A DNA stretch of 64,000 nt from an uncultured bacterium (GTDB lineage Bacteria; Acidobacteriota; Thermoanaerobaculia; Multivoradales; JAHZIX01): contig CBDUPA010000005.1 of the NCBI GenBank assembly GCA_965368975.1, positions 32,001 to 96,000 on the forward strand. Direction: 5' to 3'. The notes beneath the pieces were generated by a model that had not been told where the DNA came from, did no database searches, and saw nothing but the letters and a program-made list of their open reading frames with translations. Below, piece after piece: positions 1 to 64,000 of this stretch; position 1 is the first letter of the stretch, and every line of letters begins with the position of its first letter. The position numbers and the translations under genes were made by a program.

Positions 1-236
1 GCGCAGAGGGCGAGCAAGCTGTGCTAGTCGTCGAGACGACGGAGAAAGAGCCGGACGCCCTTGCCGCGCTCGACCACGACATCCGGCAGCGCGTTGGTCG
101 CGCCCTCGGCATGACGCTCGCCGACGTCGCCTTCGTGCGCCGTGGCCGCATTCCCAAAACCACGAGTGGCAAGGTGCAGCGCCGCGAGCTACGGCGCCGC
201 TATCTGGACGGCAAGGTCGAGCGACTCGGTTCCTGA
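1..236 (+). CDS. C-terminal end of an adenylate-forming enzyme, most like a fatty acyl-AMP ligase (5' end outside window)
   Basis: Frame open from position 3 (AEGEQAVLVVET...); contains the A10 motif IPKTTSGKVQRR typical of FAAL/AMP-binding C-terminal domains; stop at 234-236. Confidence 0.75.
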   Translation, partial: AEGEQAVLVVETTEKEPDALAALDHDIRQRVGRALGMTLADVAFVRRGRIPKTTSGKVQRRELRRRYLDGKVERLGS

Positions 237-262
237 TCTCCACCAGGGCGGCGCAGCCATCC

Positions 263-1654
263 TCACCCCGCGATCGCCGCGGCGCTGGCCATGCCACCGT
301 GCAGCGAGTTGATCACCCCAGGCGGCAGCGACATCGGCTTGATGCGCATGACCGACCCACCTGCGGTGTCACCGAAGCGGAAGATGCCCCAGACGGCGCG
401 GCATTCGATGATGCCCTCATCCTTGTACTGCCACAAATAGGGCCGCGACTCGACCATCTCCTGCACCAGCAGGTCACCCTCGGCGCCTTCTTCGATCATC
501 TTGCGCCACTCGTCGGCTTCCAGAGCGGCACCCGCGAAGACGTCACGGCCGGCGTGGCCGATGCATGGCTTGATCAGGAACTCGTCCTTGCGCTCGATCA
601 CTAGGTCCAGCAGTGACTCCACCTTCTGACCGCGGTAGGTGCTGGGGCCGGCTTGCAAGCGCCGACTCCAAGGGATGTGACGACGGATGGTCTCGCGCTC
701 GGCGGCGTCGAAGAGGTCCGGGTTGTCACCGTTCTCGGACAGCAACGCCAGGTTGCGCTTGTCGCTCTGTAGCATGTCCATCGGGCAGCCGAACCAGCGG
801 AAGCGGCGCTTCTTGAACGCTTCGAGAACATGGGCCGGCGAATCGTAGACCGGCAGGCGGAAGATTAGGTGCAGACGATGTCCCATGAAGTAGAGATCGT
901 CACCACGCTGCTCTACCTTCTCGAGATCGCGGAACACGAAGTAGTTGCCGGTCAGTCCCTCGCGGATGGTGCCAATGCGCTTGCGGAAGTCTTCGTTGAC
1001 CGCTTCCGGCTGCGGGTCTGGCTCCTCGGGTACACCCTCGAACCAGATGCCGATGTTGCACTCGTCCTCAATGTCCTCAGTGAAGCGCAGGGTCTCGCGG
1101 ATCATGTGCTCGAAGTAGAGCGCTTCGGTGTTCGGCGTCATGCCCTGCAGACCCTGCTGCTCCAGAAAAGTCGTCATCATCGGATGCCCGAGCAGGCCCA
1201 TGACGACGTAGCACATGTCGACCCCGGCCACCATCGGTGAGGAGTTGACCTCGACCAGCTTCCAGTCGTCCGGCGCCCACACCAGGTCGCTGCGCGTGAT
1301 GGCACCGGTCAGGCCGTAAGGCTTGCGCACGATGCCGCGCGCCGCCTCCTCGTCCATTGGATAGACTTGCATCAGCTTGTGCGGGTCGCTGTCGAACAGA
1401 CGTTCCGGGATGCTCTGGTTGAGGCGCAGAATGTCGGCCAGGATGCGCTGTGAGTCGTCGTAGCTGGCCTGACTCATCACCGGTGGCCAGCTCATCAGGT
1501 GCAGGCTGCGCTGTCCGGCCTGGCCGGCTGGGGTGCCGATCAATTCGTCGACCGGCTTGTGCCATTCGGGGTGGGCCTCCATGTACTCGAGGTAGGCGAG
1601 TCCATGGGGAGACAGGGCTTCGTGGCTGGCGCGGATCTCGGGCGTGATGTTCAA
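263..1654 (-). CDS. Circularly permuted ATP-grasp (glutathionylspermidine synthase-like) peptide ligase
   Basis: Motifs ITRSDLV..KLVEVNS, DKRNLALLS, IPWSRRL, LIKP..GHAGRDV, LVQEMV, GVINSLHGG; TTG start preceded by GGGAGGAG RBS. Confidence 0.75.
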   Translation of the reverse strand: MNITPEIRASHEALSPHGLAYLEYMEAHPEWHKPVDELIGTPAGQAGQRSLHLMSWPPVMSQASYDDSQRILADILRLNQSIPERLFDSDPHKLMQVYPMDEEAARGIVRKPYGLTGAITRSDLVWAPDDWKLVEVNSSPMVAGVDMCYVVMGLLGHPMMTTFLEQQGLQGMTPNTEALYFEHMIRETLRFTEDIEDECNIGIWFEGVPEEPDPQPEAVNEDFRKRIGTIREGLTGNYFVFRDLEKVEQRGDDLYFMGHRLHLIFRLPVYDSPAHVLEAFKKRRFRWFGCPMDMLQSDKRNLALLSENGDNPDLFDAAERETIRRHIPWSRRLQAGPSTYRGQKVESLLDLVIERKDEFLIKPCIGHAGRDVFAGAALEADEWRKMIEEGAEGDLLVQEMVESRPYLWQYKDEGIIECRAVWGIFRFGDTAGGSVMRIKPMSLPPGVINSLHGGMASAAAIAG

Positions 1655-1763
1655 GGCTGGCTCCTCCCAGAATAGATGTGGACGAGGGTCCGAGGTTTGG
1701 GCCTAAGATATAGTGCCCGCGCCCGCTTGTCATCCCTGTCCGAGAGGTGCCACCTTGGTTGCT

Positions 1764-3122
1764 TCAGCGTGGCCAGCGGAAGGCGACGATCGCTTCGAGT
1801 TCGCGCACGAACACTTGTTCACCAGCGACCGCGACGTGTCCCCAGGTCGAGGCCTGCGCGACCTCGCGGCGATCCTGCAGCTGGAAGGATTCCGGCGTCG
1901 CGCGCACCAGGAACAGCTCGCCGGCTTCGTTCAAGCCCAAGATCTGATCGTCTTGCCAGGTTAGGCTCCAGTACTTGCCCATTGACTGCGTCGTCCACTT
2001 GTCGGTGCCGTCACGCAGGTCGATGCAAGTAAGGCGACCGTTGCCCAGGTGCATGTAGATGTGGTCGTCGATCACCACCGGTGACGACATGTAGGCGGTC
2101 GACTTGTGCGTCCAGGTTTGTTCAGCGGACAGACTGCCGTGGGTGCCTTGGGTCGCTGCGGGTTGTTCGGCCAGGCTCAGCAAGTAGGAGCGTTCGCGCG
2201 AGGGGCTGGTGAAGACGGAATCCCCCCAGACAGCGGGAGTGAGGATGTGCATGCCGCGGAAGCTGGGCAGTTCCTGACCCCACAGTTCGTCGCCGGTTTC
2301 CGGGTCGAGACCGTGCATGGCCACTCGGGTCAGCACCAGCAGTTGTCTGCGTCCCGCCAGATCGGTCAGCACTGGCGACGAGAAGGCACCACTCATCATG
2401 ATGTCGCCCTGGCTCTCCAATCGCCGCCAGAGGGTTTCGCCGGTCCGCTTGTTCAGCTTGACCAGAGAATTGGCCGCTTGCACGAAGAGGGCATCGCCGT
2501 CCACCAGCGGTGAGCTGGCGAAGCCGAAGTCGGGGACCTTGGTGCTGAATCGAGCCGGAAAGTCGACGCGCCAGCGCTCTTCGCCGGTTTCGGCGTCGAG
2601 GGCCACGAGCAACTCGTTCATGCCGCCGACGTACAGCGTCTCGCCGTCGTAGGCTGGGGTGGCGCGGATCCAGTCGCCGTTGGCGGCGGCGAAGAAGGGA
2701 ACGGTACCCTTGCCCGGCCACGAGGCGGTCCACAGGATCTGCCCGGTGCGACGATCCAGGGCGTTGACCACTTCGGTGTCGCCGTTCTCGGTGCCGGCGA
2801 CGAAGACGCGTGTTTCGCTGACGATCGGCCCCGGATAGCCCTTGCCCAGCGGTACCCGCCACTGCTCGGTGAGTCCTTCCAGAGTCTCCGGCCAGTCGTC
2901 ACCGGTGACCTCGGCGTTGCGCTGCGGCCCGCGCCACTGGGGCCAGATTTGCGCCCAGGTGTCGACGGTGGGTGCCTGGGCTGCGCTCATCTCGATGTCG
3001 TCAGCACTGGCCCCTGCACTGGCCCCTGCACTGGCGCTAGCACTGGCCTGAGCACTGGCGGTGGATGGACAGAGCAGGAGCGGCAGGAGCAGCAGGGACG
3101 TCAGAAGCGACTTGTCGGGCAT
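1764..3122 (-). CDS. Secreted PQQ-binding-like beta-propeller repeat protein (BamB-like)
   Basis: Signal peptide after MPDKS (ATG 3122, GAGGAG RBS); WPQWRGP motif; repeated ALDxxTGxxxW and SSPV/SSPL blade motifs. Confidence 0.85.
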   Translation of the reverse strand: MPDKSLLTSLLLLPLLLCPSTASAQASASASAGASAGASADDIEMSAAQAPTVDTWAQIWPQWRGPQRNAEVTGDDWPETLEGLTEQWRVPLGKGYPGPIVSETRVFVAGTENGDTEVVNALDRRTGQILWTASWPGKGTVPFFAAANGDWIRATPAYDGETLYVGGMNELLVALDAETGEERWRVDFPARFSTKVPDFGFASSPLVDGDALFVQAANSLVKLNKRTGETLWRRLESQGDIMMSGAFSSPVLTDLAGRRQLLVLTRVAMHGLDPETGDELWGQELPSFRGMHILTPAVWGDSVFTSPSRERSYLLSLAEQPAATQGTHGSLSAEQTWTHKSTAYMSSPVVIDDHIYMHLGNGRLTCIDLRDGTDKWTTQSMGKYWSLTWQDDQILGLNEAGELFLVRATPESFQLQDRREVAQASTWGHVAVAGEQVFVRELEAIVAFRWPR

Positions 3123-3202
3123 CGGGTTCTCCTCGAAGCGAGTTGTTGTCGCTGTGAGGTTTCGTTGCCGGTCCGTGCGCGGATGCAACCCCGGGTCGCT
3201 TC

Positions 3203-4372
3203 TCAGGGCGCGCTCTGGATCACCGTCGCCTCGATGGTGCGTCGTTCCTGAGCCAGCTCGAGGCCGAAGTCCTCGCGTAGCGCCTGGTCTAGTGAGTCGA
3301 ACGAGCCACGCTCCCAGGCGAGGTCGATCTCGTAGCGGCCCGCCAGTTCGGTCTCGTTGAGAACTGGCTGGCGCATGAGATTCTCGAGCAGGCTGGCGAG
3401 GGCTGAGAGTGACAAGTTCGATCCCTGGATGGCGTCCGAGCGGACGGTGGTGCGGCCACCGGAGACTCCAGGCGGCAGTTTGTCCTCGGCACCCGGGAGT
3501 GCGCGCAGGACGAGAACGTCCAGCTCACGGCTTTCCGGCACCGAAGTGAGGTCAAAGGTGTGTTCGACCGCCGCGCGCAGGAAAGGCGTCGCGTCGGTCT
3601 CTTCGCCGACATCGAAGAGGAAGTCGTAGGGCTCTTCGGGCAACTCGGCGTCGAGCAGCAAGCGCGCCGGGCTGACCTCGTAGGCATGGCGGAGCGCCGT
3701 GGCAACGGAAGCATTGAGCGCCCAGAATCGTCCGTGCCCTCCCGTCATCATGCGTCTGTCGGTTTGCGAGGCGGGGCGAATGATGGCTCGGAAGACGGGG
3801 GCCGACTCGAACGCACCTGCCAGTTCTTCGATCGTCATGCCCTCGCTAGCAAGGTCCTCGACCTGCGGGGCGTTGCCGGCGAGCAGGCCGCGGATGTGCT
3901 CCGCCTGCAGCAAGGCCGGGTGGGTTTGCCTCTGCAATCGGCCCTGGGCGTCGATCAAGAAGGTGCGAGGGATGCCGCGCACGCCGTAGGCATCGAAGGT
4001 CGAGCGGTCTGTATCGACCGCGACCAAGCCGGCCATCGGGTGCTTCTTCAGGAACCGGCGCGCGGTGCGTCGACCCTCGTCGGTAATCGAAAGGAAGACG
4101 ACATTCTCGTCGGTGAACTCCTCGGCCAACTCGTTCCAGTGCGGGATCGCATCGACGCAGGGTCCGCACCAGGTGGCCCAGAATTCGAGCACGACCGCCT
4201 TGCCCTCGAGCACGCCGGGGTCGAAATCGCCTTCGCCGCCCGAGATCAGCTCTTGCGGGGAAATCTCCGGTGCCTGGGTGCCGAAGTCGAGAGCGCTGGC
4301 CGGCGTGAGCCAAAGGCTCGCCGCTACGAGCAACAGTATTCCGAGAGAGGACGGGCAGGCGCTTCTGATCAT
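3203..4372 (-). CDS. TlpA/redoxin domain fused to a TIGR03435 (DUF3738)-like acidobacterial domain
   Basis: Signal peptide; EFWATWCGPC thioredoxin motif; C-terminal LRHAYEV, PVLNETELAGRYEIDLAW, ALREDFGLEL pattern. Confidence 0.75.
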   Translation of the reverse strand: MIRSACPSSLGILLLVAASLWLTPASALDFGTQAPEISPQELISGGEGDFDPGVLEGKAVVLEFWATWCGPCVDAIPHWNELAEEFTDENVVFLSITDEGRRTARRFLKKHPMAGLVAVDTDRSTFDAYGVRGIPRTFLIDAQGRLQRQTHPALLQAEHIRGLLAGNAPQVEDLASEGMTIEELAGAFESAPVFRAIIRPASQTDRRMMTGGHGRFWALNASVATALRHAYEVSPARLLLDAELPEEPYDFLFDVGEETDATPFLRAAVEHTFDLTSVPESRELDVLVLRALPGAEDKLPPGVSGGRTTVRSDAIQGSNLSLSALASLLENLMRQPVLNETELAGRYEIDLAWERGSFDSLDQALREDFGLELAQERRTIEATVIQSAP

Positions 4373-4453
4373 GGTGGTCTCCTGAGGATACGGCTGGTTA
4401 GCGCCGCCGCGACCTGGTGGCTGGTCCGATACGAAGTGCGGGAGTGCCCGTTC

Positions 4454-5041
4454 TTACGGAAAGACCTTGCGGTGCGTCCAGCCACCGTCGTCGCTCCGCC
4501 GGTAGACGGTTCGGTCGTGCAGGCGGAAGGTGCCAGCGACCCAGAATTCGAAGTAGTCCGGCACCATGCGCAGGCCGGACCAGTGCGGCGGTCGGGGCAC
4601 CTTGCGCGTCAGGTACTTGGCTTCGACCTTGGCGACCTCTTTCAGCAACTCGGCGCGGTTCTTCATCGGTCGGCTTTGCTTGGACGCCCAAGCACCGAGC
4701 TGGGAACCCCGCGCCCGGCTGGCGAAGTAGGCGTCGGCCTCGGCGTCGTCGACCAGCTCGGCGGCGCCTTCGATCACCACTTGTTGCTGCAGCTCGCGCC
4801 ACCAGAAGTTGAGGCTGACATACGGATGCGCCAGGATCTGTGTGCCCTTGCGGCTCTCGAGATTGGTGTAGAAGACGAAGCCGTGCTCATCGAAGGTCTT
4901 GAGCAGGACGACGCGCGTCGAGGGGCGGCCGTCGGGCCCGACGCTGGCGACGGTCATGGCGTTGGGGTCGTCGATGCCGGTGGCTTCAGCGGCGGCCATC
5001 ACCTTGGCGAAACGTTCGAAGGGGTTGTCGAGGACTTTCAT
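4454..5041 (-). CDS. pdxH: Pyridoxamine 5'-phosphate oxidase
   Basis: PSTRVVLLK, FVFYTNLESRKG, YFASRARGSQLGAWASKQS, RPPHWSG, EFW..GTFRLHDR motifs. Confidence 0.95.
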   Translation of the reverse strand: MKVLDNPFERFAKVMAAAEATGIDDPNAMTVASVGPDGRPSTRVVLLKTFDEHGFVFYTNLESRKGTQILAHPYVSLNFWWRELQQQVVIEGAAELVDDAEADAYFASRARGSQLGAWASKQSRPMKNRAELLKEVAKVEAKYLTRKVPRPPHWSGLRMVPDYFEFWVAGTFRLHDRTVYRRSDDGGWTHRKVFP

Positions 5042-5071
5042 GCCTGGCTCCTGAGAGCGACTCGGTACGCG

Positions 5072-6232
5072 TCAGCTCAAGTCTTTGCGGAACAAGCGAC
5101 TCGCGGCAGCCAGAGCGACCAAGCTGATCAGGGTGAGGGCGCCGAGGGCACCGAGTTGGTCACTGAGCGGGGCACCTCGCAGCAGGATGCCTCGGCACAG
5201 GCGCACGTAGTGGGTCAGCGGCAGCATCTCCCCGAGCCAGCGGGCGGGACCGGGCATGGCCTGGAAGGGGAACATGAAGCCGGACAGCAGCACCGAGGGC
5301 AGGAAGAAGAAGAAGGACATCTGCGTGGCCTGCAGCTGGCTGCGTGTGACGCACGAGATGACCAGGCCGAGCGCCAGGTTGGCGGTGATGAAGACGATCG
5401 AGGCCAAGGCCAGGTCGAGCAAGGAGCCGCGCACCGGCACGTGGAAGAGCATCAAGCCGGCGGCGACGGTGACGACGATCTGTAGAAAGCCAATGCCGAC
5501 GTACGGCGCCAGCTTGCCGAGCATCAGCTCCAGGCGGTTGACCGGGCTGCCGATCAAGAACTCGAACGTTCCCCGTTCGCGTTCGCGCACGATCGCTACC
5601 GCCGTCATCAGCAGCATGGTGGTCGTGAGGATGACCCCCAACAGGGCTGGTACCACGAACACCGGCGTGCGCAGCTCGGGGTTGAAGTGGTAGAGCACGC
5701 TGAACGTGAAGCGGCGCTGGAACACGAGTTCGGGACGGGCTTCGAGACGGTCCGGTCGCTGCTCCAGGTAGTCCTCCAGGCCGTTGGTGGCAGCGCGCGC
5801 GGCACGTGCCAGGAGCGGGTCGGTGGCGTCTACCAGCACCGAGATCTGGGCACCGCGACCGCGGTAGTAGGAGCGGCTGAAGTCCGGAGGAATGACCACT
5901 GCGGCCTGCACTTCACCGGCCTCCAGCAGGCGCCGGGCCTCGGCCTCGCTGGCGGCGCCGGCGACGATGCGGAAAGCCTGCGTGGCTTCGAGCTGGCCGA
6001 CGAGCTTGCGGCTGATGTGGCTGCCATCCTGGTCCACCAAGGCGGTGTCGATGTGGCGAATGTCTTGGTTGATCGCGTAGCCGAAGAGCAGCAGCTGGAC
6101 AACCGGCACGCCGAGCACGAAGCCGGCGGTCAGCGGGTCGCGCAGCAGCTGGCGCAGCTCCTTGCGTGCCACGGCCCGCATGCGTCGCAGCGGCGCGCTG
6201 ATCTGTTCACGGACGGCTTCGTAGAAACTCAC
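5072..6232 (-). CDS. ABC-2 type exporter permease (YbhS/YbhR-like)
   Basis: KELRQLLRD, LLLFGYAIN, AIVRERERGTFE, LLSGFMFP motifs; multiple TM helices. Confidence 0.9.
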   Translation of the reverse strand: MSFYEAVREQISAPLRRMRAVARKELRQLLRDPLTAGFVLGVPVVQLLLFGYAINQDIRHIDTALVDQDGSHISRKLVGQLEATQAFRIVAGAASEAEARRLLEAGEVQAAVVIPPDFSRSYYRGRGAQISVLVDATDPLLARAARAATNGLEDYLEQRPDRLEARPELVFQRRFTFSVLYHFNPELRTPVFVVPALLGVILTTTMLLMTAVAIVRERERGTFEFLIGSPVNRLELMLGKLAPYVGIGFLQIVVTVAAGLMLFHVPVRGSLLDLALASIVFITANLALGLVISCVTRSQLQATQMSFFFFLPSVLLSGFMFPFQAMPGPARWLGEMLPLTHYVRLCRGILLRGAPLSDQLGALGALTLISLVALAAASRLFRKDLS

Positions 6233-6260
6233 GTCGTTGGTTGCCCCAGAAAGTGGTGCC

Positions 6261-7292
6261 TCAGAAAGCGGTGTCGTCCAGGACGCCTTCGGGACCTAGA
6301 GTGGCGGCGACGAAGACGTCTTCGAGACTCGGCTCGGCCGGCTCGCAGGTAGCGCCGGAAAGGCCGGCCTGCTGCAGGTGTTGCTCGAGCTGCGGTGCGA
6401 CGGCGGCGGCGTCTGGTCCGTCCATGGGCAGGAGCACATAGACGCGGTGGCCCAACTGGCTGACGCTCAGCACTTCCGGACGTGGTCGCAGCGCCGCGAT
6501 GGCCGCGGAGGGTGGTTGTGCGTTGACCGAGATGACACGGCCTTCGAGCTCCTCGGTGAGCCGGGACGGGGTTCCCTTGGCGACCTGTCGCCCTCGGCGC
6601 AGCAGGCACAGGCGGTGGCAGCGTACGGCTTCGTCCATGTAATGGGTCGAGACCAGGACGGTGGTGCCGGTGCCGGAGAGCTCGAAGATCTTCTCCCAGA
6701 AGGCGCGTCGACGGTCCGGGTCGACGCCGGCGGTGGGTTCGTCGAGCACCAGGAGCTTGGGGCTGTGCAGCGTGGCGGCGGCCAGCGCCAGGCGCTGTTT
6801 CCAGCCGCCGGAGAGGGTGCCCCCGAGTTGGTCGCGGCGCGCTTCCAGCTCGTGTTCCGCGAGGGCTGCCTCGGTGCGCCGCCGGCGTTCGTTGCGATCA
6901 AAGCCGAAGATCTCGCCGCAGAAGTCCAGGTTCTCGGCCACCGTCAGATCCTCGTAGAGCGAGAAGCGCTGTGTCATGTAGCCGACTTCCGAGCGCAGCG
7001 CCTCGGCATCTTGCGGTAGTTCCTTGCCGAGCACGAGCGCCCGGCCGGAGGTTGGCGGCAGCAGCCCGACCAGCATGCGGATCAGCGTCGACTTGCCGGC
7101 ACCGTTGGGTCCCAGGAAGCCGAAGACCTCGCCGCGTCGCACTTCCAGATCCAGGTTGTCGACCGCCGTGAAGGTTCCGAAGCGTCGACTCAACCTCTGG
7201 GTCTCGACCACTGCCGGTGCCAGCTCCGTCGGCGGCAGGCGTACCGTGGTGAAGGCATTGGGAATGTCAGGGGGGGGCGGTGGCAGCTTCAT
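6261..7292 (-). CDS. ABC exporter ATP-binding protein (YbhF-like)
   Basis: Walker A GPNGAGKS, signature LSGGWKQR, Walker B LVLDEPTAGVD, STHYMDEA; start placed at ATG 7292 (MKLPPP). Confidence 0.9.
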   Translation of the reverse strand: MKLPPPPPDIPNAFTTVRLPPTELAPAVVETQRLSRRFGTFTAVDNLDLEVRRGEVFGFLGPNGAGKSTLIRMLVGLLPPTSGRALVLGKELPQDAEALRSEVGYMTQRFSLYEDLTVAENLDFCGEIFGFDRNERRRRTEAALAEHELEARRDQLGGTLSGGWKQRLALAAATLHSPKLLVLDEPTAGVDPDRRRAFWEKIFELSGTGTTVLVSTHYMDEAVRCHRLCLLRRGRQVAKGTPSRLTEELEGRVISVNAQPPSAAIAALRPRPEVLSVSQLGHRVYVLLPMDGPDAAAVAPQLEQHLQQAGLSGATCEPAEPSLEDVFVAATLGPEGVLDDTAF

Positions 7293-7308
7293 CGTCGGGG
7301 CCTGGTGG

Positions 7309-8331
7309 CTAGTCTTGGGGCTGCTGGTCTTGGGGGCCCCCGGTCTGTGGCTCCCCGGTCTGTGATTCCTCGGTCCGTGGTTCCTCGTTGTGCGGTTCCT
7401 CGGTGGGCGGTTCCTCGGTCTGCGGTGGGCGTGTCCGGGGCTGCTCCTGTGTCGCGGGGGCGTCACCGGGTGCTGCGCTTCCTGCGCCCAGGCGCAGCCG
7501 TACCTGTGCCGGCAGCCCGGGGCGTAGGTCGGCTGGTGCGTTGTCCAGCACGACACGGGCCTGATACACCAGGTGTGCGCTCTCGCGCTCGGTCAACGCG
7601 TAGTGAGGGGTGAACTCGGCTTCGCGACCGACGTCCTCCAGGTGTCCTTCGAAAGTCTCCGAGCGCCCCTCGACGCTGACCTGGGCGCGCGTGCCCGGCT
7701 TGGCCTGCGCGACCGCCCGCGCTGGCAACCAGACGCGCACCCAGGGCGGCTCGTCGGCGAGCACGACCGCGGCGATGGCGCCCGCGGGTATGCGCTCGCC
7801 GACTTCGAACGGCAACTGGTCGACGATCCCGGCGGTCCGTGCGCGCAGCGTCAGATCTTCGAGCCGGCGCCGCGCCTGCGCCAGCCGTGCTTCCTTCTCG
7901 GCCACGGCGGCGCGGGCCTCGTCGCGGGCCCGTTGCGCTCGGTCGAGCGCTTGTGGTGTCGCGACACCGGAACGCCGCAGTCCCTGCGCACGTGTCATTT
8001 CACGCTCGCCTTCACGCAGCGCTGCTTGTGCCGCCGCCAGCCCGGCCTCGAAGGCCCGCAGCTCGGCGTCGGCGACCTCGGTATCGAGTTGCACGACGAT
8101 CTGTCCCGCCGACACTCGCGTACCCCGGCTGACCGGGATGGCATCGATGATCTCGGCGCTCGGTGCCGCCAGCTCCAAGGCTGTGCGTTCGACAGTGCCG
8201 GCCAGTTGCAGCGTGTCACCAGCGCAGCCAGTCATCAGCACGGTTGGTGCCGCCAGCAGCGCCAGCAGGCCCCACGCCGAGAACGGCGCGGAGCGGCAGC
8301 TAGATTTCTTCACGTAGTGAGCAAGGGCCAT
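7309..8331 (-). CDS. HlyD-family membrane fusion lipoprotein (YbhG-like)
   Basis: Lipobox-like LMTGC, lipoyl/barrel-sandwich halves around a coiled coil, EAEFTP motif; in operon with ABC genes. Confidence 0.85.
   Translation of the reverse strand: MALAHYVKKSSCRSAPFSAWGLLALLAAPTVLMTGCAGDTLQLAGTVERTALELAAPSAEIIDAIPVSRGTRVSAGQIVVQLDTEVADAELRAFEAGLAAAQAALREGEREMTRAQGLRRSGVATPQALDRAQRARDEARAAVAEKEARLAQARRRLEDLTLRARTAGIVDQLPFEVGERIPAGAIAAVVLADEPPWVRVWLPARAVAQAKPGTRAQVSVEGRSETFEGHLEDVGREAEFTPHYALTERESAHLVYQARVVLDNAPADLRPGLPAQVRLRLGAGSAAPGDAPATQEQPRTRPPQTEEPPTEEPHNEEPRTEESQTGEPQTGGPQDQQPQD
7312..7425 (-). repeat. Degenerate 15-nt (5-aa) coding tandem repeat forming an acidic/Pro-rich tail (TEEPP-TEEPH-NEEPR-TEESQ-TGEPQ-TGGPQ)
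   Basis: Units such as ggttcctcggt/ggttcctcgtt/gattcctcggt recur every 15 nt at the 3' end of the HlyD gene. Confidence 0.7.
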
Positions 8332-8335
8332 GTCG

Positions 8336-11023
8336 TCAGTCCCAGGTCTCCGGAGCCGAGGTCAGTTTGAGCGTCGGTCCGAAGAAGAGCGAGTTGAGTA
8401 CGAGCTTCTGGGTACCGTACCAGAAGCCACGGAAACTCGGATTGTCCGCCAGCTGAATGACTGTGCCGCGGCCTTCCCGGCGGGCTCGGATCGCCGTTTG
8501 GCCGGACAGCCGCTCCAGGTTCTCCGCCGAGATGTAACCGCTCAGTCGCGGCGTCGCGGCGTAGATGCCGACGTTTTCGTAAGGGTTCTCACTCGGCGGC
8601 AGCAACTCGGCGTCGGTGCGAAAGACGGGCAGTTTTTCACGGCTGAAGCCGAAGGCGAGCGGATGCGTCAGGTCGAGGTGGGCCTCGAGGATGGTGCCGC
8701 TGATCAACTGCGCGGCTCGGTCGCGCTCATAGTCGACATAGCGTGGTCGCAGATTGCCGTTCGGCACGGCACGATCCTTTGGCTCCTCGCCCTCCATGCG
8801 CTCGCGCGGCACGGTGAACGGCGCCGGTTCTGGTGGATCCGGGTTGAGCAGCACGGCGTCCACCCAGCGGGCGGCGTCCTGCATGGCCACCAGCGTGCCA
8901 CCGCCACGTAGCCAGCGCTTCAGGGCTTCACGAATCGGTCGCGACACGGTTGCGTACCGGCCATCGACCATCAGAATGTGAGTGTAGCTGTCGAGATCGA
9001 TCCCGCTCATCCGGTCGCGTTCCACCAGCGAGACCGGGATCGAGAAGCGATGGTCGAGCAAGTGCCAGAGCTCGCCGGCTGCATACTGGGAGACGCCCGG
9101 ACCGACCACCAGCAGCACGCGCGGCAGCTGCAATGGCCGCAAGCTGGGGCTGCCGAGGTCGACCCCCTCGGGCGTCAGCCCGCTGGTCAGCGCGTGTACC
9201 TCGATGCCGTCGCGGCTGGCCAGTTCGCCGAGCAACTGCTCCAACGCATCGGCACGTCCGTTCTGCAGGCCGACCGGCAGCACGATGGCACCGAAGTCGA
9301 AGCGCTGCGATCCGTTCTGGGTTGCGGCGGTGAAGGAGCGTGTCGTGACACGAGCGCGGTAGCCGGCCTGCAACAGGGTATGCAGCGCGCGCGGTGCATA
9401 GTAGCCGTGCCAATCGAAGGCGTAGGCGACGGCCGGGGCAGCCGAAACCGGCGGCGGCTCCGGGAAGCGTGGTGCCCCGACCGCGGCGCCGAGCAGGCCG
9501 GCGGCGAAGGCTGGACGCGGCACGGCGCCGAAGTCGACGCCGAAAGCGAGCGGCAGCGTCCAGGTCGAGATATCGTAGAAGACGTCGTCTTCGAAGGTGG
9601 TCTGCACCTCGAACAGGGACTTCACCAACCGGTAGCCGACCTGCTCCACCGGCACGATGAACGCCTCTCCGGGTTCGAAGTGGCGCCCGTCGCCCAGCGT
9701 CACGGCCCGCTGCAGCCGGTGCACTTCCAGCCCGTGTCGGCGCAGCAAGTCCAGTAGGTGGTAGACGCGCACGGGGTCGTTGGGTTCGGCGAAGACATAC
9801 GCGGCCGTGCCGTCCTGGCGGGCGGCGTCGAGGCCGCTGGAGACGAACCAGCGCCGGTAGTCGACGAGCTCGCGCCGCTGATCGTGGACGCCCTCGAGCA
9901 GCGATAGCGAGGTCAGCACCTGGTTGTGGATCGCGGTCGGGAAGGCGAGCGGTCCGTTCGGCGTCTCGTGCAGGTGGCCGCGCGCGCTCGCCTGCTCGAA
10001 CAGCACGCCGACGGCGCCGTTGAGGTCAGGATAGGTCGAGCCCTTACCGGGGTAGAAGTCGTCGAAGGTCTCGCCCGTGTAGTAGAGCCGACGCTGGGCG
10101 TCGAGGGCCGCGGCGTGGAAGTTGGCGAGTGCGTGGGTGATCTGCTGGTTGCGCGCCGGGATCCGCGGGTTGATCCGCTCGGCGACACCGGGCTGGAAGA
10201 AGTACGTCGACGCCCGCCCCATCTCGTGGTAATCGCCGAGCACGTGCGGTCGCCAGCGCTGGAAGGTCGCGATGCGCGCCCGCGACTCTGGGTGTTGCAG
10301 CAAGAGCCAGTCGCGGTTCAGGTCGTACCAGTAGTGGTTGGTGCGGCCTGATGGCCAGCCTTGCACGTGCTCCCGGTGGTTCGGGTCACCCACAAGGACG
10401 CTGCCCTTGTGCATGTTTGCCCAAGTGGCAAAGCGTGCGCCACCGTCCGGATTCACCTGCGGATCGATCAGGATCACCGTCTCGCGCAGCAGGGCTTCGA
10501 TCTCTTCCCCCTGTGCCGCCGCCAGGTAGTACAGCACTGGCAGCCCCGCATTGGCCCCGCTCGCCTCGTCGCCGTGCACGCTGTAGACCAACCACGCCAC
10601 TGCCGGCAGTGCGTCGAGATCCTCGCCCGACGGCATCGGCATCGATGGGTCCCCGATCGCCAGATGCGCCTTGCGGATGTCCTCCAGCCGCGCGTGGTTG
10701 TCCGGATGCGTGATGGTCAGCAGCATGACCGGCCGCTGCTCGTGGGTCGCCCCCGTCACTTCCAGCGTCACTCGATCCGAGGCTGCTGCCACCGTTTCCG
10801 CGTAACGCTGGATCTGCTCCGGCCGCACGTGCCACTCGCCGACCTCGTAGCCGAGCACCGACTTCGGCGTCGGCATCGCGTCGTCGTAGGTTGTACCGGC
10901 TGGCAAGTAGTCGCGCAGGTCGAGCGCGGCGGCGGGAGGTGCTGGTGCGAGGAGCAGACCCGAGGCGGTGCAAAGCAGGAACAGCACTTGGGGCAGCAGT
11001 CGGGAGGGCAGTCGTCGAAGCAT
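8336..11023 (-). CDS. M14 family zinc carboxypeptidase, secreted
   Basis: Signal peptide; zinc motifs VHGDE, DLNRD, DYHEMG; C-terminal class I glutamine amidotransferase-like domain. Confidence 0.9.
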   Translation of the reverse strand: MLRRLPSRLLPQVLFLLCTASGLLLAPAPPAAALDLRDYLPAGTTYDDAMPTPKSVLGYEVGEWHVRPEQIQRYAETVAAASDRVTLEVTGATHEQRPVMLLTITHPDNHARLEDIRKAHLAIGDPSMPMPSGEDLDALPAVAWLVYSVHGDEASGANAGLPVLYYLAAAQGEEIEALLRETVILIDPQVNPDGGARFATWANMHKGSVLVGDPNHREHVQGWPSGRTNHYWYDLNRDWLLLQHPESRARIATFQRWRPHVLGDYHEMGRASTYFFQPGVAERINPRIPARNQQITHALANFHAAALDAQRRLYYTGETFDDFYPGKGSTYPDLNGAVGVLFEQASARGHLHETPNGPLAFPTAIHNQVLTSLSLLEGVHDQRRELVDYRRWFVSSGLDAARQDGTAAYVFAEPNDPVRVYHLLDLLRRHGLEVHRLQRAVTLGDGRHFEPGEAFIVPVEQVGYRLVKSLFEVQTTFEDDVFYDISTWTLPLAFGVDFGAVPRPAFAAGLLGAAVGAPRFPEPPPVSAAPAVAYAFDWHGYYAPRALHTLLQAGYRARVTTRSFTAATQNGSQRFDFGAIVLPVGLQNGRADALEQLLGELASRDGIEVHALTSGLTPEGVDLGSPSLRPLQLPRVLLVVGPGVSQYAAGELWHLLDHRFSIPVSLVERDRMSGIDLDSYTHILMVDGRYATVSRPIREALKRWLRGGGTLVAMQDAARWVDAVLLNPDPPEPAPFTVPRERMEGEEPKDRAVPNGNLRPRYVDYERDRAAQLISGTILEAHLDLTHPLAFGFSREKLPVFRTDAELLPPSENPYENVGIYAATPRLSGYISAENLERLSGQTAIRARREGRGTVIQLADNPSFRGFWYGTQKLVLNSLFFGPTLKLTSAPETWD

Positions 11024-11101
11024 GCGTTCTTCTTTCTTCTCCGGATGTGAGGCAGCTTAATCAGAGGCGAGCCTGTCAAAGGCAGTTCAGATCGAGAGCG
11101 G

Positions 11102-11659
11102 TCAGCGTGCGGTGTCGAGGGTGCGCTGGATCTGCGGAATGTGCTCGCGAGAATGGACGGCGATGCCGAGCGCAAAGGCCTTCCAGTCCAGGTGTTCTTT
11201 CCACTCGACCTGCTCGACACCGTTCTCCGTCTTCACTTTGAGCAGCATCGCAACGGGTACCTGGATCTCCGTCGGGGTCTGCTCGGCGGCGCCAGTGAGC
11301 AGGGAGCGGATGTCGTCGTGGATCTCCTTGAGTTGCCTTACCAGCTCGGGCCACGAAGTCGCGAACGGATCTGTCGACGTCAAGCCCGCCGGAATCGCGT
11401 CACCGGGATCGCCGCCCGTCAGCATGGCCCGTAGCTGGGTCACGGCTGGTCGGTGACTCTCGACCAGATGGTCGACGATTTCGTGGATCGACCACTTGCC
11501 CGGGCCGGGCTGGTGCAGAGCGGTATCGGTGTCTATGGGGGCCAGAACGGCTTCCAGCTCGGCGAGGCTCTTGTCGACGCGCTGGCGGAGTGCTGGGAGT
11601 GGGGAGTCTGTGCCTTTTCTTTGCAGGTAGGCAGCGGCCTGCCTTTGTTCTGGGTACAT
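11102..11659 (-). CDS. DinB family protein
   Basis: PGPGKWSIHEIVDHL and H-x3-H (HSREH..QI) DinB metal ligands. Confidence 0.85.
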   Translation of the reverse strand: MYPEQRQAAAYLQRKGTDSPLPALRQRVDKSLAELEAVLAPIDTDTALHQPGPGKWSIHEIVDHLVESHRPAVTQLRAMLTGGDPGDAIPAGLTSTDPFATSWPELVRQLKEIHDDIRSLLTGAAEQTPTEIQVPVAMLLKVKTENGVEQVEWKEHLDWKAFALGIAVHSREHIPQIQRTLDTAR

Positions 11660-11741
11660 ACTAGAAGTCTAGCACTGGGGGTGTCTCACTCCATCGTCAA
11701 GGCCGATGCCATCAGGTCGATGGCGTACCAGAGATTCGCCC

Positions 11742-14609
11742 TCACGGCGACACTCCGAGCTGTCCCAGAAGTCGCACGGCTTCGTCGCGGGCGACGCGGT
11801 AGCACCATTCTTCGGGGTCGCTGCCGGTCGCCAGCAAGTGTGCCTCGCGGGCGTGCAACTTGGCGCGGTCCGGGTCCCCCTGCTCGGTGGCGAAACGGGC
11901 CAGCATCAGGTGGACATCGGCCTGGCGTAGCACGTAGCTGCACTGCTCGGTGACGGCGAGGGCCTGGCGGGCCAGGTGTTCGGCAGCGGCAACCTGGGTA
12001 TCTTCCCAGCGCAGGCGGGCCAGCTCCAGTAGGCAGCCGGCTTCCGCGTGCTGGTGGCCGAGGGCGATGCTGTTGCGCAGTGCTTCGGTCAGGTTGCCTT
12101 CCGCGGCCTCGAGGTCGCCGCTACGGCGGTAGGCGATGCCGAGTAGGGCGCGGGCGCGGATGGAATCGTAGTGGGCCGGGAAGTACTCTGAGCTGATCGA
12201 GTCGGCGACCTCGAGCGCATGCTTGGCGGCGGTGATCGCTTCGGACACCGGCTGCAGGGACGCGGCGTGGTCGGTGAGAGCGAGGACGCGGGCTCGGCTC
12301 AGGCAGTAGAAGGCGCGGTGACTGTAGCCGATGCCGATCGCTTTGTCGCGCTCTTGTTGCTTGAACTCGCGCTGCGAGCGGGTCAAGAGCTGGTCGGCTT
12401 GTTCGAAACGGCCACGGTAGATGGCGATGCGGCCAAGTTCGCGCCGGGCCATCGAGGCGACGAAAGCCTGGTCGGTGGTCTCGCCCAGCTCGAGCAACCG
12501 CTGGAGGGTGACTTCGGTGACTTGGAGCTGGCCGAGGTCGAGCTGACTGACCGCCAGATTGGCCAGGGCGGCGGCCCGTGACTCCTGTGCTTCGGGGCTC
12601 GTATCCTCCAGTTGGTCGAGGAGAGAAATGGTGCGCAGGCGCAGGTCGAGAGCTTCGCGTGTACGGCCTTCGATACTGCGCCCCATGCCCAGGCCGGCCA
12701 TGGCATCAGCTTGGTCGAGCTTGGCATTCAGCCGTGGAGGTAGGGTGTCGCCGCCGGGGAAGAGGAGCAGTAGGGTTTCGGTCATCTGCCGTGGGTCGCC
12801 AATCTTGTAGTTGATGGGTTCGACGAGTTCTCCCATCAGTTGTTCGAAGGCATCCTCGAAATCGCCGGCGCGCACTCGGTGGACGTAGAGTTCCAGTCTC
12901 GCCTCGAGATCGCCGGCGGTCAGGACGGTCTCGGGCTGCGGGCCCTGGGCGTAGTAGCTCTGCAGCTGTCGGTGGATCTCGGAACGACGCTCGGTTGGAA
13001 TGCGACCGTAGACGTAGCGCCGAATGGCAACGGGCAGGTCGACCAGGGAAGATTGAGCCCCGCTGCGTGGGTGGTACTGAATGAGGCCACGGTTGACCAA
13101 TTCGTCGATGTGGAGCTGCTGGTCGTCCTCTTCGCCATGGATATCAAAGAGGACGTCGGTGGCGATCGTGCGACGGCAACAGGCGAGGGTATCGAGCAGG
13201 GAACGGGCGTGTGTCGGCAGCGTGTCGTGCGCTCGCTCCAGCAGTTGCTGCCGACGGTCCAGGGCGCGGCCGGTGACGTTGAGTCGGCGCAGCGCGGCGA
13301 TGTCTTTGGGGGTGCCGACATCGCAGCGCAGGATGCCGGTCAGCAGGCGCAAGCTCAGAGGGTGTTGGTTGTAAGCGGCGCCCGCGCGCAAGATCTCGCC
13401 GGTCGTTCCGTCGATCTCGCGGTCGCGGAAGTAGGCCGCGACATCCGCGTCAGCGAGGCCGCGCAGGCGGTAGTCGAGACAGCCGGGGGCCAGTTCCCCT
13501 TCGAGCGGATCGAGCCCAAGCGAATCAGCGTCTTCCATGCCGGCCAGGTCTGCGTCTTGGTCAGTGCTGCTCTCGGTGTCGCTGCAATGGCCGTGCACGG
13601 AGTCGAGGTCGAGGCCGCCGGGCAGTAGGCAGTCGGGTACCAATCGACTGGTCAGTAGAACACGCCCGGCGGAGTGCGCGTCGGCGGCGAGACGCTCCAG
13701 GAAGTGCCCCGTCAGCCGGCGGTTACAGCGGCTTGGTGGAGTCCCCTCGTCCTCGTCGAGTGGTGGCTCGGGCGGTGCCAGGAAGGTGGTGTCCAGGCGG
13801 CTGTCGGCTTCTAGCCAGCGTTCGAAGCCATCGAGGACGATCAGGCGGCCCGAGGCCTCCAGTGCCTGCAATAGCAGTTGCAGCTGGTCGGCGCGCGAGT
13901 GCTCGGCCACCTGCTCTGGTTCCATGTCGTGGAAGTAGCCAACGGCGTGGAAGAGAAAATCCTCGAAGCCGGTGTTGGCGCCGCAGCAGCTCCACCACAG
14001 GACCTTTGGCCATTCGATGGGGCGCACGTCGTGGTGTAGCCAATGCCAGACCAGGGAGCTCTTGCCGAAACCGGAGGCGGCACGCAGCAGCAGCACGGGC
14101 TCGCCACTGTCGGTCAGCCAGTGGCTTAGCAATTGGCGTTCGGCGACGCGGCCGGTGAAGCCCGGCGCGTCGACGAAGGGATGGCGCAACCACCAGCCGG
14201 CCCGGCTCGGTGGTCGCTGGCCGCGTAGCTCGGGAGCACCGAGCGCGTGCAGTAGGCGCCGCCAGTTGCGCCGGGTGTCGGCGAGCGGTCGCAGGTCGAT
14301 GTGGGTCAGGTGGCTGATGCGTGGCGGCAGTTCGCAAGTCTTGTGCAGCACTGGGATCAGTCGCTGCTCTCGCTGTGCACTGGGTAGCGTCTGCAGGATC
14401 AGGTTCTCGAGGTTCGGCCAGTCGTTGTTCAGGTAGGTGGGACTCAGCACCACGACGGTGTGCGGGCACTCGAGCAGAGCCTGCTCGGTAGCACCGCTGC
14501 CGACCAGAACGCTCAGGCCGGCACGCTGCAGCCTCGGTGCGAGCTGCTGTTCGACCCAGGTACGGTCGTCGGGGCTGTAGCTGAGGAAGACGTCTTGCAT
14601 CGGGGGCAT
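11742..14609 (-). CDS. TIR domain + STAND-type P-loop NTPase + TPR repeats (bacterial NLR-like protein)
   Basis: TIR box1 DVFLSYS, VVVLSPTYL, W-x2-LE, RLIPVL..CELP; FTGRVAE, Walker A AASGFGKSS, Walker B LIVLDGFER, VLLTSR, HPLSLRLL; long C-terminal TPR-like helices. Confidence 0.85.
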   Translation of the reverse strand: MPPMQDVFLSYSPDDRTWVEQQLAPRLQRAGLSVLVGSGATEQALLECPHTVVVLSPTYLNNDWPNLENLILQTLPSAQREQRLIPVLHKTCELPPRISHLTHIDLRPLADTRRNWRRLLHALGAPELRGQRPPSRAGWWLRHPFVDAPGFTGRVAERQLLSHWLTDSGEPVLLLRAASGFGKSSLVWHWLHHDVRPIEWPKVLWWSCCGANTGFEDFLFHAVGYFHDMEPEQVAEHSRADQLQLLLQALEASGRLIVLDGFERWLEADSRLDTTFLAPPEPPLDEDEGTPPSRCNRRLTGHFLERLAADAHSAGRVLLTSRLVPDCLLPGGLDLDSVHGHCSDTESSTDQDADLAGMEDADSLGLDPLEGELAPGCLDYRLRGLADADVAAYFRDREIDGTTGEILRAGAAYNQHPLSLRLLTGILRCDVGTPKDIAALRRLNVTGRALDRRQQLLERAHDTLPTHARSLLDTLACCRRTIATDVLFDIHGEEDDQQLHIDELVNRGLIQYHPRSGAQSSLVDLPVAIRRYVYGRIPTERRSEIHRQLQSYYAQGPQPETVLTAGDLEARLELYVHRVRAGDFEDAFEQLMGELVEPINYKIGDPRQMTETLLLLFPGGDTLPPRLNAKLDQADAMAGLGMGRSIEGRTREALDLRLRTISLLDQLEDTSPEAQESRAAALANLAVSQLDLGQLQVTEVTLQRLLELGETTDQAFVASMARRELGRIAIYRGRFEQADQLLTRSQREFKQQERDKAIGIGYSHRAFYCLSRARVLALTDHAASLQPVSEAITAAKHALEVADSISSEYFPAHYDSIRARALLGIAYRRSGDLEAAEGNLTEALRNSIALGHQHAEAGCLLELARLRWEDTQVAAAEHLARQALAVTEQCSYVLRQADVHLMLARFATEQGDPDRAKLHAREAHLLATGSDPEEWCYRVARDEAVRLLGQLGVSP

Positions 14610-14622
14610 CTGGGCTAGGACC

Positions 14623-16593
14623 TCAGCTCACACTGCTGTGCAGTGCCGCCAACTGGTGCCGGCACTGCTGGGCTTCCTGGGGGCGACCGCAACCTTCGTA
14701 GCATTGGGCCAGTTGGTCGAGGAGCCAGTGCAGGGTCCGTGGGTCGGAGATTGGCGGCCGGGTGTCATCGAGAGAATCGAGTGCTTGCAACAGTTCCAGG
14801 CACAGGGCTGGACTGTGCAACTGCTGGCGCAGGGCCGGTTGGAGGCGCTCTCGCAGCATCAGCAGGGCGTCGTCCAGGTGTCCGGCCCACAGTGTGTGGA
14901 AGTAGTGCTCGAGCGGCGACACGAGGTCGGTGAGGGTATGGACCTGCGCGGGTTCGGGAGGTGGCTCGAAGCGTTGGCGTAGGAGATCGTGCATTTCGGC
15001 TCTTTGGTGGGGAGGTACACGGTTGTAGACGTACGTGCGGACGGTTGGGTGAAGATGGAGCAATTTCTTCACTTGGTCAGCGTGAGCGAGGCCGCGGGCG
15101 AGCAGTTCTTGGACTGCGCCCTCGATGGCGGTTGGATGCTGTTCCTCGTTGAGTCGGTAGATCGATTCGAGATCGATGGCGCTGCGGAAACAGGCCAGCA
15201 TACCCAGCAGGTTGCGTGCGCTGGACGGCAGTGTGTCGTAGGCGCGTTCTAGGATGGTGTGGCGCAGCACGGCAGTGTCGCCCAGGTAGGTCAACCGGCG
15301 TGCCGCCGCGATGTCGCCCGGATGGCCGAGATCTTTGAGGATCAGGCCGGAGAGCAGGCGTAGGCTCAGCGGGTGCTCGCCCAGACTCTCGCAGGCGTTT
15401 TCGATGTCGCTGCGCGGGCCGCGCACGCCGCGTGTGAGCAGAAATCCGGCCGCATCCTTGCGCGACAGGCCGCCCAGTGGGTAATCCATGCAGCTCAGTG
15501 TTGCCTCGCCGGGGTAGTCCTCGTCTTCGAGGAAGCGCGGCAGCAGGCGTGATGTCGCCAGCACGCGGCTGCGCAGGTCTTGCCGCCCGATCAGCGCGGC
15601 CAGGAATCGCTCGACCAGGGGGTCGGCGCATTCGCGCAGCTCGGGATCCAGGCCGTCGCTGGCAGCTTCAGCATCGGTGCTGACGCTGTCGGTCGGGTGG
15701 GCCAGGAAGGCGGCGTCGAGCCGCGCTTGTCCCCGGAGCAGGCGTTCGAGGCCGTCGAGCACCAGAAGGCGTCCGGGACGCGTCAGCTCTTCGAGCAGCA
15801 GGTCGAGAAGCTGTTCGCTGTCGAGGGCCTCTCCGTCGGTGCCGCTGAGGTAGGCGAGCGCGTGCGCCAGGAAATCGGCGAAGCCTGTGTGTGTCTCGGA
15901 GAAGCTCCACCACACCACCTGAGGCCACGAGACGGGCCGCACGTCGTGCATCAACCAGTGCCAGGCCAGGGCGCTTTTGCCGAAGCCATCGGGGGCGCGC
16001 AGCAGCATCAGGTGCTCTTTGCCGCTGTTGAGCCAGACGCTGAGAAACTGGCGTTCCGCCACTCGGCCAGTGAAGTCGGGAGCGGTGTCGTACGGGTGAA
16101 CGAGGCGCCAGTCGGCGCGGATCGGTAGGAGTTTTTGTTCGGTGCCACCGCCGAGTGTACGCAACAGCTGGTACCAGCCGAGACGCAGGTCAGCAGAGGT
16201 GCGCAGATCGACGCAGGTCAGGTAGCGCAGGCGTAGCGGTAGCTGGCAGTCCTGGCGCAGCACGGGCACCAGCCGCTGCTCACGGCCGGCGATGTCCAGG
16301 TGCAACCGCATCTGGTGTTCCAGGTCACCCCAGGTGGAACTCTGCAGGTAGTCTGGAGTGAGGACGAGCAGGGTCTTCCGGCTCTGCGTCACACCCAGTG
16401 TTGCCAGGTCGTCGTCCGGATCGTCTTCCGCCATCGCCGCGGCCAGACTCTGGTCCTGCAGCAGCACTCGAAGCCGGGCCGCTTGGAGTTGCATCAGAAG
16501 CTCGTTCTGTACCCATTCGCGGTCACCCGGCCCGTAGCTGACGAAGACGTCATAGTCGAAACTGGCGTCCTGGTTGATCCCGTCCTTCATCAC
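14623..16593 (-). CDS. TIR domain + STAND-type NTPase, paralogue with only a short C-terminal helical region
   Basis: YDVFVSYG, LLVLTPDYL, WGDLE, RLVPVL..CQLP; FTGRVAE, APDGFGKSA, LLVLDGLER, VLATSR, HPLSLRLL; ends about 300 aa earlier than its neighbour. Confidence 0.85.
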   Translation of the reverse strand: MMKDGINQDASFDYDVFVSYGPGDREWVQNELLMQLQAARLRVLLQDQSLAAAMAEDDPDDDLATLGVTQSRKTLLVLTPDYLQSSTWGDLEHQMRLHLDIAGREQRLVPVLRQDCQLPLRLRYLTCVDLRTSADLRLGWYQLLRTLGGGTEQKLLPIRADWRLVHPYDTAPDFTGRVAERQFLSVWLNSGKEHLMLLRAPDGFGKSALAWHWLMHDVRPVSWPQVVWWSFSETHTGFADFLAHALAYLSGTDGEALDSEQLLDLLLEELTRPGRLLVLDGLERLLRGQARLDAAFLAHPTDSVSTDAEAASDGLDPELRECADPLVERFLAALIGRQDLRSRVLATSRLLPRFLEDEDYPGEATLSCMDYPLGGLSRKDAAGFLLTRGVRGPRSDIENACESLGEHPLSLRLLSGLILKDLGHPGDIAAARRLTYLGDTAVLRHTILERAYDTLPSSARNLLGMLACFRSAIDLESIYRLNEEQHPTAIEGAVQELLARGLAHADQVKKLLHLHPTVRTYVYNRVPPHQRAEMHDLLRQRFEPPPEPAQVHTLTDLVSPLEHYFHTLWAGHLDDALLMLRERLQPALRQQLHSPALCLELLQALDSLDDTRPPISDPRTLHWLLDQLAQCYEGCGRPQEAQQCRHQLAALHSSVS

Positions 16594-16746
16594 ACCGTCG
16601 CTCGCTGTTCAGGACCCTATAGCAGTGTATGGACTCAGTGTAATCGAATCGGAGCGGCCTTGGATACTCGCACGGACCAAAGCGCCCGGTTCGAAGCTGC
16701 CGGTCCGCCGGTGGCCGTTCAGAGGAGCCAATCTAGAGCAGCCACT

Positions 16747-17661
16747 TCAGAGCAGGGTGTCGGCCGACGGCAGTTCGAGGTCGGATACTTCACCCGTGTC
16801 GAGATCGAGACGATGAAGGCCGCGCTGGCTCGCGGCGTAGAGGCACCGCTGTGTCGCGCTGACGGCAAGGCCTCGCACTCCAGGGAGCGAGGCCAGGCGC
16901 CGAAGGGTTCCGTGCTCGGGATCGAGACAGTGGATTGTCGAACTGCCCGCATCGGCGACGCAGACTTGGTCGTCGAGGCAAGCAAGGGCGATGGGCTGGC
17001 GGATGGGGCCACCGGGAAAGACCAGCGCTTCGACCCGGGGTGTTTGCTCGAAGTCGAGCACCAGCACGGTGGCCGCGGTCTCGTCCGCCACGTAGACGCG
17101 CGAACCGTTTCCCGCCAGCGCCACCGGTCGGCGGAAAGCAGCGCGGTCGAGCGGGCCATCCAGGGATTCGTCTCGGCCGCTGCCGGCCAAGGGAGTCACG
17201 CGGTCGCTCACGAGGTGCCACACCTGGTGGCTGCCGGCTGGAGTGAAGAGCAAGATGCCGTCGAGCATCAGGACATCGGTCGGGTCGCACAGTGCTGTTT
17301 CGTGGGCGTTGCCAGCGCGCATCTTGACGCCTTCCTCGCCGGTTCCCGCGATCGTCTCGACGCAGCCGCCGATCAGGTCGATCGAGCGCAGCGTGTGCGA
17401 GCCGGCGTCGGCCACGAACAGGTGGTCCCCGCTCTGGGTCAAGCCGCTCGGGGTGTGCAGCCGCGCCTGGTGGCAGCTACCGTCGGTGCAGCCGGGCTCG
17501 CCGCACCCGAAGCGTCGGCGCACACGCCCGCGCCGGCCGTCGTCGGCCAGATCGATCTCCACCACCTGGTGCCGTTCGGGTACGGCGGCGAACAGGCGTT
17601 GGCCCGCGGAGTGGCTGTCGAGGGTCAGAGCAAGGGGCACAGCAGGAAAGGGAAGGTCCAT
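16747..17661 (-). CDS. NHL-repeat beta-propeller protein
   Basis: ARLHTPSGL..LFVADAGSHTLR, AGSHQVW, AGSGRDESLDG..AAFRRP motifs; start placed at ATG 17661 (alternative 17751). Confidence 0.75.
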   Translation of the reverse strand: MDLPFPAVPLALTLDSHSAGQRLFAAVPERHQVVEIDLADDGRRGRVRRRFGCGEPGCTDGSCHQARLHTPSGLTQSGDHLFVADAGSHTLRSIDLIGGCVETIAGTGEEGVKMRAGNAHETALCDPTDVLMLDGILLFTPAGSHQVWHLVSDRVTPLAGSGRDESLDGPLDRAAFRRPVALAGNGSRVYVADETAATVLVLDFEQTPRVEALVFPGGPIRQPIALACLDDQVCVADAGSSTIHCLDPEHGTLRRLASLPGVRGLAVSATQRCLYAASQRGLHRLDLDTGEVSDLELPSADTLL

Positions 17662-17798
17662 ATCGGCGTCATTGTACCGCTTGTCACGCCGAGAGTCCGG
17701 CGCCATTGTGCCGGCTCCGGCCGCCCTGGTAGGCTCGGCCACCGCATCCACTCTCGATCCTGACTTCAGGAGCGATCTCGACTCTAGGAGAATGCCGC

Positions 17799-18998
17799 AT
17801 GTTCGAGTCCGTGACGCCGGTAGCCCCGGATCCCATTTTCGGACTGACCGAGGCCTTTCGTGCCGATGGCAGCCCGCGCAAGGTCAATCTCGGTGTTGGC
17901 GTCTATCAGGACGAGACCGGGCAAACGCCGATCCTGGCGGCGGTGAAGGCCGCCGAGGCACGCTTGCTCGAAAGCGAGACCGGCAAGGTCTACCTGCCGA
18001 TGGAGGGGCCAGCGGATTACATCGAGGCCGTGCAGCACCTGTTGCTCGGCAGGGACCATCCGCGTCTCGGTGAGCAGCAGGTGGTCACGGTGCAGGCACC
18101 GGGAGGTACCGGAGCGCTGCGCGTGGCCGGCGATTTCGTCAAGGCGCTGCACCCTGAAGCGACGGTGTGGATCGGCCGCCCGACCTGGGCCAACCACGAC
18201 ACAGTCTTCGAGGCGGTTGGCTTGCAGCGGGCCGATTACCCCTATTTCGACATCGAAGCCAATCACCTCGACTTCGACGGCATGCTGAAGGCCTTGGAGC
18301 AGGCTCGCCCCGGTGATGTCGTCTTGCTCCACGCCTGCTGCCACAATCCGTCCGGTGTCGATCTCGATGCTGAGCAGTGGCAGCGTGTCGCCGAGTTTCT
18401 GCTCGAACGTCAACTGCTACCGTTGCTCGATTTCGCCTACCAGGGCTTCCTGCGCGGCACGCGTGAGGATGCCGAGAGTCTACGCATCCTGGCCTCGGTA
18501 GTGCCGGAGCTGATGGTGTGCAACAGCTTCTCCAAGAACTTCGGCCTGTACAACGAGCGCGTCGGTGGCCTGACCGTGATCACCCCCTCGGCTGACAGCG
18601 CCAAGGCGGTACGCAGCCGCGTCAAGCGGGTGATCCGGGCCAACTACTCGAATCCAGCGTCGCATGGTGCGCGCGTCGTCAGCATGATCTTGCACGATCA
18701 CGATCTGGAAACGCAGTGGCGCGAGGAACTGTGCCGCATGCGCCAGCGCATCCACGACACCCGCGCCGAGTTCGCCGCCGCTCTCGACCAGCGCGGCGTC
18801 CAGCTGTCGGCCCAGGGCAACGACTTCGTCATGCAGCAGCATGGCATGTTCTCGTTCTGCCGCCTGAGTCGCAAGCAGGTACTGCGGCTACGCGAGGACT
18901 ACGCGATCTACATGGTCGACTCCGGCCGCATCAACGTTGCCGGCATCAACCGGAGCAATCTCGACTACCTGTGTGACGCTATCGCGACGCAGTTCTGA
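17799..18998 (+). CDS. aspC: Aspartate/aromatic amino acid aminotransferase (AspC/TyrB family)
   Basis: PDPIFGL, KVNLGVGVY, APGGTGALR, LLHACCHNPSG, DFAYQGF, PLP lysine motif SFSKNFGLYNERVG, SGRINVAG; AGGAG RBS. Confidence 0.9.
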   Translation: MFESVTPVAPDPIFGLTEAFRADGSPRKVNLGVGVYQDETGQTPILAAVKAAEARLLESETGKVYLPMEGPADYIEAVQHLLLGRDHPRLGEQQVVTVQAPGGTGALRVAGDFVKALHPEATVWIGRPTWANHDTVFEAVGLQRADYPYFDIEANHLDFDGMLKALEQARPGDVVLLHACCHNPSGVDLDAEQWQRVAEFLLERQLLPLLDFAYQGFLRGTREDAESLRILASVVPELMVCNSFSKNFGLYNERVGGLTVITPSADSAKAVRSRVKRVIRANYSNPASHGARVVSMILHDHDLETQWREELCRMRQRIHDTRAEFAAALDQRGVQLSAQGNDFVMQQHGMFSFCRLSRKQVLRLREDYAIYMVDSGRINVAGINRSNLDYLCDAIATQF

Positions 18999-19017
18999 AC
19001 CAGGGTGTTGGCGGAGT

Positions 19018-22000
19018 TCAGTCCTCTTCTCCCAGCGCCTCTTCCTCCAGCATTGCCGCCACCTCGTCGCTCGACATCTGGGTGACCTGCAGGTAGACGT
19101 CGGCGATTTCGCTCATGTCGAGCCCTTGCTCTTCGCCCGTGGTCTGTAGCCAGGCGCCGAGGGTCGCGGGGGTCGGGGCTTCGAAGACCTGGCGTAGGGG
19201 TACCTCGACGACGAAGGCCTCTTGCAGGCGGTTGATCAGGCGGGTGGCGAGCAGGGAGTGGCCGCCGAGGTCGAAGAAATCGTCGTGGATCCCGACGCGA
19301 TCGAGGCCGAGGATGTCCTGGTAGAGCAGGACCAGCGCTTCTTCGACGACGTGGGTCGGCGGTGCGTATTCGGCGGCCAGTTCGGGGCGTTGTGCGTCCG
19401 GCAGCGGTAGCGCACGTCGATCGACCTTGCCGTTGGGGGAGAGCGGCAGCGTGTCCAGGGTCAGGAAGTGGCTCGGCACCATGTAGTCGGGGAGCTGTTC
19501 CTTGAGCGGTGCACGCAGGCTCTCGGCCTGGGGGCCGGATTCCCCCGTGACGTAGGCCACCAGGCGATGGTCGCCAGGCCGCACTTCCCGCACTGCGACT
19601 ACCGCTGCCTCGACGCCAGGCTGCGCCTTCAGCACTGCCTCGATCTCACCCAACTCGACGCGCAGGCCGTGGATCTTGACCTGGAAGTCCATGCGTCCCA
19701 GTAGCTCGATGCAGCCGTTGGCGAAAGTGCGGGCCAGGTCGCCCGTCCGGTAGAGGCGTGTGCCGCTCGTTACCCGTTCGGTGGCGAACGGATCCGGCAG
19801 GAAGCGCTCGGCGGTGAAGCGAGGGCGACCGGCGTAGCCACGCGCCAGGCCGATACCGCCGAGCAACAGTTCACCGGCGCCGCCCAGCGGTACTGGCCGC
19901 ATGCATCGATCGACCAGGTGAGCGCTCTGGTTGCGCATCGGCCAGCCGTAGGGGATCGAGCGCCAGCTTTCCTGCAGCGCACCAACTGGGTAGACGATCG
20001 AGTGGATCGACGACTCGGTGGCACCGCCCAGGACGATGAAGCGGAAGGCGGGGTTGCCGACGGCGGCACGCGTGCGCTCGACCAGCGGGATCGGTACCCA
20101 GTCGCCACCCAAGATGGCCACGCGCAGGGACGACAGGTCGACCGTCCCTTCCTCGGCGTGCTGTTCAGAGTAGTCGATCAGCAGGCCGAGCAGCGATGGC
20201 GCTGTATTCCAGACGGTGATCCGGTGCTGTGCTACCAGGTCGGCCCAGTGGCCGGGGTCGCGATCGAGATCCGGGTCGGGGAAGACGATGGTGCCGCCGG
20301 CCACCAGCGTGCCGAGTGTCTCGTAGACGGACATGTCAAAGCTCAGCGACGACAGCTGCAGGATTCTCGAGTCCGTGCCGACGCCGAAGCTGGTGTTGAG
20401 GTCCACCAGGTTGTTGAGCACGCCGCGATGCCGGATCGCCACGGCCTTGGGGGTACCCGTGGAGCCCGAGGTGTAGATCAGGTAGGCGAGGTTCTCAGGG
20501 TCGCAAGGAGCGAAGGATTGCCCGTCGTCCTCGGCATCCTCACCATCCCAGCTCAGCTCGTCGATCTCGAGGATCTCGGCCCGTACCTCCGGCAGCGACG
20601 AGCGCAGCACCGCGTGGGTGACGATCACCTCGACGCCAGCGTCCTCGAGCAGGAAGCGCACGCGCTCTTCCGGGTAGCTGACGTCCAGTGGCACATAGCA
20701 GGCACCCGCTTCGAGCACGCCGAGAATGGCGGTCGGGACGTCGGCTCCGCGCTGCAGGGCCAGGCCGACGCGGCTCTCGGGGCCGACTCCGAGGTCACGC
20801 AGCTGGCGTGCCAGCCGCCGGGCACGATCGTGCAGTTGCCGGTAGCTGTAGCTCTGCTCCCCGGCGAGGATCGCTGTTGCCTCGGGTCGCGTGGCGACGT
20901 GCTCGGTGATGACCTCGTGCAGGCAGCGATCGTGCGGGAAGGCGCTGCGCGTGTCGTTGACCTCGTGCAAGAGCAACTGGCGCTCAGCGCCACTGAGCAG
21001 GTCGAAGTCCTGGACGCGGCGCGCCGGGTCTTCCACCAGCTGTTCGAGCACCGTCTGGAAGTGGCGCAGCATACGGCGGATGGTCGAGGCGTCGAAGAGG
21101 TCAGAGGCGTACTCCAGGCGGCCGGCCAGCTTACCCTCGCCCGACGCCAGGTCGCCGACTTCCATCAGGTACCAGGTCAGGTCCAGTTGCGCCGAGGCAC
21201 GCTTCGTCTGCTGCGGTTCGAGGGTCAAGTCCGAGGCGACGCCGATCTCCGAGCGCGGTACGTTGAGCAGCACCAGCATCACCTGGGTCAGCGGGTTGTG
21301 GCTCAGGTCGCGCTCGGGGGCCGCCATCTCGACCAAGAGCTCGAAGGGCACATCCTGCCTCGCGAAGGCGTCGAGCGTCGTGGTGCGCACGCGGGTCAGC
21401 AGGTCGGCGAAGCTGGGGTTGTCGTCGAGCCGAGTGCGCAGCAACAGGATGTTGATGAAGCAGCCGATCAGGTTCTCGATCTCCTGTCGTGGCCGCGTGC
21501 CGGTGCCGGAACTGATCACCAAGTCGCGTTGATGGCCGAGCCGCGACAGCGTCACCGCGAGCGCGCTGAGCAGCGTCATGAACAGCGTGACGCCGTGCTG
21601 GCGACCCGCCAGCAGCAGTGCTTGCGACAGCTTCGCCGGCAGCTCGAAGTGGACGTCGGCGCCGCGGAAGCTCTGCATCGCCGGCCGTGGACGGTCGAGC
21701 GGCAGGTCGAGGACCGGCGGGGCGCCGTCGAGCTGGTCGTGCCAGAAGTCCAGCAGTGGTTGGAGCTCGCCGCTGCGCTCAAGCTCGCGCTGCCAGTAGG
21801 CGTAGTCGGCATACTGCACCGGTAGCTCGGCGAGCCTTGGCTCGCGACCCGCCTCCTGTGCTTGGTAGAAGCCAGCCAGCTCACCCACCAGCAATCCGAG
21901 GGACCATTCGTCCGAGATGATGTGGTGCAGTACCGCTGCCAGCATGTGGTTGCGCGTGTCGAGACGCAGCAGCAGGGTGTGGATCGATGCCTCGCGGTCG

Positions 22001-25000
22001 AGATAGAAAGGTCGCTGGGCGCAGGCATCCATCAGCTCTGCGGCGACCGTCTCGCGCTGGTCCGCTGGCAGTGCTTGCAAGTCCACGACCGGTAGCGACT
22101 GGAACTGGTGCGCGTGGATGCGCTGCAGCGGTGCTTCGGCGCCCTTACCGAGTTCGAAGGTGGTGCGCAGCGTCTCGTGCCGGGCGACGATGGCGTCGAG
22201 TCCGGCCTCCAGCCGCCGTGCGTCGAGATTGCCCTTCAGGCGCACCACCGTCGGGTTGTTGTAGGCGGCGATGCCGGGGGCCAGCTGGTCGATGAACCAC
22301 AGGCGCTGCTGCGCGAAAGACAGCGGCGCCGTCTCGGGATCTGGGCGCCTCGGGATCGCTGGCAGTTCCGGGCCGGTCTCGGTCGCGGTGAGCCCCTTTC
22401 CGGAAGGCAACTCGGACGGGACGAGTTCCGCCAGGCGGGCCACCGTCGGTCGCTCGAACAGCTGCGCTAGCTCGACCTCGACGCCGAAACCACGCTGCAG
22501 GCGGGCGATCAGCTGCGTGGCGAGCAGCGAGTGGCCGCCGAGGTCGAAGAAGTTGTCGTCGACGCCCACCGGCTCGACGCCCAGCAGCTCTTGCCACAGC
22601 TGCGCCAGCGCCAGCTCGCTGGCCGAAGTCGCGGCGCGGTAGGGCGTTGGTAGCTTGGGACGGGTGTGGACGGTGGTGCTGACACCGCGACCGGCGGGGC
22701 TGTCTGTGCCGTCAGCGCTGGGCAGCGTGGCACCGCCCGCCGCGCCGCCCGCGAGCTGCGGCGTTCCCTCGATCCAGTGCCGCTGGCCCTCGAACGGATA
22801 CGTCGGCAGGGCGACGCGTCGCGGCCGGGCTGGAGGGTCGACGGCGGAGTAGGTCGTGTGCACTGCGGCCCAATCCACCGGTACGCCGGCCAGCCACAGG
22901 CGTCCGAGAGCGGTCATCAATGCGAGCCGGTCATCCTGATGACCTCCCAGGCCGTGCGCACCCGGCAGGCTGCCGAACGCCAGGCGCCCTTCCGGCTGCG
23001 CGCGCTCCGTCTCCGCATCGGCGGTGGCTTCGTGAGGCAGCTGCAACGCCAGTGACGCCAGGTTGGCTCCCGGACCGACCTCGAGCAGCAGCCGCGATGT
23101 TTCGCGCCACAGCTCGTGCACGCCGTCGGCGAAGCGCACCGGCGCCAGCAAGTGCTCGACCCAGTAGTCGGGGTCGCTGGCCTGCTCGTCGGTGATCCAG
23201 GTACCGCTGACGTTCGAGATGTAGGGGATCTGCGGGGTGCCGAAGTCGAAGCCGCGGACCAGGTCGCGCAGCTGGTCCGCGATTGGCTGCAGCAGGTGGG
23301 AGTGGAAGGCGTGGCGATTCGGCAGGCGCCGGCAGCTGACGTCCGGCAGGTCGCGCGTGAGCCGCGCCTCGGCCGCTTCGATCGCCTCCGGCGTGCCGCT
23401 GACCACGGTCAAGGCCGGGCCGTTGACCGCCGAGATCGACAGCCTGCGGTCCGGCGCCGGGCTTTCTTCTGGGCTGGCCAGCTCGTCGGCAAGATGCTGC
23501 CGGACGGATGCCTCGTCCAAGCTCAAGGCCAACATCGCGCCCTCGCCGAGCGTCGCGATCAGACGCGCGCGGCGAGCGACCAGCTGCAGCGCGTCTGTGT
23601 TCGAGAGGACACCGGCCAGCGTCGCGGCTACGTACTCGCCCAGGCTGTAGCCGAGCAGTGCCGAGGGCGTCACGCCCCAGGCCTGCCACAAACGCGCCAG
23701 CGCTAGCTCGACGACGAACAGCGCCGGCTGTGCCAGCCGCGTGTCGGTGAGCGTGCCGAGGTCGGGTCCGGCGCCGCGCAGCATGGCACGCAGGTTCGGA
23801 CCTGCATCGTCGTTGGTCTGGGGGAGTTCGTCGATACGGCCTGGGAAGAGGTGCGGTCGCAGGTCTTCGCCGAGCTCCGGCGTCAGCAGCTCGCAGTAGC
23901 GATCGACCTCGGCGCGGAACAACGGCTCCTTCTCGTACAAGCGGCGCGCCAGGTTCGGATAGTGGTCGCCCAGCCCCGACAACAGGAACGCGACGGGGCG
24001 ATCGGTGCGTGGGTCTTCGTCTTGCAGCACGCGTCCCGCCGCTCGCTCAGCCAGCAGCTCGGCACCCTCCTGCAGCGAACTCGCTACCACCGCGCGGCGA
24101 TGACGGAGCAGCCGGCGCCCAGTTTGCAGCGTGAAGGCGGCGTCGGCGAGCAAGGATGCGCTCGCAGAGCCTTCCTGGCCCTGCCCCTGGTCGCGCAGCC
24201 AGGCCGCCAGGTTGTCCGTCGCCGTGTCCAAGGCAGTATCGGTGGCGGCGCTGAGCACCAGTACCTGGTGCGGTCGCTGCGTGCGTTCGATCTCGTCGAA
24301 GTCGCCTTCCGGTGCCTGCTCCAGGATCGCGTGTGCGTTGGTGCCTCCCATGCCGAAAGAGCTGACACCGGCGATACGCGGTCCGTCACTCCACGGGCGT
24401 AGCTCGCTGTTGACGAAGAACGGGCTTCCATCGAAACCACAGCGCGGGTTGGGGGTACGAAAGCCGAGGCTGGGCGGGATCTGTCCGTGCTCGACGGTCA
24501 AAGCCGTCTTGATCAGGCCGGTGATGCCGGCGGCGGCGTCGAGGTGGCCGATATTGGTCTTCACCGATCCCAAGGCGCAGAAGCCCTCCGCCTCTGTGTG
24601 AGCCCGGAACGCATGGTTGAGCGCCGCCATCTCGATCGAGTCGCCGAGCGGCGTCGCGGTGCCGTGCGTCTCGATGTAACCGATGTCTTCCGCCTCGACC
24701 TGCGCCAGCGCCAACGCCTCGGTGATCACCGCCGCCTGTCCCTCGACGCTCGGTGCCGAGAAACCCACCTTGAGGGCGCCATCGTTGTTCACGGCTGTTG
24801 CCCGGATCACCGCACGGATCGGGTCGCCATCTTCGAGCGCGTCTTCGAGTCGCTTGAGCACCACCGCGCCCATGCCGTTGCCCACCACCGTGCCGCCGGC
24901 CTCGGCATCGAAGGCGCGGCAGTGGCCGTCCGGCGAGAACAAGCCACCCGGCTGGTGGGCGTAGCCCATGCGATGCGGTACGCGCACGGACGCACCGCCC

Positions 25001-25647
25001 GCCAGCGCCAGGTCACATTCACCATTGAGCAGGCTCTGGCACGCCAGGTGTACCGCCACCAGCGAACTCGAACACGCCGTCTGCACGTTCATCGCTGGCC
25101 CGCGAAGCCCCAGCTTGTAGGCCACGCGCGTAGTGAAGAAGTCCTTGTCGCTGCCCAGCATCACCTGCACCGTGTCGGCACCGCTGAGGCGGCCGAACAG
25201 CTGGTACAGGAAGTAGCTGTTCATGCTGACGCCAGCATAGGCACCGATCGGGCCGGGAAAGCGCATCGGGTCGACGCCCGCCGTCTCGAAGGCCTGCCAG
25301 GCGATCTGCAAGAACAGTCGCTGCTGCGGGTCGAGCAGGGCCGCTTCGCGCGCGCTGAAGCCGAACAGGCGCGCGTCGAACAGCTCGATGTCGTCGAGCA
25401 CCGCGGCGGCCGGGATGTAGCTCGGATCGTCGAGCGTCGCTTCGTCGACCCCGGCTTCGAGCAACTCGTCGCGCTCGAAGAAGGTGATGCCCTCGACGCC
25501 ATCGCACAGGTTGCGCCAGAAGGTCTCGACGTCTGGTGCCTTCGGGAAACGCCCCGCCATGCCGACGATGGCGACTTCGTTCTCGCCGCCAGATTCTGAG
25601 GAGTCGTCGAAGGCGTCTTCGAGGGCTTCTTCTTCGAAGTTGGGCAT
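19018..25647 (-). CDS. Hybrid type I PKS-NRPS, KS-AT-ACP-C-A-PCP, no thioesterase
   Basis: KS QTACSSSL, HGTAT, KTNIGHLD; AT GYSLGE and HAFHS; carrier GGHSL x2; C domain LSFAQQRLW, HHIISD; A domain YTSGSTGTPK, YRTGDL, KIHGLRVELGEIE, PNGKVDR. Confidence 0.95.
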   Translation of the reverse strand: MPNFEEEALEDAFDDSSESGGENEVAIVGMAGRFPKAPDVETFWRNLCDGVEGITFFERDELLEAGVDEATLDDPSYIPAAAVLDDIELFDARLFGFSAREAALLDPQQRLFLQIAWQAFETAGVDPMRFPGPIGAYAGVSMNSYFLYQLFGRLSGADTVQVMLGSDKDFFTTRVAYKLGLRGPAMNVQTACSSSLVAVHLACQSLLNGECDLALAGGASVRVPHRMGYAHQPGGLFSPDGHCRAFDAEAGGTVVGNGMGAVVLKRLEDALEDGDPIRAVIRATAVNNDGALKVGFSAPSVEGQAAVITEALALAQVEAEDIGYIETHGTATPLGDSIEMAALNHAFRAHTEAEGFCALGSVKTNIGHLDAAAGITGLIKTALTVEHGQIPPSLGFRTPNPRCGFDGSPFFVNSELRPWSDGPRIAGVSSFGMGGTNAHAILEQAPEGDFDEIERTQRPHQVLVLSAATDTALDTATDNLAAWLRDQGQGQEGSASASLLADAAFTLQTGRRLLRHRRAVVASSLQEGAELLAERAAGRVLQDEDPRTDRPVAFLLSGLGDHYPNLARRLYEKEPLFRAEVDRYCELLTPELGEDLRPHLFPGRIDELPQTNDDAGPNLRAMLRGAGPDLGTLTDTRLAQPALFVVELALARLWQAWGVTPSALLGYSLGEYVAATLAGVLSNTDALQLVARRARLIATLGEGAMLALSLDEASVRQHLADELASPEESPAPDRRLSISAVNGPALTVVSGTPEAIEAAEARLTRDLPDVSCRRLPNRHAFHSHLLQPIADQLRDLVRGFDFGTPQIPYISNVSGTWITDEQASDPDYWVEHLLAPVRFADGVHELWRETSRLLLEVGPGANLASLALQLPHEATADAETERAQPEGRLAFGSLPGAHGLGGHQDDRLALMTALGRLWLAGVPVDWAAVHTTYSAVDPPARPRRVALPTYPFEGQRHWIEGTPQLAGGAAGGATLPSADGTDSPAGRGVSTTVHTRPKLPTPYRAATSASELALAQLWQELLGVEPVGVDDNFFDLGGHSLLATQLIARLQRGFGVEVELAQLFERPTVARLAELVPSELPSGKGLTATETGPELPAIPRRPDPETAPLSFAQQRLWFIDQLAPGIAAYNNPTVVRLKGNLDARRLEAGLDAIVARHETLRTTFELGKGAEAPLQRIHAHQFQSLPVVDLQALPADQRETVAAELMDACAQRPFYLDREASIHTLLLRLDTRNHMLAAVLHHIISDEWSLGLLVGELAGFYQAQEAGREPRLAELPVQYADYAYWQRELERSGELQPLLDFWHDQLDGAPPVLDLPLDRPRPAMQSFRGADVHFELPAKLSQALLLAGRQHGVTLFMTLLSALAVTLSRLGHQRDLVISSGTGTRPRQEIENLIGCFINILLLRTRLDDNPSFADLLTRVRTTTLDAFARQDVPFELLVEMAAPERDLSHNPLTQVMLVLLNVPRSEIGVASDLTLEPQQTKRASAQLDLTWYLMEVGDLASGEGKLAGRLEYASDLFDASTIRRMLRHFQTVLEQLVEDPARRVQDFDLLSGAERQLLLHEVNDTRSAFPHDRCLHEVITEHVATRPEATAILAGEQSYSYRQLHDRARRLARQLRDLGVGPESRVGLALQRGADVPTAILGVLEAGACYVPLDVSYPEERVRFLLEDAGVEVIVTHAVLRSSLPEVRAEILEIDELSWDGEDAEDDGQSFAPCDPENLAYLIYTSGSTGTPKAVAIRHRGVLNNLVDLNTSFGVGTDSRILQLSSLSFDMSVYETLGTLVAGGTIVFPDPDLDRDPGHWADLVAQHRITVWNTAPSLLGLLIDYSEQHAEEGTVDLSSLRVAILGGDWVPIPLVERTRAAVGNPAFRFIVLGGATESSIHSIVYPVGALQESWRSIPYGWPMRNQSAHLVDRCMRPVPLGGAGELLLGGIGLARGYAGRPRFTAERFLPDPFATERVTSGTRLYRTGDLARTFANGCIELLGRMDFQVKIHGLRVELGEIEAVLKAQPGVEAAVVAVREVRPGDHRLVAYVTGESGPQAESLRAPLKEQLPDYMVPSHFLTLDTLPLSPNGKVDRRALPLPDAQRPELAAEYAPPTHVVEEALVLLYQDILGLDRVGIHDDFFDLGGHSLLATRLINRLQEAFVVEVPLRQVFEAPTPATLGAWLQTTGEEQGLDMSEIADVYLQVTQMSSDEVAAMLEEEALGEED

Positions 25648-25771
25648 GGGATCCGTCCTGGGGAAGAAAAGGGGAATGCGGGCAGGTGTCAGCGGGCGGA
25701 GATTAGCACAGGGAGGTGTCGTTCCCAGGCTGATGAGATGCCACGGGAGGGCCAGGCGCGATTGCGGAGAT

Positions 25772-26407
25772 TTAGGCTAGTGAGCTTTCTGGAAGTGCCC
25801 GGGAAATGCCTTGGATGAACGCGCGCAGGCTGGGAGACTTCGGGTCTTCGAGATCCAGGTGAGGTGCGATGCTCTGGCCCCATTCGTACTTGTCGGCGCC
25901 AGTGCAATTCTTCGGGTCTTTCCGTAGGGCCTTCGCCAAGTGTTCCCAGGCGCCTACTACCGCGTCCGGGGCAGGTAGGTTAGAAAGCTTGGCTTTGGAG
26001 TACGCGTTCCGTATAGCTTCGGGATCTGCGAGAAACCAGGACTCGATCTCTTCGACAGCGATGCGAAACAGTACGTTTGCTGGCCGGTTGTCCAAGTTCG
26101 TGTAGAGCTCGACGAGCTGTTGCTTCAATTCTCGGCAGTCGTCCCGATCCGCGTCGATGAGCACGACGAGCCAGTAGGTCGGTGGCAGCGCGGAGTATCC
26201 TCGAATCTTGGCAGGTAGCTGATCGAGCAAACCACGTTGCCTCGGATCGGGTCTCTCTTGTGGGTTCTCAGGAAGCCTGCCGCGACCCTGGTGCGGGAGG
26301 ATCCGGAAGTGAGTTTCTTCTTCCAGCTGAAATCGTCGTTGCAGGATCTCGCGTACCGTGGGGACGTCGGCTTCGCCTTCGGTCAAGATCTCGAAAAAGG
26401 GTTTCAC
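25772..26407 (-). CDS. DUF4276-type TOPRIM-like protein
   Basis: GTG start overlapping upstream stop (GTGA at 26404-26407); ILTEGEAD, VVLIDAD, EEIESWFLAD, SPSLRAF motifs. Confidence 0.75.
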   Translation of the reverse strand: MKPFFEILTEGEADVPTVREILQRRFQLEEETHFRILPHQGRGRLPENPQERPDPRQRGLLDQLPAKIRGYSALPPTYWLVVLIDADRDDCRELKQQLVELYTNLDNRPANVLFRIAVEEIESWFLADPEAIRNAYSKAKLSNLPAPDAVVGAWEHLAKALRKDPKNCTGADKYEWGQSIAPHLDLEDPKSPSLRAFIQGISRALPESSLA

Positions 26408-27627
26408 GGATTGCCTCGGCCGAAGTGGTTGCTGTACCAAAGGCTGCCGAGTGGAATTCCTTCATTGAAGAGTTCTTGCACTCCGCGTTGCTCCGTGGCC
26501 CGGACTGCTGTTGTGAAACCCTGAGTGCTCTTCTCCAAGATCCAGACCTCGCTCGGAGACAGGGCATCGACAAGGTGAGGTGAGTGAGTAGTGAGCAAGA
26601 TCTGTGGGCCGCCGGAGGCTTGTGCGTAGGCCTTCATCTCGCGTGCCAAGGGAGCTAGCAACTGATGGTGCAGTCCGTTCTCTGGTTCTTCGATGCCGAT
26701 CAGCGGTGCGGGTGAAGGGTCCTCTAGCAGCAGCAAGTAGGCGAGCATCTTCAGAGTGCCGTCAGACATGTCTTGTGCGTAGAAGGGATCCTCGAAACCA
26801 CGGTCATTGAACTGGATGAGTAGCCGGCCATCCTTGGAGCGTTCGTGGGTGATCTGTTGGATGCCGGGGATCTTTCGAGAAATGCGGCTCAGTACTTTGG
26901 AAAAGCGCTTCGGGTTCTCCCGCTCCACAAACTGCAGGTAGTTGGCGAGGTTGTCTCCGGTACGGTTGAGATGCTTGTGAGCGCCCGCCATCGGTATCTC
27001 GCGGGCCATCTGGGGTAGGAAGTACGAGAGGTACCAGCCTTCTAGGAACTCTCGGAAGGCGACGATCCGTGGATGGTCGGCCAGATTTCCAAGCGTCGTG
27101 ATTCCGAGGCGCTGAGGGTCTTCGAGTCGCACGTCGATCTTCGTATTGCCCTCCTCCTTCTCGGTGGCTTCGCCTGTCCAAGCCTCGCCTTTGCCGTGGC
27201 GGATGTTCAAGAAGGAGAAGGGGTGGCCAAGACCTTGGCCCTTGCGTCGCTGCCGCAGTCGTTCGTGGACGACCTCGGGTCGACCATGCCTATCTAGATC
27301 GATGTGCAGTGAGTAGCTGATTGGACGAGCGCGTCGATCCTGGCGGTAGTAGATCTCGAACTGAATCGGCCCGTCCTGACCTCGCGTGCGGAGGCGCTCG
27401 AAGCCTCCTCGGTGTGGGCGGTCGCAAGCTTCTTCAACGCCGTCGCGCAAGCAGTCTCCCAGGAAGCCCAGAGCGTCCATCAAGGACGTCTTACCAGAGC
27501 CGTTCGGGCCAATCGCGGCCAAGAAACGTGGCAAGGGCCTTGGCTCTTGGTCCTCGAAAGTCTTGCCAAGCGAGACATCCCGCAACGAGCGGTAGTTCTG
27601 AATGCGAATGCCTTCCAGCTGTGCCAT
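26404..27627 (-). CDS. ABC/AAA_21-family ATPase (RecF/SMC-like, conflict-system type)
   Basis: IRIQNYRSL, Walker A GPNGSGKT, signature MSDGTLK, Walker B IGIEEPENGLH, H-loop LTTHSP. Confidence 0.9.
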   Translation of the reverse strand: MAQLEGIRIQNYRSLRDVSLGKTFEDQEPRPLPRFLAAIGPNGSGKTSLMDALGFLGDCLRDGVEEACDRPHRGGFERLRTRGQDGPIQFEIYYRQDRRARPISYSLHIDLDRHGRPEVVHERLRQRRKGQGLGHPFSFLNIRHGKGEAWTGEATEKEEGNTKIDVRLEDPQRLGITTLGNLADHPRIVAFREFLEGWYLSYFLPQMAREIPMAGAHKHLNRTGDNLANYLQFVERENPKRFSKVLSRISRKIPGIQQITHERSKDGRLLIQFNDRGFEDPFYAQDMSDGTLKMLAYLLLLEDPSPAPLIGIEEPENGLHHQLLAPLAREMKAYAQASGGPQILLTTHSPHLVDALSPSEVWILEKSTQGFTTAVRATEQRGVQELFNEGIPLGSLWYSNHFGRGNP

Positions 27628-27661
27628 GCGGAGATTCTAGCGGACAGGCTCGGGAGTCTGC

Positions 27662-28234
27662 TCAGCCGAGTCCCCCCTGAGTCGTCAGATCCCGCTTCCA
27701 CGACCAGTACCCAAATACGCACATCACCAGGAACACCCCATACAGCCCCGCCGTCAAGTACAGCTCCTTGACGGTGTAGATCCCCACCGCAACGACATCG
27801 ACCACGATCCAGAACAGCCAGTTCTCGATCTTCTTCTTCGCCATCAGCCACTGCGCGATCAGGCTGGCGACGGTGGTGAAGGCGTCGCCGTAGGGAAGGG
27901 CGGCGTCGGTGAGGGAGGACATGGCGTAGCCCCAGGCGGCGGTGCCCAGGATCGCCGTGGTGATCCAGCCGCTGCGCGCGCGACCGCTCAGCTCGGAAAC
28001 GGGCAGGCGGCCGTGGTCCTTGCCGCCGTGCAGCCACTGGTACCAGCCGAAGAACTGCACGCCGACATAGATCACGTGCAGGATGACGTCTGAATACAGC
28101 TTGGCCTGGTAGAAGATGACGATGTAGAGCGAGACCTGCACCAGGCCGGTCGGCCACGTCCAGATGCTCTGGCGCACGCTGAAGCCGACGCACAGCAGGC
28201 CGAAGAGAACGGCGGTGACTTCGAGAGTCGACAT
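27662..28234 (-). CDS. pnuC: Nicotinamide riboside transporter PnuC family
   Basis: IWTWPTGL, KLYSD, GWYQW, PYGDAFTT, AQWLMAKKKIENWLFWIVVD motifs; start ATG 28234. Confidence 0.9.
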   Translation of the reverse strand: MSTLEVTAVLFGLLCVGFSVRQSIWTWPTGLVQVSLYIVIFYQAKLYSDVILHVIYVGVQFFGWYQWLHGGKDHGRLPVSELSGRARSGWITTAILGTAAWGYAMSSLTDAALPYGDAFTTVASLIAQWLMAKKKIENWLFWIVVDVVAVGIYTVKELYLTAGLYGVFLVMCVFGYWSWKRDLTTQGGLG

Positions 28235-28267
28235 GATCGCGGAGACTATCGCGATTCTCTCTACGGC

Positions 28268-28296
28268 TTGACATCTCGTACTCCCGTCTCTAGAAT
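28268..28296 (+). promoter_or_regulatory. Consensus sigma70 promoter of the TonB receptor-troABCD operon
   Basis: TTGACA (28268-28273), 17-nt spacer, TAGAAT (28291-28296). Confidence 0.85.
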
Positions 28297-28314
28297 TTTG
28301 ATTAATCAAAATTC
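28293..28314. promoter_or_regulatory. Perfect 22-bp palindromic operator, probably for a DtxR/MntR/TroR-family metalloregulator
   Basis: GAATTTTGATTAATCAAAATTC is its own reverse complement, is AT-rich in a GC-rich genome and overlaps the -10/+1 region. Confidence 0.8.
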
Positions 28315-28364
28315 ATGGTTCGATCAGGCTCAACGTCTCCTCCTGAACCAAGACGAGGTCCACG

Positions 28365-30554
28365 ATGAAACCCTTCTCCGTCCAACGCAGTCTGCTTCTC
28401 ACCTGCACCCTGTTGTCTCTGGTGCCCGGTCTGCTCCGGGCGGACGACGCACCTCCCGAGGATCCCGAAGCGACCTTCGAAGATCAGGTCGTCGTCTCGG
28501 CCTCGGGCCGCGCGCAGCGGCTGGCCGAGGTGCCGGTGCACTTGCAAGTCGTGGAGCGCGAAGATGTCGAGAAGCTGATGGCGCGGACGCTGGCGGACGC
28601 CATGGAGTGGACGCTGGGGATGCGCGTGGAGAGCAACTGCCAGAACTGCAATGAGTCGAAGATTCGACTGCTCGGCATGGAGGGGCCGTACACGCAGATC
28701 CTGGTCGACGGTCAGCCGACGGTGTCGTCGTTGGCGCTGGTGTACGGGGTCGAGCAGCTGCCGGCGCGGATGTTTGACAGCATCGAGGTCGTCAAGGGTG
28801 GGGGTTCGGCGCTCTATGGTGCCGGAGCTGTGGCGGGGGTGATCAACCTTCTGCCGCACCGACCGTCGCACCGACACTTGGAGCTGGAGGCGCGAGGGGG
28901 CTCGATGAATGGGGCTACGGGGCGTGCTTCAATGTCGACCTACCTTGCGATGCTGGACGGTCGGCTCGACGGCGACTTCAAGAGCGGCAGCTGGAGCTTG
29001 TTCGGGCAGGTCGACGACGGCGAGGCCGTGGACCTTGATGGTGACGGCTTCTCGGACGTGGCGCGGCGCGAACTCGCGACGTTGGGGCTACGGCTGGAGC
29101 AGGGCTTCCTGCAGCAGGCGGCACAGCTGACCGTGGATGCGTCGTGGGTCGAGGCGTCGCGACGGGGTGGCGATCGACTGCATCTGCCGCCGGAGCAGGC
29201 CGAGATCGCTGAAGCCATCGACACCGAGCGCGCGGGCTTGAGTCTCTCCTGGCTGCACGCGCTTTCCGGGCGCTTCGACTACCGGGCGCTCGTTTCGGTT
29301 GCCGACACGGAGCGTGACAGCTACTACGGCACCGGCATGGACCCGAACGCCTATGGTTCGACCGACAATCCGTTGACCGTCGCTGACGTGCAGCTCTATC
29401 ACCACTGGCGCGGTGGTCCGACGGCCGACTCCGCATCGACACACTCCCTCACCTGGGGGCTGCAGTACCGCCGCGACCAGGTACGCGACGCGCAGCCCGG
29501 CTACGGCCGCTTCCTGCAGGAGGACTACCGCGACTGGGCGCTGTTCGTGCAGAATGACCACCGCCCGTCCGACAATGTCTCCTTGACCTATGGCCTGCGC
29601 GTCGACGATCACTCGGTGGTCGAGGGTGAGGCCATTGTTTCGCCACGGCTGGCGGCGCTGTGGTCACCGAGGCCCGATCTGACCTTGCGGGCATCCTGGT
29701 CGCGTGGCTTCCGGCCGCCGGTGGTGTTCGACGAAGACCTGCACATTGCTCTGGTGGGGGGCGGTGACGTGCAGGTGGTGCGCAACGCACCGGATCTGGA
29801 CGCTGAGCGCTCGACCAGTTCGTTGATCAGCCTGGAATGGCGGCCGCGCGTGCGGCTGGGGGGGGATCGCGGTAGCTCGGCTTATCTCGAACTCAACGCC
29901 TTCCAGCATCGTTTGCAGGACCTCTTTCATCTGGTCGAGACCGACGAGCCGGCGACACCGGAGATCGAGTGGACGCGTGGCAACTTCGGTGGCGCCCGCA
30001 TCCGCGGTGTCGAGCTGGCGGGTGGGCTGCGCTTCGGGCCTCGCCTGGGTGTCGATGCCGGCTTCGTCTGGCAGACGTCGCGCTTTGATCATCCGGAGCA
30101 GGAGTTCGGTAGCCTGGACTTCTGGCGCACGCCCGAGCGCTACGGCCTACTGACGCTCGTCTGGAGCCCGACGTTGGCGAGCCTTGGCCTGGGTCAGCTT
30201 GGCGTGGAAGGTGACATCGACGTCTTCCTTGGCTTCCAATACACCGGGCCGATGCTGGCGCCTCACTATCTGCGCTTCGCCTCGGTCGCGGAGGGCTCTG
30301 ACGAAGACCGTCTCGAACGTACGCCGGCCTTCCTGACCGCTGATCTCAACATCGCGCGCGAGTTTGCTCTGCCTTCCTCCGTGAGCCAGGGGGGGCACGC
30401 GGGAGATCGGCGGTTCACTGTGACGCTCGGGCTGCGCAACCTGACGAACGAGTTCCAGGACGACCTCGACCGCGGACCGCTGCGCGACTCGGCCTATGTC
30501 TACGGACCGCGCTTTCCGCGTACCGTGTCGTTGGCGATCAAGGTAGATTGGTGA
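28365..30554 (+). CDS. TonB-dependent outer membrane receptor (likely divalent metal uptake)
   Basis: Signal peptide; plug with ESNCQNC, YTQILVDG, IEVVKGGGSALYG..AVAGVIN; C-terminal NLTNEFQDD..YVYGP..PRT and terminal W. Confidence 0.92.
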   Translation: MKPFSVQRSLLLTCTLLSLVPGLLRADDAPPEDPEATFEDQVVVSASGRAQRLAEVPVHLQVVEREDVEKLMARTLADAMEWTLGMRVESNCQNCNESKIRLLGMEGPYTQILVDGQPTVSSLALVYGVEQLPARMFDSIEVVKGGGSALYGAGAVAGVINLLPHRPSHRHLELEARGGSMNGATGRASMSTYLAMLDGRLDGDFKSGSWSLFGQVDDGEAVDLDGDGFSDVARRELATLGLRLEQGFLQQAAQLTVDASWVEASRRGGDRLHLPPEQAEIAEAIDTERAGLSLSWLHALSGRFDYRALVSVADTERDSYYGTGMDPNAYGSTDNPLTVADVQLYHHWRGGPTADSASTHSLTWGLQYRRDQVRDAQPGYGRFLQEDYRDWALFVQNDHRPSDNVSLTYGLRVDDHSVVEGEAIVSPRLAALWSPRPDLTLRASWSRGFRPPVVFDEDLHIALVGGGDVQVVRNAPDLDAERSTSSLISLEWRPRVRLGGDRGSSAYLELNAFQHRLQDLFHLVETDEPATPEIEWTRGNFGGARIRGVELAGGLRFGPRLGVDAGFVWQTSRFDHPEQEFGSLDFWRTPERYGLLTLVWSPTLASLGLGQLGVEGDIDVFLGFQYTGPMLAPHYLRFASVAEGSDEDRLERTPAFLTADLNIAREFALPSSVSQGGHAGDRRFTVTLGLRNLTNEFQDDLDRGPLRDSAYVYGPRFPRTVSLAIKVDW

Positions 30555-30604
30555 AGTTGCCAGCTACCTTGATGAACACTAGACTGGAAAGTGGATTTTT
30601 CGAT

Positions 30605-31567
30605 ATGTCAAAACTCGTAGCCTTCTCCTTCCTGACCCTGGTACTCACCTTGCTGCTCGCAGCCTGCGGCGCTCCCGCACCGGACGGTGCTGCTGGGCGA
30701 CGCGCGCCGGACGGCGCACTTGAGCGAGACGGGCCGCTGCGCGTCGTGACCACGACGGGCATGATCGGCGACATGGCGTCGCGCATCGCTGGCGAGCACG
30801 CGGAGGTGGTTTCGCTGATGGGGCCGGGCATCGATCCGCACCTCTACAAGGCGAGCGAGAGCGATGTGCGGCGGCTGGCGTCGGCGGACCTGATCCTCTA
30901 CAACGGTCTGCACTTGGAAGGCAAGATGGGCGACATCCTGGTCAAGATGGCGCGCAGCCGACCGGTGGTGGCGGTGACCGAGGCAGTTCCGGCGGAGGCG
31001 CTGCGCGAACCGCCGGAACTGCAGGGGCAGTACGACCCGCACATCTGGTTCGATGTTCGTCTGTGGGCGTCCACGCTGGCGCCGATCACGGATGAGCTGG
31101 TGGAACTCGATCCCGAGCACGCGGACATCTACCGCGCCAATGCCGAGGCAGTGCGTGCCGAGTTGCTGGAAGTCGACGCCTGGGTCGCGACGCGAGTGGC
31201 CGAGATCCCGCGTGAGCGGCGCATCCTGATCACCGCGCACGATGCCTTCGGCTACTTCGGTGACCGCTACGACATCGAAGTCATGGGCATCCAGGGCATC
31301 AGCACGGTCGCTGAAGCCGGGCTCAAGGATGTTGACCGCGTCGTCGACACCATCGTCGAGCGTGGCGTCAAGGCGATCTTTGTCGAGTCCAGCGTGCCGC
31401 GGCGCGCCGTCGAAGCGGTGCAGGCGGCGGTGCGCGATCGAGGCAATGAAGTGGTGATCGGCGGCCAGCTGTACTCCGACGCGATGGGCGCCGCCGGCAC
31501 GCCGGAAGGCACCTATGTCGGCATGGTGCGCGCCAACGTCGAAACGCTGGTCGAGGCGCTGCGCTGA
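30605..31567 (+). CDS. troA: Mn/Zn ABC transporter substrate-binding lipoprotein (TroA)
   Basis: Lipobox LAAC; [30 protein letters not shown] (His-His-His-Asp ligand set). Confidence 0.9.
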
Positions 31568-31595
31568 ACGGTGGTGGACTCGAGGAAGGCAGATC

Positions 31596-32426
31596 ATGAG
31601 TGAACAAGGTGTCAGCAAGACGGAACAAGGTCCCAGCGATAGCGTTACGGCGATCGAGGTGCACGACCTCACTGTCGCCTACCGCACGCAGCCGGTGCTG
31701 TGGGACGTCGACTTCGCTTTGCCTGAAGGCAAGTTGATCGCCGTCGTCGGCCCCAACGGTGCTGGCAAGAGCACGCTGCTGAAGGCGATTCTGGGTCTGG
31801 TCAAGCCGATCACCGGCTGGGTCCAGATCTTCGATGCCCCCTACCGCCAGCGCCGCTCATGGGTGGCCTATGTGCCGCAACGCGAAAGCGTCGACTGGGA
31901 CTTTCCGACCAGTGCGCTCGACGTCGTCACCATGGGGCTCTATGGCACCCTCGGCTGGTTCCGCCGGCCCGGCCGCAAGGAGCGGGACAAGGCGTTGCAG
32001 TGCTTGGAGCAGGTAGGCATTCCGGAACTCGCCAGCCGCCAGATCAGCCAGCTCAGCGGCGGCCAGCAACAGCGCGTCTTCCTGGCGCGCGCACTGGCCC
32101 AGGACGCCCGGCTCTACTTGATGGACGAGCCCTTCGCTGGCGTCGATGCGACCACCGAGCGAGCGATCCTGTCGCTGCTACAAGAGCTGCGCGCTAGTGG
32201 TCGCACCGTCGTGGCCGTGCACCACGACTTGCAGACCGTCGCCGAGTACTTCGACCACGTTGTGCTACTCAACATGCGACTGGTGGCCGAGGGGCCGGTC
32301 GAGACGACCTTCACCTCCGAGAATCTGCAGCGCACCTACGGCGGCCGGCTCACGGTGCTGACCCAGGCCGCCGAGGCACTGCTGGCCGCGCGCGCTGAAA
32401 AACCATCGCTGCAGCAGCAGCGCTGA
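31596..32426 (+). CDS. troB: Mn/Zn ABC transporter ATP-binding protein (TroB)
   Basis: [50 protein letters not shown]; start ATG 31596. Confidence 0.92.
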
Positions 32427-32452
32427 GACGAGGTTCGCCCAGGGTTACCGTC

Positions 32453-33742
32453 ATGTTCGAACTCTCCTTCACCGCCCGCAATGTCCTGATCGGAGCCACG
32501 CTTCTGGGTGTGGTTGGCGGAGTGTTGGGCTGCTTCGCGTTGCTGCGCCGCCAGAGTCTGCTCGGCGACGCCCTCGCCCACGCGGCCCTGCCTGGCGTGT
32601 GCCTGGCCTACCTGATCACTGGCAGCAAGAACCCGCTACCGCTGTTCGCCGGTGCCTTGGTGGCGGGCTTCGCCGGGGCGCTGCTGATCCTGGTGGTGGT
32701 GCGCTGGAGTCGCATCAAGGAAGACAGCGCCATCGGCTTGGTGCTGAGCGTTTTCTTCGGCGTTGGCATCGTGCTCTTGACGCACATCCAGAAGCTGCCG
32801 CTGGGCAATCAGAGCGGGTTGGACAAGTTCCTCTTCGGCCAGGCCGCGACGCTGATGCCACGTGACATCCAGATGATGGCGATCCTCGGTGGCCTGGTGC
32901 TGACGACGGTGCTCTGGCTGTACCATCCGCTCAAGCTCTTCTGCTTCGACCGCGATTTCGCGGCCAGCCAGGGCCAGCCTGTGCACCGCCTGGAGATCGT
33001 GCTGACGGTGCTGCTCGTGGTGGTCGTGGTCGTCGGCCTGCAGACCGTAGGTGTGGTGTTGATCGTCGCCACGCTGATCACCCCCGCGGCGGCGGCGCGC
33101 CAGTGGACCGAGCGCCTGAGTGTGATGCTGGTGTTGGCGGCGTTGGTGGGCGGCAGTGCCGGCGCCGTGGGGGCGCTGTTCAGCGCCAGTGTTGCGCATC
33201 TGCCCACCGGGCCCGTGATCGTGCTGTGCTCCAGTCTGATGCTGGTCGTCTCGCTGCTGCTGGCTCCGCGTCGCGGCATGCTGTGGGCCTGGGTCGAGGA
33301 GCGGCGCGTGGCGGCACGCATTCGCAAGGAGAACCTACTCAAAGATCTGTACCGTCTGGGCGAACGGCGCGGCGACTGGCAGGGGCAGGTGTCCTGGGCG
33401 CAGGTAATGGGGGAGCGTGGACAGAGTCGCACGCAGCTGCGACGCGTGGTGGCGCGCGCGCCGGTGCGCGGGCTGGTCGAGATCAACGGCAGTGGTCTAC
33501 GGTTGACCGCCGAGGGCCTCGCCGCCGCTGAGCAGGTGGTCCGCAAGCACCGCTTGTGGGAACTCTATCTGACGCGTCGGTTGGAGCTGCCCAGCGACCA
33601 CGTGCACCGCGACGCCGAGACCATGGAGCACGCGCTGACCCAGCAAGACGTGGCGCGCCTCGAGGAAGTCTTGGGCTTTCCCGAGGTCGATCCGCACGGG
33701 CGCCCGATTCCTGGCGGCGAGACGTCGAGGAGCGCGGCATGA
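32453..33742 (+). CDS. troC: Mn/Zn ABC permease (TroC) fused to a C-terminal DtxR/MntR-type repressor domain
   Basis: ABC-3 permease motif SLLGDALAHAALPG; C-terminal ENLLKDLY, LTAEG..A..VVRKHRLWELYL, VHRDAETMEH, LGFPEVDPHGRPIP. Confidence 0.9.
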   Translation: MFELSFTARNVLIGATLLGVVGGVLGCFALLRRQSLLGDALAHAALPGVCLAYLITGSKNPLPLFAGALVAGFAGALLILVVVRWSRIKEDSAIGLVLSVFFGVGIVLLTHIQKLPLGNQSGLDKFLFGQAATLMPRDIQMMAILGGLVLTTVLWLYHPLKLFCFDRDFAASQGQPVHRLEIVLTVLLVVVVVVGLQTVGVVLIVATLITPAAAARQWTERLSVMLVLAALVGGSAGAVGALFSASVAHLPTGPVIVLCSSLMLVVSLLLAPRRGMLWAWVEERRVAARIRKENLLKDLYRLGERRGDWQGQVSWAQVMGERGQSRTQLRRVVARAPVRGLVEINGSGLRLTAEGLAAAEQVVRKHRLWELYLTRRLELPSDHVHRDAETMEHALTQQDVARLEEVLGFPEVDPHGRPIPGGETSRSAA

Positions 33743-34860
33743 ACCCGACCTGGACCATTCTGCTGGTCGGCTCGTGCGTCGCGGCCTCGTGTGCCTTGCT
33801 CGGCAGCTTCCTGGTGCTGCGCCGTATGGCTCTGCTCGGCGATGCCATCAGTCACGCCGTGCTGCCTGGCATCGCCATCGCTTTCCTGCTCACGGGTGAG
33901 CGCTCGCCGTTGCCCATGCTCCTCGGTGCCGGCGCGCTCGGTGTTCTCACCGTCTTCCTGGTCGCGCTGTTCAACCGCACCCGCCGTTTGCGCGAAGATG
34001 CGTCCATCGGCGTCGTCTTCCCGGCACTCTTCTCCCTCGGTGTCATCCTGATCAGCCGCTACGCTGGGCAAGTCGACCTCGATCTCGATTGCGTCCTCTA
34101 CGGCGAGATCGCCTACACGCCCTGGGACGTGCTGTTCTGGAATGGCCAGTCGATCGGTGCCAAGGCGCTGTGGCTCAACGGGTTCGTGCTGGTCTTCGAT
34201 CTGGCCCTGGTGCTGCTGCTGTTCAAGGAACTCAAGCTCACCACGTTCGACCCCAAGCTCGGTGCGGCGCTTGGCTTCGCGCCGGTGACGCTGCACTACC
34301 TGTTGATGACCGCGGTCTCGGTGACCGTCGTTGGCGCCTTCGAGTCGGTGGGTGCCATCCTGGTGGTCGCCATGCTGGTCGTGCCGCCAGCCACCGCCTA
34401 CCTGCTCACCGACCGTCTGGTGACGCTGCTCGGCTTGGCGGTCGGACTCGGCATTACCTCTGCCGTCGCCGGCTACTGGCTGGCCCGCTGGTGGGATGCT
34501 TCCATCGCTGGCGCCATGGCGAGCGTCACCGGGGCATTGTTCCTGCTCGCTTTCCTGCTGTCGCCGCGCTACGGCCTGCTCGCCAAGCTGCACCGCGGCC
34601 GTCAGTTGAAGAGGGCGATGGCCGAGCAACTAGTGCTGCTCCATCTGCGTCGCGGTGGCAGTGGCATCCCCATGGCTCAGCTGGGTGGCCGCTTTGCGTG
34701 GTCCCCTGAGCGGTTGCAGCGTGTGGTGCAACGCCTGCGACGTCTCGGCTTGGTGAAGCTGGAGGCCGAGGGCGTCCAGCTCACGGGTGCTGGTCTGGAG
34801 GCCTTGGAACGCAGCAAGCTGGCGCCACTGCGTCACCAGCTGGAGGTCGCCGGCGGCTGA
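33739..34860 (+). CDS. troD: Mn/Zn ABC permease (TroD) with a short C-terminal winged-helix-like extension
   Basis: ATGA overlap with troC; LLGDAISHAVLPG, VDLDLDCVLYGEI, AFESVGAILVV; C-terminal LRRLGLV..VQLTGAG. Confidence 0.88.
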   Translation: MNPTWTILLVGSCVAASCALLGSFLVLRRMALLGDAISHAVLPGIAIAFLLTGERSPLPMLLGAGALGVLTVFLVALFNRTRRLREDASIGVVFPALFSLGVILISRYAGQVDLDLDCVLYGEIAYTPWDVLFWNGQSIGAKALWLNGFVLVFDLALVLLLFKELKLTTFDPKLGAALGFAPVTLHYLLMTAVSVTVVGAFESVGAILVVAMLVVPPATAYLLTDRLVTLLGLAVGLGITSAVAGYWLARWWDASIAGAMASVTGALFLLAFLLSPRYGLLAKLHRGRQLKRAMAEQLVLLHLRRGGSGIPMAQLGGRFAWSPERLQRVVQRLRRLGLVKLEAEGVQLTGAGLEALERSKLAPLRHQLEVAGG

Positions 34861-34925
34861 AGGCCTGGCGGCGGCTGCAGCGTGCTTGGATGCGTTGCAA
34901 GGGCAATCGGTTAAACTACCCAATT

Positions 34926-37412
34926 ATGCGCCAAGACTTTCGCCTGGCCTGGCGTGCACTGCGCCGCCGGCCACTCCTGACGCTGATCGTGGGCTCGACG
35001 CTGGCCCTGGGAATCGGTGTGACCGGCGCCGTCTTCGGACTGGTGGATGTCTTGTTGCTGCGGCCGGTGCCGGGAGTGACAGCTCCCGAGGAACTGGTGT
35101 CCGTGCACGGTACCCGCAGAGGCAGTCCCGAGGCGCTGATACAGCTGACCTACGCCGATTTCCGAGACTACGACCGGGGCACCACGGAAGTACTCAGTGG
35201 GCTGGCTGCCTACGCGGAAGCCAGCTTCGCTCTCAGTGCCGGCGAGCCGAGTGTGCGGGTTCCGGGAGTGGCGGTCAGCACCGACTACTTCCAGGTCTTG
35301 GGCGTTCAACCCCACTTGGGGAGCTTCGCGGCCTTTCGCGACCAGCCGACGCCAGCGGTCGTCGTGCTCGGCTACGACTACTGGCATGGGCATCTGGACG
35401 CCGATCCGGACATCCTTGGGCGCCGGATCGATCTCAACGGGGAACCGCTGACGGTCGTTGCGGTGGCTCCGCGTGGTTTCCGTGGTGTGGACCTGGTGTT
35501 CGAGGCGTCGGTCTGGGTGCCGCTTGGCCAGTTCAAGCAACTGGCCCGCGGAATCTTCGCCCAGTTGGGAGGCGTCGAGAACCGGCAACAGGCTTGGCTG
35601 CGCGCCGTCGGCCGCGTTGCGCCAGGGCAGCAGTTGGAGCAGGCGCAGCTCGTCTTCGACGCGCTCTCCGGCAGCCTCGCGGAGGCTTACCCCGAAGTTG
35701 CCAAGGGGCGCGGCGCCAAGGTGCTGCCCCTGGCCCAGGTGGCTTTCGGGCGTGGCATGCGTGGCCACGTGGTGCGATATGCAGGGCTCTTGCTAGCGGT
35801 CACTGGCTTGCTCTTGCTGGTCACCTGCCTCAACGTCGCCGGCCTGCTGGTGGCGCACGGCCTGACGCGGGATCGCGAGATGGCGGTGCGGCGCAGCGTC
35901 GGCGCCGGTACCTGGAACCTCGTCCGGTTGCTGCTGTTCGAGAATCTTGGGCTGGCTCTGCTCGGCGGTCTCGGTGGCCTAGGGTTGGCCGCGGGACTCT
36001 TGCCTCTGCTGTCGCGCTTGCACTTGCCGCTCAACCTCGACGCCGCTGCCGTCACGCCGAATCTCGACCTGCGCTTCGCAGCGCTGGTCTTTGCTCTGGC
36101 AGTAGCCAGTGGGCTGATCTTCGGCGTGCTGGCGGCACTGCGCACCGCCCGTGTCGATCTACGCACGATGCTGCAGGGGGGCTACAGTCGTTCGGCGCGT
36201 TGGACGCTCTTCGGCATGCGCGACCTGCTCGTGACCGGTCAGATCGCGTTGTGCGGCGTGGTGCTGGTGGCCGCAGTTCTACTACTGTCGACCTGGCGCA
36301 ATCTCGACGCTGTCGAGACCGGTTACGAAGATCGCAACCTGCTGCTGGCCAGCCTCGACCCGGAGGAGAGCGGCTACCCGGCGTGGAAGTTGCCCCAGTT
36401 CTACGACAAGCTGCGGCAGCGCCTGGAACGCTTGCCCGGAGTCGATCGCGTGTCGCAGGCCAACGCGCTTCCCATGCTCGGCGCCGGCATGGCGGTCGAG
36501 TTGACCGTCGAGCCCTACGACTACGTACCTCCAGAGGAGGCCGCCGCCTGGCCTTCTGCCAAGCACGCCATGGTCGGTCCGGGTTTCTTCGCCACCGCCG
36601 GGGTCAAGTTGCTGCACGGCCGGACCTTCCAGGAGATGGATGGTCCGGACGCACCGGCGGTTGTGTTGGTCAATGAGACATTGGCGCGCGAGTTCTGGCC
36701 CGATCAGCCGGCGATCGGCCGGCAGCTCGAGCTGTATGACACACCGGAGCCGTTCGAAGTCATTGGTGTGGTCGCCGACTGTAAGTACGCCAGTCTGCGA
36801 GAATCGCCGCGTCCAACTTTGTTCCTGGCTTTCTCGCAGTGGTCCAAGAGCAAGTTGGGACCGATGCTGATGTCGCCGATGACCGTCATGGTGCACGCGG
36901 ACGGCGCCCCGGGAGCCCTGGCGGCCGACCTGCGCAACACGGTCGAGGCGCTCGACTCGATGCTCCCGGTCTTCGACCTGCGCACCCTCGACGAGACCCG
37001 TTCTGCCGCCATGCGCTCCGAGCGTCAGCTGGCGGCGCTGTTCGGTTCTTTCGCCATCTTCACGCTGTGCTTGGCGATGTTCGGTCTGTTTGGTGTCCTG
37101 ACCCACGCCGTGCTGTGCCGGCGCCGTGAGATGGGTATCCGCCTGGCCTTGGGTGCCCGTCCCCGTGATCTTCGACGATTGGTGGTACGGCGGGCGCTGG
37201 TCCTGTGTGTGCCCGGGATTCTCGGTGGTCTGGCGGCGGCGCTGGCCCTGTCGAGTTTCCTTTCCGGCCACCTCTTCGGTCTCGGTGCCGCCGATCCGGC
37301 CACCTACGTCAAGGTCGCACTGACATTGATCGGCTTTGCCCTCCTGGCTAGCCACCTACCGGCGCGCCGCGCGGGCCGCCTGGCACCGGAGTCGTTGCTC
37401 AAGGAGGCGTGA
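34926..37412 (+). CDS. Duplicated MacB/FtsX-type permease without ATPase (ADOP-like)
   Basis: MRQDFRLAWRAL, TLALGIG, REMAVRRSVGAG, second half RRREMGIRLALGA, PARRA; two periplasmic-core + FtsX repeats. Confidence 0.88.
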   Translation: MRQDFRLAWRALRRRPLLTLIVGSTLALGIGVTGAVFGLVDVLLLRPVPGVTAPEELVSVHGTRRGSPEALIQLTYADFRDYDRGTTEVLSGLAAYAEASFALSAGEPSVRVPGVAVSTDYFQVLGVQPHLGSFAAFRDQPTPAVVVLGYDYWHGHLDADPDILGRRIDLNGEPLTVVAVAPRGFRGVDLVFEASVWVPLGQFKQLARGIFAQLGGVENRQQAWLRAVGRVAPGQQLEQAQLVFDALSGSLAEAYPEVAKGRGAKVLPLAQVAFGRGMRGHVVRYAGLLLAVTGLLLLVTCLNVAGLLVAHGLTRDREMAVRRSVGAGTWNLVRLLLFENLGLALLGGLGGLGLAAGLLPLLSRLHLPLNLDAAAVTPNLDLRFAALVFALAVASGLIFGVLAALRTARVDLRTMLQGGYSRSARWTLFGMRDLLVTGQIALCGVVLVAAVLLLSTWRNLDAVETGYEDRNLLLASLDPEESGYPAWKLPQFYDKLRQRLERLPGVDRVSQANALPMLGAGMAVELTVEPYDYVPPEEAAAWPSAKHAMVGPGFFATAGVKLLHGRTFQEMDGPDAPAVVLVNETLAREFWPDQPAIGRQLELYDTPEPFEVIGVVADCKYASLRESPRPTLFLAFSQWSKSKLGPMLMSPMTVMVHADGAPGALAADLRNTVEALDSMLPVFDLRTLDETRSAAMRSERQLAALFGSFAIFTLCLAMFGLFGVLTHAVLCRRREMGIRLALGARPRDLRRLVVRRALVLCVPGILGGLAAALALSSFLSGHLFGLGAADPATYVKVALTLIGFALLASHLPARRAGRLAPESLLKEA

Positions 37413-37442
37413 GCCCGAGACGCAGCTTGGCCGAAGACAGAA

Positions 37443-37509
37443 CGACCCCCGCGACCGTCAAGGCACGGGGGTCGGCTAGATCCGGCTGGGCTCTTCAGCT
37501 GAAGAGCCC
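37443..37509. terminator. Two hairpins between convergent genes (probable bidirectional termination)
   Basis: CGACCCCCG...CGGGGGTCG (37443-37474) and perfect palindrome GGGCTCTTCAGCTGAAGAGCCC (37488-37509). Confidence 0.6.
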
Positions 37510-37511
37510 GC

Positions 37512-37673
37512 TCAGAACGGGTCGCAGACGTCGCAGCGGCTGCCGGCCGAGTCCGGGTCGAGGAAGGTTTCCGGCAGATCCGGCTCTTTGCCACCGGCCA
37601 GGTGCAGGTTGCTGTCCGCCAGACGGCGCAGGGTCTCGCGGTTCAGGGTCAGTTTCTTGCTGCTCTTCTTCAT
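37512..37673 (-). CDS. 53-aa RiPP precursor-like peptide MKKSSKKLTLNRETLRRLADSNLHLAGG-KEPDLPETFLDPDSAGSRCDVCDPF (not in ORF track)
   Basis: Translated by hand; strong GAGGAGG RBS upstream of ATG 37673; KKLxLxRETL leader motif and GG cleavage-type site; TGA at 37512-37514. Confidence 0.85.
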   Translation of the reverse strand: MKKSSKKLTLNRETLRRLADSNLHLAGGKEPDLPETFLDPDSAGSRCDVCDPF

Positions 37674-37747
37674 GGACTAGGTCCTCCTCGATCAAAGTGA
37701 GTCGTCAACATCGGTGCTTCTGCTCGAACTGATTTCGAGCGGTATCC

Positions 37748-37777
37748 ATTGTCCGAGGCCGGGGAGCCCCTTGTCAA
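37748..37777 (-). promoter_or_regulatory. Putative sigma70 promoter for the 53-aa peptide gene
   Basis: Minus-strand TTGACA (37777-37772), 18 nt, GACAAT (37753-37748); a second TTGACA 14 nt upstream. Confidence 0.55.
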
Positions 37778-37826
37778 TTCATGGCTGTCAATGCAGGCTC
37801 TCCCTGCAGGGCGGTGGAATCAGGCT

Positions 37827-38969
37827 TCAGGCAGCCGGGGCGTCCTCCGAGGCTTCTACGAACGTCCCTTCCGGGGGCACACGGTGCGTCTGCCTGGCGG
37901 CTTCGAGGCGTTTGAGGGCCCGCGGTCGCAGGTCAGCGTAGCGCAGGCTACTGCGGCTCTCGTTCCAGTCGAAGTCCCCTTGGGCGGCGGAGCGGCCCTG
38001 GATCAAGAAGTCGGTGAAGGCGTCGAGCAGCGGGTAGCCGGTGGCGTGTTCGAGGAACAAGAATTGCCCCATCTGGTTGACCTCCAGGAAGAGGTGCCGG
38101 CCGTCCGGGGTGACGATCAGGTCGAAGCAACCGAAGACCAGGCCGAGGTGGTCGAGCAGGCGGCTGCAAGCGTCGACTACGGCGGTGGGCAGTTCGATCG
38201 GCTCCATGTGCAGCTCGTGGTACGACTTGCGCCAGTCGAGTCGGCCGGTGCGTGTCTGTTGTGAGCAGACCTTGAAAGCGAAGGGACGCCGGCCCATGAG
38301 CGTCAGGCGGATCTCGTAGGCCTTGGGCACCAGGGCCTGGTAGATGCCCGGAGCGGCGCGCAGGAGCTCGTCGCTCACCAGGTCGTCCTCGGTGACGCGG
38401 CTGGTGTAGGGCATCCAATAGGTCTCGTCGTCCTTCCAGGGTAGCCCCTTGAGTGGCTTGTAGACAGCACTACCGCCCTGGTCCCGTAGGAAGGCGCGGA
38501 TTTCGTCCGGATCGTTCGAGTACAGCGTTTCGGGCACTTCGAGACCGACGCGCGAGGCGTGGTACGACTGCAAGATCTTGTTGCCATGGCGGACGGCGCT
38601 CTGCGGGTTGACCCAGAAGGCCGACGCTTCGAGCAGTTGCATCAGCCCCTGGCGCGATGTGCGCACGCTCCACTCAGCGAAGTCTCGGTCTGCCGGGTGC
38701 AGGGTGAGGGGGTCGAGGTAGTGCGTCGGACGCCGGTTCCACACCACGTCGAAGTGGGGGTCCTGGAGGTCGAAGTCGGGACCGCGCAGGCGAATCGAGG
38801 TCGACACCCGACCCTCGGAGGCGGCGAAGCGCATGCTCTCGCCTGCGTTCATGGGGAAGTCGGAGGTGTGCCACAACACGGGAGACTGTCCTTTGGCTTC
38901 CAGCGCGGTCTGGACCGCGTAGGCGTGCAAGTCATCCGGCTGCGACAGGATCAGAATCGAAGTCGACAT
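37827..38969 (-). CDS. ATP-grasp RiPP maturase (graspetide synthetase, MvdC/MvdD-like)
   Basis: DDLHAYAV, VWNRRP, FWVNP..NKILQ, GLEVPETLYSND, VYKPL, PGIYQ..VPKAYEIR, DWRK, LGLVFGCFDLIV..LFLEVNQMGQFLFLE. Confidence 0.92.
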   Translation of the reverse strand: MSTSILILSQPDDLHAYAVQTALEAKGQSPVLWHTSDFPMNAGESMRFAASEGRVSTSIRLRGPDFDLQDPHFDVVWNRRPTHYLDPLTLHPADRDFAEWSVRTSRQGLMQLLEASAFWVNPQSAVRHGNKILQSYHASRVGLEVPETLYSNDPDEIRAFLRDQGGSAVYKPLKGLPWKDDETYWMPYTSRVTEDDLVSDELLRAAPGIYQALVPKAYEIRLTLMGRRPFAFKVCSQQTRTGRLDWRKSYHELHMEPIELPTAVVDACSRLLDHLGLVFGCFDLIVTPDGRHLFLEVNQMGQFLFLEHATGYPLLDAFTDFLIQGRSAAQGDFDWNESRSSLRYADLRPRALKRLEAARQTHRVPPEGTFVEASEDAPAA

Positions 38970-39014
38970 AGCAGGTCATCCCTAGAGCAAGAGGTGAAAC
39001 AAGGAGAGAGAGGG

Positions 39015-39054
39015 AAAACGGGGCGGTGCCCCTTGTGACAGGAACACCGCCCCG
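39015..39054 (-). terminator. Intrinsic terminator/attenuator between precursor and ATP-grasp gene
   Basis: 10-bp stem CGGGGCGGTG/CACCGCCCCG (39019-39028, 39045-39054) followed on the minus strand by TTTT. Confidence 0.7.
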
Positions 39055-39079
39055 GTATGTCGTACGGAGTGTGGAAGGT

Positions 39080-39262
39080 TTAGTCGCCGTCTGGCCCGAG
39101 GTTGGTGACGTCAGTGCCGCCACCCGTGATCTCAGGAGTTGTGGTCGGATCGGAATCATCGCGACCACCACCGCCGAGGATATTGCGAAGGTCCTCGGCA
39201 AGTACGCGGGCCAGAACGCGACCGGAGCGGGGATGCTGCAATTGAGCAACGTTCTTACGCAT
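39080..39262 (-). CDS. 60-aa graspetide precursor MRKNVAQLQHPRSGRVLARVLAEDLRNILGG-GGRDDSDPTTTPEITGGGTDVTNLGPDGD
   Basis: AAAGGAG RBS before ATG 39262; directly upstream of the ATP-grasp gene; helical leader RVLARVLAEDL, GG site, Thr/Asp-rich core. Confidence 0.88.
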   Translation of the reverse strand: MRKNVAQLQHPRSGRVLARVLAEDLRNILGGGGRDDSDPTTTPEITGGGTDVTNLGPDGD

Positions 39263-39470
39263 GGCTGCTCCTTTCAAGGTGAGTGAAGGACGCGGGCGAA
39301 CCGCGATTCCTCCGTATTCAAAGCCACTCCCGTGGGCGCGTCCGTTATTCGGACTCGTCTATACCTACGTAGAACAAGCCTCTGGGGTATACCGTGGATT
39401 CCTGGTTTTACAGTTTTTTGCAACTCGCGGTTTTCGGAGGCAGGCATGCGGGTGCGCTAAGATCGCGGCA

Positions 39471-40760
<1,290 letters not shown>

Positions 40761-40762
40761 CG

Positions 40763-41362
40763 ATGAGCGACGGCACCGATGGCATCACCGAGATCCTTCG
40801 AGAGTGGTGCGGCGGGACGCCGGAAGCGCTCGAGAAGCTCATGCCGCTGGTCTTCGGGGAGCTACGCAAGCTGGCGCGCTCACACTTCCGGCGCGAACCG
40901 TCCGGCCATACGCTACAGCCGACGGCCCTGGTCAACGAGGTCTATCTGCGCCTAGAGCGGCAGATGCACGTGCAACTGATCAACCGCACGCAGTTCTTCG
41001 CCTTCGCCTCGCGCCTGATGCGCCGCATCCTAGTCGACCACCACCGAACACGGCAGGCGGAGAAGCGCGGGAACGGGCAAGTCCTGGTGACTCTCGACGA
41101 GGCTCTGCGCGGGGGCCGCGCCGCCGCCCGCGCGAGGACGATCGAGCGAGTCGATATCCTGGCGCTGGATGAGGCCTTGGAGTTGCTCAAGGAGCTGGAT
41201 CCACGGCAGTGCCGAGTCGTCGAGCTGCGTTACTTCGGGGGCTTGACGATTCCCGAGACAGCACAGGTGCTGGGCATTTCGCCGGCCACTGTCAAGCGCG
41301 AGTGGGCCGTTGCCAAGGCGTGGCTGCAGTATCGACTCCGTTCGCCGGGGGTGTCCGTGTGA
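40763..41362 (+). CDS. ECF sigma factor, TIGR02999 (kinase-associated) type
   Basis: ITEILREW, LMPLVFGELRKLA, HTLQPTALVNEVYLRL, MRRILVDH, VVELRYFGGL..ETAQVLGISPATVKREW. Confidence 0.92.
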   Translation: MSDGTDGITEILREWCGGTPEALEKLMPLVFGELRKLARSHFRREPSGHTLQPTALVNEVYLRLERQMHVQLINRTQFFAFASRLMRRILVDHHRTRQAEKRGNGQVLVTLDEALRGGRAAARARTIERVDILALDEALELLKELDPRQCRVVELRYFGGLTIPETAQVLGISPATVKREWAVAKAWLQYRLRSPGVSV

Positions 41363-43653
41363 CGCGCTGGGAACGTCTGAAGCAGGTTCTGGGTGCGGTG
41401 CTCGAGCTGCCGGCCGACGAGCGGCGCGCTTTCCTCGACGCTCACTGCAATGCTGAGCTGCGGCACGAGGTCGAAGCGATTCTCGATGCTCACCAGGACG
41501 AGGGCTTTCTGGAACAGCCGGTGATCGGCGATGACAGCCTGCTGCCGGCCGAGCGTGTCGGGCCGTACCGACTGCTGGGGCGTTTGGGTTCCGGCGGCAT
41601 GGGAGATGTCTTCTTGGCCGAGCAGGAAGAGCCCATCCGGCGCCGAGTGGCACTCAAGCTGATGCGTCCCGGTGCCTTCGGCGGAGCCGCCGCCGCGCGC
41701 TTCGAAATCGAGCGCCAAGCGCTGGCACGCATGCAGCATCCCAATATCGCGCGGGTGTTTGACGCTGGCGCCGTCGAGATCGACTCGATCTTGGGTGGCC
41801 CAACCGACCGCCGTTCCTTCTTCGTCATGGAGTTGATCAGTGGCCGTGCGATCACCCGCTATTGTGACGACGAAGCGCTCAGCCTGGAGCAGCGCCTGGA
41901 GCTCTTCGTCCAGGTTTGCCGGGGCGTCCAGCACGCCCACCAGAGAGGGATCATTCACCGCGACCTCAAGCCGTCGAACGTTCTGGTCCTTGAGGAAGAC
42001 GGCCGTCCGGTACCCAAGATCATTGACTTCGGCGTCGCCAAGGCCGTCGAGACCGTGGAGGCCGGAGCCTCCGCGCAGGGCCTCACTGCTGCCGGAGCCC
42101 TGACCGATAGCGGGGCTCTGACCGGCGCGGGGCAGTGGATCGGCACACCCGAGTATATGAGTCCGGAGCAAGCCGACGCCGGCGGCAGTGCGGTGGATAC
42201 GCGCGCTGACGTCTATGCGCTGGGCGCGTTGCTCTACGAGTTGCTGACTGGGTGGCAGCCCTTCGATCCCGAAGAGCTGCGCGGTGGCGATCTGCGGCAT
42301 CTTCGTGAAGTGCTGCGCACGCATGAGCCTGTGGCGCCGAGCCGGCGCGTCGATCCCGGCAGCGAGCGCGCGCGGCGGTTGCGCGGTGATCTCGACGCCA
42401 TTGTGTCAAAGGCTTTGGAGAAAGAGCCGGAGCGCCGCTTCGCCTCAGTGGTCGAGCTGGCGGCCGACATCCAGCGCCACCTGCATCACGAAGTGGTCAG
42501 CGCCGTACAACCGAGCCGCGGGTACCGGCTGAGCAAGTTCGTGCGTCGGCACAGGACCGGTGTGGCGACGGCGGTGGCAGTGGTGCTAGCTCTTGGGTTC
42601 GGGCTGGCAGCAGCGATGGTCGGCATGGTACGAACGCGAGATGCAGAAGCTGAGGCGCTGGTTCAAGCTGCGCTGGCAGAAGAGAAGGCGGCAACGGCCG
42701 AGCAGGTCACGCTCTTTCTTTTCGACTTGTTCGAAGCCGCCAATCCGTCGCGGGCACCCCGGCCGGAACTCACCTTGCGCGAGGTTCTGGACCGCGGAGC
42801 AGAGCGTGTGCGGGTGAAGTTGGCCGATCAGCCGGAAGCGCGCGGGCAGTTGCTGTTCACCATTGGCCGTTCTTACAAGGAGCTGGGTCTGTTCGATCAG
42901 GCGCGCGAGATGCTCGAAGAGTCTGTGGCGGTTCGGCGTGGTTGTTTCGGCGACGATCACCTGATGGTTGCCGAGAGCCTGCATGTTCTGAGTGCCGTGT
43001 ACATCGACCTGGCGCTCTTCGAGACTGCCCGCTCGACAGCGCGTGAGGCGTTGGAGATCCGCAGGCGTCACCTCGGCTCAGAGCATCTCCATATCGCTGG
43101 CACCCTGAACAACCTGGCGGTGATCCACAAGCGCCTGGGAGATCTCACCGAAGCGCGGCAAGACCTTGAACGCGCACTGACGATCTACGAAAGCCAGGGT
43201 GCCTCGGCGGCGCAGCGCGCCCAGGCGCTTGACAATCTCGGTCTCTTGCTGGCTGAGTCAGGGCAGCCGGCCCTGGCACGCCCTCATTTGCAGCGCGCTC
43301 TGGCCCTGCTTGAAGCCGAGTTCGGAGTCGACAGTGGCAGACTGTCCGGAACGCTCAACAATCTGGCACTGGTCGCGGCGGAGCTGGGTGACCATGCTGC
43401 CGCTCGGGACGAGTGGCGGCGGGTGCTCGACATCGACCGTCGAACCTACGGCGACGAGCATCCCTATATCGCCTTCGGCCACTTCAATCTGGGCAAGTTG
43501 GCCGAGGAAATGGGCCAGTGCGAGATCGCCGAGGAGCACCTACGTGCCGCCGTCGAGATTCTGCGTCAGCGCCTCCCTTCGGAGCACCCGAGGCTGCGTG
43601 AGGCCACAGACTACCTCGCATCCCTCTCAGCAGGCTGTGAGGCCGGATTTTGA
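41359..43653 (+). CDS. Membrane Ser/Thr protein kinase with extracytoplasmic TPR repeats
   Basis: GTG start overlapping the sigma stop; GSGGMG, VALK, HRDLKPSN, IIDFG, GTPEYMSPEQ; one TM helix; TPR repeats (TLNNLA). Confidence 0.92.
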   Translation: MTRWERLKQVLGAVLELPADERRAFLDAHCNAELRHEVEAILDAHQDEGFLEQPVIGDDSLLPAERVGPYRLLGRLGSGGMGDVFLAEQEEPIRRRVALKLMRPGAFGGAAAARFEIERQALARMQHPNIARVFDAGAVEIDSILGGPTDRRSFFVMELISGRAITRYCDDEALSLEQRLELFVQVCRGVQHAHQRGIIHRDLKPSNVLVLEEDGRPVPKIIDFGVAKAVETVEAGASAQGLTAAGALTDSGALTGAGQWIGTPEYMSPEQADAGGSAVDTRADVYALGALLYELLTGWQPFDPEELRGGDLRHLREVLRTHEPVAPSRRVDPGSERARRLRGDLDAIVSKALEKEPERRFASVVELAADIQRHLHHEVVSAVQPSRGYRLSKFVRRHRTGVATAVAVVLALGFGLAAAMVGMVRTRDAEAEALVQAALAEEKAATAEQVTLFLFDLFEAANPSRAPRPELTLREVLDRGAERVRVKLADQPEARGQLLFTIGRSYKELGLFDQAREMLEESVAVRRGCFGDDHLMVAESLHVLSAVYIDLALFETARSTAREALEIRRRHLGSEHLHIAGTLNNLAVIHKRLGDLTEARQDLERALTIYESQGASAAQRAQALDNLGLLLAESGQPALARPHLQRALALLEAEFGVDSGRLSGTLNNLALVAAELGDHAAARDEWRRVLDIDRRTYGDEHPYIAFGHFNLGKLAEEMGQCEIAEEHLRAAVEILRQRLPSEHPRLREATDYLASLSAGCEAGF

Positions 43654-43789
43654 CTGGGCGCTAAGACAGAATCTCACAAGCCCTGAGCCTGTCTTGCAGT
43701 GTGTTGCGCGATGAGGTGATGAGAGTCCTCTGGCCAGTCCTACGTCGTGCTGGCTGGAGTCTCGAAACTCGAAACCAGAGGAGGAGACT

Positions 43790-44119
43790 ATGTTCCAGTC
43801 CATCCGTGTATCGTCTGGCTTGATGGCACTGCTCGTTCTGCTAGTCGCGTTTCCGGCCTTCGCAGATCAGCGCGCTGATGTCGAAGCCGTGCCCGAGGTG
43901 GAGCAGGAGGCTGTACCCATGAGCAGTGAGGCGAGTAGTGCTCTTGCTATCGACGGCGAGCGAGAGGCGAGTCCCCTGGCCTTTCTGCTGCCGGTTCCAC
44001 CTCCATACTGCTACGAAGGCCAACCTTGTCAGAGTCGCTACGACTGTGGCCACCAACACCCGTTCAGCCCTGACATTTCCTACGGTTCCTGCCAGTGGTG
44101 GGGCTGCATCTGCCCATGA
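43790..44119 (+). CDS. Small secreted cysteine-rich peptide (signal peptide + acidic pro-region + 6-Cys C-terminal domain)
   Basis: GAGGAG RBS; signal peptide ending AFA; C-x5-C-x5-C-x14-C-x4-C-x-C at the C-terminus. Confidence 0.8.
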   Translation: MFQSIRVSSGLMALLVLLVAFPAFADQRADVEAVPEVEQEAVPMSSEASSALAIDGEREASPLAFLLPVPPPYCYEGQPCQSRYDCGHQHPFSPDISYGSCQWWGCICP

Positions 44120-44137
44120 GTTCAGCTGTGGAGTAGT

Positions 44138-45613
44138 TCAGCGAGCGGTGTGCAGGTGCGCGATGGAGTTCGCGTAGTACTTCAACACCGGTAGCTGTTC
44201 CGGGACGGCGGCATACAAGCCGTCGTCCCGTTCTTGCGCCAGGCGTCGCAGCAGCAGCATGCGCAAACCTACGGTGATCGCGTAGTCGCCGTCCTGGCGC
44301 GGGACGTAGACGTGCGCTCCGCTGGACTCGAACGCCTCGATCCGTTCCTGCACCCGTGCCTTGAGCTCCAACTCGGAAACGCCGCTGCAGTTCGCCTCCA
44401 ACAGGACATCGGCTACCAGTGCCACCGGCAGCACCGGAATCACGTCGCCAACCGAGGCCATCAAGTGGCGGCCCAGGTTCTCGATATGGGCGAAGTAGGG
44501 TTCCTGCTCCAGGTCCGCGAAGCCGTCGAGTTCGTGTTCGGCGAGCCAGCCGCGCATGGAGATCGGGCGCCCGAAATTGACGCAGGCGTAGCCGTAGCGA
44601 TACCAGCGCCGCGTCAGCATGCGCCATACCTGACCGCCGAAGAAGCGCAAAGTCGTCCAGGCCGCCGAGACCCCCGTCTTGCGTTCGACACCTTCCTGGC
44701 CCGCCCGCTCTTGGTTCAGCGGTGCGACATCACCCGCATCCGGGGGCGGGGCGGCGTCGAGCAAGAGCGTACGGTCCTCCAGCACACGGTCGTAGTTCAA
44801 GCCCACGGGGACGAAAACAATATCGCGCTCGCCGCCACGGTCAAATTCACGCAGCATGTAGCCGAGCAAGCCCAACTTCGCTGGCTGTAGTCGACCATCT
44901 CGCGACAGCCCACCCTCCGGGTAAATCGCTTGCGTCACGCCGTTGGCACTCGCCATCTGCACGTAGCGCTGCAGCACCCGCCGGTACAGCGCGTTGCGCG
45001 AGCGTCGACGCACGAAGTACGCACCCATCGCGCGGATCAAGGTCTCCAGCGGCCAGATGCGCGCCCATTCGCCGACCGCGTACGACAACGCCGAGCGAGC
45101 CGCCACCATGTACGACACCAGCACGTAGTCCATGTTCGAGCGGTGGTTCATCACGAACACCACCGTCGCATCCTGCGGTACCTGTTCCAGTGCTTCCTCG
45201 TCGATCGAGCCCAGCCGTACCCGGTACATCAAGCGTGCAGCCCAGCGAGCCAGCCAGTAGCCCAGCCGGAAATAGACATAGGCGTTGAATGCCGGCACGA
45301 TTTCTTCCGCGTAGCGCCGCACCTTGCCCATCACCACCTCGCGCGGCATTCCCTCCGCGCGCGCGAACTCGTCGACTGCTTCGAGCACTTGCGGATCGTA
45401 GATCAGCCGATCCAGCAGCACCTGCCGCTTGGTCAGCTTGAAGGGCTGCAGCCGGATGCGCAGGCGCGAGTTCAGCTCGTCGATCACCCGGTTCACCCGC
45501 CTGCGCAGGAACCAGCGGACCGAGGGGACGAGCAAGCGGTAGATCAGCGCCCAGCCGGCAAAGACCACCAGCAGCGCCACCAGCCACAGGGGCAGGGTGA
45601 TGGGTTGGGACAT
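44138..45613 (-). CDS. Glycerol-3-phosphate acyltransferase family protein (PlsB-like)
   Basis: NHRSNMD (HxxxxD), GAYFVRR, YPEGGLSRDG, FVPVGLNYD motifs. Confidence 0.85.
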   Translation of the reverse strand: MSQPITLPLWLVALLVVFAGWALIYRLLVPSVRWFLRRRVNRVIDELNSRLRIRLQPFKLTKRQVLLDRLIYDPQVLEAVDEFARAEGMPREVVMGKVRRYAEEIVPAFNAYVYFRLGYWLARWAARLMYRVRLGSIDEEALEQVPQDATVVFVMNHRSNMDYVLVSYMVAARSALSYAVGEWARIWPLETLIRAMGAYFVRRRSRNALYRRVLQRYVQMASANGVTQAIYPEGGLSRDGRLQPAKLGLLGYMLREFDRGGERDIVFVPVGLNYDRVLEDRTLLLDAAPPPDAGDVAPLNQERAGQEGVERKTGVSAAWTTLRFFGGQVWRMLTRRWYRYGYACVNFGRPISMRGWLAEHELDGFADLEQEPYFAHIENLGRHLMASVGDVIPVLPVALVADVLLEANCSGVSELELKARVQERIEAFESSGAHVYVPRQDGDYAITVGLRMLLLRRLAQERDDGLYAAVPEQLPVLKYYANSIAHLHTAR

Positions 45614-45679
45614 GGTCGCCTATTGTGGCACAGGCACGCGACTGAGGAAGGGGCGTCGTGTGGGCGCTATACTTGTGCC

Positions 45680-45922
45680 ATGAACATGGACAAGGACACG
45701 CGCCAAGGGCTGCTCGAGGGTTTTGCGTCGAAGCTGCGCTTCCCACAGCTCTTCTTCTTCACCGCCATCATCTTTGGCATCGATCTCTTCGTGCCCGACG
45801 TCATTCCCTTCGCCGACGAGATCCTGCTCGGCCTGATGACGGTGCTACTGGCCAACCTCAAGAAGAAGGATAGTCAGCAGGAAGAGCGGCCGATGAAGAA
45901 CGTGACGCCGCCGACGGACTGA
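45680..45922 (+). CDS. Small membrane protein (DUF6116-like)
   Basis: LRFPQLF..IDLFVPDVIPFADEILLGL motif; ATG 45680 lies 6 nt after TATACT. Confidence 0.7.
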   Translation: MNMDKDTRQGLLEGFASKLRFPQLFFFTAIIFGIDLFVPDVIPFADEILLGLMTVLLANLKKKDSQQEERPMKNVTPPTD

Positions 45923-45943
45923 CGGCGTCTCCCCCCACCTGCC

Positions 45944-47332
45944 TCAGATGTGAATCGCCCGGCCGTCGACCGCCAGCGCCGCTTCCTTGACGATCTCGGC
46001 GAGCGTCGGGTGGGCATGGGTGGAGCGGGCGATGTCTTCGGCGCTGGCGCTGAACTCGATGGCGACGGCGAGTTCGGCGATCAGGTCGCCGGCGTTGGCG
46101 CCGAGGATGTGAGCCCCGAGGAGACGGTCGGTGTCTTTGTGCGCCAGGAGCTTGACTTGACCTTCGGTGGCGCCGATGGCGCGGGCACGGCCGTTGGCCA
46201 TGTAGGGGAAGGTGCCCTTGGTGTAGGGGATGCCGGCGTCTTGGAGTTCTTCTTCGGTCTTGCCGGCGCAGGCGATCTCGGGGTAGGTGTAGACGACGCT
46301 GGGGATGGCGTCGTAGTTGACGTGGCCGTGGCCCTTGACGATGCCTTCGACGCAGGCGATGCCTTCGTCTTCGGCTTTGTGGGCGAGCATCGGGCCGGGA
46401 ATGACGTCGCCGATGGCGTAGTGGTTCTCGACGTTGGTGCGGAAGTGCTGGTCGACTTCGATGACGCCGCGGTCGGTGGTCGAGATGCCGGCTTTGTCGA
46501 GATCGAGGCCATCGGTGTTGGGTTTGCGACCGACGGCGACCAGGACGCGGTCGCACTCGATGGGATCGTTGCCCTCTGATTCGACGATGCACTTGTTCTT
46601 ATCGACCTTGGTACCCGTCACCTTGACGCCGAGCTTGAAGTCCATGCCCTGCTTCGTGAAGATCTTTTGCGCGCTCTTGGCCAGCTCGGCGTCCATGCCG
46701 GGCAGGATGCGGTCGAGGTATTCGAGCACGGTGACCTTGGCGCCCAGACGGTTCCACACGGAGCCGAGTTCGAGGCCGATGACGCCGGCGCCGATGACCA
46801 CCAGGTGACCGGGAACCTCGGGGTAGGAGAGGGCGGTGGTGGAGTCGCCGATGCGGTCGTCGTCGAACTCGATGCCGGGCAGGCCGGTGACCTTGGAGCC
46901 GGTGGCGACGATGACCTTGCCGGCCTCGATCGTGAGCTCATCCTTTCCGTCGACGCTCACCACGCCGGGGCCGTCGAAGCGCGCGTGCCCCTCGTAGCGT
47001 GTGATCTTGTTGCCCTTGAACAAGCCGGCCACACCCTTGGTCAGCAGGGTGACGGTCTTGTCCTTGTGCTTCATCATGCGAGCCAGGTCGAGCTCGACGC
47101 CGCTGACGCCGATGCCGAACTTCTTCAGCTCGTGCTGGGCTTCGTGGTACTTGTGGCTGGCTTCGAGCAGGGCTTTGGACGGGATGCATCCGACGCGCAG
47201 GCAGGTGCCGCCGAGGGCGCTTTCTTTCTCGACGCAGGCGACGTCGAGGCCCAGTTGAGCGGCGCGGATGGCGGCGACATAGCCGCCCGGGCCGGCGCCG
47301 AGGACCAGCAGATCGTGCTTGGCTTGTTTCAT
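45944..47332 (-). CDS. lpdA: Dihydrolipoyl dehydrogenase (E3)
   Basis: GAGPGGYVAAIRAAQLG, GGTCLRVGCIPSK, GAGVIGLELG, HAHPTLAE. Confidence 0.97.
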   Translation of the reverse strand: MKQAKHDLLVLGAGPGGYVAAIRAAQLGLDVACVEKESALGGTCLRVGCIPSKALLEASHKYHEAQHELKKFGIGVSGVELDLARMMKHKDKTVTLLTKGVAGLFKGNKITRYEGHARFDGPGVVSVDGKDELTIEAGKVIVATGSKVTGLPGIEFDDDRIGDSTTALSYPEVPGHLVVIGAGVIGLELGSVWNRLGAKVTVLEYLDRILPGMDAELAKSAQKIFTKQGMDFKLGVKVTGTKVDKNKCIVESEGNDPIECDRVLVAVGRKPNTDGLDLDKAGISTTDRGVIEVDQHFRTNVENHYAIGDVIPGPMLAHKAEDEGIACVEGIVKGHGHVNYDAIPSVVYTYPEIACAGKTEEELQDAGIPYTKGTFPYMANGRARAIGATEGQVKLLAHKDTDRLLGAHILGANAGDLIAELAVAIEFSASAEDIARSTHAHPTLAEIVKEAALAVDGRAIHI

Positions 47333-47342
47333 GATGTCTCTC

Positions 47343-48599
47343 TTAGGCTTCGATCAGCATGCGGGCCGGATCTTCGATGCAGTCCTTGACGCGCACCAGG
47401 AAGGTGACGGCTTCGCGGCCGTCGACCAGGCGGTGGTCGTAGGTGAGGGCGACGTACATGATCGGGCGGATGACGACTTCACCGTCGATGGCGACCGGGC
47501 GCTGCTGGATGTTGTGCATGCCCAGGATGCCGCTTTGCGGCGGGTTGACGATCGGCGTCGACAGCATGGAGCCGTAAATGCCGCCGTTGCTGATGGTGAA
47601 GGTACCGCCCTGCAACTCGTCGGCAGTCAGGCTGCCGTCCTTGGCCTTGCCGGCCAGTTCGCCGATGGTCTGCTCGACCCCGGCGAAGCTGAGACGCTCG
47701 GCGTTGCGAATCACCGGCACCACCAGGCCTTGACCGCCGCCTACCGCGACGCCGATGTCGTAGTAGTTGTGGTAAAGGATCTTGCCGTCGTCGATGCGCG
47801 CATTCAGCGCGGGGATCTCTTTCAGGCCTTCGATCACCGCCTTGACGAAGAAGCTCATGAAGCCGAGCTTGATGCCGTGCTTCTTGACGAAGGCGTCCTG
47901 GTGCTGCTTGCGCAGGTTCATGACGGCCGACATGTCGACTTCGTTGAAGGTGGTGAGCAGCGCGGAGGTCTGCTGCGATTCGACCAGGCGCTCGGCGATG
48001 CGTCGACGCAGGGTCGTCATGCGCACGGCCTTTTGCTCGCGCGCGCCGCCAGGGGACGCCACGGCCGGCGATGCCGCGGCAGGCGATGCTGAGGGTGCCG
48101 CTTGCGGAGCTGTCTTCTGCTGTGCTGTCTTCTGCAGCGTCAAGTGACGTTGCACGTCTTCCTTCAGCAGACGGCCACCAGGGCCACTGGCTTCGACGTC
48201 GGCGGCGTCGAGGCCGGCCTCGTCGAGCAGGCGGCGTGCGGCGGGCATGACGCGCTCGTCGCTGGCTGTCTCGCCACCCTTGGCTTTGTCGCCGTCTTGG
48301 TCCTTCTCGGTGCTGGCCTTCTTCTGGTTGGCGCTGGCGCTATCTCCGGCAGTAGCGACTTCCCCCTCTTCCATCTTGCCAATGACCTCGCCGACCTCGG
48401 CTTCTTCGCCCTCTTGCTTGAGGATCTCGATCAGTGTGCCGGACACCGGCGCGGGCAGCTCGGTGGTGACCTTGTCGGTCTCGATAATGACGATCGTATC
48501 GTCGGCCTTGACCGATCCGCCGGGCTGGACTTGCCACTCGCCGATCACGACTTCGGTGATGGATTCACCCACGGAGGGGACTTTGAGTTCGATGGCCAT
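47343..48599 (-). CDS. sucB: 2-oxoglutarate dehydrogenase E2, dihydrolipoyl succinyltransferase
   Basis: Lipoyl [37 protein letters not shown]. Confidence 0.97.
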
Positions 48600-48614
48600 G
48601 CTTTCCTCTCGGGC

Positions 48615-51600
48615 TCAGGCGGCGCGCAGGGCGGCGTCGATGAGTTCTTTCTGTTCTTTGTCGTGGGCGGCTTTAGAACCGGTCGCGGGGCTGGCGGAGG
48701 CGGGGCGGTAGATGCCTTGCAACTGCCTCTTGCCCAGGGCGCCGCCACCTGAGGCGCCACCGGTGAGATGAGCTTGCAGGAAGCGCCAGGCACCCATGTT
48801 CTCGGGCTCTTCTTGGACCCAGACGACGGGCTTGGATTCGGGGTAGACGTCGAGCACCTGGCGCAACTCGCCGGGTCGCAGGGGGTAGTACTGCTCGAGG
48901 CGCAGGATGGCGGTATCGTCGAGGCCGCGTTCAGTGCGGGCGGCGGTGAGGTCGTAGTAGACCTTGCCGCTGCACAGCAAGACCCGCTCGACCTTCTTCG
49001 GGTCGAGGCCGGTAGTGTCGGGCAGGATGCGCTGGAAGCGTCCGTTGGCCAGCTCGTCGAGGCTGGAGATGGCTTCCTTGTGGCGCAACAAGCTCTTGGG
49101 CGACATGACGATCAGCGGCTTGCGCAGGGGCCGGTGCACCTGACGGCGCAGGCAGTGGAAGAGCTGTGCCGGGGTGGTCAGATTCACCACCTGCAGGTTG
49201 TCCTCGGCGCACAGATTGAGGAAGCGCTCCAGGCGTGCGCTCGAGTGCTCGGGGCCTTGTCCTTCGAAGCCGTGTGGCAGCAGCATTGCCAGGCTGTTGA
49301 GCCGGTGCCACTTGTCTTCGCTGCTGGAGATGAACTGGTCGATGATCACCTGCGCGACGTTGACGAAGTCACCGAACTGCGCTTCCCACAGGGTCAAGCC
49401 ATCCGGGAAGTCGAGGCTGTAGCCGTACTCGAAGCCGGTTGGGCCGACTTCGGACAGCGGACTGTCCCAGACCTCGAAGCGTCCGGGCGGGCTGCTGACG
49501 TCGTCGAGGTGCTCGTGCAGGTACTGCAGCGGCAGGTAGAGACCACCGTCTTTCTGGTCGTGCAGCACCGCGTGGCGATGGCTGAAGGTGCCGCGGCCTG
49601 CATCCTGGCCACTCAAGCGCACCTGCTTGCCCTCGGTGAGGAGGGTCGCGAAGGCGAGCGCTTCGCCGGCCGCCCAGTCGAGCGGTCGTGCGCCGGCGGC
49701 CATGTCACGGCGGGCCTGCAGCAGAATGCGGCGCAGGGTCTTGTGGACCTCGAAGCCTTCCGGAACCTCGGTCTGAGCGCGCAGCAAAGCGCTCAGCCGC
49801 TCGGCGTCGACCCCGGTGTCGACATCCTCGACCTCGTGATCGATGTCGCCCTTGTAGGGGGTCCAGACGCCACCGCCGAAGTCGACGTCCGTATGCTCGT
49901 AATCGTCGCGGCGGGCTTCGTCGAGGGCCTTGTCCAGCAGCTCGTGGCGCTCTTTCTCGATGCTGTCGGCTTCTTCGGCGCTGACCTCACCGAGTTGCAG
50001 CAGGCTATCCAGGTAGCCCTCGCGCACCGACTTGCGCTGTGCAATCTTGTCGTACATCTGTGGCTGCGTGAACCATGGCTCGTCGCCTTCGTTGTGGCCG
50101 TAGCGACGGTAGCAGTACATGTCGATAATGACATCGCTGTCGAAGGTGCGGCGGTAGTCCATGGCGATGCGCAGCACCTGCGCCACCGCCTCGGGATGCT
50201 CGCCATTGACGTGGAAGACCGGCGTCTGCAGCATCTTGGCGACATCGGTGGCGTAGTGGCAGGAGCGGCCGCTCTCGGGCGGCGTGGTGAAGCCGACCTG
50301 GTTGTTGACGATGATGTGCAGAGTACCGCCGGTGCGGAAGCCGGGTAGCTTGCTCATGTTGAGCATTTCCTGCACCACGCCCTGGCCGGCGAAGGCGGCG
50401 TCGCCGTGGATCACCAGGCCCATGACGCGCTCGCGTCGGGCGCCGTCGCCGCGGCGGTCCTGTTTGGCGCGCACGCGGCCGAGGACCACGGGACCGACGA
50501 ACTCCAGGTGGCTGGGGTTGAAGCACAACGACAGATGAAGCTGCTTGTCGTTGGAGGTGGTGCGGTCCGAGCTGTAGCCGAGGTGGTACTTGACGTCGCC
50601 GCGGCCAAGGTACTTCTCCGGGTCCACATCCTCGAACTCGCGAAAGATGCGCGCCGCGCTCTTGCCCAGGATGTTGGCCATCACGTTGAGCCGGCCGCGG
50701 TGCGCCATGCCGATCACCACTTCCTCGACGCCGTGTTCGCCGGCTTCGTCGAGTGCTTGGTCGAGCAAGGGGATCAGGGTTTCGGCACCCTCGGCCGAGA
50801 AGCGCTTGGCGCCGCGGAACTTGTTGTGGATGAACTCTTCGAAGATCTGGGCGTCGGTGAGCTTGGTGAGAATGCGCAGTTGCTCGTCACGGCTCAATTT
50901 GCGCCGCTGCTCGGGGTCTTCCAGGCGCTCCTGCAACCAGCGTTTGGGCGCCGGGTCGTCGATGTGCATGTACTGGACGGCGATCGACTTGCAGTAGCTG
51001 GCTTCCAGGCGCTCGCGAATCTCACGTAGGGTGAGGAAGGTGGTGCCCGGGATGGTGGTGCTCGAGAAGACGGTGTCGAGGTCGTCCTCGCTGAGGTCCC
51101 ATTCTTCGAGCCGTAGCTCGGGAATGGTGTTGCGCTCGGGCGGGGGGCTCAGGGGATCGAGGTGGGCGAGCAGGTGGCCACGCACGCGGTAGACGCGGAT
51201 CAGCTGGTCGACGCGGTCTTGCTTGCGGTCGATGTCGCGGATGCGGGTCGACAGGCCGCGTAGCAGGCCGCGGGCCAGTGCCGGACGCTCGTTCAGGCGT
51301 GCCATCAGCACCTTGCCGGGCAGGCGCAGCAGACGGGTCGTGCCGCGGCACACGGCGTTGGCGATGCGCGGCTGCTGCTGCAACACGCCCAGCTCGCCTA
51401 CCATCATGCCGACACCGAGCTCGGCACGCACGCGGCCGTCGACGGTGATCACGACGCTACCGTCCAGCACCACGAACAGCGCTTCGCTCGCGTCGCCCTG
51501 GCGGAACAGCAGGTCACCGGAGGCGTACTCCAGCTCTCTGGCATGCTCGAGCAACTGGCGGATCTCGTCGTCCGGTAGGTCGTGGAAGAGGTCCAGGCTG

Positions 51601-51926
51601 TGCAGCGATGGCAGCAGGTCGCCGGTAATCGGCTCACGGCGTCGGGGTTGCGCCAGTTGGGCCGCCGGGGCCGTCTGGGCTGTCGGAGCTGCACCGGGAG
51701 GATTGAACAAGCTCGTCGCTGCGAACGGGGATCCGAAGCTGAGCTCGGAGGCATTGCCTGTGTCGACACTGCCGCCGCTGCTGCCGGCCGCGTCGTCGGC
51801 ACGCAGGCGCTCGAAGAGAGGGCGCCAGGCGGCGTCGACCGAATCGGGGTCGTCGCGGAAGCGTTGGTAGAGGGATTCGACGAAGGGGAGGTTGTCGCTG
51901 TTGAGCAGCTCGCCAAGTTCTCGCAT
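48615..51926 (-). CDS. sucA: 2-oxoglutarate dehydrogenase E1 with an inserted cyclic-nucleotide-binding domain (aa ~104-230)
   Basis: N-terminal ESLY..F..DP.SV..W; GMAHRGRLNV, GDVKYHLG, HGDAAFAGQG, SGQDAGRGTFSHRH, EGQGPEHSSARLER; extra CNB segment. Confidence 0.95.
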   Translation of the reverse strand: MRELGELLNSDNLPFVESLYQRFRDDPDSVDAAWRPLFERLRADDAAGSSGGSVDTGNASELSFGSPFAATSLFNPPGAAPTAQTAPAAQLAQPRRREPITGDLLPSLHSLDLFHDLPDDEIRQLLEHARELEYASGDLLFRQGDASEALFVVLDGSVVITVDGRVRAELGVGMMVGELGVLQQQPRIANAVCRGTTRLLRLPGKVLMARLNERPALARGLLRGLSTRIRDIDRKQDRVDQLIRVYRVRGHLLAHLDPLSPPPERNTIPELRLEEWDLSEDDLDTVFSSTTIPGTTFLTLREIRERLEASYCKSIAVQYMHIDDPAPKRWLQERLEDPEQRRKLSRDEQLRILTKLTDAQIFEEFIHNKFRGAKRFSAEGAETLIPLLDQALDEAGEHGVEEVVIGMAHRGRLNVMANILGKSAARIFREFEDVDPEKYLGRGDVKYHLGYSSDRTTSNDKQLHLSLCFNPSHLEFVGPVVLGRVRAKQDRRGDGARRERVMGLVIHGDAAFAGQGVVQEMLNMSKLPGFRTGGTLHIIVNNQVGFTTPPESGRSCHYATDVAKMLQTPVFHVNGEHPEAVAQVLRIAMDYRRTFDSDVIIDMYCYRRYGHNEGDEPWFTQPQMYDKIAQRKSVREGYLDSLLQLGEVSAEEADSIEKERHELLDKALDEARRDDYEHTDVDFGGGVWTPYKGDIDHEVEDVDTGVDAERLSALLRAQTEVPEGFEVHKTLRRILLQARRDMAAGARPLDWAAGEALAFATLLTEGKQVRLSGQDAGRGTFSHRHAVLHDQKDGGLYLPLQYLHEHLDDVSSPPGRFEVWDSPLSEVGPTGFEYGYSLDFPDGLTLWEAQFGDFVNVAQVIIDQFISSSEDKWHRLNSLAMLLPHGFEGQGPEHSSARLERFLNLCAEDNLQVVNLTTPAQLFHCLRRQVHRPLRKPLIVMSPKSLLRHKEAISSLDELANGRFQRILPDTTGLDPKKVERVLLCSGKVYYDLTAARTERGLDDTAILRLEQYYPLRPGELRQVLDVYPESKPVVWVQEEPENMGAWRFLQAHLTGGASGGGALGKRQLQGIYRPASASPATGSKAAHDKEQKELIDAALRAA

Positions 51927-52036
51927 CTCGGCGATTGTATCCGGAATCTTTTACTCCTGTCCCGCGGTAGTAGAGGGCAGGTACGGAGTATAGGTACGAT
52001 GTCGAAGTGCGCGAACCGGAGGAGGAACGGAGACTG

Positions 52037-53965
52037 ATGCAGATTCGATGCGATCGGACGCTCTCGGGAATTGTCAGGTCATTTTGGACACAGGTCTGGA
52101 CGCTGGCTCTGGTCTTGGTTGGGACGGCGGCGGTTCCCGCCCTGGGAAGTGCACTTCCATCCGAGGCAAGCCTGCCTTCCGAAGACGTGGTTTGGTGGCG
52201 CCTGGACACGCACAATTTCACGCTCTTCAGCTCCGCTGACCTGGCGGTCGCGGAGTCCGTTATCCTGGATCTCGAACGCCTGCGGGCGGTGCTGGCACGG
52301 CTGGGTGGCGAGAATTTGGAGCTGAACTCGCCGGTGCCGACCTACCTCTTTCTCTTCGCCGACGGAGAGAGTTTCGGGCCCTATACGCGTTGGAGGAGCA
52401 CGCAGCCTCAGAAAGCAGTCGCCGGCTTCTTCCTGCCCGGTCCGATCGCCAACTATGTCGCCATGCGCGGCGATCTCGGGGCCGAGCGCGCGTCCGAGGT
52501 GGTGTACCACGAGTACTTGCACTACTTGCTGGAGAGCAACTTTGCGGATGTACCTCTGTGGTTCAACGAGGGCTTGGCCGAGTTCTACAGCACCTTCCGT
52601 GTCACCCGCCGACACGTGGTGCTCGGCATGCCGATCCTTGATCATCTACGACGCTTGGAGAAACGGGGCTTGATGCCGCTGGACTTGCTCTTCGCCATCG
52701 ACAGCGACTCTGAGGTCTACCGGCAGCACAGCCTTCGTCGCGACACCTTCTATGCCCAGAGCTGGGCACTGGTGCATCACTTGCTGAACGACGAGCAGCG
52801 CCGGCCGCAGATTATGCAGTACTTGCAATTCCTGGCTGCCGACGTGCCGCTGCGAGATGCTTTCGATCAGGCATTCGGCGGTGACAGCTTCGCCACGTTG
52901 CGCGGCGAGGTGCAAATGGCGCTGGACAACCATCGCTTCCAAGCTACTTCCGTACCGCTGGTCGAGATCGGCCTGCTGGAGCCACCGGAGCTTCTGCGCC
53001 GGGAGCGCATGTCCCGTGCCGAAGTCCTCGTGCGGTTGGGTGACCTGCTGATCCAGCTGCGAGGTGTCGAGGCTCACGAGCCGCGCGAGTTCTTTAGTGC
53101 TGCTCTCGATCTCGACCCCGAGCACGGCCTCGCCTGGTTCGGTTTGGCCCAACTCAAGGAACGGGCGCTGAGCTGGGACGAAGCCGAGGTCCTGTACCGG
53201 CAGGCGGTGGAGCTGACACCGAATGATTTCCGGCCGTACTTCTTGCTCGCCAACAATCTGTTGCGTCCTTACAGCGGGCTGCGCATCTCCATGGGCGATG
53301 TGCAGGCAGAGGACCAGGCGCGTCTGCGCGAGGCGCGCATTTTGTACCGTCAAGCGCTGGAACTCAATCCGCGCTTCGGTGAAGCCTGGGGTGGTCTCGG
53401 GGCCAGCTGGCTGCTGGAAGAGCGACCTTCCCAGGAAGCCCTGGGGGCTCTCGATACGGCGCGCCGGTTACTGCCCGGCCGCAGCGATGTCACCTTCAAT
53501 CTGGCGGTGCTGCAGGCGCGCCTCGGTCGGCTCGACGTGGCTCGTACGCTGATCGAGCGTGAGTTGGAGCGTCCCGATGTCGATCCCAACCTGGCTCGTG
53601 GCGCACGCGAGGCCGTGCTGTGGGCCGAGGTTCGTCAGGCCGAGCGCTTGCTGACGGCGGGCCAGGTCGAGAAAGCCTTGGCTCTGCTCGAAGATGTCAC
53701 CAGCCGCGCCGAAGACCCGCAGCTGCAAGCACAGCTACGAGAGCATCTGGAGGCGGTTCGCTCGGCTGAGCACAACCCACTGCGGGCCGAGTATGAGCAA
53801 GCTGTCAGCACCATCGAACGCGGGCAGTACGAGCAAGCCGAGGAGCAGCTGGTGGCCATGCTCGAGAAATTGGGGCCGGAGCCCGCCGGCGAGCGCGAAC
53901 GTTCCTTGCGTCGTTGGGCCGAGACGCAGTTGGAAGCGGTGCGCTGGCTACGTGCTCGGCAGTGA
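52037..53965 (+). CDS. Secreted DUF1570/peptidase-MA-like HExxH domain + TPR protein
   Basis: Signal-like N-terminus; HEYLH, PLWFNEGLAE, FYAQSWALVH motifs; TPR repeats. Confidence 0.8.
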   Translation: MQIRCDRTLSGIVRSFWTQVWTLALVLVGTAAVPALGSALPSEASLPSEDVVWWRLDTHNFTLFSSADLAVAESVILDLERLRAVLARLGGENLELNSPVPTYLFLFADGESFGPYTRWRSTQPQKAVAGFFLPGPIANYVAMRGDLGAERASEVVYHEYLHYLLESNFADVPLWFNEGLAEFYSTFRVTRRHVVLGMPILDHLRRLEKRGLMPLDLLFAIDSDSEVYRQHSLRRDTFYAQSWALVHHLLNDEQRRPQIMQYLQFLAADVPLRDAFDQAFGGDSFATLRGEVQMALDNHRFQATSVPLVEIGLLEPPELLRRERMSRAEVLVRLGDLLIQLRGVEAHEPREFFSAALDLDPEHGLAWFGLAQLKERALSWDEAEVLYRQAVELTPNDFRPYFLLANNLLRPYSGLRISMGDVQAEDQARLREARILYRQALELNPRFGEAWGGLGASWLLEERPSQEALGALDTARRLLPGRSDVTFNLAVLQARLGRLDVARTLIERELERPDVDPNLARGAREAVLWAEVRQAERLLTAGQVEKALALLEDVTSRAEDPQLQAQLREHLEAVRSAEHNPLRAEYEQAVSTIERGQYEQAEEQLVAMLEKLGPEPAGERERSLRRWAETQLEAVRWLRARQ

Positions 53966-54033
53966 CTTCAGAGTGATTCTCAGAGTTTCTAGTCTCTGAG
54001 TGATGCCTCGGAGGTTTCGGAGTCAGCGTCGAA

Positions 54034-55245
54034 TCAAGTCGAGACGAGTTGGGCGATGCTCTTGCCGACCCGCGGTGCGGCTTGCCAGGAACCAAAGATG
54101 AAGCGTTGCGCCGGGCCGAAGGCCCCCTCGGAGATGCCACCGGCCATGTAGAGGCCGGGCACCACGGTCTGGAAGGCTCCGTCCAGGGCCGGTGGCTGGT
54201 CGGGGTCACCGAGGGCGTCACGCAGGCGGTCCGAGAGGAACGGGATGCCGCGGACGGTACAGCGGTAGCCCGTCGCCGCGATCACACGGTCAAAGGGGCG
54301 CTCGTCGCCGGTCTCGGCCGAGGCTGCGGTGCAGATGATGCCACCTTCGACCGCCGTGAGCCCCAGTTCGGCCGCGTCGCCGTAAATCTTCCTCACGGCA
54401 CCATCTTGGAACACTGGCCTCAGGTCTGGCGTCACCGTGGTACGGAAGCACGTACGGCCGAGCCATACGCGCAGGGGCTGTGGCAGCCGGTAGTAGGCGG
54501 CGGAGCCGCGCAGTACCAGGCGGAAGAGCGGCCGTGGTAGCCGCAGTGGCTCGCCGAAGAATGACGGCGCCTCGCGCATCGCCCAGGTGACCTCGTTGCC
54601 GTGACGTCGCAGGCAGGCGACGGTCTCCGCGGCGCTCTGGCCGCTGCCGATCACCAGCAGTCTCTCGCCTTGCAGCGGCTGAATACGGTCGGTTTGCCAG
54701 CTGTGCAGCACGCGCTCGGTCGGCAGTGCCGCCAGCGGTGGTGGAAAGTGCTGGTGCGGTCCCATTCCGGTGGCGACAACCACCGCTCTGGCCGTCACCT
54801 CCTGGCCGTCGTCGAAGCGAGCACGGAAGCTGGGATGGTGGGCTTGCTGCAGCGCTCCGTCCTCCAGCAAGCGAGGCTCATCAGCGAAGTCCAGATGCTC
54901 GACCTGGGCTGGTTCGACCTCGAACGGCAGCTGGTCGGACACCCAGTGCAAGTAGTCGCGGAAGATCGCCACCGGCACCTGACCATCGACCATCGGTGTC
55001 CTGCCATTCGATGGTGCCTTGCCGTTCAGCTGCGTCTTGAAGTGGCGGAAAGCGTAGCGGCCGTCGCGCGAGTAGATCTCCGAGGCGTTCTGGTCCGAGC
55101 GCAGCTTGATCGAGTCCAGCGTGTGCTGCAGCCACAGGGCGAAAGGTTCGCCACAGATCCGGAAGCCGAGGCCGCGGTGGTGCAGTTCTTGAGCGATGCC
55201 GGTGCCATACGGCCCGGCGCCGATAATCAGAGCTTGGTTGTCCAT
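54034..55245 (-). CDS. FAD/NAD(P)-dependent oxidoreductase (flavoprotein monooxygenase-like)
   Basis: IIGAGPYG, VVVATG, VIGSGQSAAE, VIAATGY, VPGLYMAG..FGP..RF. Confidence 0.85.
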   Translation of the reverse strand: MDNQALIIGAGPYGTGIAQELHHRGLGFRICGEPFALWLQHTLDSIKLRSDQNASEIYSRDGRYAFRHFKTQLNGKAPSNGRTPMVDGQVPVAIFRDYLHWVSDQLPFEVEPAQVEHLDFADEPRLLEDGALQQAHHPSFRARFDDGQEVTARAVVVATGMGPHQHFPPPLAALPTERVLHSWQTDRIQPLQGERLLVIGSGQSAAETVACLRRHGNEVTWAMREAPSFFGEPLRLPRPLFRLVLRGSAAYYRLPQPLRVWLGRTCFRTTVTPDLRPVFQDGAVRKIYGDAAELGLTAVEGGIICTAASAETGDERPFDRVIAATGYRCTVRGIPFLSDRLRDALGDPDQPPALDGAFQTVVPGLYMAGGISEGAFGPAQRFIFGSWQAAPRVGKSIAQLVST

Positions 55246-55253
55246 CGAGTGTC

Positions 55254-56081
55254 TTAGCGGTCTTGGGCTTCGCCGGTCATCGTCGGTGCGCGTACCGGCG
55301 CTACCTTGCGGCGTTCGAGGCCGTCCTCGGTCTTGGTGATCACGACGAGGTCTTGCAAGAACTCGCCGCCGCCGATCGGGATCACCATCTTACCGCCATC
55401 TTTGAGTTGGTCGAGTAGCGGTTGCGGAATAAAGGGGGGAGCGGCAGTGAGGATGATGGCGTCGAAGGGCGCTTGCGCCGGCCAGCCGTTGTAACCGTCG
55501 CCGATACGCACGTCGATGTTCGTAAAGCCCATGGTTGCCAGCCGTCGCCGGGCCAGGCGGCCGAGCACTTCGCTGATCTCGACCGTACACACCTGACGCG
55601 CCACGCGCGCCAGGACTGCAGTGTGGTAGCCCGAGCCAGTACCGATCTCCAGCACCTTCTCGTCACCGCTCAATTCGAGCAACTCGGTCATGCGCGCCAC
55701 CATGTAGGGCGGGTAGATGCTGGGCCCCTCGTGGCCCGCTCCGGTCAGTGGGATCGGCTCGTCCTCGTAGGCGCGGGCGCGCAGCCGGTCGGGGACGAAG
55801 AGGTGTCGCGGCACGTTCTCCATGGCTTCGAGCACGGACTCCTGCGAGATGCCGCGCGGGATGATCTGTTCCTGCACCATCATCTGCCGCAGGTCGCGCT
55901 GTGAGGGGTCGTCACCGAGAGTTCCGGGAGCCGCGGTCTGAGCCGCCGCGGGTTGCACAGTGGGTATTGCGAGCAGGCCGCAAACGAGCAGGCTGCAGAC
56001 AAGCCGGCCGGAGGAGAGGCAGCTCATCCACCGGGGTGCTGCGAGGCGTCCGGCGCCCACGGCCGGCTGGCGAGGACTCAC
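55254..56081 (-). CDS. pcm: Protein-L-isoaspartate O-methyltransferase homologue (divergent copy, signal-peptide-like N-terminus)
   Basis: VPRHLFVP, VLEIGTGSGY, GDGYNGW..APFDAIILTAA; GTGA overlap with upstream gene. Confidence 0.82.
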   Translation of the reverse strand: MSPRQPAVGAGRLAAPRWMSCLSSGRLVCSLLVCGLLAIPTVQPAAAQTAAPGTLGDDPSQRDLRQMMVQEQIIPRGISQESVLEAMENVPRHLFVPDRLRARAYEDEPIPLTGAGHEGPSIYPPYMVARMTELLELSGDEKVLEIGTGSGYHTAVLARVARQVCTVEISEVLGRLARRRLATMGFTNIDVRIGDGYNGWPAQAPFDAIILTAAPPFIPQPLLDQLKDGGKMVIPIGGGEFLQDLVVITKTEDGLERRKVAPVRAPTMTGEAQDR

Positions 56082-56944
56082 GGGGTTTCTTCCTCTCGGA
56101 CCTTGCCCGTCATGGGCACGAAGCGCACCGGACTGACGGTGCGTCGGCGGTAGCCGTCCTCCGTCTTGGTCAGCACGATCAGATCTTGCATGAAGTCACC
56201 CAGGGGGAGCACCAGTCGACCGCCCACGACCAACTGGTCGAGCAGCGGTTCCGGGATGCGTGGGGGTGCGGCGGTGAGCAAGATGGCGTCGAAGGGGGCG
56301 TGCTCGGGCCAGCCATCGTAGCCATCGCCAATGCGCGTGTGCACGTTGTCGTACCCCAGGCTTCGTAAGACCGTCGCCGCCCGCTGGCCTAGTGGTCCCA
56401 CGATCTCGATGGTGTAGACATCTTTGACCAGCTCAGCGAGGATTGCCGCTTGGTAGCCAGAGCCGGTGCCGATCTCGAGCACTTTGAAGTCGGGTTCCAG
56501 GGTCAGCAACTCGGTCATGGTAGCGACCACCAGCGGCTGCGAGATGGTCTGGTCCCAGCCGATCGGTAACGGGTAGTCCTCGTAGGCTTCGTCTCGCTGA
56601 TCCTCTGGCACGAACTCGTGTCGCGGCACGGTCTCCATGGCCCGCAGTACGCCGGGGTCCGTGATGCCACGGGCGCGGATCTGGTCGCTCACCATGCGCT
56701 GGCGAGCGAGGAGCGGGTCGGCGGGGGTATTGCTGTTCATGGTGAGCGGGGCGCTGGATGCACGTCGCTGCGGAGCCGCTATGAGCACCGTGGCCATCAG
56801 CAGTCCGGCGACCGCGAAGGCACTGCTGAGCAAGACCAGAGAAGTCCGAGCGCGGTCGCGGCGACGAAGCGGCCGTCCAGCCAGGCTGCGAGCCCTGCGC
56901 CGAGCGGTGCTTCGAGCGGTGCCATGACCGGCGGGACAGGTCAT
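56078..56944 (-). CDS. pcm: Protein-L-isoaspartate O-methyltransferase (canonical motifs, N-terminal hydrophobic helix)
   Basis: VPRHEFVP, QTISQP, VLEIGTGSGYQAA, APFDAILLTAA, VRFVPMTG; ATGA overlap with upstream gene. Confidence 0.9.
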   Translation of the reverse strand: MTCPAGHGTARSTARRRARSLAGRPLRRRDRARTSLVLLSSAFAVAGLLMATVLIAAPQRRASSAPLTMNSNTPADPLLARQRMVSDQIRARGITDPGVLRAMETVPRHEFVPEDQRDEAYEDYPLPIGWDQTISQPLVVATMTELLTLEPDFKVLEIGTGSGYQAAILAELVKDVYTIEIVGPLGQRAATVLRSLGYDNVHTRIGDGYDGWPEHAPFDAILLTAAPPRIPEPLLDQLVVGGRLVLPLGDFMQDLIVLTKTEDGYRRRTVSPVRFVPMTGKVREEETP

Positions 56945-58674
56945 GGGGAGGGGGTTTCCACGTCGCGCTGGAACACGATCTCTCCATCGACCAGGGTCAG
57001 GTCGACCTGTACCGAGGGGATCTCGCGAGCGTCTACGGTCATGATATCGCGCTCGAAGACCACGATGTCAGCCCGCTTGCCTGGGGCCAGGGAGCCGACC
57101 TCGCCGTCCAGGAACAGCGAGTACGCGGCGTCGAGCGTGAAGCCTCGCAGGGCTTCTTCCCGGCTCAGGCGCTCGTCCGGTAGCCAGCCACCTTCGGGTG
57201 CGCCGTTCGTATCCTGACGGGTCACGGCGGCATACAGGCCGAGACGCGGATCCGGATACTCGACCGGGAAGTCGCTGCCCAGCGCCAGGCGGCCGCCGGC
57301 GTCGAGTACCTTGCGCCAGGCGTAGGCACCCTCCAGTCGACGGTGCCCGACACGGTCGCCGGCCCACGGCATGTCCGAGGTGGCGTGGGTGGGCTGCATC
57401 GAAGCGATGATGCCGAGGCGAGCGAGGCGGGCGAGGTCGGAGGTGCGGGCGATCTGGACGTGCTCGATGCGGAAGCGCACTTCGGGCCGTGGCCGACCGT
57501 CGAAGGCGGCCTCGAGCGCGTCGAGCACCATCAAGTTGCCGCGGTCGCCGATCGCGTGGATGCCGACCTGGAAGCCTCGATCCAGGGCTTTGCGAGCCAC
57601 GTCGAGAACGTGGTCGCCACGGGTGGTCAGTAGGCCCAGGTTGCCGGCGTCGTCGCTGTAGGGCTCGACCAGCGCCGCGCCGCGGCTACCCAGAGCGCCG
57701 TCTCCGTAGAGCTTGATGCCGCGCACCTGCAGGCGTGCCTGGGGATCGAGCATCGGGCCGCGCTGGAACCAGGTGTCGAGCAGCTCGGCGTCGTCCGTCA
57801 GGAAGAGGGCGGCGCGCAGGGGCAATTCGTCGGCCTGGCGTAGCGTGTGGTAGGCCTCCAGGGTCGCGCCGCCGACACCCATGTCGGTGACCGTCGTCAG
57901 GCCGAGTCGCAGACAGGTCTGTGCCGCCAGCGTCAGCCTCCGTGTGCGATCCTCAAGGCTCGGCGCAGGTACGCGAGCGCCGACGACGTCCATGGCGTTG
58001 TCGATCAGGACGCCGGTCAGGGCTCCGTCGTCGTCACGCAGAAAGCGTCCGCCGGAAGGGTCTTTGAGAACCTCGGCGGAGTCCCCGGTGGGAAGGCCCA
58101 GCGCCACGAGTGCCGCTTGGTTGAGCAGCGCGGCGTGGCCGTCGACGCGCGTGGCCCACACAGGGTGTTCGGGCAGTGCCTCGGACAGGGACCGGTGGTG
58201 CGGAAAGTCCTTCTCCAGCCATCGGTTCTGATCCCAGCCGCGTCCCCGCACCCAGCTACCGACGGGCAGCGACTCGGCGGCCGCGCGCAGGCGCGCGATC
58301 ACCTCGTTGTAGCTTGCAGCTCCGGTCAAATCGACCTGCTCGAGCGCCGTGCCGAGATTCTCCAGGTGACTGTGTGCATCAATCAGGCCGGGGATGACGG
58401 TGCGTCCCTGCAACTCGACGATCCGCGTTTCGGCACCACGGAACCGGTTGGCCTGTGCGTCCGGGCCAACGAAGAGGATGCGTCCTCCCTGGATGACGAG
58501 GCTGCCTTCGATCCGTCCTGGCGGCTGGACAGGGTAGATCACGCCGCCGCGTAGGATGAGGTCGGCGGACGGTGGTGTGCTGGCGGTGGGGCTGGTAGCT
58601 CCACTCGTCGCCTGGGGCAACGTCAACAAGGCGAACGTCAAGGCAGCGGGGATCATTCTCATCGTCATCCTCAT
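56941..58674 (-). CDS. Secreted amidohydrolase (Amidohydro_3/YtcJ family)
   Basis: PGLIDAHSH, RVDGHA, IKLYGDGALGSRGA, HAIGDRGN, RIEHVQ, SMQPTHA, GSDFPVE, GKRAD; start uncertain (58674-58656). Confidence 0.9.
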   Translation of the reverse strand: MRMTMRMIPAALTFALLTLPQATSGATSPTASTPPSADLILRGGVIYPVQPPGRIEGSLVIQGGRILFVGPDAQANRFRGAETRIVELQGRTVIPGLIDAHSHLENLGTALEQVDLTGAASYNEVIARLRAAAESLPVGSWVRGRGWDQNRWLEKDFPHHRSLSEALPEHPVWATRVDGHAALLNQAALVALGLPTGDSAEVLKDPSGGRFLRDDDGALTGVLIDNAMDVVGARVPAPSLEDRTRRLTLAAQTCLRLGLTTVTDMGVGGATLEAYHTLRQADELPLRAALFLTDDAELLDTWFQRGPMLDPQARLQVRGIKLYGDGALGSRGAALVEPYSDDAGNLGLLTTRGDHVLDVARKALDRGFQVGIHAIGDRGNLMVLDALEAAFDGRPRPEVRFRIEHVQIARTSDLARLARLGIIASMQPTHATSDMPWAGDRVGHRRLEGAYAWRKVLDAGGRLALGSDFPVEYPDPRLGLYAAVTRQDTNGAPEGGWLPDERLSREEALRGFTLDAAYSLFLDGEVGSLAPGKRADIVVFERDIMTVDAREIPSVQVDLTLVDGEIVFQRDVETPSP

Positions 58675-58757
58675 GGAGTTCGTAGTGAAACGAGACTCCA
58701 TTCTCTGTTCTCGTACTGCAAAGAACAAGCCAGTGACCTGTAGTATTCTCCCAGTCC

Positions 58758-60134
58758 ATGAGTCCTCCGGATCCAGCCGTCTCTCCGTTTCCCAACCCTC
58801 AGCAAGTGCGTGACTTGTTGCGCCAGGTTTTGGAGACATCGCCCGCGGACTTCACGGAATTGGCCTGGCTCGGACGCACAAGCTGGCGCGCCACGACCAG
58901 TGCGAAGGTCGAGGCGATCGAAGACCCTCGGCAGGTTGTGCTGCTGCGGGTGGTCGAACGAGGGCGGGTTGGCCTGCAGCGACTTGGCGGCGTCGACATC
59001 GCGGACTTGCGAATGGCGGTGCGCCAAGCGCTGGCGCACGCACGGGCAGAACCGGTGACGTCGCCACACTTGCCGAAGACCAGCGATGCCGAGCGGGCAG
59101 CGCAGGCCCTGGGTACCGACGAACTCTATGATCACGGCTTGGCCGAGTTGGTGCCGGCCGGTGTGCCGGGGTTGCTGGCGTCGTACCTACGCCGACGACA
59201 GGCGGCGGCGCTGGACTGGACGCACGGCAGCCTGGTGGTGGTCAACAGCGGTGGTCTGGAGCGCCGCGTCGATGCCACCTGCGCGACCTTGCGCGTGGTT
59301 TGCGGCCGCGGGCCGCATGCCGGCTTGGCGGCGGCCTCGGGACGGACGCTTGACGACTTGGACCCGGCATCGGTGGTCGAGCGGGCGCAAGAGAGAGAGG
59401 CGGAAGGAACCGTCGAGCAACCCGTGCCGCCGACGGCGCCCCTCGTGCTGGCACCCGAGGTCGTGACGGTCTTGCTGTCGCAACTCAATCACTGTGCGCT
59501 CACCGCCAGTAGCTTCCTCGAGGGCAGCTCGCCGCTGGTGAACAAGCTGGGAGAAGCCTGTTTCGATTCTTCGCTTCATCTGTGGGACGACGGCATGGAC
59601 CAGGACGGTTTGCCGTTCCCGTGCGATCTGCGAGGGCATGGCAAGCGGCCGCTGGAGATCGTGGTCGATGGCGTCCTGCGGACACCGGCCGTCAATGACG
59701 TGCTTGCCGCGAGGCTCGGCGACAAGGCCGGCACGTCGAGCGAGGTGACGTGGGCTACGACACCGCACGCGGTGGACGGTGACGAAGCCCGCTTTTGCCA
59801 TCTGTTTCTGGGCGGCGGTGAGCGGCTCGAAGACGAGTTGGTGCAAGACCTCGAAGACGGCTACTACATCAGCTCGCTGTCGCGCGTCGAGTTTTTCCCT
59901 CACGAGAGCCGGTTGCCGTTCCGCGTCCGTCTGTGTGGCGTACGTCACATCCGCGACGGTCACTTCGCCGAGGCGTTGCCTGAGCTGGTGTGGGAAGACG
60001 ACTTACTGCGCGTGCTGCAGAAAGTCGAAGCCGTCGCGCGCGAGCCCGTCAGTCTGGCCTGGGGTGATGGCTTCCTTGGCGGCGTGACCGCGCCGGCACT
60101 GGTGGTGGTGGCGCAGGGACTGCGCGCAAGCTAG
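58758..60134 (+). CDS. TldD/PmbA family protein (PmbA/TldE-like, no HExxxH)
   Basis: N-terminal LRVV..GRVG, VLAPEVV, LHLWDDG, P.DLRG, IVVDGVL, IRDG..EAL, VTAPALVV. Confidence 0.75.
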   Translation: MSPPDPAVSPFPNPQQVRDLLRQVLETSPADFTELAWLGRTSWRATTSAKVEAIEDPRQVVLLRVVERGRVGLQRLGGVDIADLRMAVRQALAHARAEPVTSPHLPKTSDAERAAQALGTDELYDHGLAELVPAGVPGLLASYLRRRQAAALDWTHGSLVVVNSGGLERRVDATCATLRVVCGRGPHAGLAAASGRTLDDLDPASVVERAQEREAEGTVEQPVPPTAPLVLAPEVVTVLLSQLNHCALTASSFLEGSSPLVNKLGEACFDSSLHLWDDGMDQDGLPFPCDLRGHGKRPLEIVVDGVLRTPAVNDVLAARLGDKAGTSSEVTWATTPHAVDGDEARFCHLFLGGGERLEDELVQDLEDGYYISSLSRVEFFPHESRLPFRVRLCGVRHIRDGHFAEALPELVWEDDLLRVLQKVEAVAREPVSLAWGDGFLGGVTAPALVVVAQGLRAS

Positions 60135-60196
60135 TACCGTCGCAGGGCCACTCTGTGGCCAAGACAGGCGCAGGCGAATACCAGCGCAAGGCGACT

Positions 60197-60547
60197 TCAG
60201 TCGCCCATTGCCTCCACGGCCTGCGCTTCATCCGGATAGATGTCGGCGTACTGAGCCAGGCCCATGATGTGGAAGGTCTTCTCGATCGTCGGGGTGAGGC
60301 AGCAGAAAGCCAGGCGGCCGCCGATCTCGATCATCTTCTCGATGATCTCGATCAAGATGGAGATGCCGATCGAGTTGACGATCTTCGTCCCGGACAGGTT
60401 GAGCAGCAGCAACTTGTGCCCCTGCTCGATCAACTCATAGGCGATGCGGGCGATCTCTTCGCCCCCCTGGTTGTTGATGTAGCCTTCCGTGTAGATGATC
60501 GCCAAGGGGTCTCTACGATCGACAGACAATTTCAGGCTTTCGGTCAT
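60197..60547 (-). CDS. STAS-domain anti-sigma factor antagonist (RsbV/SpoIIAA-like)
   Basis: LLLNLSGTKIVNSIGISIL with the conserved phosphorylatable Ser; IEKTFHIMGL. Confidence 0.88.
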   Translation of the reverse strand: MTESLKLSVDRRDPLAIIYTEGYINNQGGEEIARIAYELIEQGHKLLLLNLSGTKIVNSIGISILIEIIEKMIEIGGRLAFCCLTPTIEKTFHIMGLAQYADIYPDEAQAVEAMGD

Positions 60548-60668
60548 GACGGTGTTCCTGTTTCAGCCTGTTTCTGTTCTAGCCTGGTTCCCGGATCTGC
60601 GATGCTGCTGTGTGTCCGCCCCGGTCGCCGTGGAAGCTCTCGAGGGCGCGGTGGCAGGTGGGAGCATA

Positions 60669-61103
60669 TCAACGCAGCTTGCACATGACGACCTTGGTTC
60701 CGCTCGAGCTGGAATCGATGGAGACTTCGTCCATCAGGCCGCGGATAATGGTCAGGCCCCAACCGCGCTTGCGGCTGGACTTGATCTTCTGCTCCATGTT
60801 GGGCGTTTCGAGTTCTTGAGGCGAGAAGCCGACGCCGGAATCCTGCACCGTGATGCAAAGTTTCTCCGGGTCCTGCTGGCCGAGGATCGCGACGCGCAGG
60901 TGCACTTCGCGGTCTGAGGCGTTGCTGTGCTCGAAGGCGTTGATACACGCCTCCACGACAGCCATCCGGACCTCGTCGATCTTGTCCGGACTCATCCGCA
61001 TCTCCTCGGCAAGGGTCGTGGCCGTCTTGCAGGCCTCGATCTCCATGTCGGGAAGCATCGGTAGCCTCAGGGTCACCTCCCTGATTGTGGCATCTCCCGC
61101 CAT
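60669..61103 (-). CDS. Anti-sigma factor / Ser kinase (RsbW-like)
   Basis: MAVVEACINAFEH (N box), VQDSGVGF (G1), RGWGLTIIRGLMDEV (G2), GTKVVM. Confidence 0.9.
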   Translation of the reverse strand: MAGDATIREVTLRLPMLPDMEIEACKTATTLAEEMRMSPDKIDEVRMAVVEACINAFEHSNASDREVHLRVAILGQQDPEKLCITVQDSGVGFSPQELETPNMEQKIKSSRKRGWGLTIIRGLMDEVSIDSSSSGTKVVMCKLR

Positions 61104-61159
61104 AGCCGTTGACCCCTCAGGCTGGTTCTTCTTGGCATGGACAGACCCAGTACAGGCTG

Positions 61160-61315
61160 TCAGAAAGTGAGGTACAGCTGCAGGAAGAAGACCGCGATGG
61201 GGTGAACGAGATCATGGGCGAGAAGCCAAGCGAAGGTCGCCAATACTCCCACGGAGAGGACTGCTTCGGATGAGATGACAGGTACTGCGACGAGCTTACG
61301 GACTGAGTCTAGCAT
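61160..61315 (-). CDS. 51-aa small hydrophobic protein MLDSVRKLVAVPVISSEAVLSVGVLATFAWLLAHDLVHPIAVFFLQLYLTF
   Basis: Perfect AAGGAGG RBS 5 nt before ATG 61315; hydrophobic; directly upstream of rsbW-like gene. Confidence 0.65.
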   Translation of the reverse strand: MLDSVRKLVAVPVISSEAVLSVGVLATFAWLLAHDLVHPIAVFFLQLYLTF

Positions 61316-61343
61316 AGCGACCTCCTTGATGCCCTCCTCTATC

Positions 61344-61359
61344 GCAAAGGTGCTGCCAA
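61344..61359 (-). promoter_or_regulatory. Putative sigma54 (-24/-12) promoter
   Basis: Minus strand TTGGCAGCACCTTTGC = GG-N10-GC; the expected start site falls just upstream of the RBS of the 51-aa ORF. Confidence 0.6.
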
Positions 61360-61710
61360 GTCTGATTCGATGCGCTGGCACAGGCGGAAGTCGTTTGTTC
61401 TTAGATATTTGATGGAAGTCAGCGGTGGTAATGGCAGTCATGGGGACCGGGGCATTATGTCGCGCTTCGTGAGGTGGTAGCCATCTGTACACCAGATTTC
61501 CATAGTTCCCCGGGGTGCGACCTTTGCCAGTGGGGCGAAATGTCGCGTGCGGGGCATTGTGGCGCGGGCGCTGTCCCGAGTTCTGGACGCCTGCTGTCCC
61601 CGGTTCTGGACGCTTTGACTGTTCCTGTGTCCCTTGTGGTCGCAGTGCCGCGCTAAGAAGCGCTGGGATAGACTGCCTGTCATGGACCACCAGCGAGGAA
61701 CTCACCACCC

Positions 61711-62745
61711 ATGAACGACCCGTCTATCAACTACCAAGCCATGAAGAGCCCGTCTCGCAACCACCAGCCGATGCCCTTTTGGGTCGTGGCGGTGTCATGT
61801 CTGCTGCTGTGGTCGCTGTTCTTACCCGGTGCGGCAGTCGCGGACGATCTGCAACGTGCGCGTGAGCTGATCGATGCCGGGGAACCCGAGGAGGCGTTGG
61901 AAGAGATCCTGAATCCCTGGATTCGCCGGCACTCGACGGACGCGCAGGCCCTGCTCCTGCGCAGCACGGCTCGCTTCATGGTCGATGATCCGATCCGTGG
62001 CAGGCAAGATCTGGATCTGGCGCTGGAACTCGATCCGAGCTTACGCCAAGGGTGGCTCAACCGGGCTGCCCTCTACCTCAGCGAAGGGCGTTACAGTTCA
62101 GCGTTGCAGGCGCTGCTGCAAGCGCGCGAGCTGGACCCGTCGGCGGCGGACAACGACCTCAACATCGGTGCCGTGCTCCTGCTCATGAACCGTCGCGAAG
62201 AAGCTCAGGCATCCCTGGGACGCTATTTGGTCGCCCATTCGGACAGTGCCGAGGCCGAGTACTTGGTGGCATCGAACTACGCCAGTGTAAGTTGGGCTGA
62301 GCCAGCTCTGCGCCACCTGAGTCGGGCGATCGAACTCGAAGAACGCAGCCGCCTACGCGCGCGTGCCGACGGCAATTTTACCCCCTTGGCGGGTGATTCT
62401 CGCTTCCAGCAGTTGCTGAGCCGGGACACCTACCGTCTGCCATCCGGAGCCCGCCAGGAGCGACGTACCTATCCGGTGGCCTACGATGCGCGGGAGGCTC
62501 GGCTACTCGGTGCTGTGCTCGATGCGGTGCGCGCGGCTGGCCTGAGCTTCGATCCACGCGTCGAGGTGACGTCCGAGTGGGCGCTCGTGTGGGGTGAGTT
62601 GCGCATCAAGGTCTCGGGCACGGGGGGTACTGGCGTTGTCGAAGTCAGCGCGCCGGCAGAATCTCTGACGGAAACTCAATGGCAGCAGCGCACGGCTCGC
62701 CTGTTCCAGGCGGTTGATGCTGAACTGGCCAAGCGCGGAGGATAA
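61711..62745 (+). CDS. Secreted TPR-repeat protein
   Basis: Signal peptide (..PGAAVA); TPR motifs ALELDPS, ARELDPS; C-terminal YLVASNYA..ALRHLSRAI; start could be 61741 or 61771. Confidence 0.8.
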   Translation: MNDPSINYQAMKSPSRNHQPMPFWVVAVSCLLLWSLFLPGAAVADDLQRARELIDAGEPEEALEEILNPWIRRHSTDAQALLLRSTARFMVDDPIRGRQDLDLALELDPSLRQGWLNRAALYLSEGRYSSALQALLQARELDPSAADNDLNIGAVLLLMNRREEAQASLGRYLVAHSDSAEAEYLVASNYASVSWAEPALRHLSRAIELEERSRLRARADGNFTPLAGDSRFQQLLSRDTYRLPSGARQERRTYPVAYDAREARLLGAVLDAVRAAGLSFDPRVEVTSEWALVWGELRIKVSGTGGTGVVEVSAPAESLTETQWQQRTARLFQAVDAELAKRGG

Positions 62746-62747
62746 GC

Positions 62748-64000
62748 ATGCGACACCGAAACACGATTCTGCACAGCAAGCTGGCCACGGCAGGCGGGCT
62801 GCTGCTGAGCCTGACTTTGACGGCGCTCCCCGTGTTGGCGCAGCGCGGTTGGGGTGGTCACGATCGGGGCTGGGTACGATACGAGCGGGAAGGCGGCTGC
62901 ATCGGCGGGGACCGCTGCGAGCGCAACGGCGAGCGCCTGCGGGTGCCGTTGTATGACGACACGGTCTACGGTGTGCGCTTCCATGCGCACGACGATGTCG
63001 GCAACCGCAGCCGCGGACACTTGAGAGTGTCGATCGATGCGCGGGTGATCGCCTACGACATCGATATCGCCAAGCGTGGTGAGGTCTATGAACTCGCCGT
63101 GCAGGGCATGCGCGGCAGATACCTGGAATTCGAGGCCTTGTACAACGATGAAGTTGTGGTGTCTGATATCGAAGTCTGGTACGGGCGCGGCTACCGGCCG
63201 CCGGGCGACCAGCCCGGTGGTGGCTACGGTGGCCCAGGCTATGACGATCACCCAGGGTATGGCAGTCCGGGCCATGGCAGCTCTGGGGGCGGCTATGACG
63301 ACTGGGATGACGCCTGGCGCCGGTATCAGCAGCAGGGTTGTATCGGTGGTGCCCGCTGCGACGAGCAGCAGAGTTTGCGCGTCTCGCTGGAGTCGGCACC
63401 GGTGACAGCGGTTCGCTTCGATGCCCACGATGATGTTGGCGATCGTAGCAACGGTTTCCTGCGCGTGCGCATCGATGATGCCATCCTCGAGTACCGTCTG
63501 GACATTGCCAAGCGTGGTGATACCTACGAGATCCCGGTGCGGGGCCTTCGCGGGCGGACGTTGATCTTCGAGACCGCCACCGACGATGAGGTCGTGGTGC
63601 GAGATATTGCTGTGCGCTATCAGACCGGGTACAGCTCGGGCTGGCATCCGGGCGGGCAACCGGGTGGCGGGCAGCGGCCTTCGAGCTATGGTAGTAGCCG
63701 AGGCTGGACGTCCTACGATCGCTACGGCGGCTGTTTCGGTGGTGCCCGCTGCGACGACCGTGGCGGACAGATCCGTGTGCCGCTAGAGGATCAACCGGTT
63801 CTGGAGGTCCGCTTCTACGCCCACGATGACGTCGGTGACAAGAGCCGTGGGCACCTGCGCGTCTCGATCGACGGCTGGACCCTGCTCGAAGATCTCGATG
63901 TGCCCAAGGAGGGCGATGTCTTCGTGCTCGACGCTGATGGCCTGCGTGGCCGGGCCCTGGTCTTCGAGACGGTGCGCGACGACGAGATCGTCGTCCAGCA
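62748..64000 (+). CDS. Secreted protein with at least three repeats of an unrecognised ~105-aa beta-rich domain (3' end outside window; absent from ORF track)
   Basis: Hand translation is open from ATG 62748 to the window end; signal peptide ..LPVLA; repeats GC(I/F)GGxRC..VRFxAHDDVG..LRVxID..D(I/V)xKxG..GxRGRxLxFE..DE(V/I)VV separated by Gly/Tyr/Pro linkers. Confidence 0.85.
   Translation, partial: MRHRNTILHSKLATAGGLLLSLTLTALPVLAQRGWGGHDRGWVRYEREGGCIGGDRCERNGERLRVPLYDDTVYGVRFHAHDDVGNRSRGHLRVSIDARVIAYDIDIAKRGEVYELAVQGMRGRYLEFEALYNDEVVVSDIEVWYGRGYRPPGDQPGGGYGGPGYDDHPGYGSPGHGSSGGGYDDWDDAWRRYQQQGCIGGARCDEQQSLRVSLESAPVTAVRFDAHDDVGDRSNGFLRVRIDDAILEYRLDIAKRGDTYEIPVRGLRGRTLIFETATDDEVVVRDIAVRYQTGYSSGWHPGGQPGGGQRPSSYGSSRGWTSYDRYGGCFGGARCDDRGGQIRVPLEDQPVLEVRFYAHDDVGDKSRGHLRVSIDGWTLLEDLDVPKEGDVFVLDADGLRGRALVFETVRDDEIVVQ

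Follow-up and report, generated by a model that had tools for sequence, protein, structure and literature searches.

A cyclic-nucleotide-binding domain within the E1 component of 2-oxoglutarate dehydrogenase in uncultured bacteria: a candidate in-line switch at the 2-oxoglutarate node

2-Oxoglutarate is the point at which carbon oxidation and nitrogen assimilation diverge, and its dehydrogenase (ODH) is a textbook control point, for which the known bacterial controls are NADH, succinyl-CoA, acetyl-CoA and AMP and, in Actinobacteria, the FHA proteins GarA and OdhI. The window analyzed here (the whole stretch of DNA, 64,000 nucleotides long) holds a sucA gene whose product, the E1 component (E1o) of this enzyme, carries a cyclic-nucleotide-binding (CNB) domain, which raises the question of whether a second messenger could act on the enzyme in cis. 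The conserved architecture described below suggests that a second messenger acts directly on this central TCA-cycle step. Judging from sequence comparison and structure models, we put at about one half the probability that a cyclic nucleotide binds the CNB cassette and allosterically gates E1o via the helix that joins the two domains, tuning 2-oxoglutarate flux.

By profiles, domain set and operon, the protein is the E1 component of ODH. Its stop-free translation of 1103 aa contains 2-oxogl_dehyd_N, E1_dh (residues 362-677), Transket_pyr (748-948) and OxoGdeHyase_C (954-1100), each above its Pfam cut-off, and it scores 1217 bits with the SucA equivalog HMM NF006914 (cut-off 764) and 1071 bits with TIGR00239 (cut-off 770). 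Each of these profiles matches in two stretches, the best covering about residues 230-1101, and the NF006914 match picks up again at residue 230, after the CNB domain. Among the many core residues that are invariant in 13 aligned sequences, unfused ones included (alignment A1), are H507, G508, D509, A510, A511, N541, N542 and Q543; we take this HGDAA...NNQ stretch to be the ThDP-binding motif. The genes for E2o and E3 follow directly downstream in the order sucA, sucB, lpdA, so that the remaining E1 and the sucB-lpdA operon are as intact as the first-pass annotation had described them. Since the sole OxoGdeHyase_C match in a genome that is 99.3% complete lies in this gene, SucA is probably the working housekeeping enzyme.

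Features of the sucA locus in the window, with the evidence for each
Feature	Residues of SucA	Window position	Strand	Description and evidence
sucA		48615..51926	-	E1 of 2-oxoglutarate dehydrogenase with inserted CNB domain, 1103 codons plus stop; ORF list, translation, Pfam, NCBIfam
N-terminal helix block (2-oxogl_dehyd_N)	8-43	51798..51905	-	Pfam PF16078, 39 bits, cut-off 27
Low-complexity linker, probably disordered	47-97	51636..51788	-	pLDDT <50 at residues 47-93
CNB domain	104-230	51237..51617	-	Pfam PF00027; PDB sequence matches; AlphaFold2; Foldseek
Phosphate-binding cassette GELGVLQQQPRIANAVC	177-193	51348..51398	-	Aligned with cassettes of PKG CNB domains
Continuous predicted helix, CNB C-helix to first E1o core helix	215-253	51168..51284	-	AlphaFold2 model
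E1o catalytic core	236-1103	48618..51221	-	Pfam; small helical, ThDP-binding, pyrimidine-binding and C-terminal domains
sucB (E2o)		47343..48599	-	Pfam: lipoyl, E3-binding and acyltransferase (catalytic) domains
lpdA (E3, dihydrolipoyl dehydrogenase)		45944..47332	-	Pfam Pyr_redox_2 and Pyr_redox_dim

The additional domain is inserted in frame in the linker that connects the N-terminal helix of SucA with the E1o core, where Pfam places cNMP_binding (PF00027) at residues 132-209 with 52.7 bits (cut-off 27.5, E 4.1e-14); in a six-frame search of the genome, the same domain scores 58.2 bits. The first-pass annotation had proposed a complete CNB domain at this point, and its proposal holds: the span it gave corresponds exactly to residues 104-230, the peptides it quoted (LDLFHDL, GDLLFRQGD, LFVVLDGSV, GMMVGELGVL, PRIANAV, LARGLLRGLSTRIR and QDRVDQLIRVYRVRGH) are all in the translation, and Pfam run on the protein returns cNMP_binding inside the 2-oxogl_dehyd_N/E1_dh arrangement, as it had expected. 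PDB sequence matches are to the CNB domains of PKG, PKA-R, CRP and Pat. An AlphaFold2 model of the domain plus helix (pLDDT 90.4) shows the order of strands and helices expected for an eight-stranded beta-barrel with a C-terminal helix, and Foldseek relates the modelled region, with a probability of 1.00, to the CNB domains of CRP, PKA-R, PKG, HCN and MloK1. No helix-turn-helix family is among the Pfam matches of SucA, and NF008732 gives 33 bits where 266 are required; the protein is thus not a CRP/FNR transcription factor.

The phosphate-binding cassette of the window's SucA keeps Gly177-Glu178 and Pro186-Arg187, as had already been noted at first pass, together with A189 and, upstream, G144. 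The motif definition used here (G-E ... P-R-x-A plus the Gly169 equivalent) is that of Kannan et al. 2007 (PMC2246266), in whose account Arg209 is the phosphate anchor and Gly169 is co-conserved with it in cAMP binders. Across 44 fused sequences, which were aligned within one clade and whose conservation partly reflects shared descent, G177, E178 and A189 are present in 44/44, R187 in 41/44 and P186 in 40/44, and G144, the equivalent of PKA Gly169, is kept in 40/43. The cassette consensus of the clade, GELAVLDxQPRSADAVA, agrees with canonical cNMP-type motifs such as the 'Other_bacterial' GEMALLDGEPRSATVVA (Kannan et al. 2007 Table 1, PMC2246266). By Pfam score, predicted fold and cassette, the domain is of the canonical cNMP-binding type, and its ligand-binding signature is, on these alignments, under strong constraint.

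It is unlikely, in our judgment, that the domain senses a ligand besides cAMP or cGMP, such as another nucleotide or nucleoside or a TCA or nitrogen metabolite like 2-oxoglutarate. There are precedents for this in the CNB fold of CooA, which binds heme (Kannan et al. 2007, PMC2246266), and in the trypanosome PKA CNB, which binds nucleosides (PMC10959531), and there is variation in the cassette on which it could draw. The residue after the cassette Arg, position 188, is Ile in the window's SucA and Ser in 30/44 of the clade, and Ile188 and Asn190 together stand where the clade has Ser and Asp; three fused sequences (L007, L008 and L051) have Trp for the phosphate-anchoring Arg with the remainder of the domain kept, so that some members may act without cyclic nucleotide, and such cassettes could fit a different ligand. 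However, in the survey of Kannan et al. (PMC2246266) the cassettes of families that bind something else are non-canonical, whereas 40-44 of 43-44 fused sequences retain Gly-Glu, Arg, Ala and the Gly169 equivalent. Binding of 2-oxoglutarate as in NtcA, which the first-pass annotation had entertained, is disfavored, as the cassette fits the canonical cNMP motifs and GELGVLQQQPRIANAVC, compared by eye, is dissimilar to the NtcA consensus GVLSLLTGSDRFYHAVA (Table 1, PMC2246266).

The AlphaFold2 model of the CNB-junction region runs the CNB C-helix without interruption into the first E1o core helix, with a block pLDDT of 93-97 over residues 215-253 (118-156 in model numbering); in the full-length model, which is of moderate quality (pLDDT 66.9, built on a 13-row alignment), this helix covers residues 215-249 and the N-terminal block forms helices 13-25 and 35-47. 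Exactly 75 residues separate the cassette Gly from the His of the core RGH motif in 42/44 fused sequences. The fixed spacing and the predicted single helix, as opposed to the disordered and variable upstream linker, suggest that the coupling between CNB domain and core is rigid. A two-copy complex prediction of the CNB-junction region (alignment A3) scored 0.14, under the mark of 0.42 for an answer.

The same asymmetry bears on the idea that the domain binds cyclic nucleotide but governs assembly, controlling the docking of the N-terminal helix on the E2o/E3 core and with it the recruitment or release of E1o. The CNB domain does have the N-terminal helix block on one side and the core on the other, and a paralogue (L015, in genome G061) starts directly with the CNB domain, without the N-terminal helix, so that the two are separable. 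We nevertheless regard assembly control as improbable: the link from N-terminal helix to CNB domain differs in length between relatives, with gaps in alignment A1, and is predicted to be disordered, whereas the link to the core is of fixed length and predicted to be a single helix, and the constraint therefore falls on the core side.

The architecture is not peculiar to this genome. The 44 distinct fused sequences were collected from independent assemblies; 5/5 additional genomes from its family have the fused form, as do genomes from two more families of the order, and the fusion is present at 36 of the best 80 loci in a scan of species-representative genomes. A word-based search with residues 100-330 returned 57 database clusters at E<=1e-30, all 57 with PF00027 and E1_dh, and one with residues 45-245 returned one other fused protein among 12 matches. 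A 12-row profile search of the representatives gave mostly proteins with many tandem CNB domains among the matches listed, of which 12 among 150 were single-stretch matches over the whole profile, and a search of the ESM Atlas with residues 1-340 gave no usable match. In a tree built from the core only, 42/42 fused rows fall inside one clade of 46 (support 96), and the fused/unfused label needs to change 5 times, where shuffled labels change 27.9 times on average. The four unfused rows nested in this clade look like secondary losses. On the sequence record, the fusion is true, ancient, in frame and of single origin, and CNB-SucA extends across a whole lineage of uncultured bacteria. Public annotation conceals it: each of the 16 names under which sources list such proteins is simply '2-oxoglutarate dehydrogenase E1 component'.

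In the four unfused lineages the domain is absent cleanly, and it is therefore dispensable for ODH function as such. This weighs on a further reading, to which we give little credence, in which the CNB domain is a ligand-independent structural module, either a spacer or a dimerization element. The long C-helix of CRP-family proteins is a dimer interface, and these proteins are the nearest folds found by Foldseek. E1o is an obligate dimer (PMC10415282), and the domain is retained in the 3/44 sequences in which Arg187 is Trp. Yet a structural module leaves unexplained why precisely the residues in contact with the cyclic phosphate and ribose are invariant, and the four clean losses argue that the enzyme does not need the CNB domain for its architecture.

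We reject a chimeric origin of the insertion, through assembly or binning, as having practically no probability left: although the genome is in draft form, in 59 contigs, and four public DNA sequencing runs share at most 0.09 of sampled words with the stretch, the same in-frame architecture and junctions recur in the 44 sequences from independent assemblies, the fused genomes include contigs of 2.0, 5.2 and 7.3 Mb, GC content is even along sucA (0.62-0.71), and a 798-base soil metagenome contig, 92% identical, crosses the CNB/core (C-terminal) junction. Read coverage of both junctions, a check put forward at first pass, was obtained in part, with this one contig over the CNB/core junction; at 85% likeness, public runs yielded no piece across the whole stretch and none over the N-terminal junction near 51617. 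No RNA sequencing runs with this stretch are listed.

We return to gating of E1o by a cyclic nucleotide. In this scenario, cAMP or cGMP, the product of the organism's class III cyclase(s), would bind the canonical cassette and reposition the CNB C-helix. Because the predicted helix is continuous and in fixed register with the first helix of the small helical domain, this movement would switch E1o from a low-activity to a high-activity state or the reverse, and the flux of 2-oxoglutarate to succinyl-CoA would be tuned. The genome encodes an FHA-GAF-class III cyclase (96 bits) and has 10 cNMP_binding matches over the cut-off; no cyclase or phosphodiesterase gene stands beside sucA among the 14 neighbouring ORFs scanned (39-64 kb). 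Activation through relief of autoinhibition is the sign toward which we lean slightly, taking other CNB-enzyme fusions as the analogy.

In OdhA/KGD, resting and active conformations are set by acetyl-CoA and OdhI/GarA, and the E1o part of OdhA starts with the small helical domain at Asp367 (PMC10415282). The more specific proposal that an in-line cyclic nucleotide switches E1o between such resting and active states via the rigid junction helix, as a valve by which a second messenger acts directly at the 2-oxoglutarate node, has in our estimation slightly less than an even chance. By analogy, the valve would take the role that GarA/OdhI and acetyl-CoA fill in Actinobacteria. A bolder extension would have the FHA-GAF-cyclase lead from Ser/Thr phosphorylation to cNMP and then to ODH.

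If the gating model is true, a cAMP/cGMP sensor within E1o would connect second-messenger signalling with TCA flux directly and by a new route, and would place an enzyme of central metabolism among the few bacterial ones that are gated by a CNB domain in the same chain. It would also offer a defined, expressible protein for the study of allosteric transmission from a CNB helix to a ThDP enzyme, for which the natural variants (clean domain losses, Arg-to-Trp cassettes and the paralogue without N-terminal helix) are ready controls. A full-text literature search found no paper on the CNB-SucA architecture or on cyclic-nucleotide input to E1o, in keeping with the impression at first pass that the architecture was undescribed.

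With E. coli SucA (E1o, 2jgd) the protein shares the N-terminal helix block, linker, and small helical, ThDP, transketolase-like and C-terminal domains, and with canonical bacterial SucA the gene order sucA-sucB-lpdA and an equivalog HMM score well over the cut-off. Unlike in E. coli E1o, a folded CNB domain of about 130 residues takes the place of a short variable linker, and because of this replacement the core starts at residue 236 here versus 85 in E. coli. We know of no cyclic-nucleotide input to canonical E1o. The best structural matches of the CNB domain are CRP-family cAMP receptors (T. thermophilus CAP 4ev0, GlxR 4cyd/3r6s and M. tuberculosis CRP; Foldseek E 2e-11 to 7e-11, probability 1.00), which likewise combine a beta-barrel with a long C-terminal helix; here, however, there is no helix-turn-helix, and the helix runs into E1o.

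Among CNB proteins with enzyme domains, mycobacterial Pat (Rv0998/MSMEG_5458), a cAMP-gated lysine acetyltransferase, likewise joins a bacterial CNB to a metabolic enzyme domain in one chain, and cAMP controls it by relief of autoinhibition; it is a model of direct cAMP action on an enzyme. The SucA CNB domain matches Pat structure 4ava at E 4.5e-6. SucA is not itself a Pat, as NF058543 gives 35 bits, far short of its cut-off of 460, and the CNB part alone matches (profile positions 1-88); the effector of Pat, moreover, is a GNAT acetyltransferase acting on other enzymes, not a TCA enzyme. The 'Bact_Pyrredox' family is similar in placing bacterial CNB on a redox enzyme domain but, unlike SucA, combines CNB domains in tandem with a pyridine nucleotide-disulphide oxidoreductase (Kannan et al. 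2007 Table 1, PMC2246266). In that survey, 0/30 CNB families are linked to a 2-oxoacid dehydrogenase, and the words 'dehydrogenase' and 'oxoglutarate' do not occur in its main text (PMC2246266).

KGD/OdhA, too, carries an additional domain at this point of the chain, immediately ahead of the small helical domain of E1o. In PDB sequence matches, the core in our window starts at residue 4 of the 868-aa MsKGD chains (2xta, 6i2r) and at residue 85 of E. coli 2jgd, and the junction aligns to residue 249 of 2xt6 and to residue 370 of chain 8p5t (OdhA). SucA exceeds the cut-off of the KGD/OdhA profile NF008907 (1158.6 bits versus 878), but its best stretch covers profile positions 396-1240 only, and it has no 2-oxoacid_dh domain, which the separate SucB carries; it is thus not a KGD/OdhA. 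In KGD/OdhA a signalling input toggles resting and active states (PMC10415282), as one would in the gating proposed here. The insert in KGD/OdhA, however, is a catalytic E2o succinyltransferase on a 17-residue linker, and regulation there comes from a separate phospho-dependent FHA protein (GarA/OdhI) together with acetyl-CoA, whereas in CNB-SucA the insert is a putative sensor domain on a continuous predicted helix, with E2o supplied as the separate SucB.

Our analysis confirmed that the sucA gene of the window encodes a 2-oxoglutarate dehydrogenase E1 (E1o) with a predicted cyclic-nucleotide-binding (CNB) domain between its N-terminal helix and its catalytic core. The first-pass annotation had placed this domain in the linker after the SucA N-terminal helix block and had described the rest of E1 and the sucB-lpdA operon as intact; both descriptions hold, as the insert coincides exactly with a run of SucA residues, the Pfam cNMP_binding profile scores above its cut-off between 2-oxogl_dehyd_N and E1_dh, every peptide quoted is present in the translation, and all three genes retain full domain sets on one strand (see the table). 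By its NCBIfam matches (NF006914, 1217 bits versus a cut-off of 764; TIGR00239, 1071 versus 770), the main one of which picks up again from residue 230, the protein is assigned to SucA/E1o. The HGDAA...NNQ stretch, which we take to be the ThDP-binding motif, and many further core residues are invariant in an alignment of 13 fused and unfused relatives. A six-frame search of the genome (59 contigs, 99.3% complete) returned one OxoGdeHyase_C match, this sucA, and CNB-SucA is the genome's working 2-oxoglutarate dehydrogenase (ODH) E1. The neighborhood also holds a DUF1570/TPR protein divergent from sucA, a Ser/Thr kinase a few kilobases past lpdA, an MFS transporter and, downstream of a large Amidohydro_3 gene, two tandem PCMT paralogues whose ends overlap.

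Positions of sucA, its domains, conserved residues and junction equivalents, and of other genes discussed
Feature	Position	Strand	Details
sucA ORF	48615-51926	minus	1103 residues, stop-free translation
Inserted CNB domain	51237-51617		SucA residues 104-230
2-oxogl_dehyd_N	SucA 8-43		Pfam, 39 bits, cut-off 27
cNMP_binding	SucA 132-209		Pfam, 52.7 bits, cut-off 27.5
E1_dh	SucA 362-677		Pfam
Transket_pyr	SucA 748-948		Pfam
OxoGdeHyase_C	SucA 954-1100		Pfam
sucB	47343-48599	minus	full domain set (Pfam)
lpdA	45944-47332	minus	full domain set (Pfam)
G144	SucA 144		kept in 40/43 fused sequences
G156	SucA 156		kept in 44/44
G173	SucA 173		kept in 43/44
G177	SucA 177		kept in 44/44
E178	SucA 178		kept in 44/44
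P186	SucA 186		kept in 40/44
R187	SucA 187		kept in 41/44; Trp in L007, L008, L051
A189	SucA 189		kept in 44/44
Junction equivalent, M. smegmatis KGD	residue 4		868-aa chains 2xta, 6i2r
Junction equivalent	residue 249		2xt6
Junction equivalent, C. glutamicum OdhA	residue 370		chain 8p5t
Junction equivalent, E. coli	residue 85		2jgd
FHA-GAF-class III cyclase	L096:696-2348	+	own genome, another contig; 550 aa
Cyclase FHA domain	22-85
Cyclase GAF domain	180-320
Class III cyclase domain	368-546		Guanylate_cyc, 96 bits
CNB-SucA gene, genome G061	L015:2-2722	-
CNB-SucA gene, genome G061	L013:689-3961	-
MFS transporter	39261-40760	+	top Pfam match Acatn (acetyl-CoA transporter 1 family), 89 bits
Ser/Thr protein kinase	41209-43653	+	814 aa; C-terminal TPR repeats
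DUF1570/peptidase-MA-like protein	52007-53965	+	652 aa; TPR repeats
PCMT (protein-L-isoaspartate O-methyltransferase)	55254-56081	-
PCMT paralogue	56078-56944	-
Amidohydro_3	56941-58839	-

Sequence comparison matches the CNB domain to counterparts of known structure in PKG, PKA regulatory subunits, CRP-family regulators, SthK and Epac, and in the mycobacterial lysine acetyltransferase 4ava. Its phosphate-binding cassette, GELGVLQQQPRIA, aligns with PKG GERALLYDEPR(S/T)A, and the Gly-Glu and Pro-Arg pairs that had been singled out from the sequence are retained in most or all of 44 distinct fused sequences, the total after four species-scan loci duplicating others in the set were dropped. Kannan et al. 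(2007, PMC2246266) identify Arg209 as the residue that anchors the phosphate and note that, in proteins binding cAMP, Gly169 is conserved along with it; the canonical motifs in their 30-family table include GEMALLDGEPRSATVVA and GEMALLDGGPRSADAVA. The fused-clade consensus, GELAVLDxQPRSADAVA, is close to these two motifs. The motifs of sensors for other ligands, among them NtcA, FNR and CooA-type proteins, diverge. At two positions where most of the clade has Ser and Asp, the window SucA itself carries Ile188 and Asn190. That the ligand is something other than cAMP or cGMP we consider unlikely. SucA is predicted to carry a canonical-type CNB domain, and the sensor looks functional.

The two sides of the insert differ. 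The linker from the N-terminal helix to the CNB domain varies in length among the aligned relatives, and residues 47 to 93 are predicted to be disordered (pLDDT below 50, full-length model). From the cassette Gly to the His of the RGH motif, on the other side, there are exactly 75 residues in 42 of the 44 fused sequences (L015 has 76; L020 is masked there). AlphaFold2 modeling of residues 98 to 325 with a 40-row alignment (pLDDT 90.4) predicts a single helix, 215 to 253, across the junction (block pLDDT 93 to 97), and the same helix appears at 215 to 249 in the lower-quality full-length model (pLDDT 66.9). The nearest Foldseek structures of the modeled region are CRP-family cAMP receptors (E about 1e-11), namely, T. 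thermophilus CAP, GlxR with cAMP and M. tuberculosis CRP.

Aligned to PDB chains, the junction coincides with the start point of solved E1o chains. According to PMC10415282, the E1o part of OdhA opens with a small helical domain (Asp367-Thr448), which a 17-residue linker connects to the preceding fused E2o domain, and the enzyme can adopt a resting or an active conformation, of which acetyl-CoA favors the active and OdhI/GarA holds the resting one. Because the junction aligns with this E1o start, the CNB domain sits at the same insertion point at which actinobacterial OdhA carries a different domain, E2o, and the enzyme to which it is joined is one known to switch conformation. A reading in which the CNB domain controls assembly of E1o onto E2o we consider improbable.

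In the mechanism that we favor, a cyclic nucleotide would bind the cassette and move the C-helix, a movement established for other CNB proteins upon ligand binding. This motion would reach the small helical domain, since the C-helix is predicted to run on into the first core helix, with a spacing that is constant throughout the clade, and would shift E1o activity. We assign the whole mechanism a probability of about 0.5. As to the sign of the effect, we lean slightly toward activation through relief of autoinhibition, as in PKA, Epac and mycobacterial Pat. The original proposal of a cNMP- or metabolite-gated enzyme is therefore supported in part: the CNB domain inside an intact SucA stands, and the regulatory function is what we infer from sequence and models.

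Judged from its gene content, the genome has a probable source for such a signal, the FHA-GAF-class III cyclase; a second cyclase-like match is weak (22 to 25 bits), and 10 cNMP_binding matches exceed the cut-off. This cyclase would read phospho-threonine, and the ODH encoded in its genome carries a predicted cNMP sensor. In Actinobacteria an FHA protein acts directly on ODH.

The history of the fusion was approached with a FastTree phylogeny (local SH-like support) restricted to the catalytic core, taken from where its first helix starts through to the end. It comprises 83 rows, of which 42 are fused and 41 unfused; excluded were the four duplicates, six unfused fragments of short length, and L015 and L020, which were too short or masked. 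All fused rows fell inside one clade of 46 (support, 96), and the fused/unfused label required 5 changes versus a mean of 27.9 in shuffles, which points to one origin and a few losses. Nested in this clade are four unfused rows (L010, L052, L062 and L082) that look like clean secondary losses: an ordinary N-terminal helix and then a short linker were read in three of the four, and L010 likewise has this arrangement in the alignment. Unfused SucA of family f8, which belongs to the order of the window's genome, lies outside the clade, so that gene tree and taxonomy disagree, which suggests sucA transfer or replacement between lineages. The f8 proteins L011 and L012 (genomes G031 and G040) adjoin sequences titled Terriglobia and Planctomycetota.

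Within the fused clade, L007, L008 and L051 form a small subclade with PWSA/AWSA at the cassette, keeping the rest of the CNB domain and the spacing. It is chiefly these Arg-to-Trp variants, together with the four losses, that an obligatory cNMP switch does not readily explain. A ligand-independent, structural role for the CNB domain is, in our judgment, quite unlikely.

The fusion is not unique to the window's genome. Among 40 related genomes, a SucA match spans the insert in all five of the same family, three of four of family f6 and the single f12 genome, and SucA lacks the insert in f6 genome G029 and in f8. A set of 400 genomes sampled evenly across the phylum added at least two with a match through both CNB and core, a lower bound with five candidates scored per genome. 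When a junction-region alignment of 12 rows was used to scan one genome per GTDB species, at least 36 of the best 80 loci encoded both parts. All 36 are labeled MAG and, among the matches listed, Myxococcota/Myxococcales/'Deltaproteobacteria', Acidobacteriota (Thermoanaerobaculia, Vicinamibacteria, Holophagae and 'Ca. Multivoradales'), Acidiferrobacterales (two) or 'Enterobacteriaceae' (one). SucA residues 100 to 330, used as the query in a word-indexed search over 5.8 billion protein clusters, gave 57 proteins at E ≤ 1e-30, every one with PF00027 and E1_dh in precomputed Pfam lists; all 16 with source names are called '2-oxoglutarate dehydrogenase E1 component'. CNB-SucA is so far known solely from uncultured bacteria. 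An assembly chimera can be dismissed, given the fused form in 44 distinct sequences from independent assemblies, a 798-base soil-metagenome contig bridging the CNB/core junction (32 differences over 402 aligned bases) and even GC content across sucA (0.62 to 0.71). Genome G061 holds two CNB-SucA genes, one of which starts directly with the CNB domain, without the 2-oxogl_dehyd_N helix, and runs off the contig end.

In agreement with the first-pass annotation, which knew of no description, a full-text literature search (most subscription journals lie outside its coverage) found no paper describing a CNB domain with 2-oxoglutarate dehydrogenase E1; 'dehydrogenase' and 'oxoglutarate' are absent from the accessible main text of the 2007 CNB-family survey (Kannan et al. 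2007, PMC2246266), and the architecture is very probably listed in InterPro without comment. Soluble recombinant protein, with the natural variants as controls, makes the finding, a surprising one for a specialist, directly testable. The window SucA is not a CRP-type regulator, an OdhA-type E2o-E1o fusion or Pat, since it lacks a defining feature of each; as far as sequence and models indicate, a known sensor and a known enzyme are joined here in an undescribed, conserved combination.
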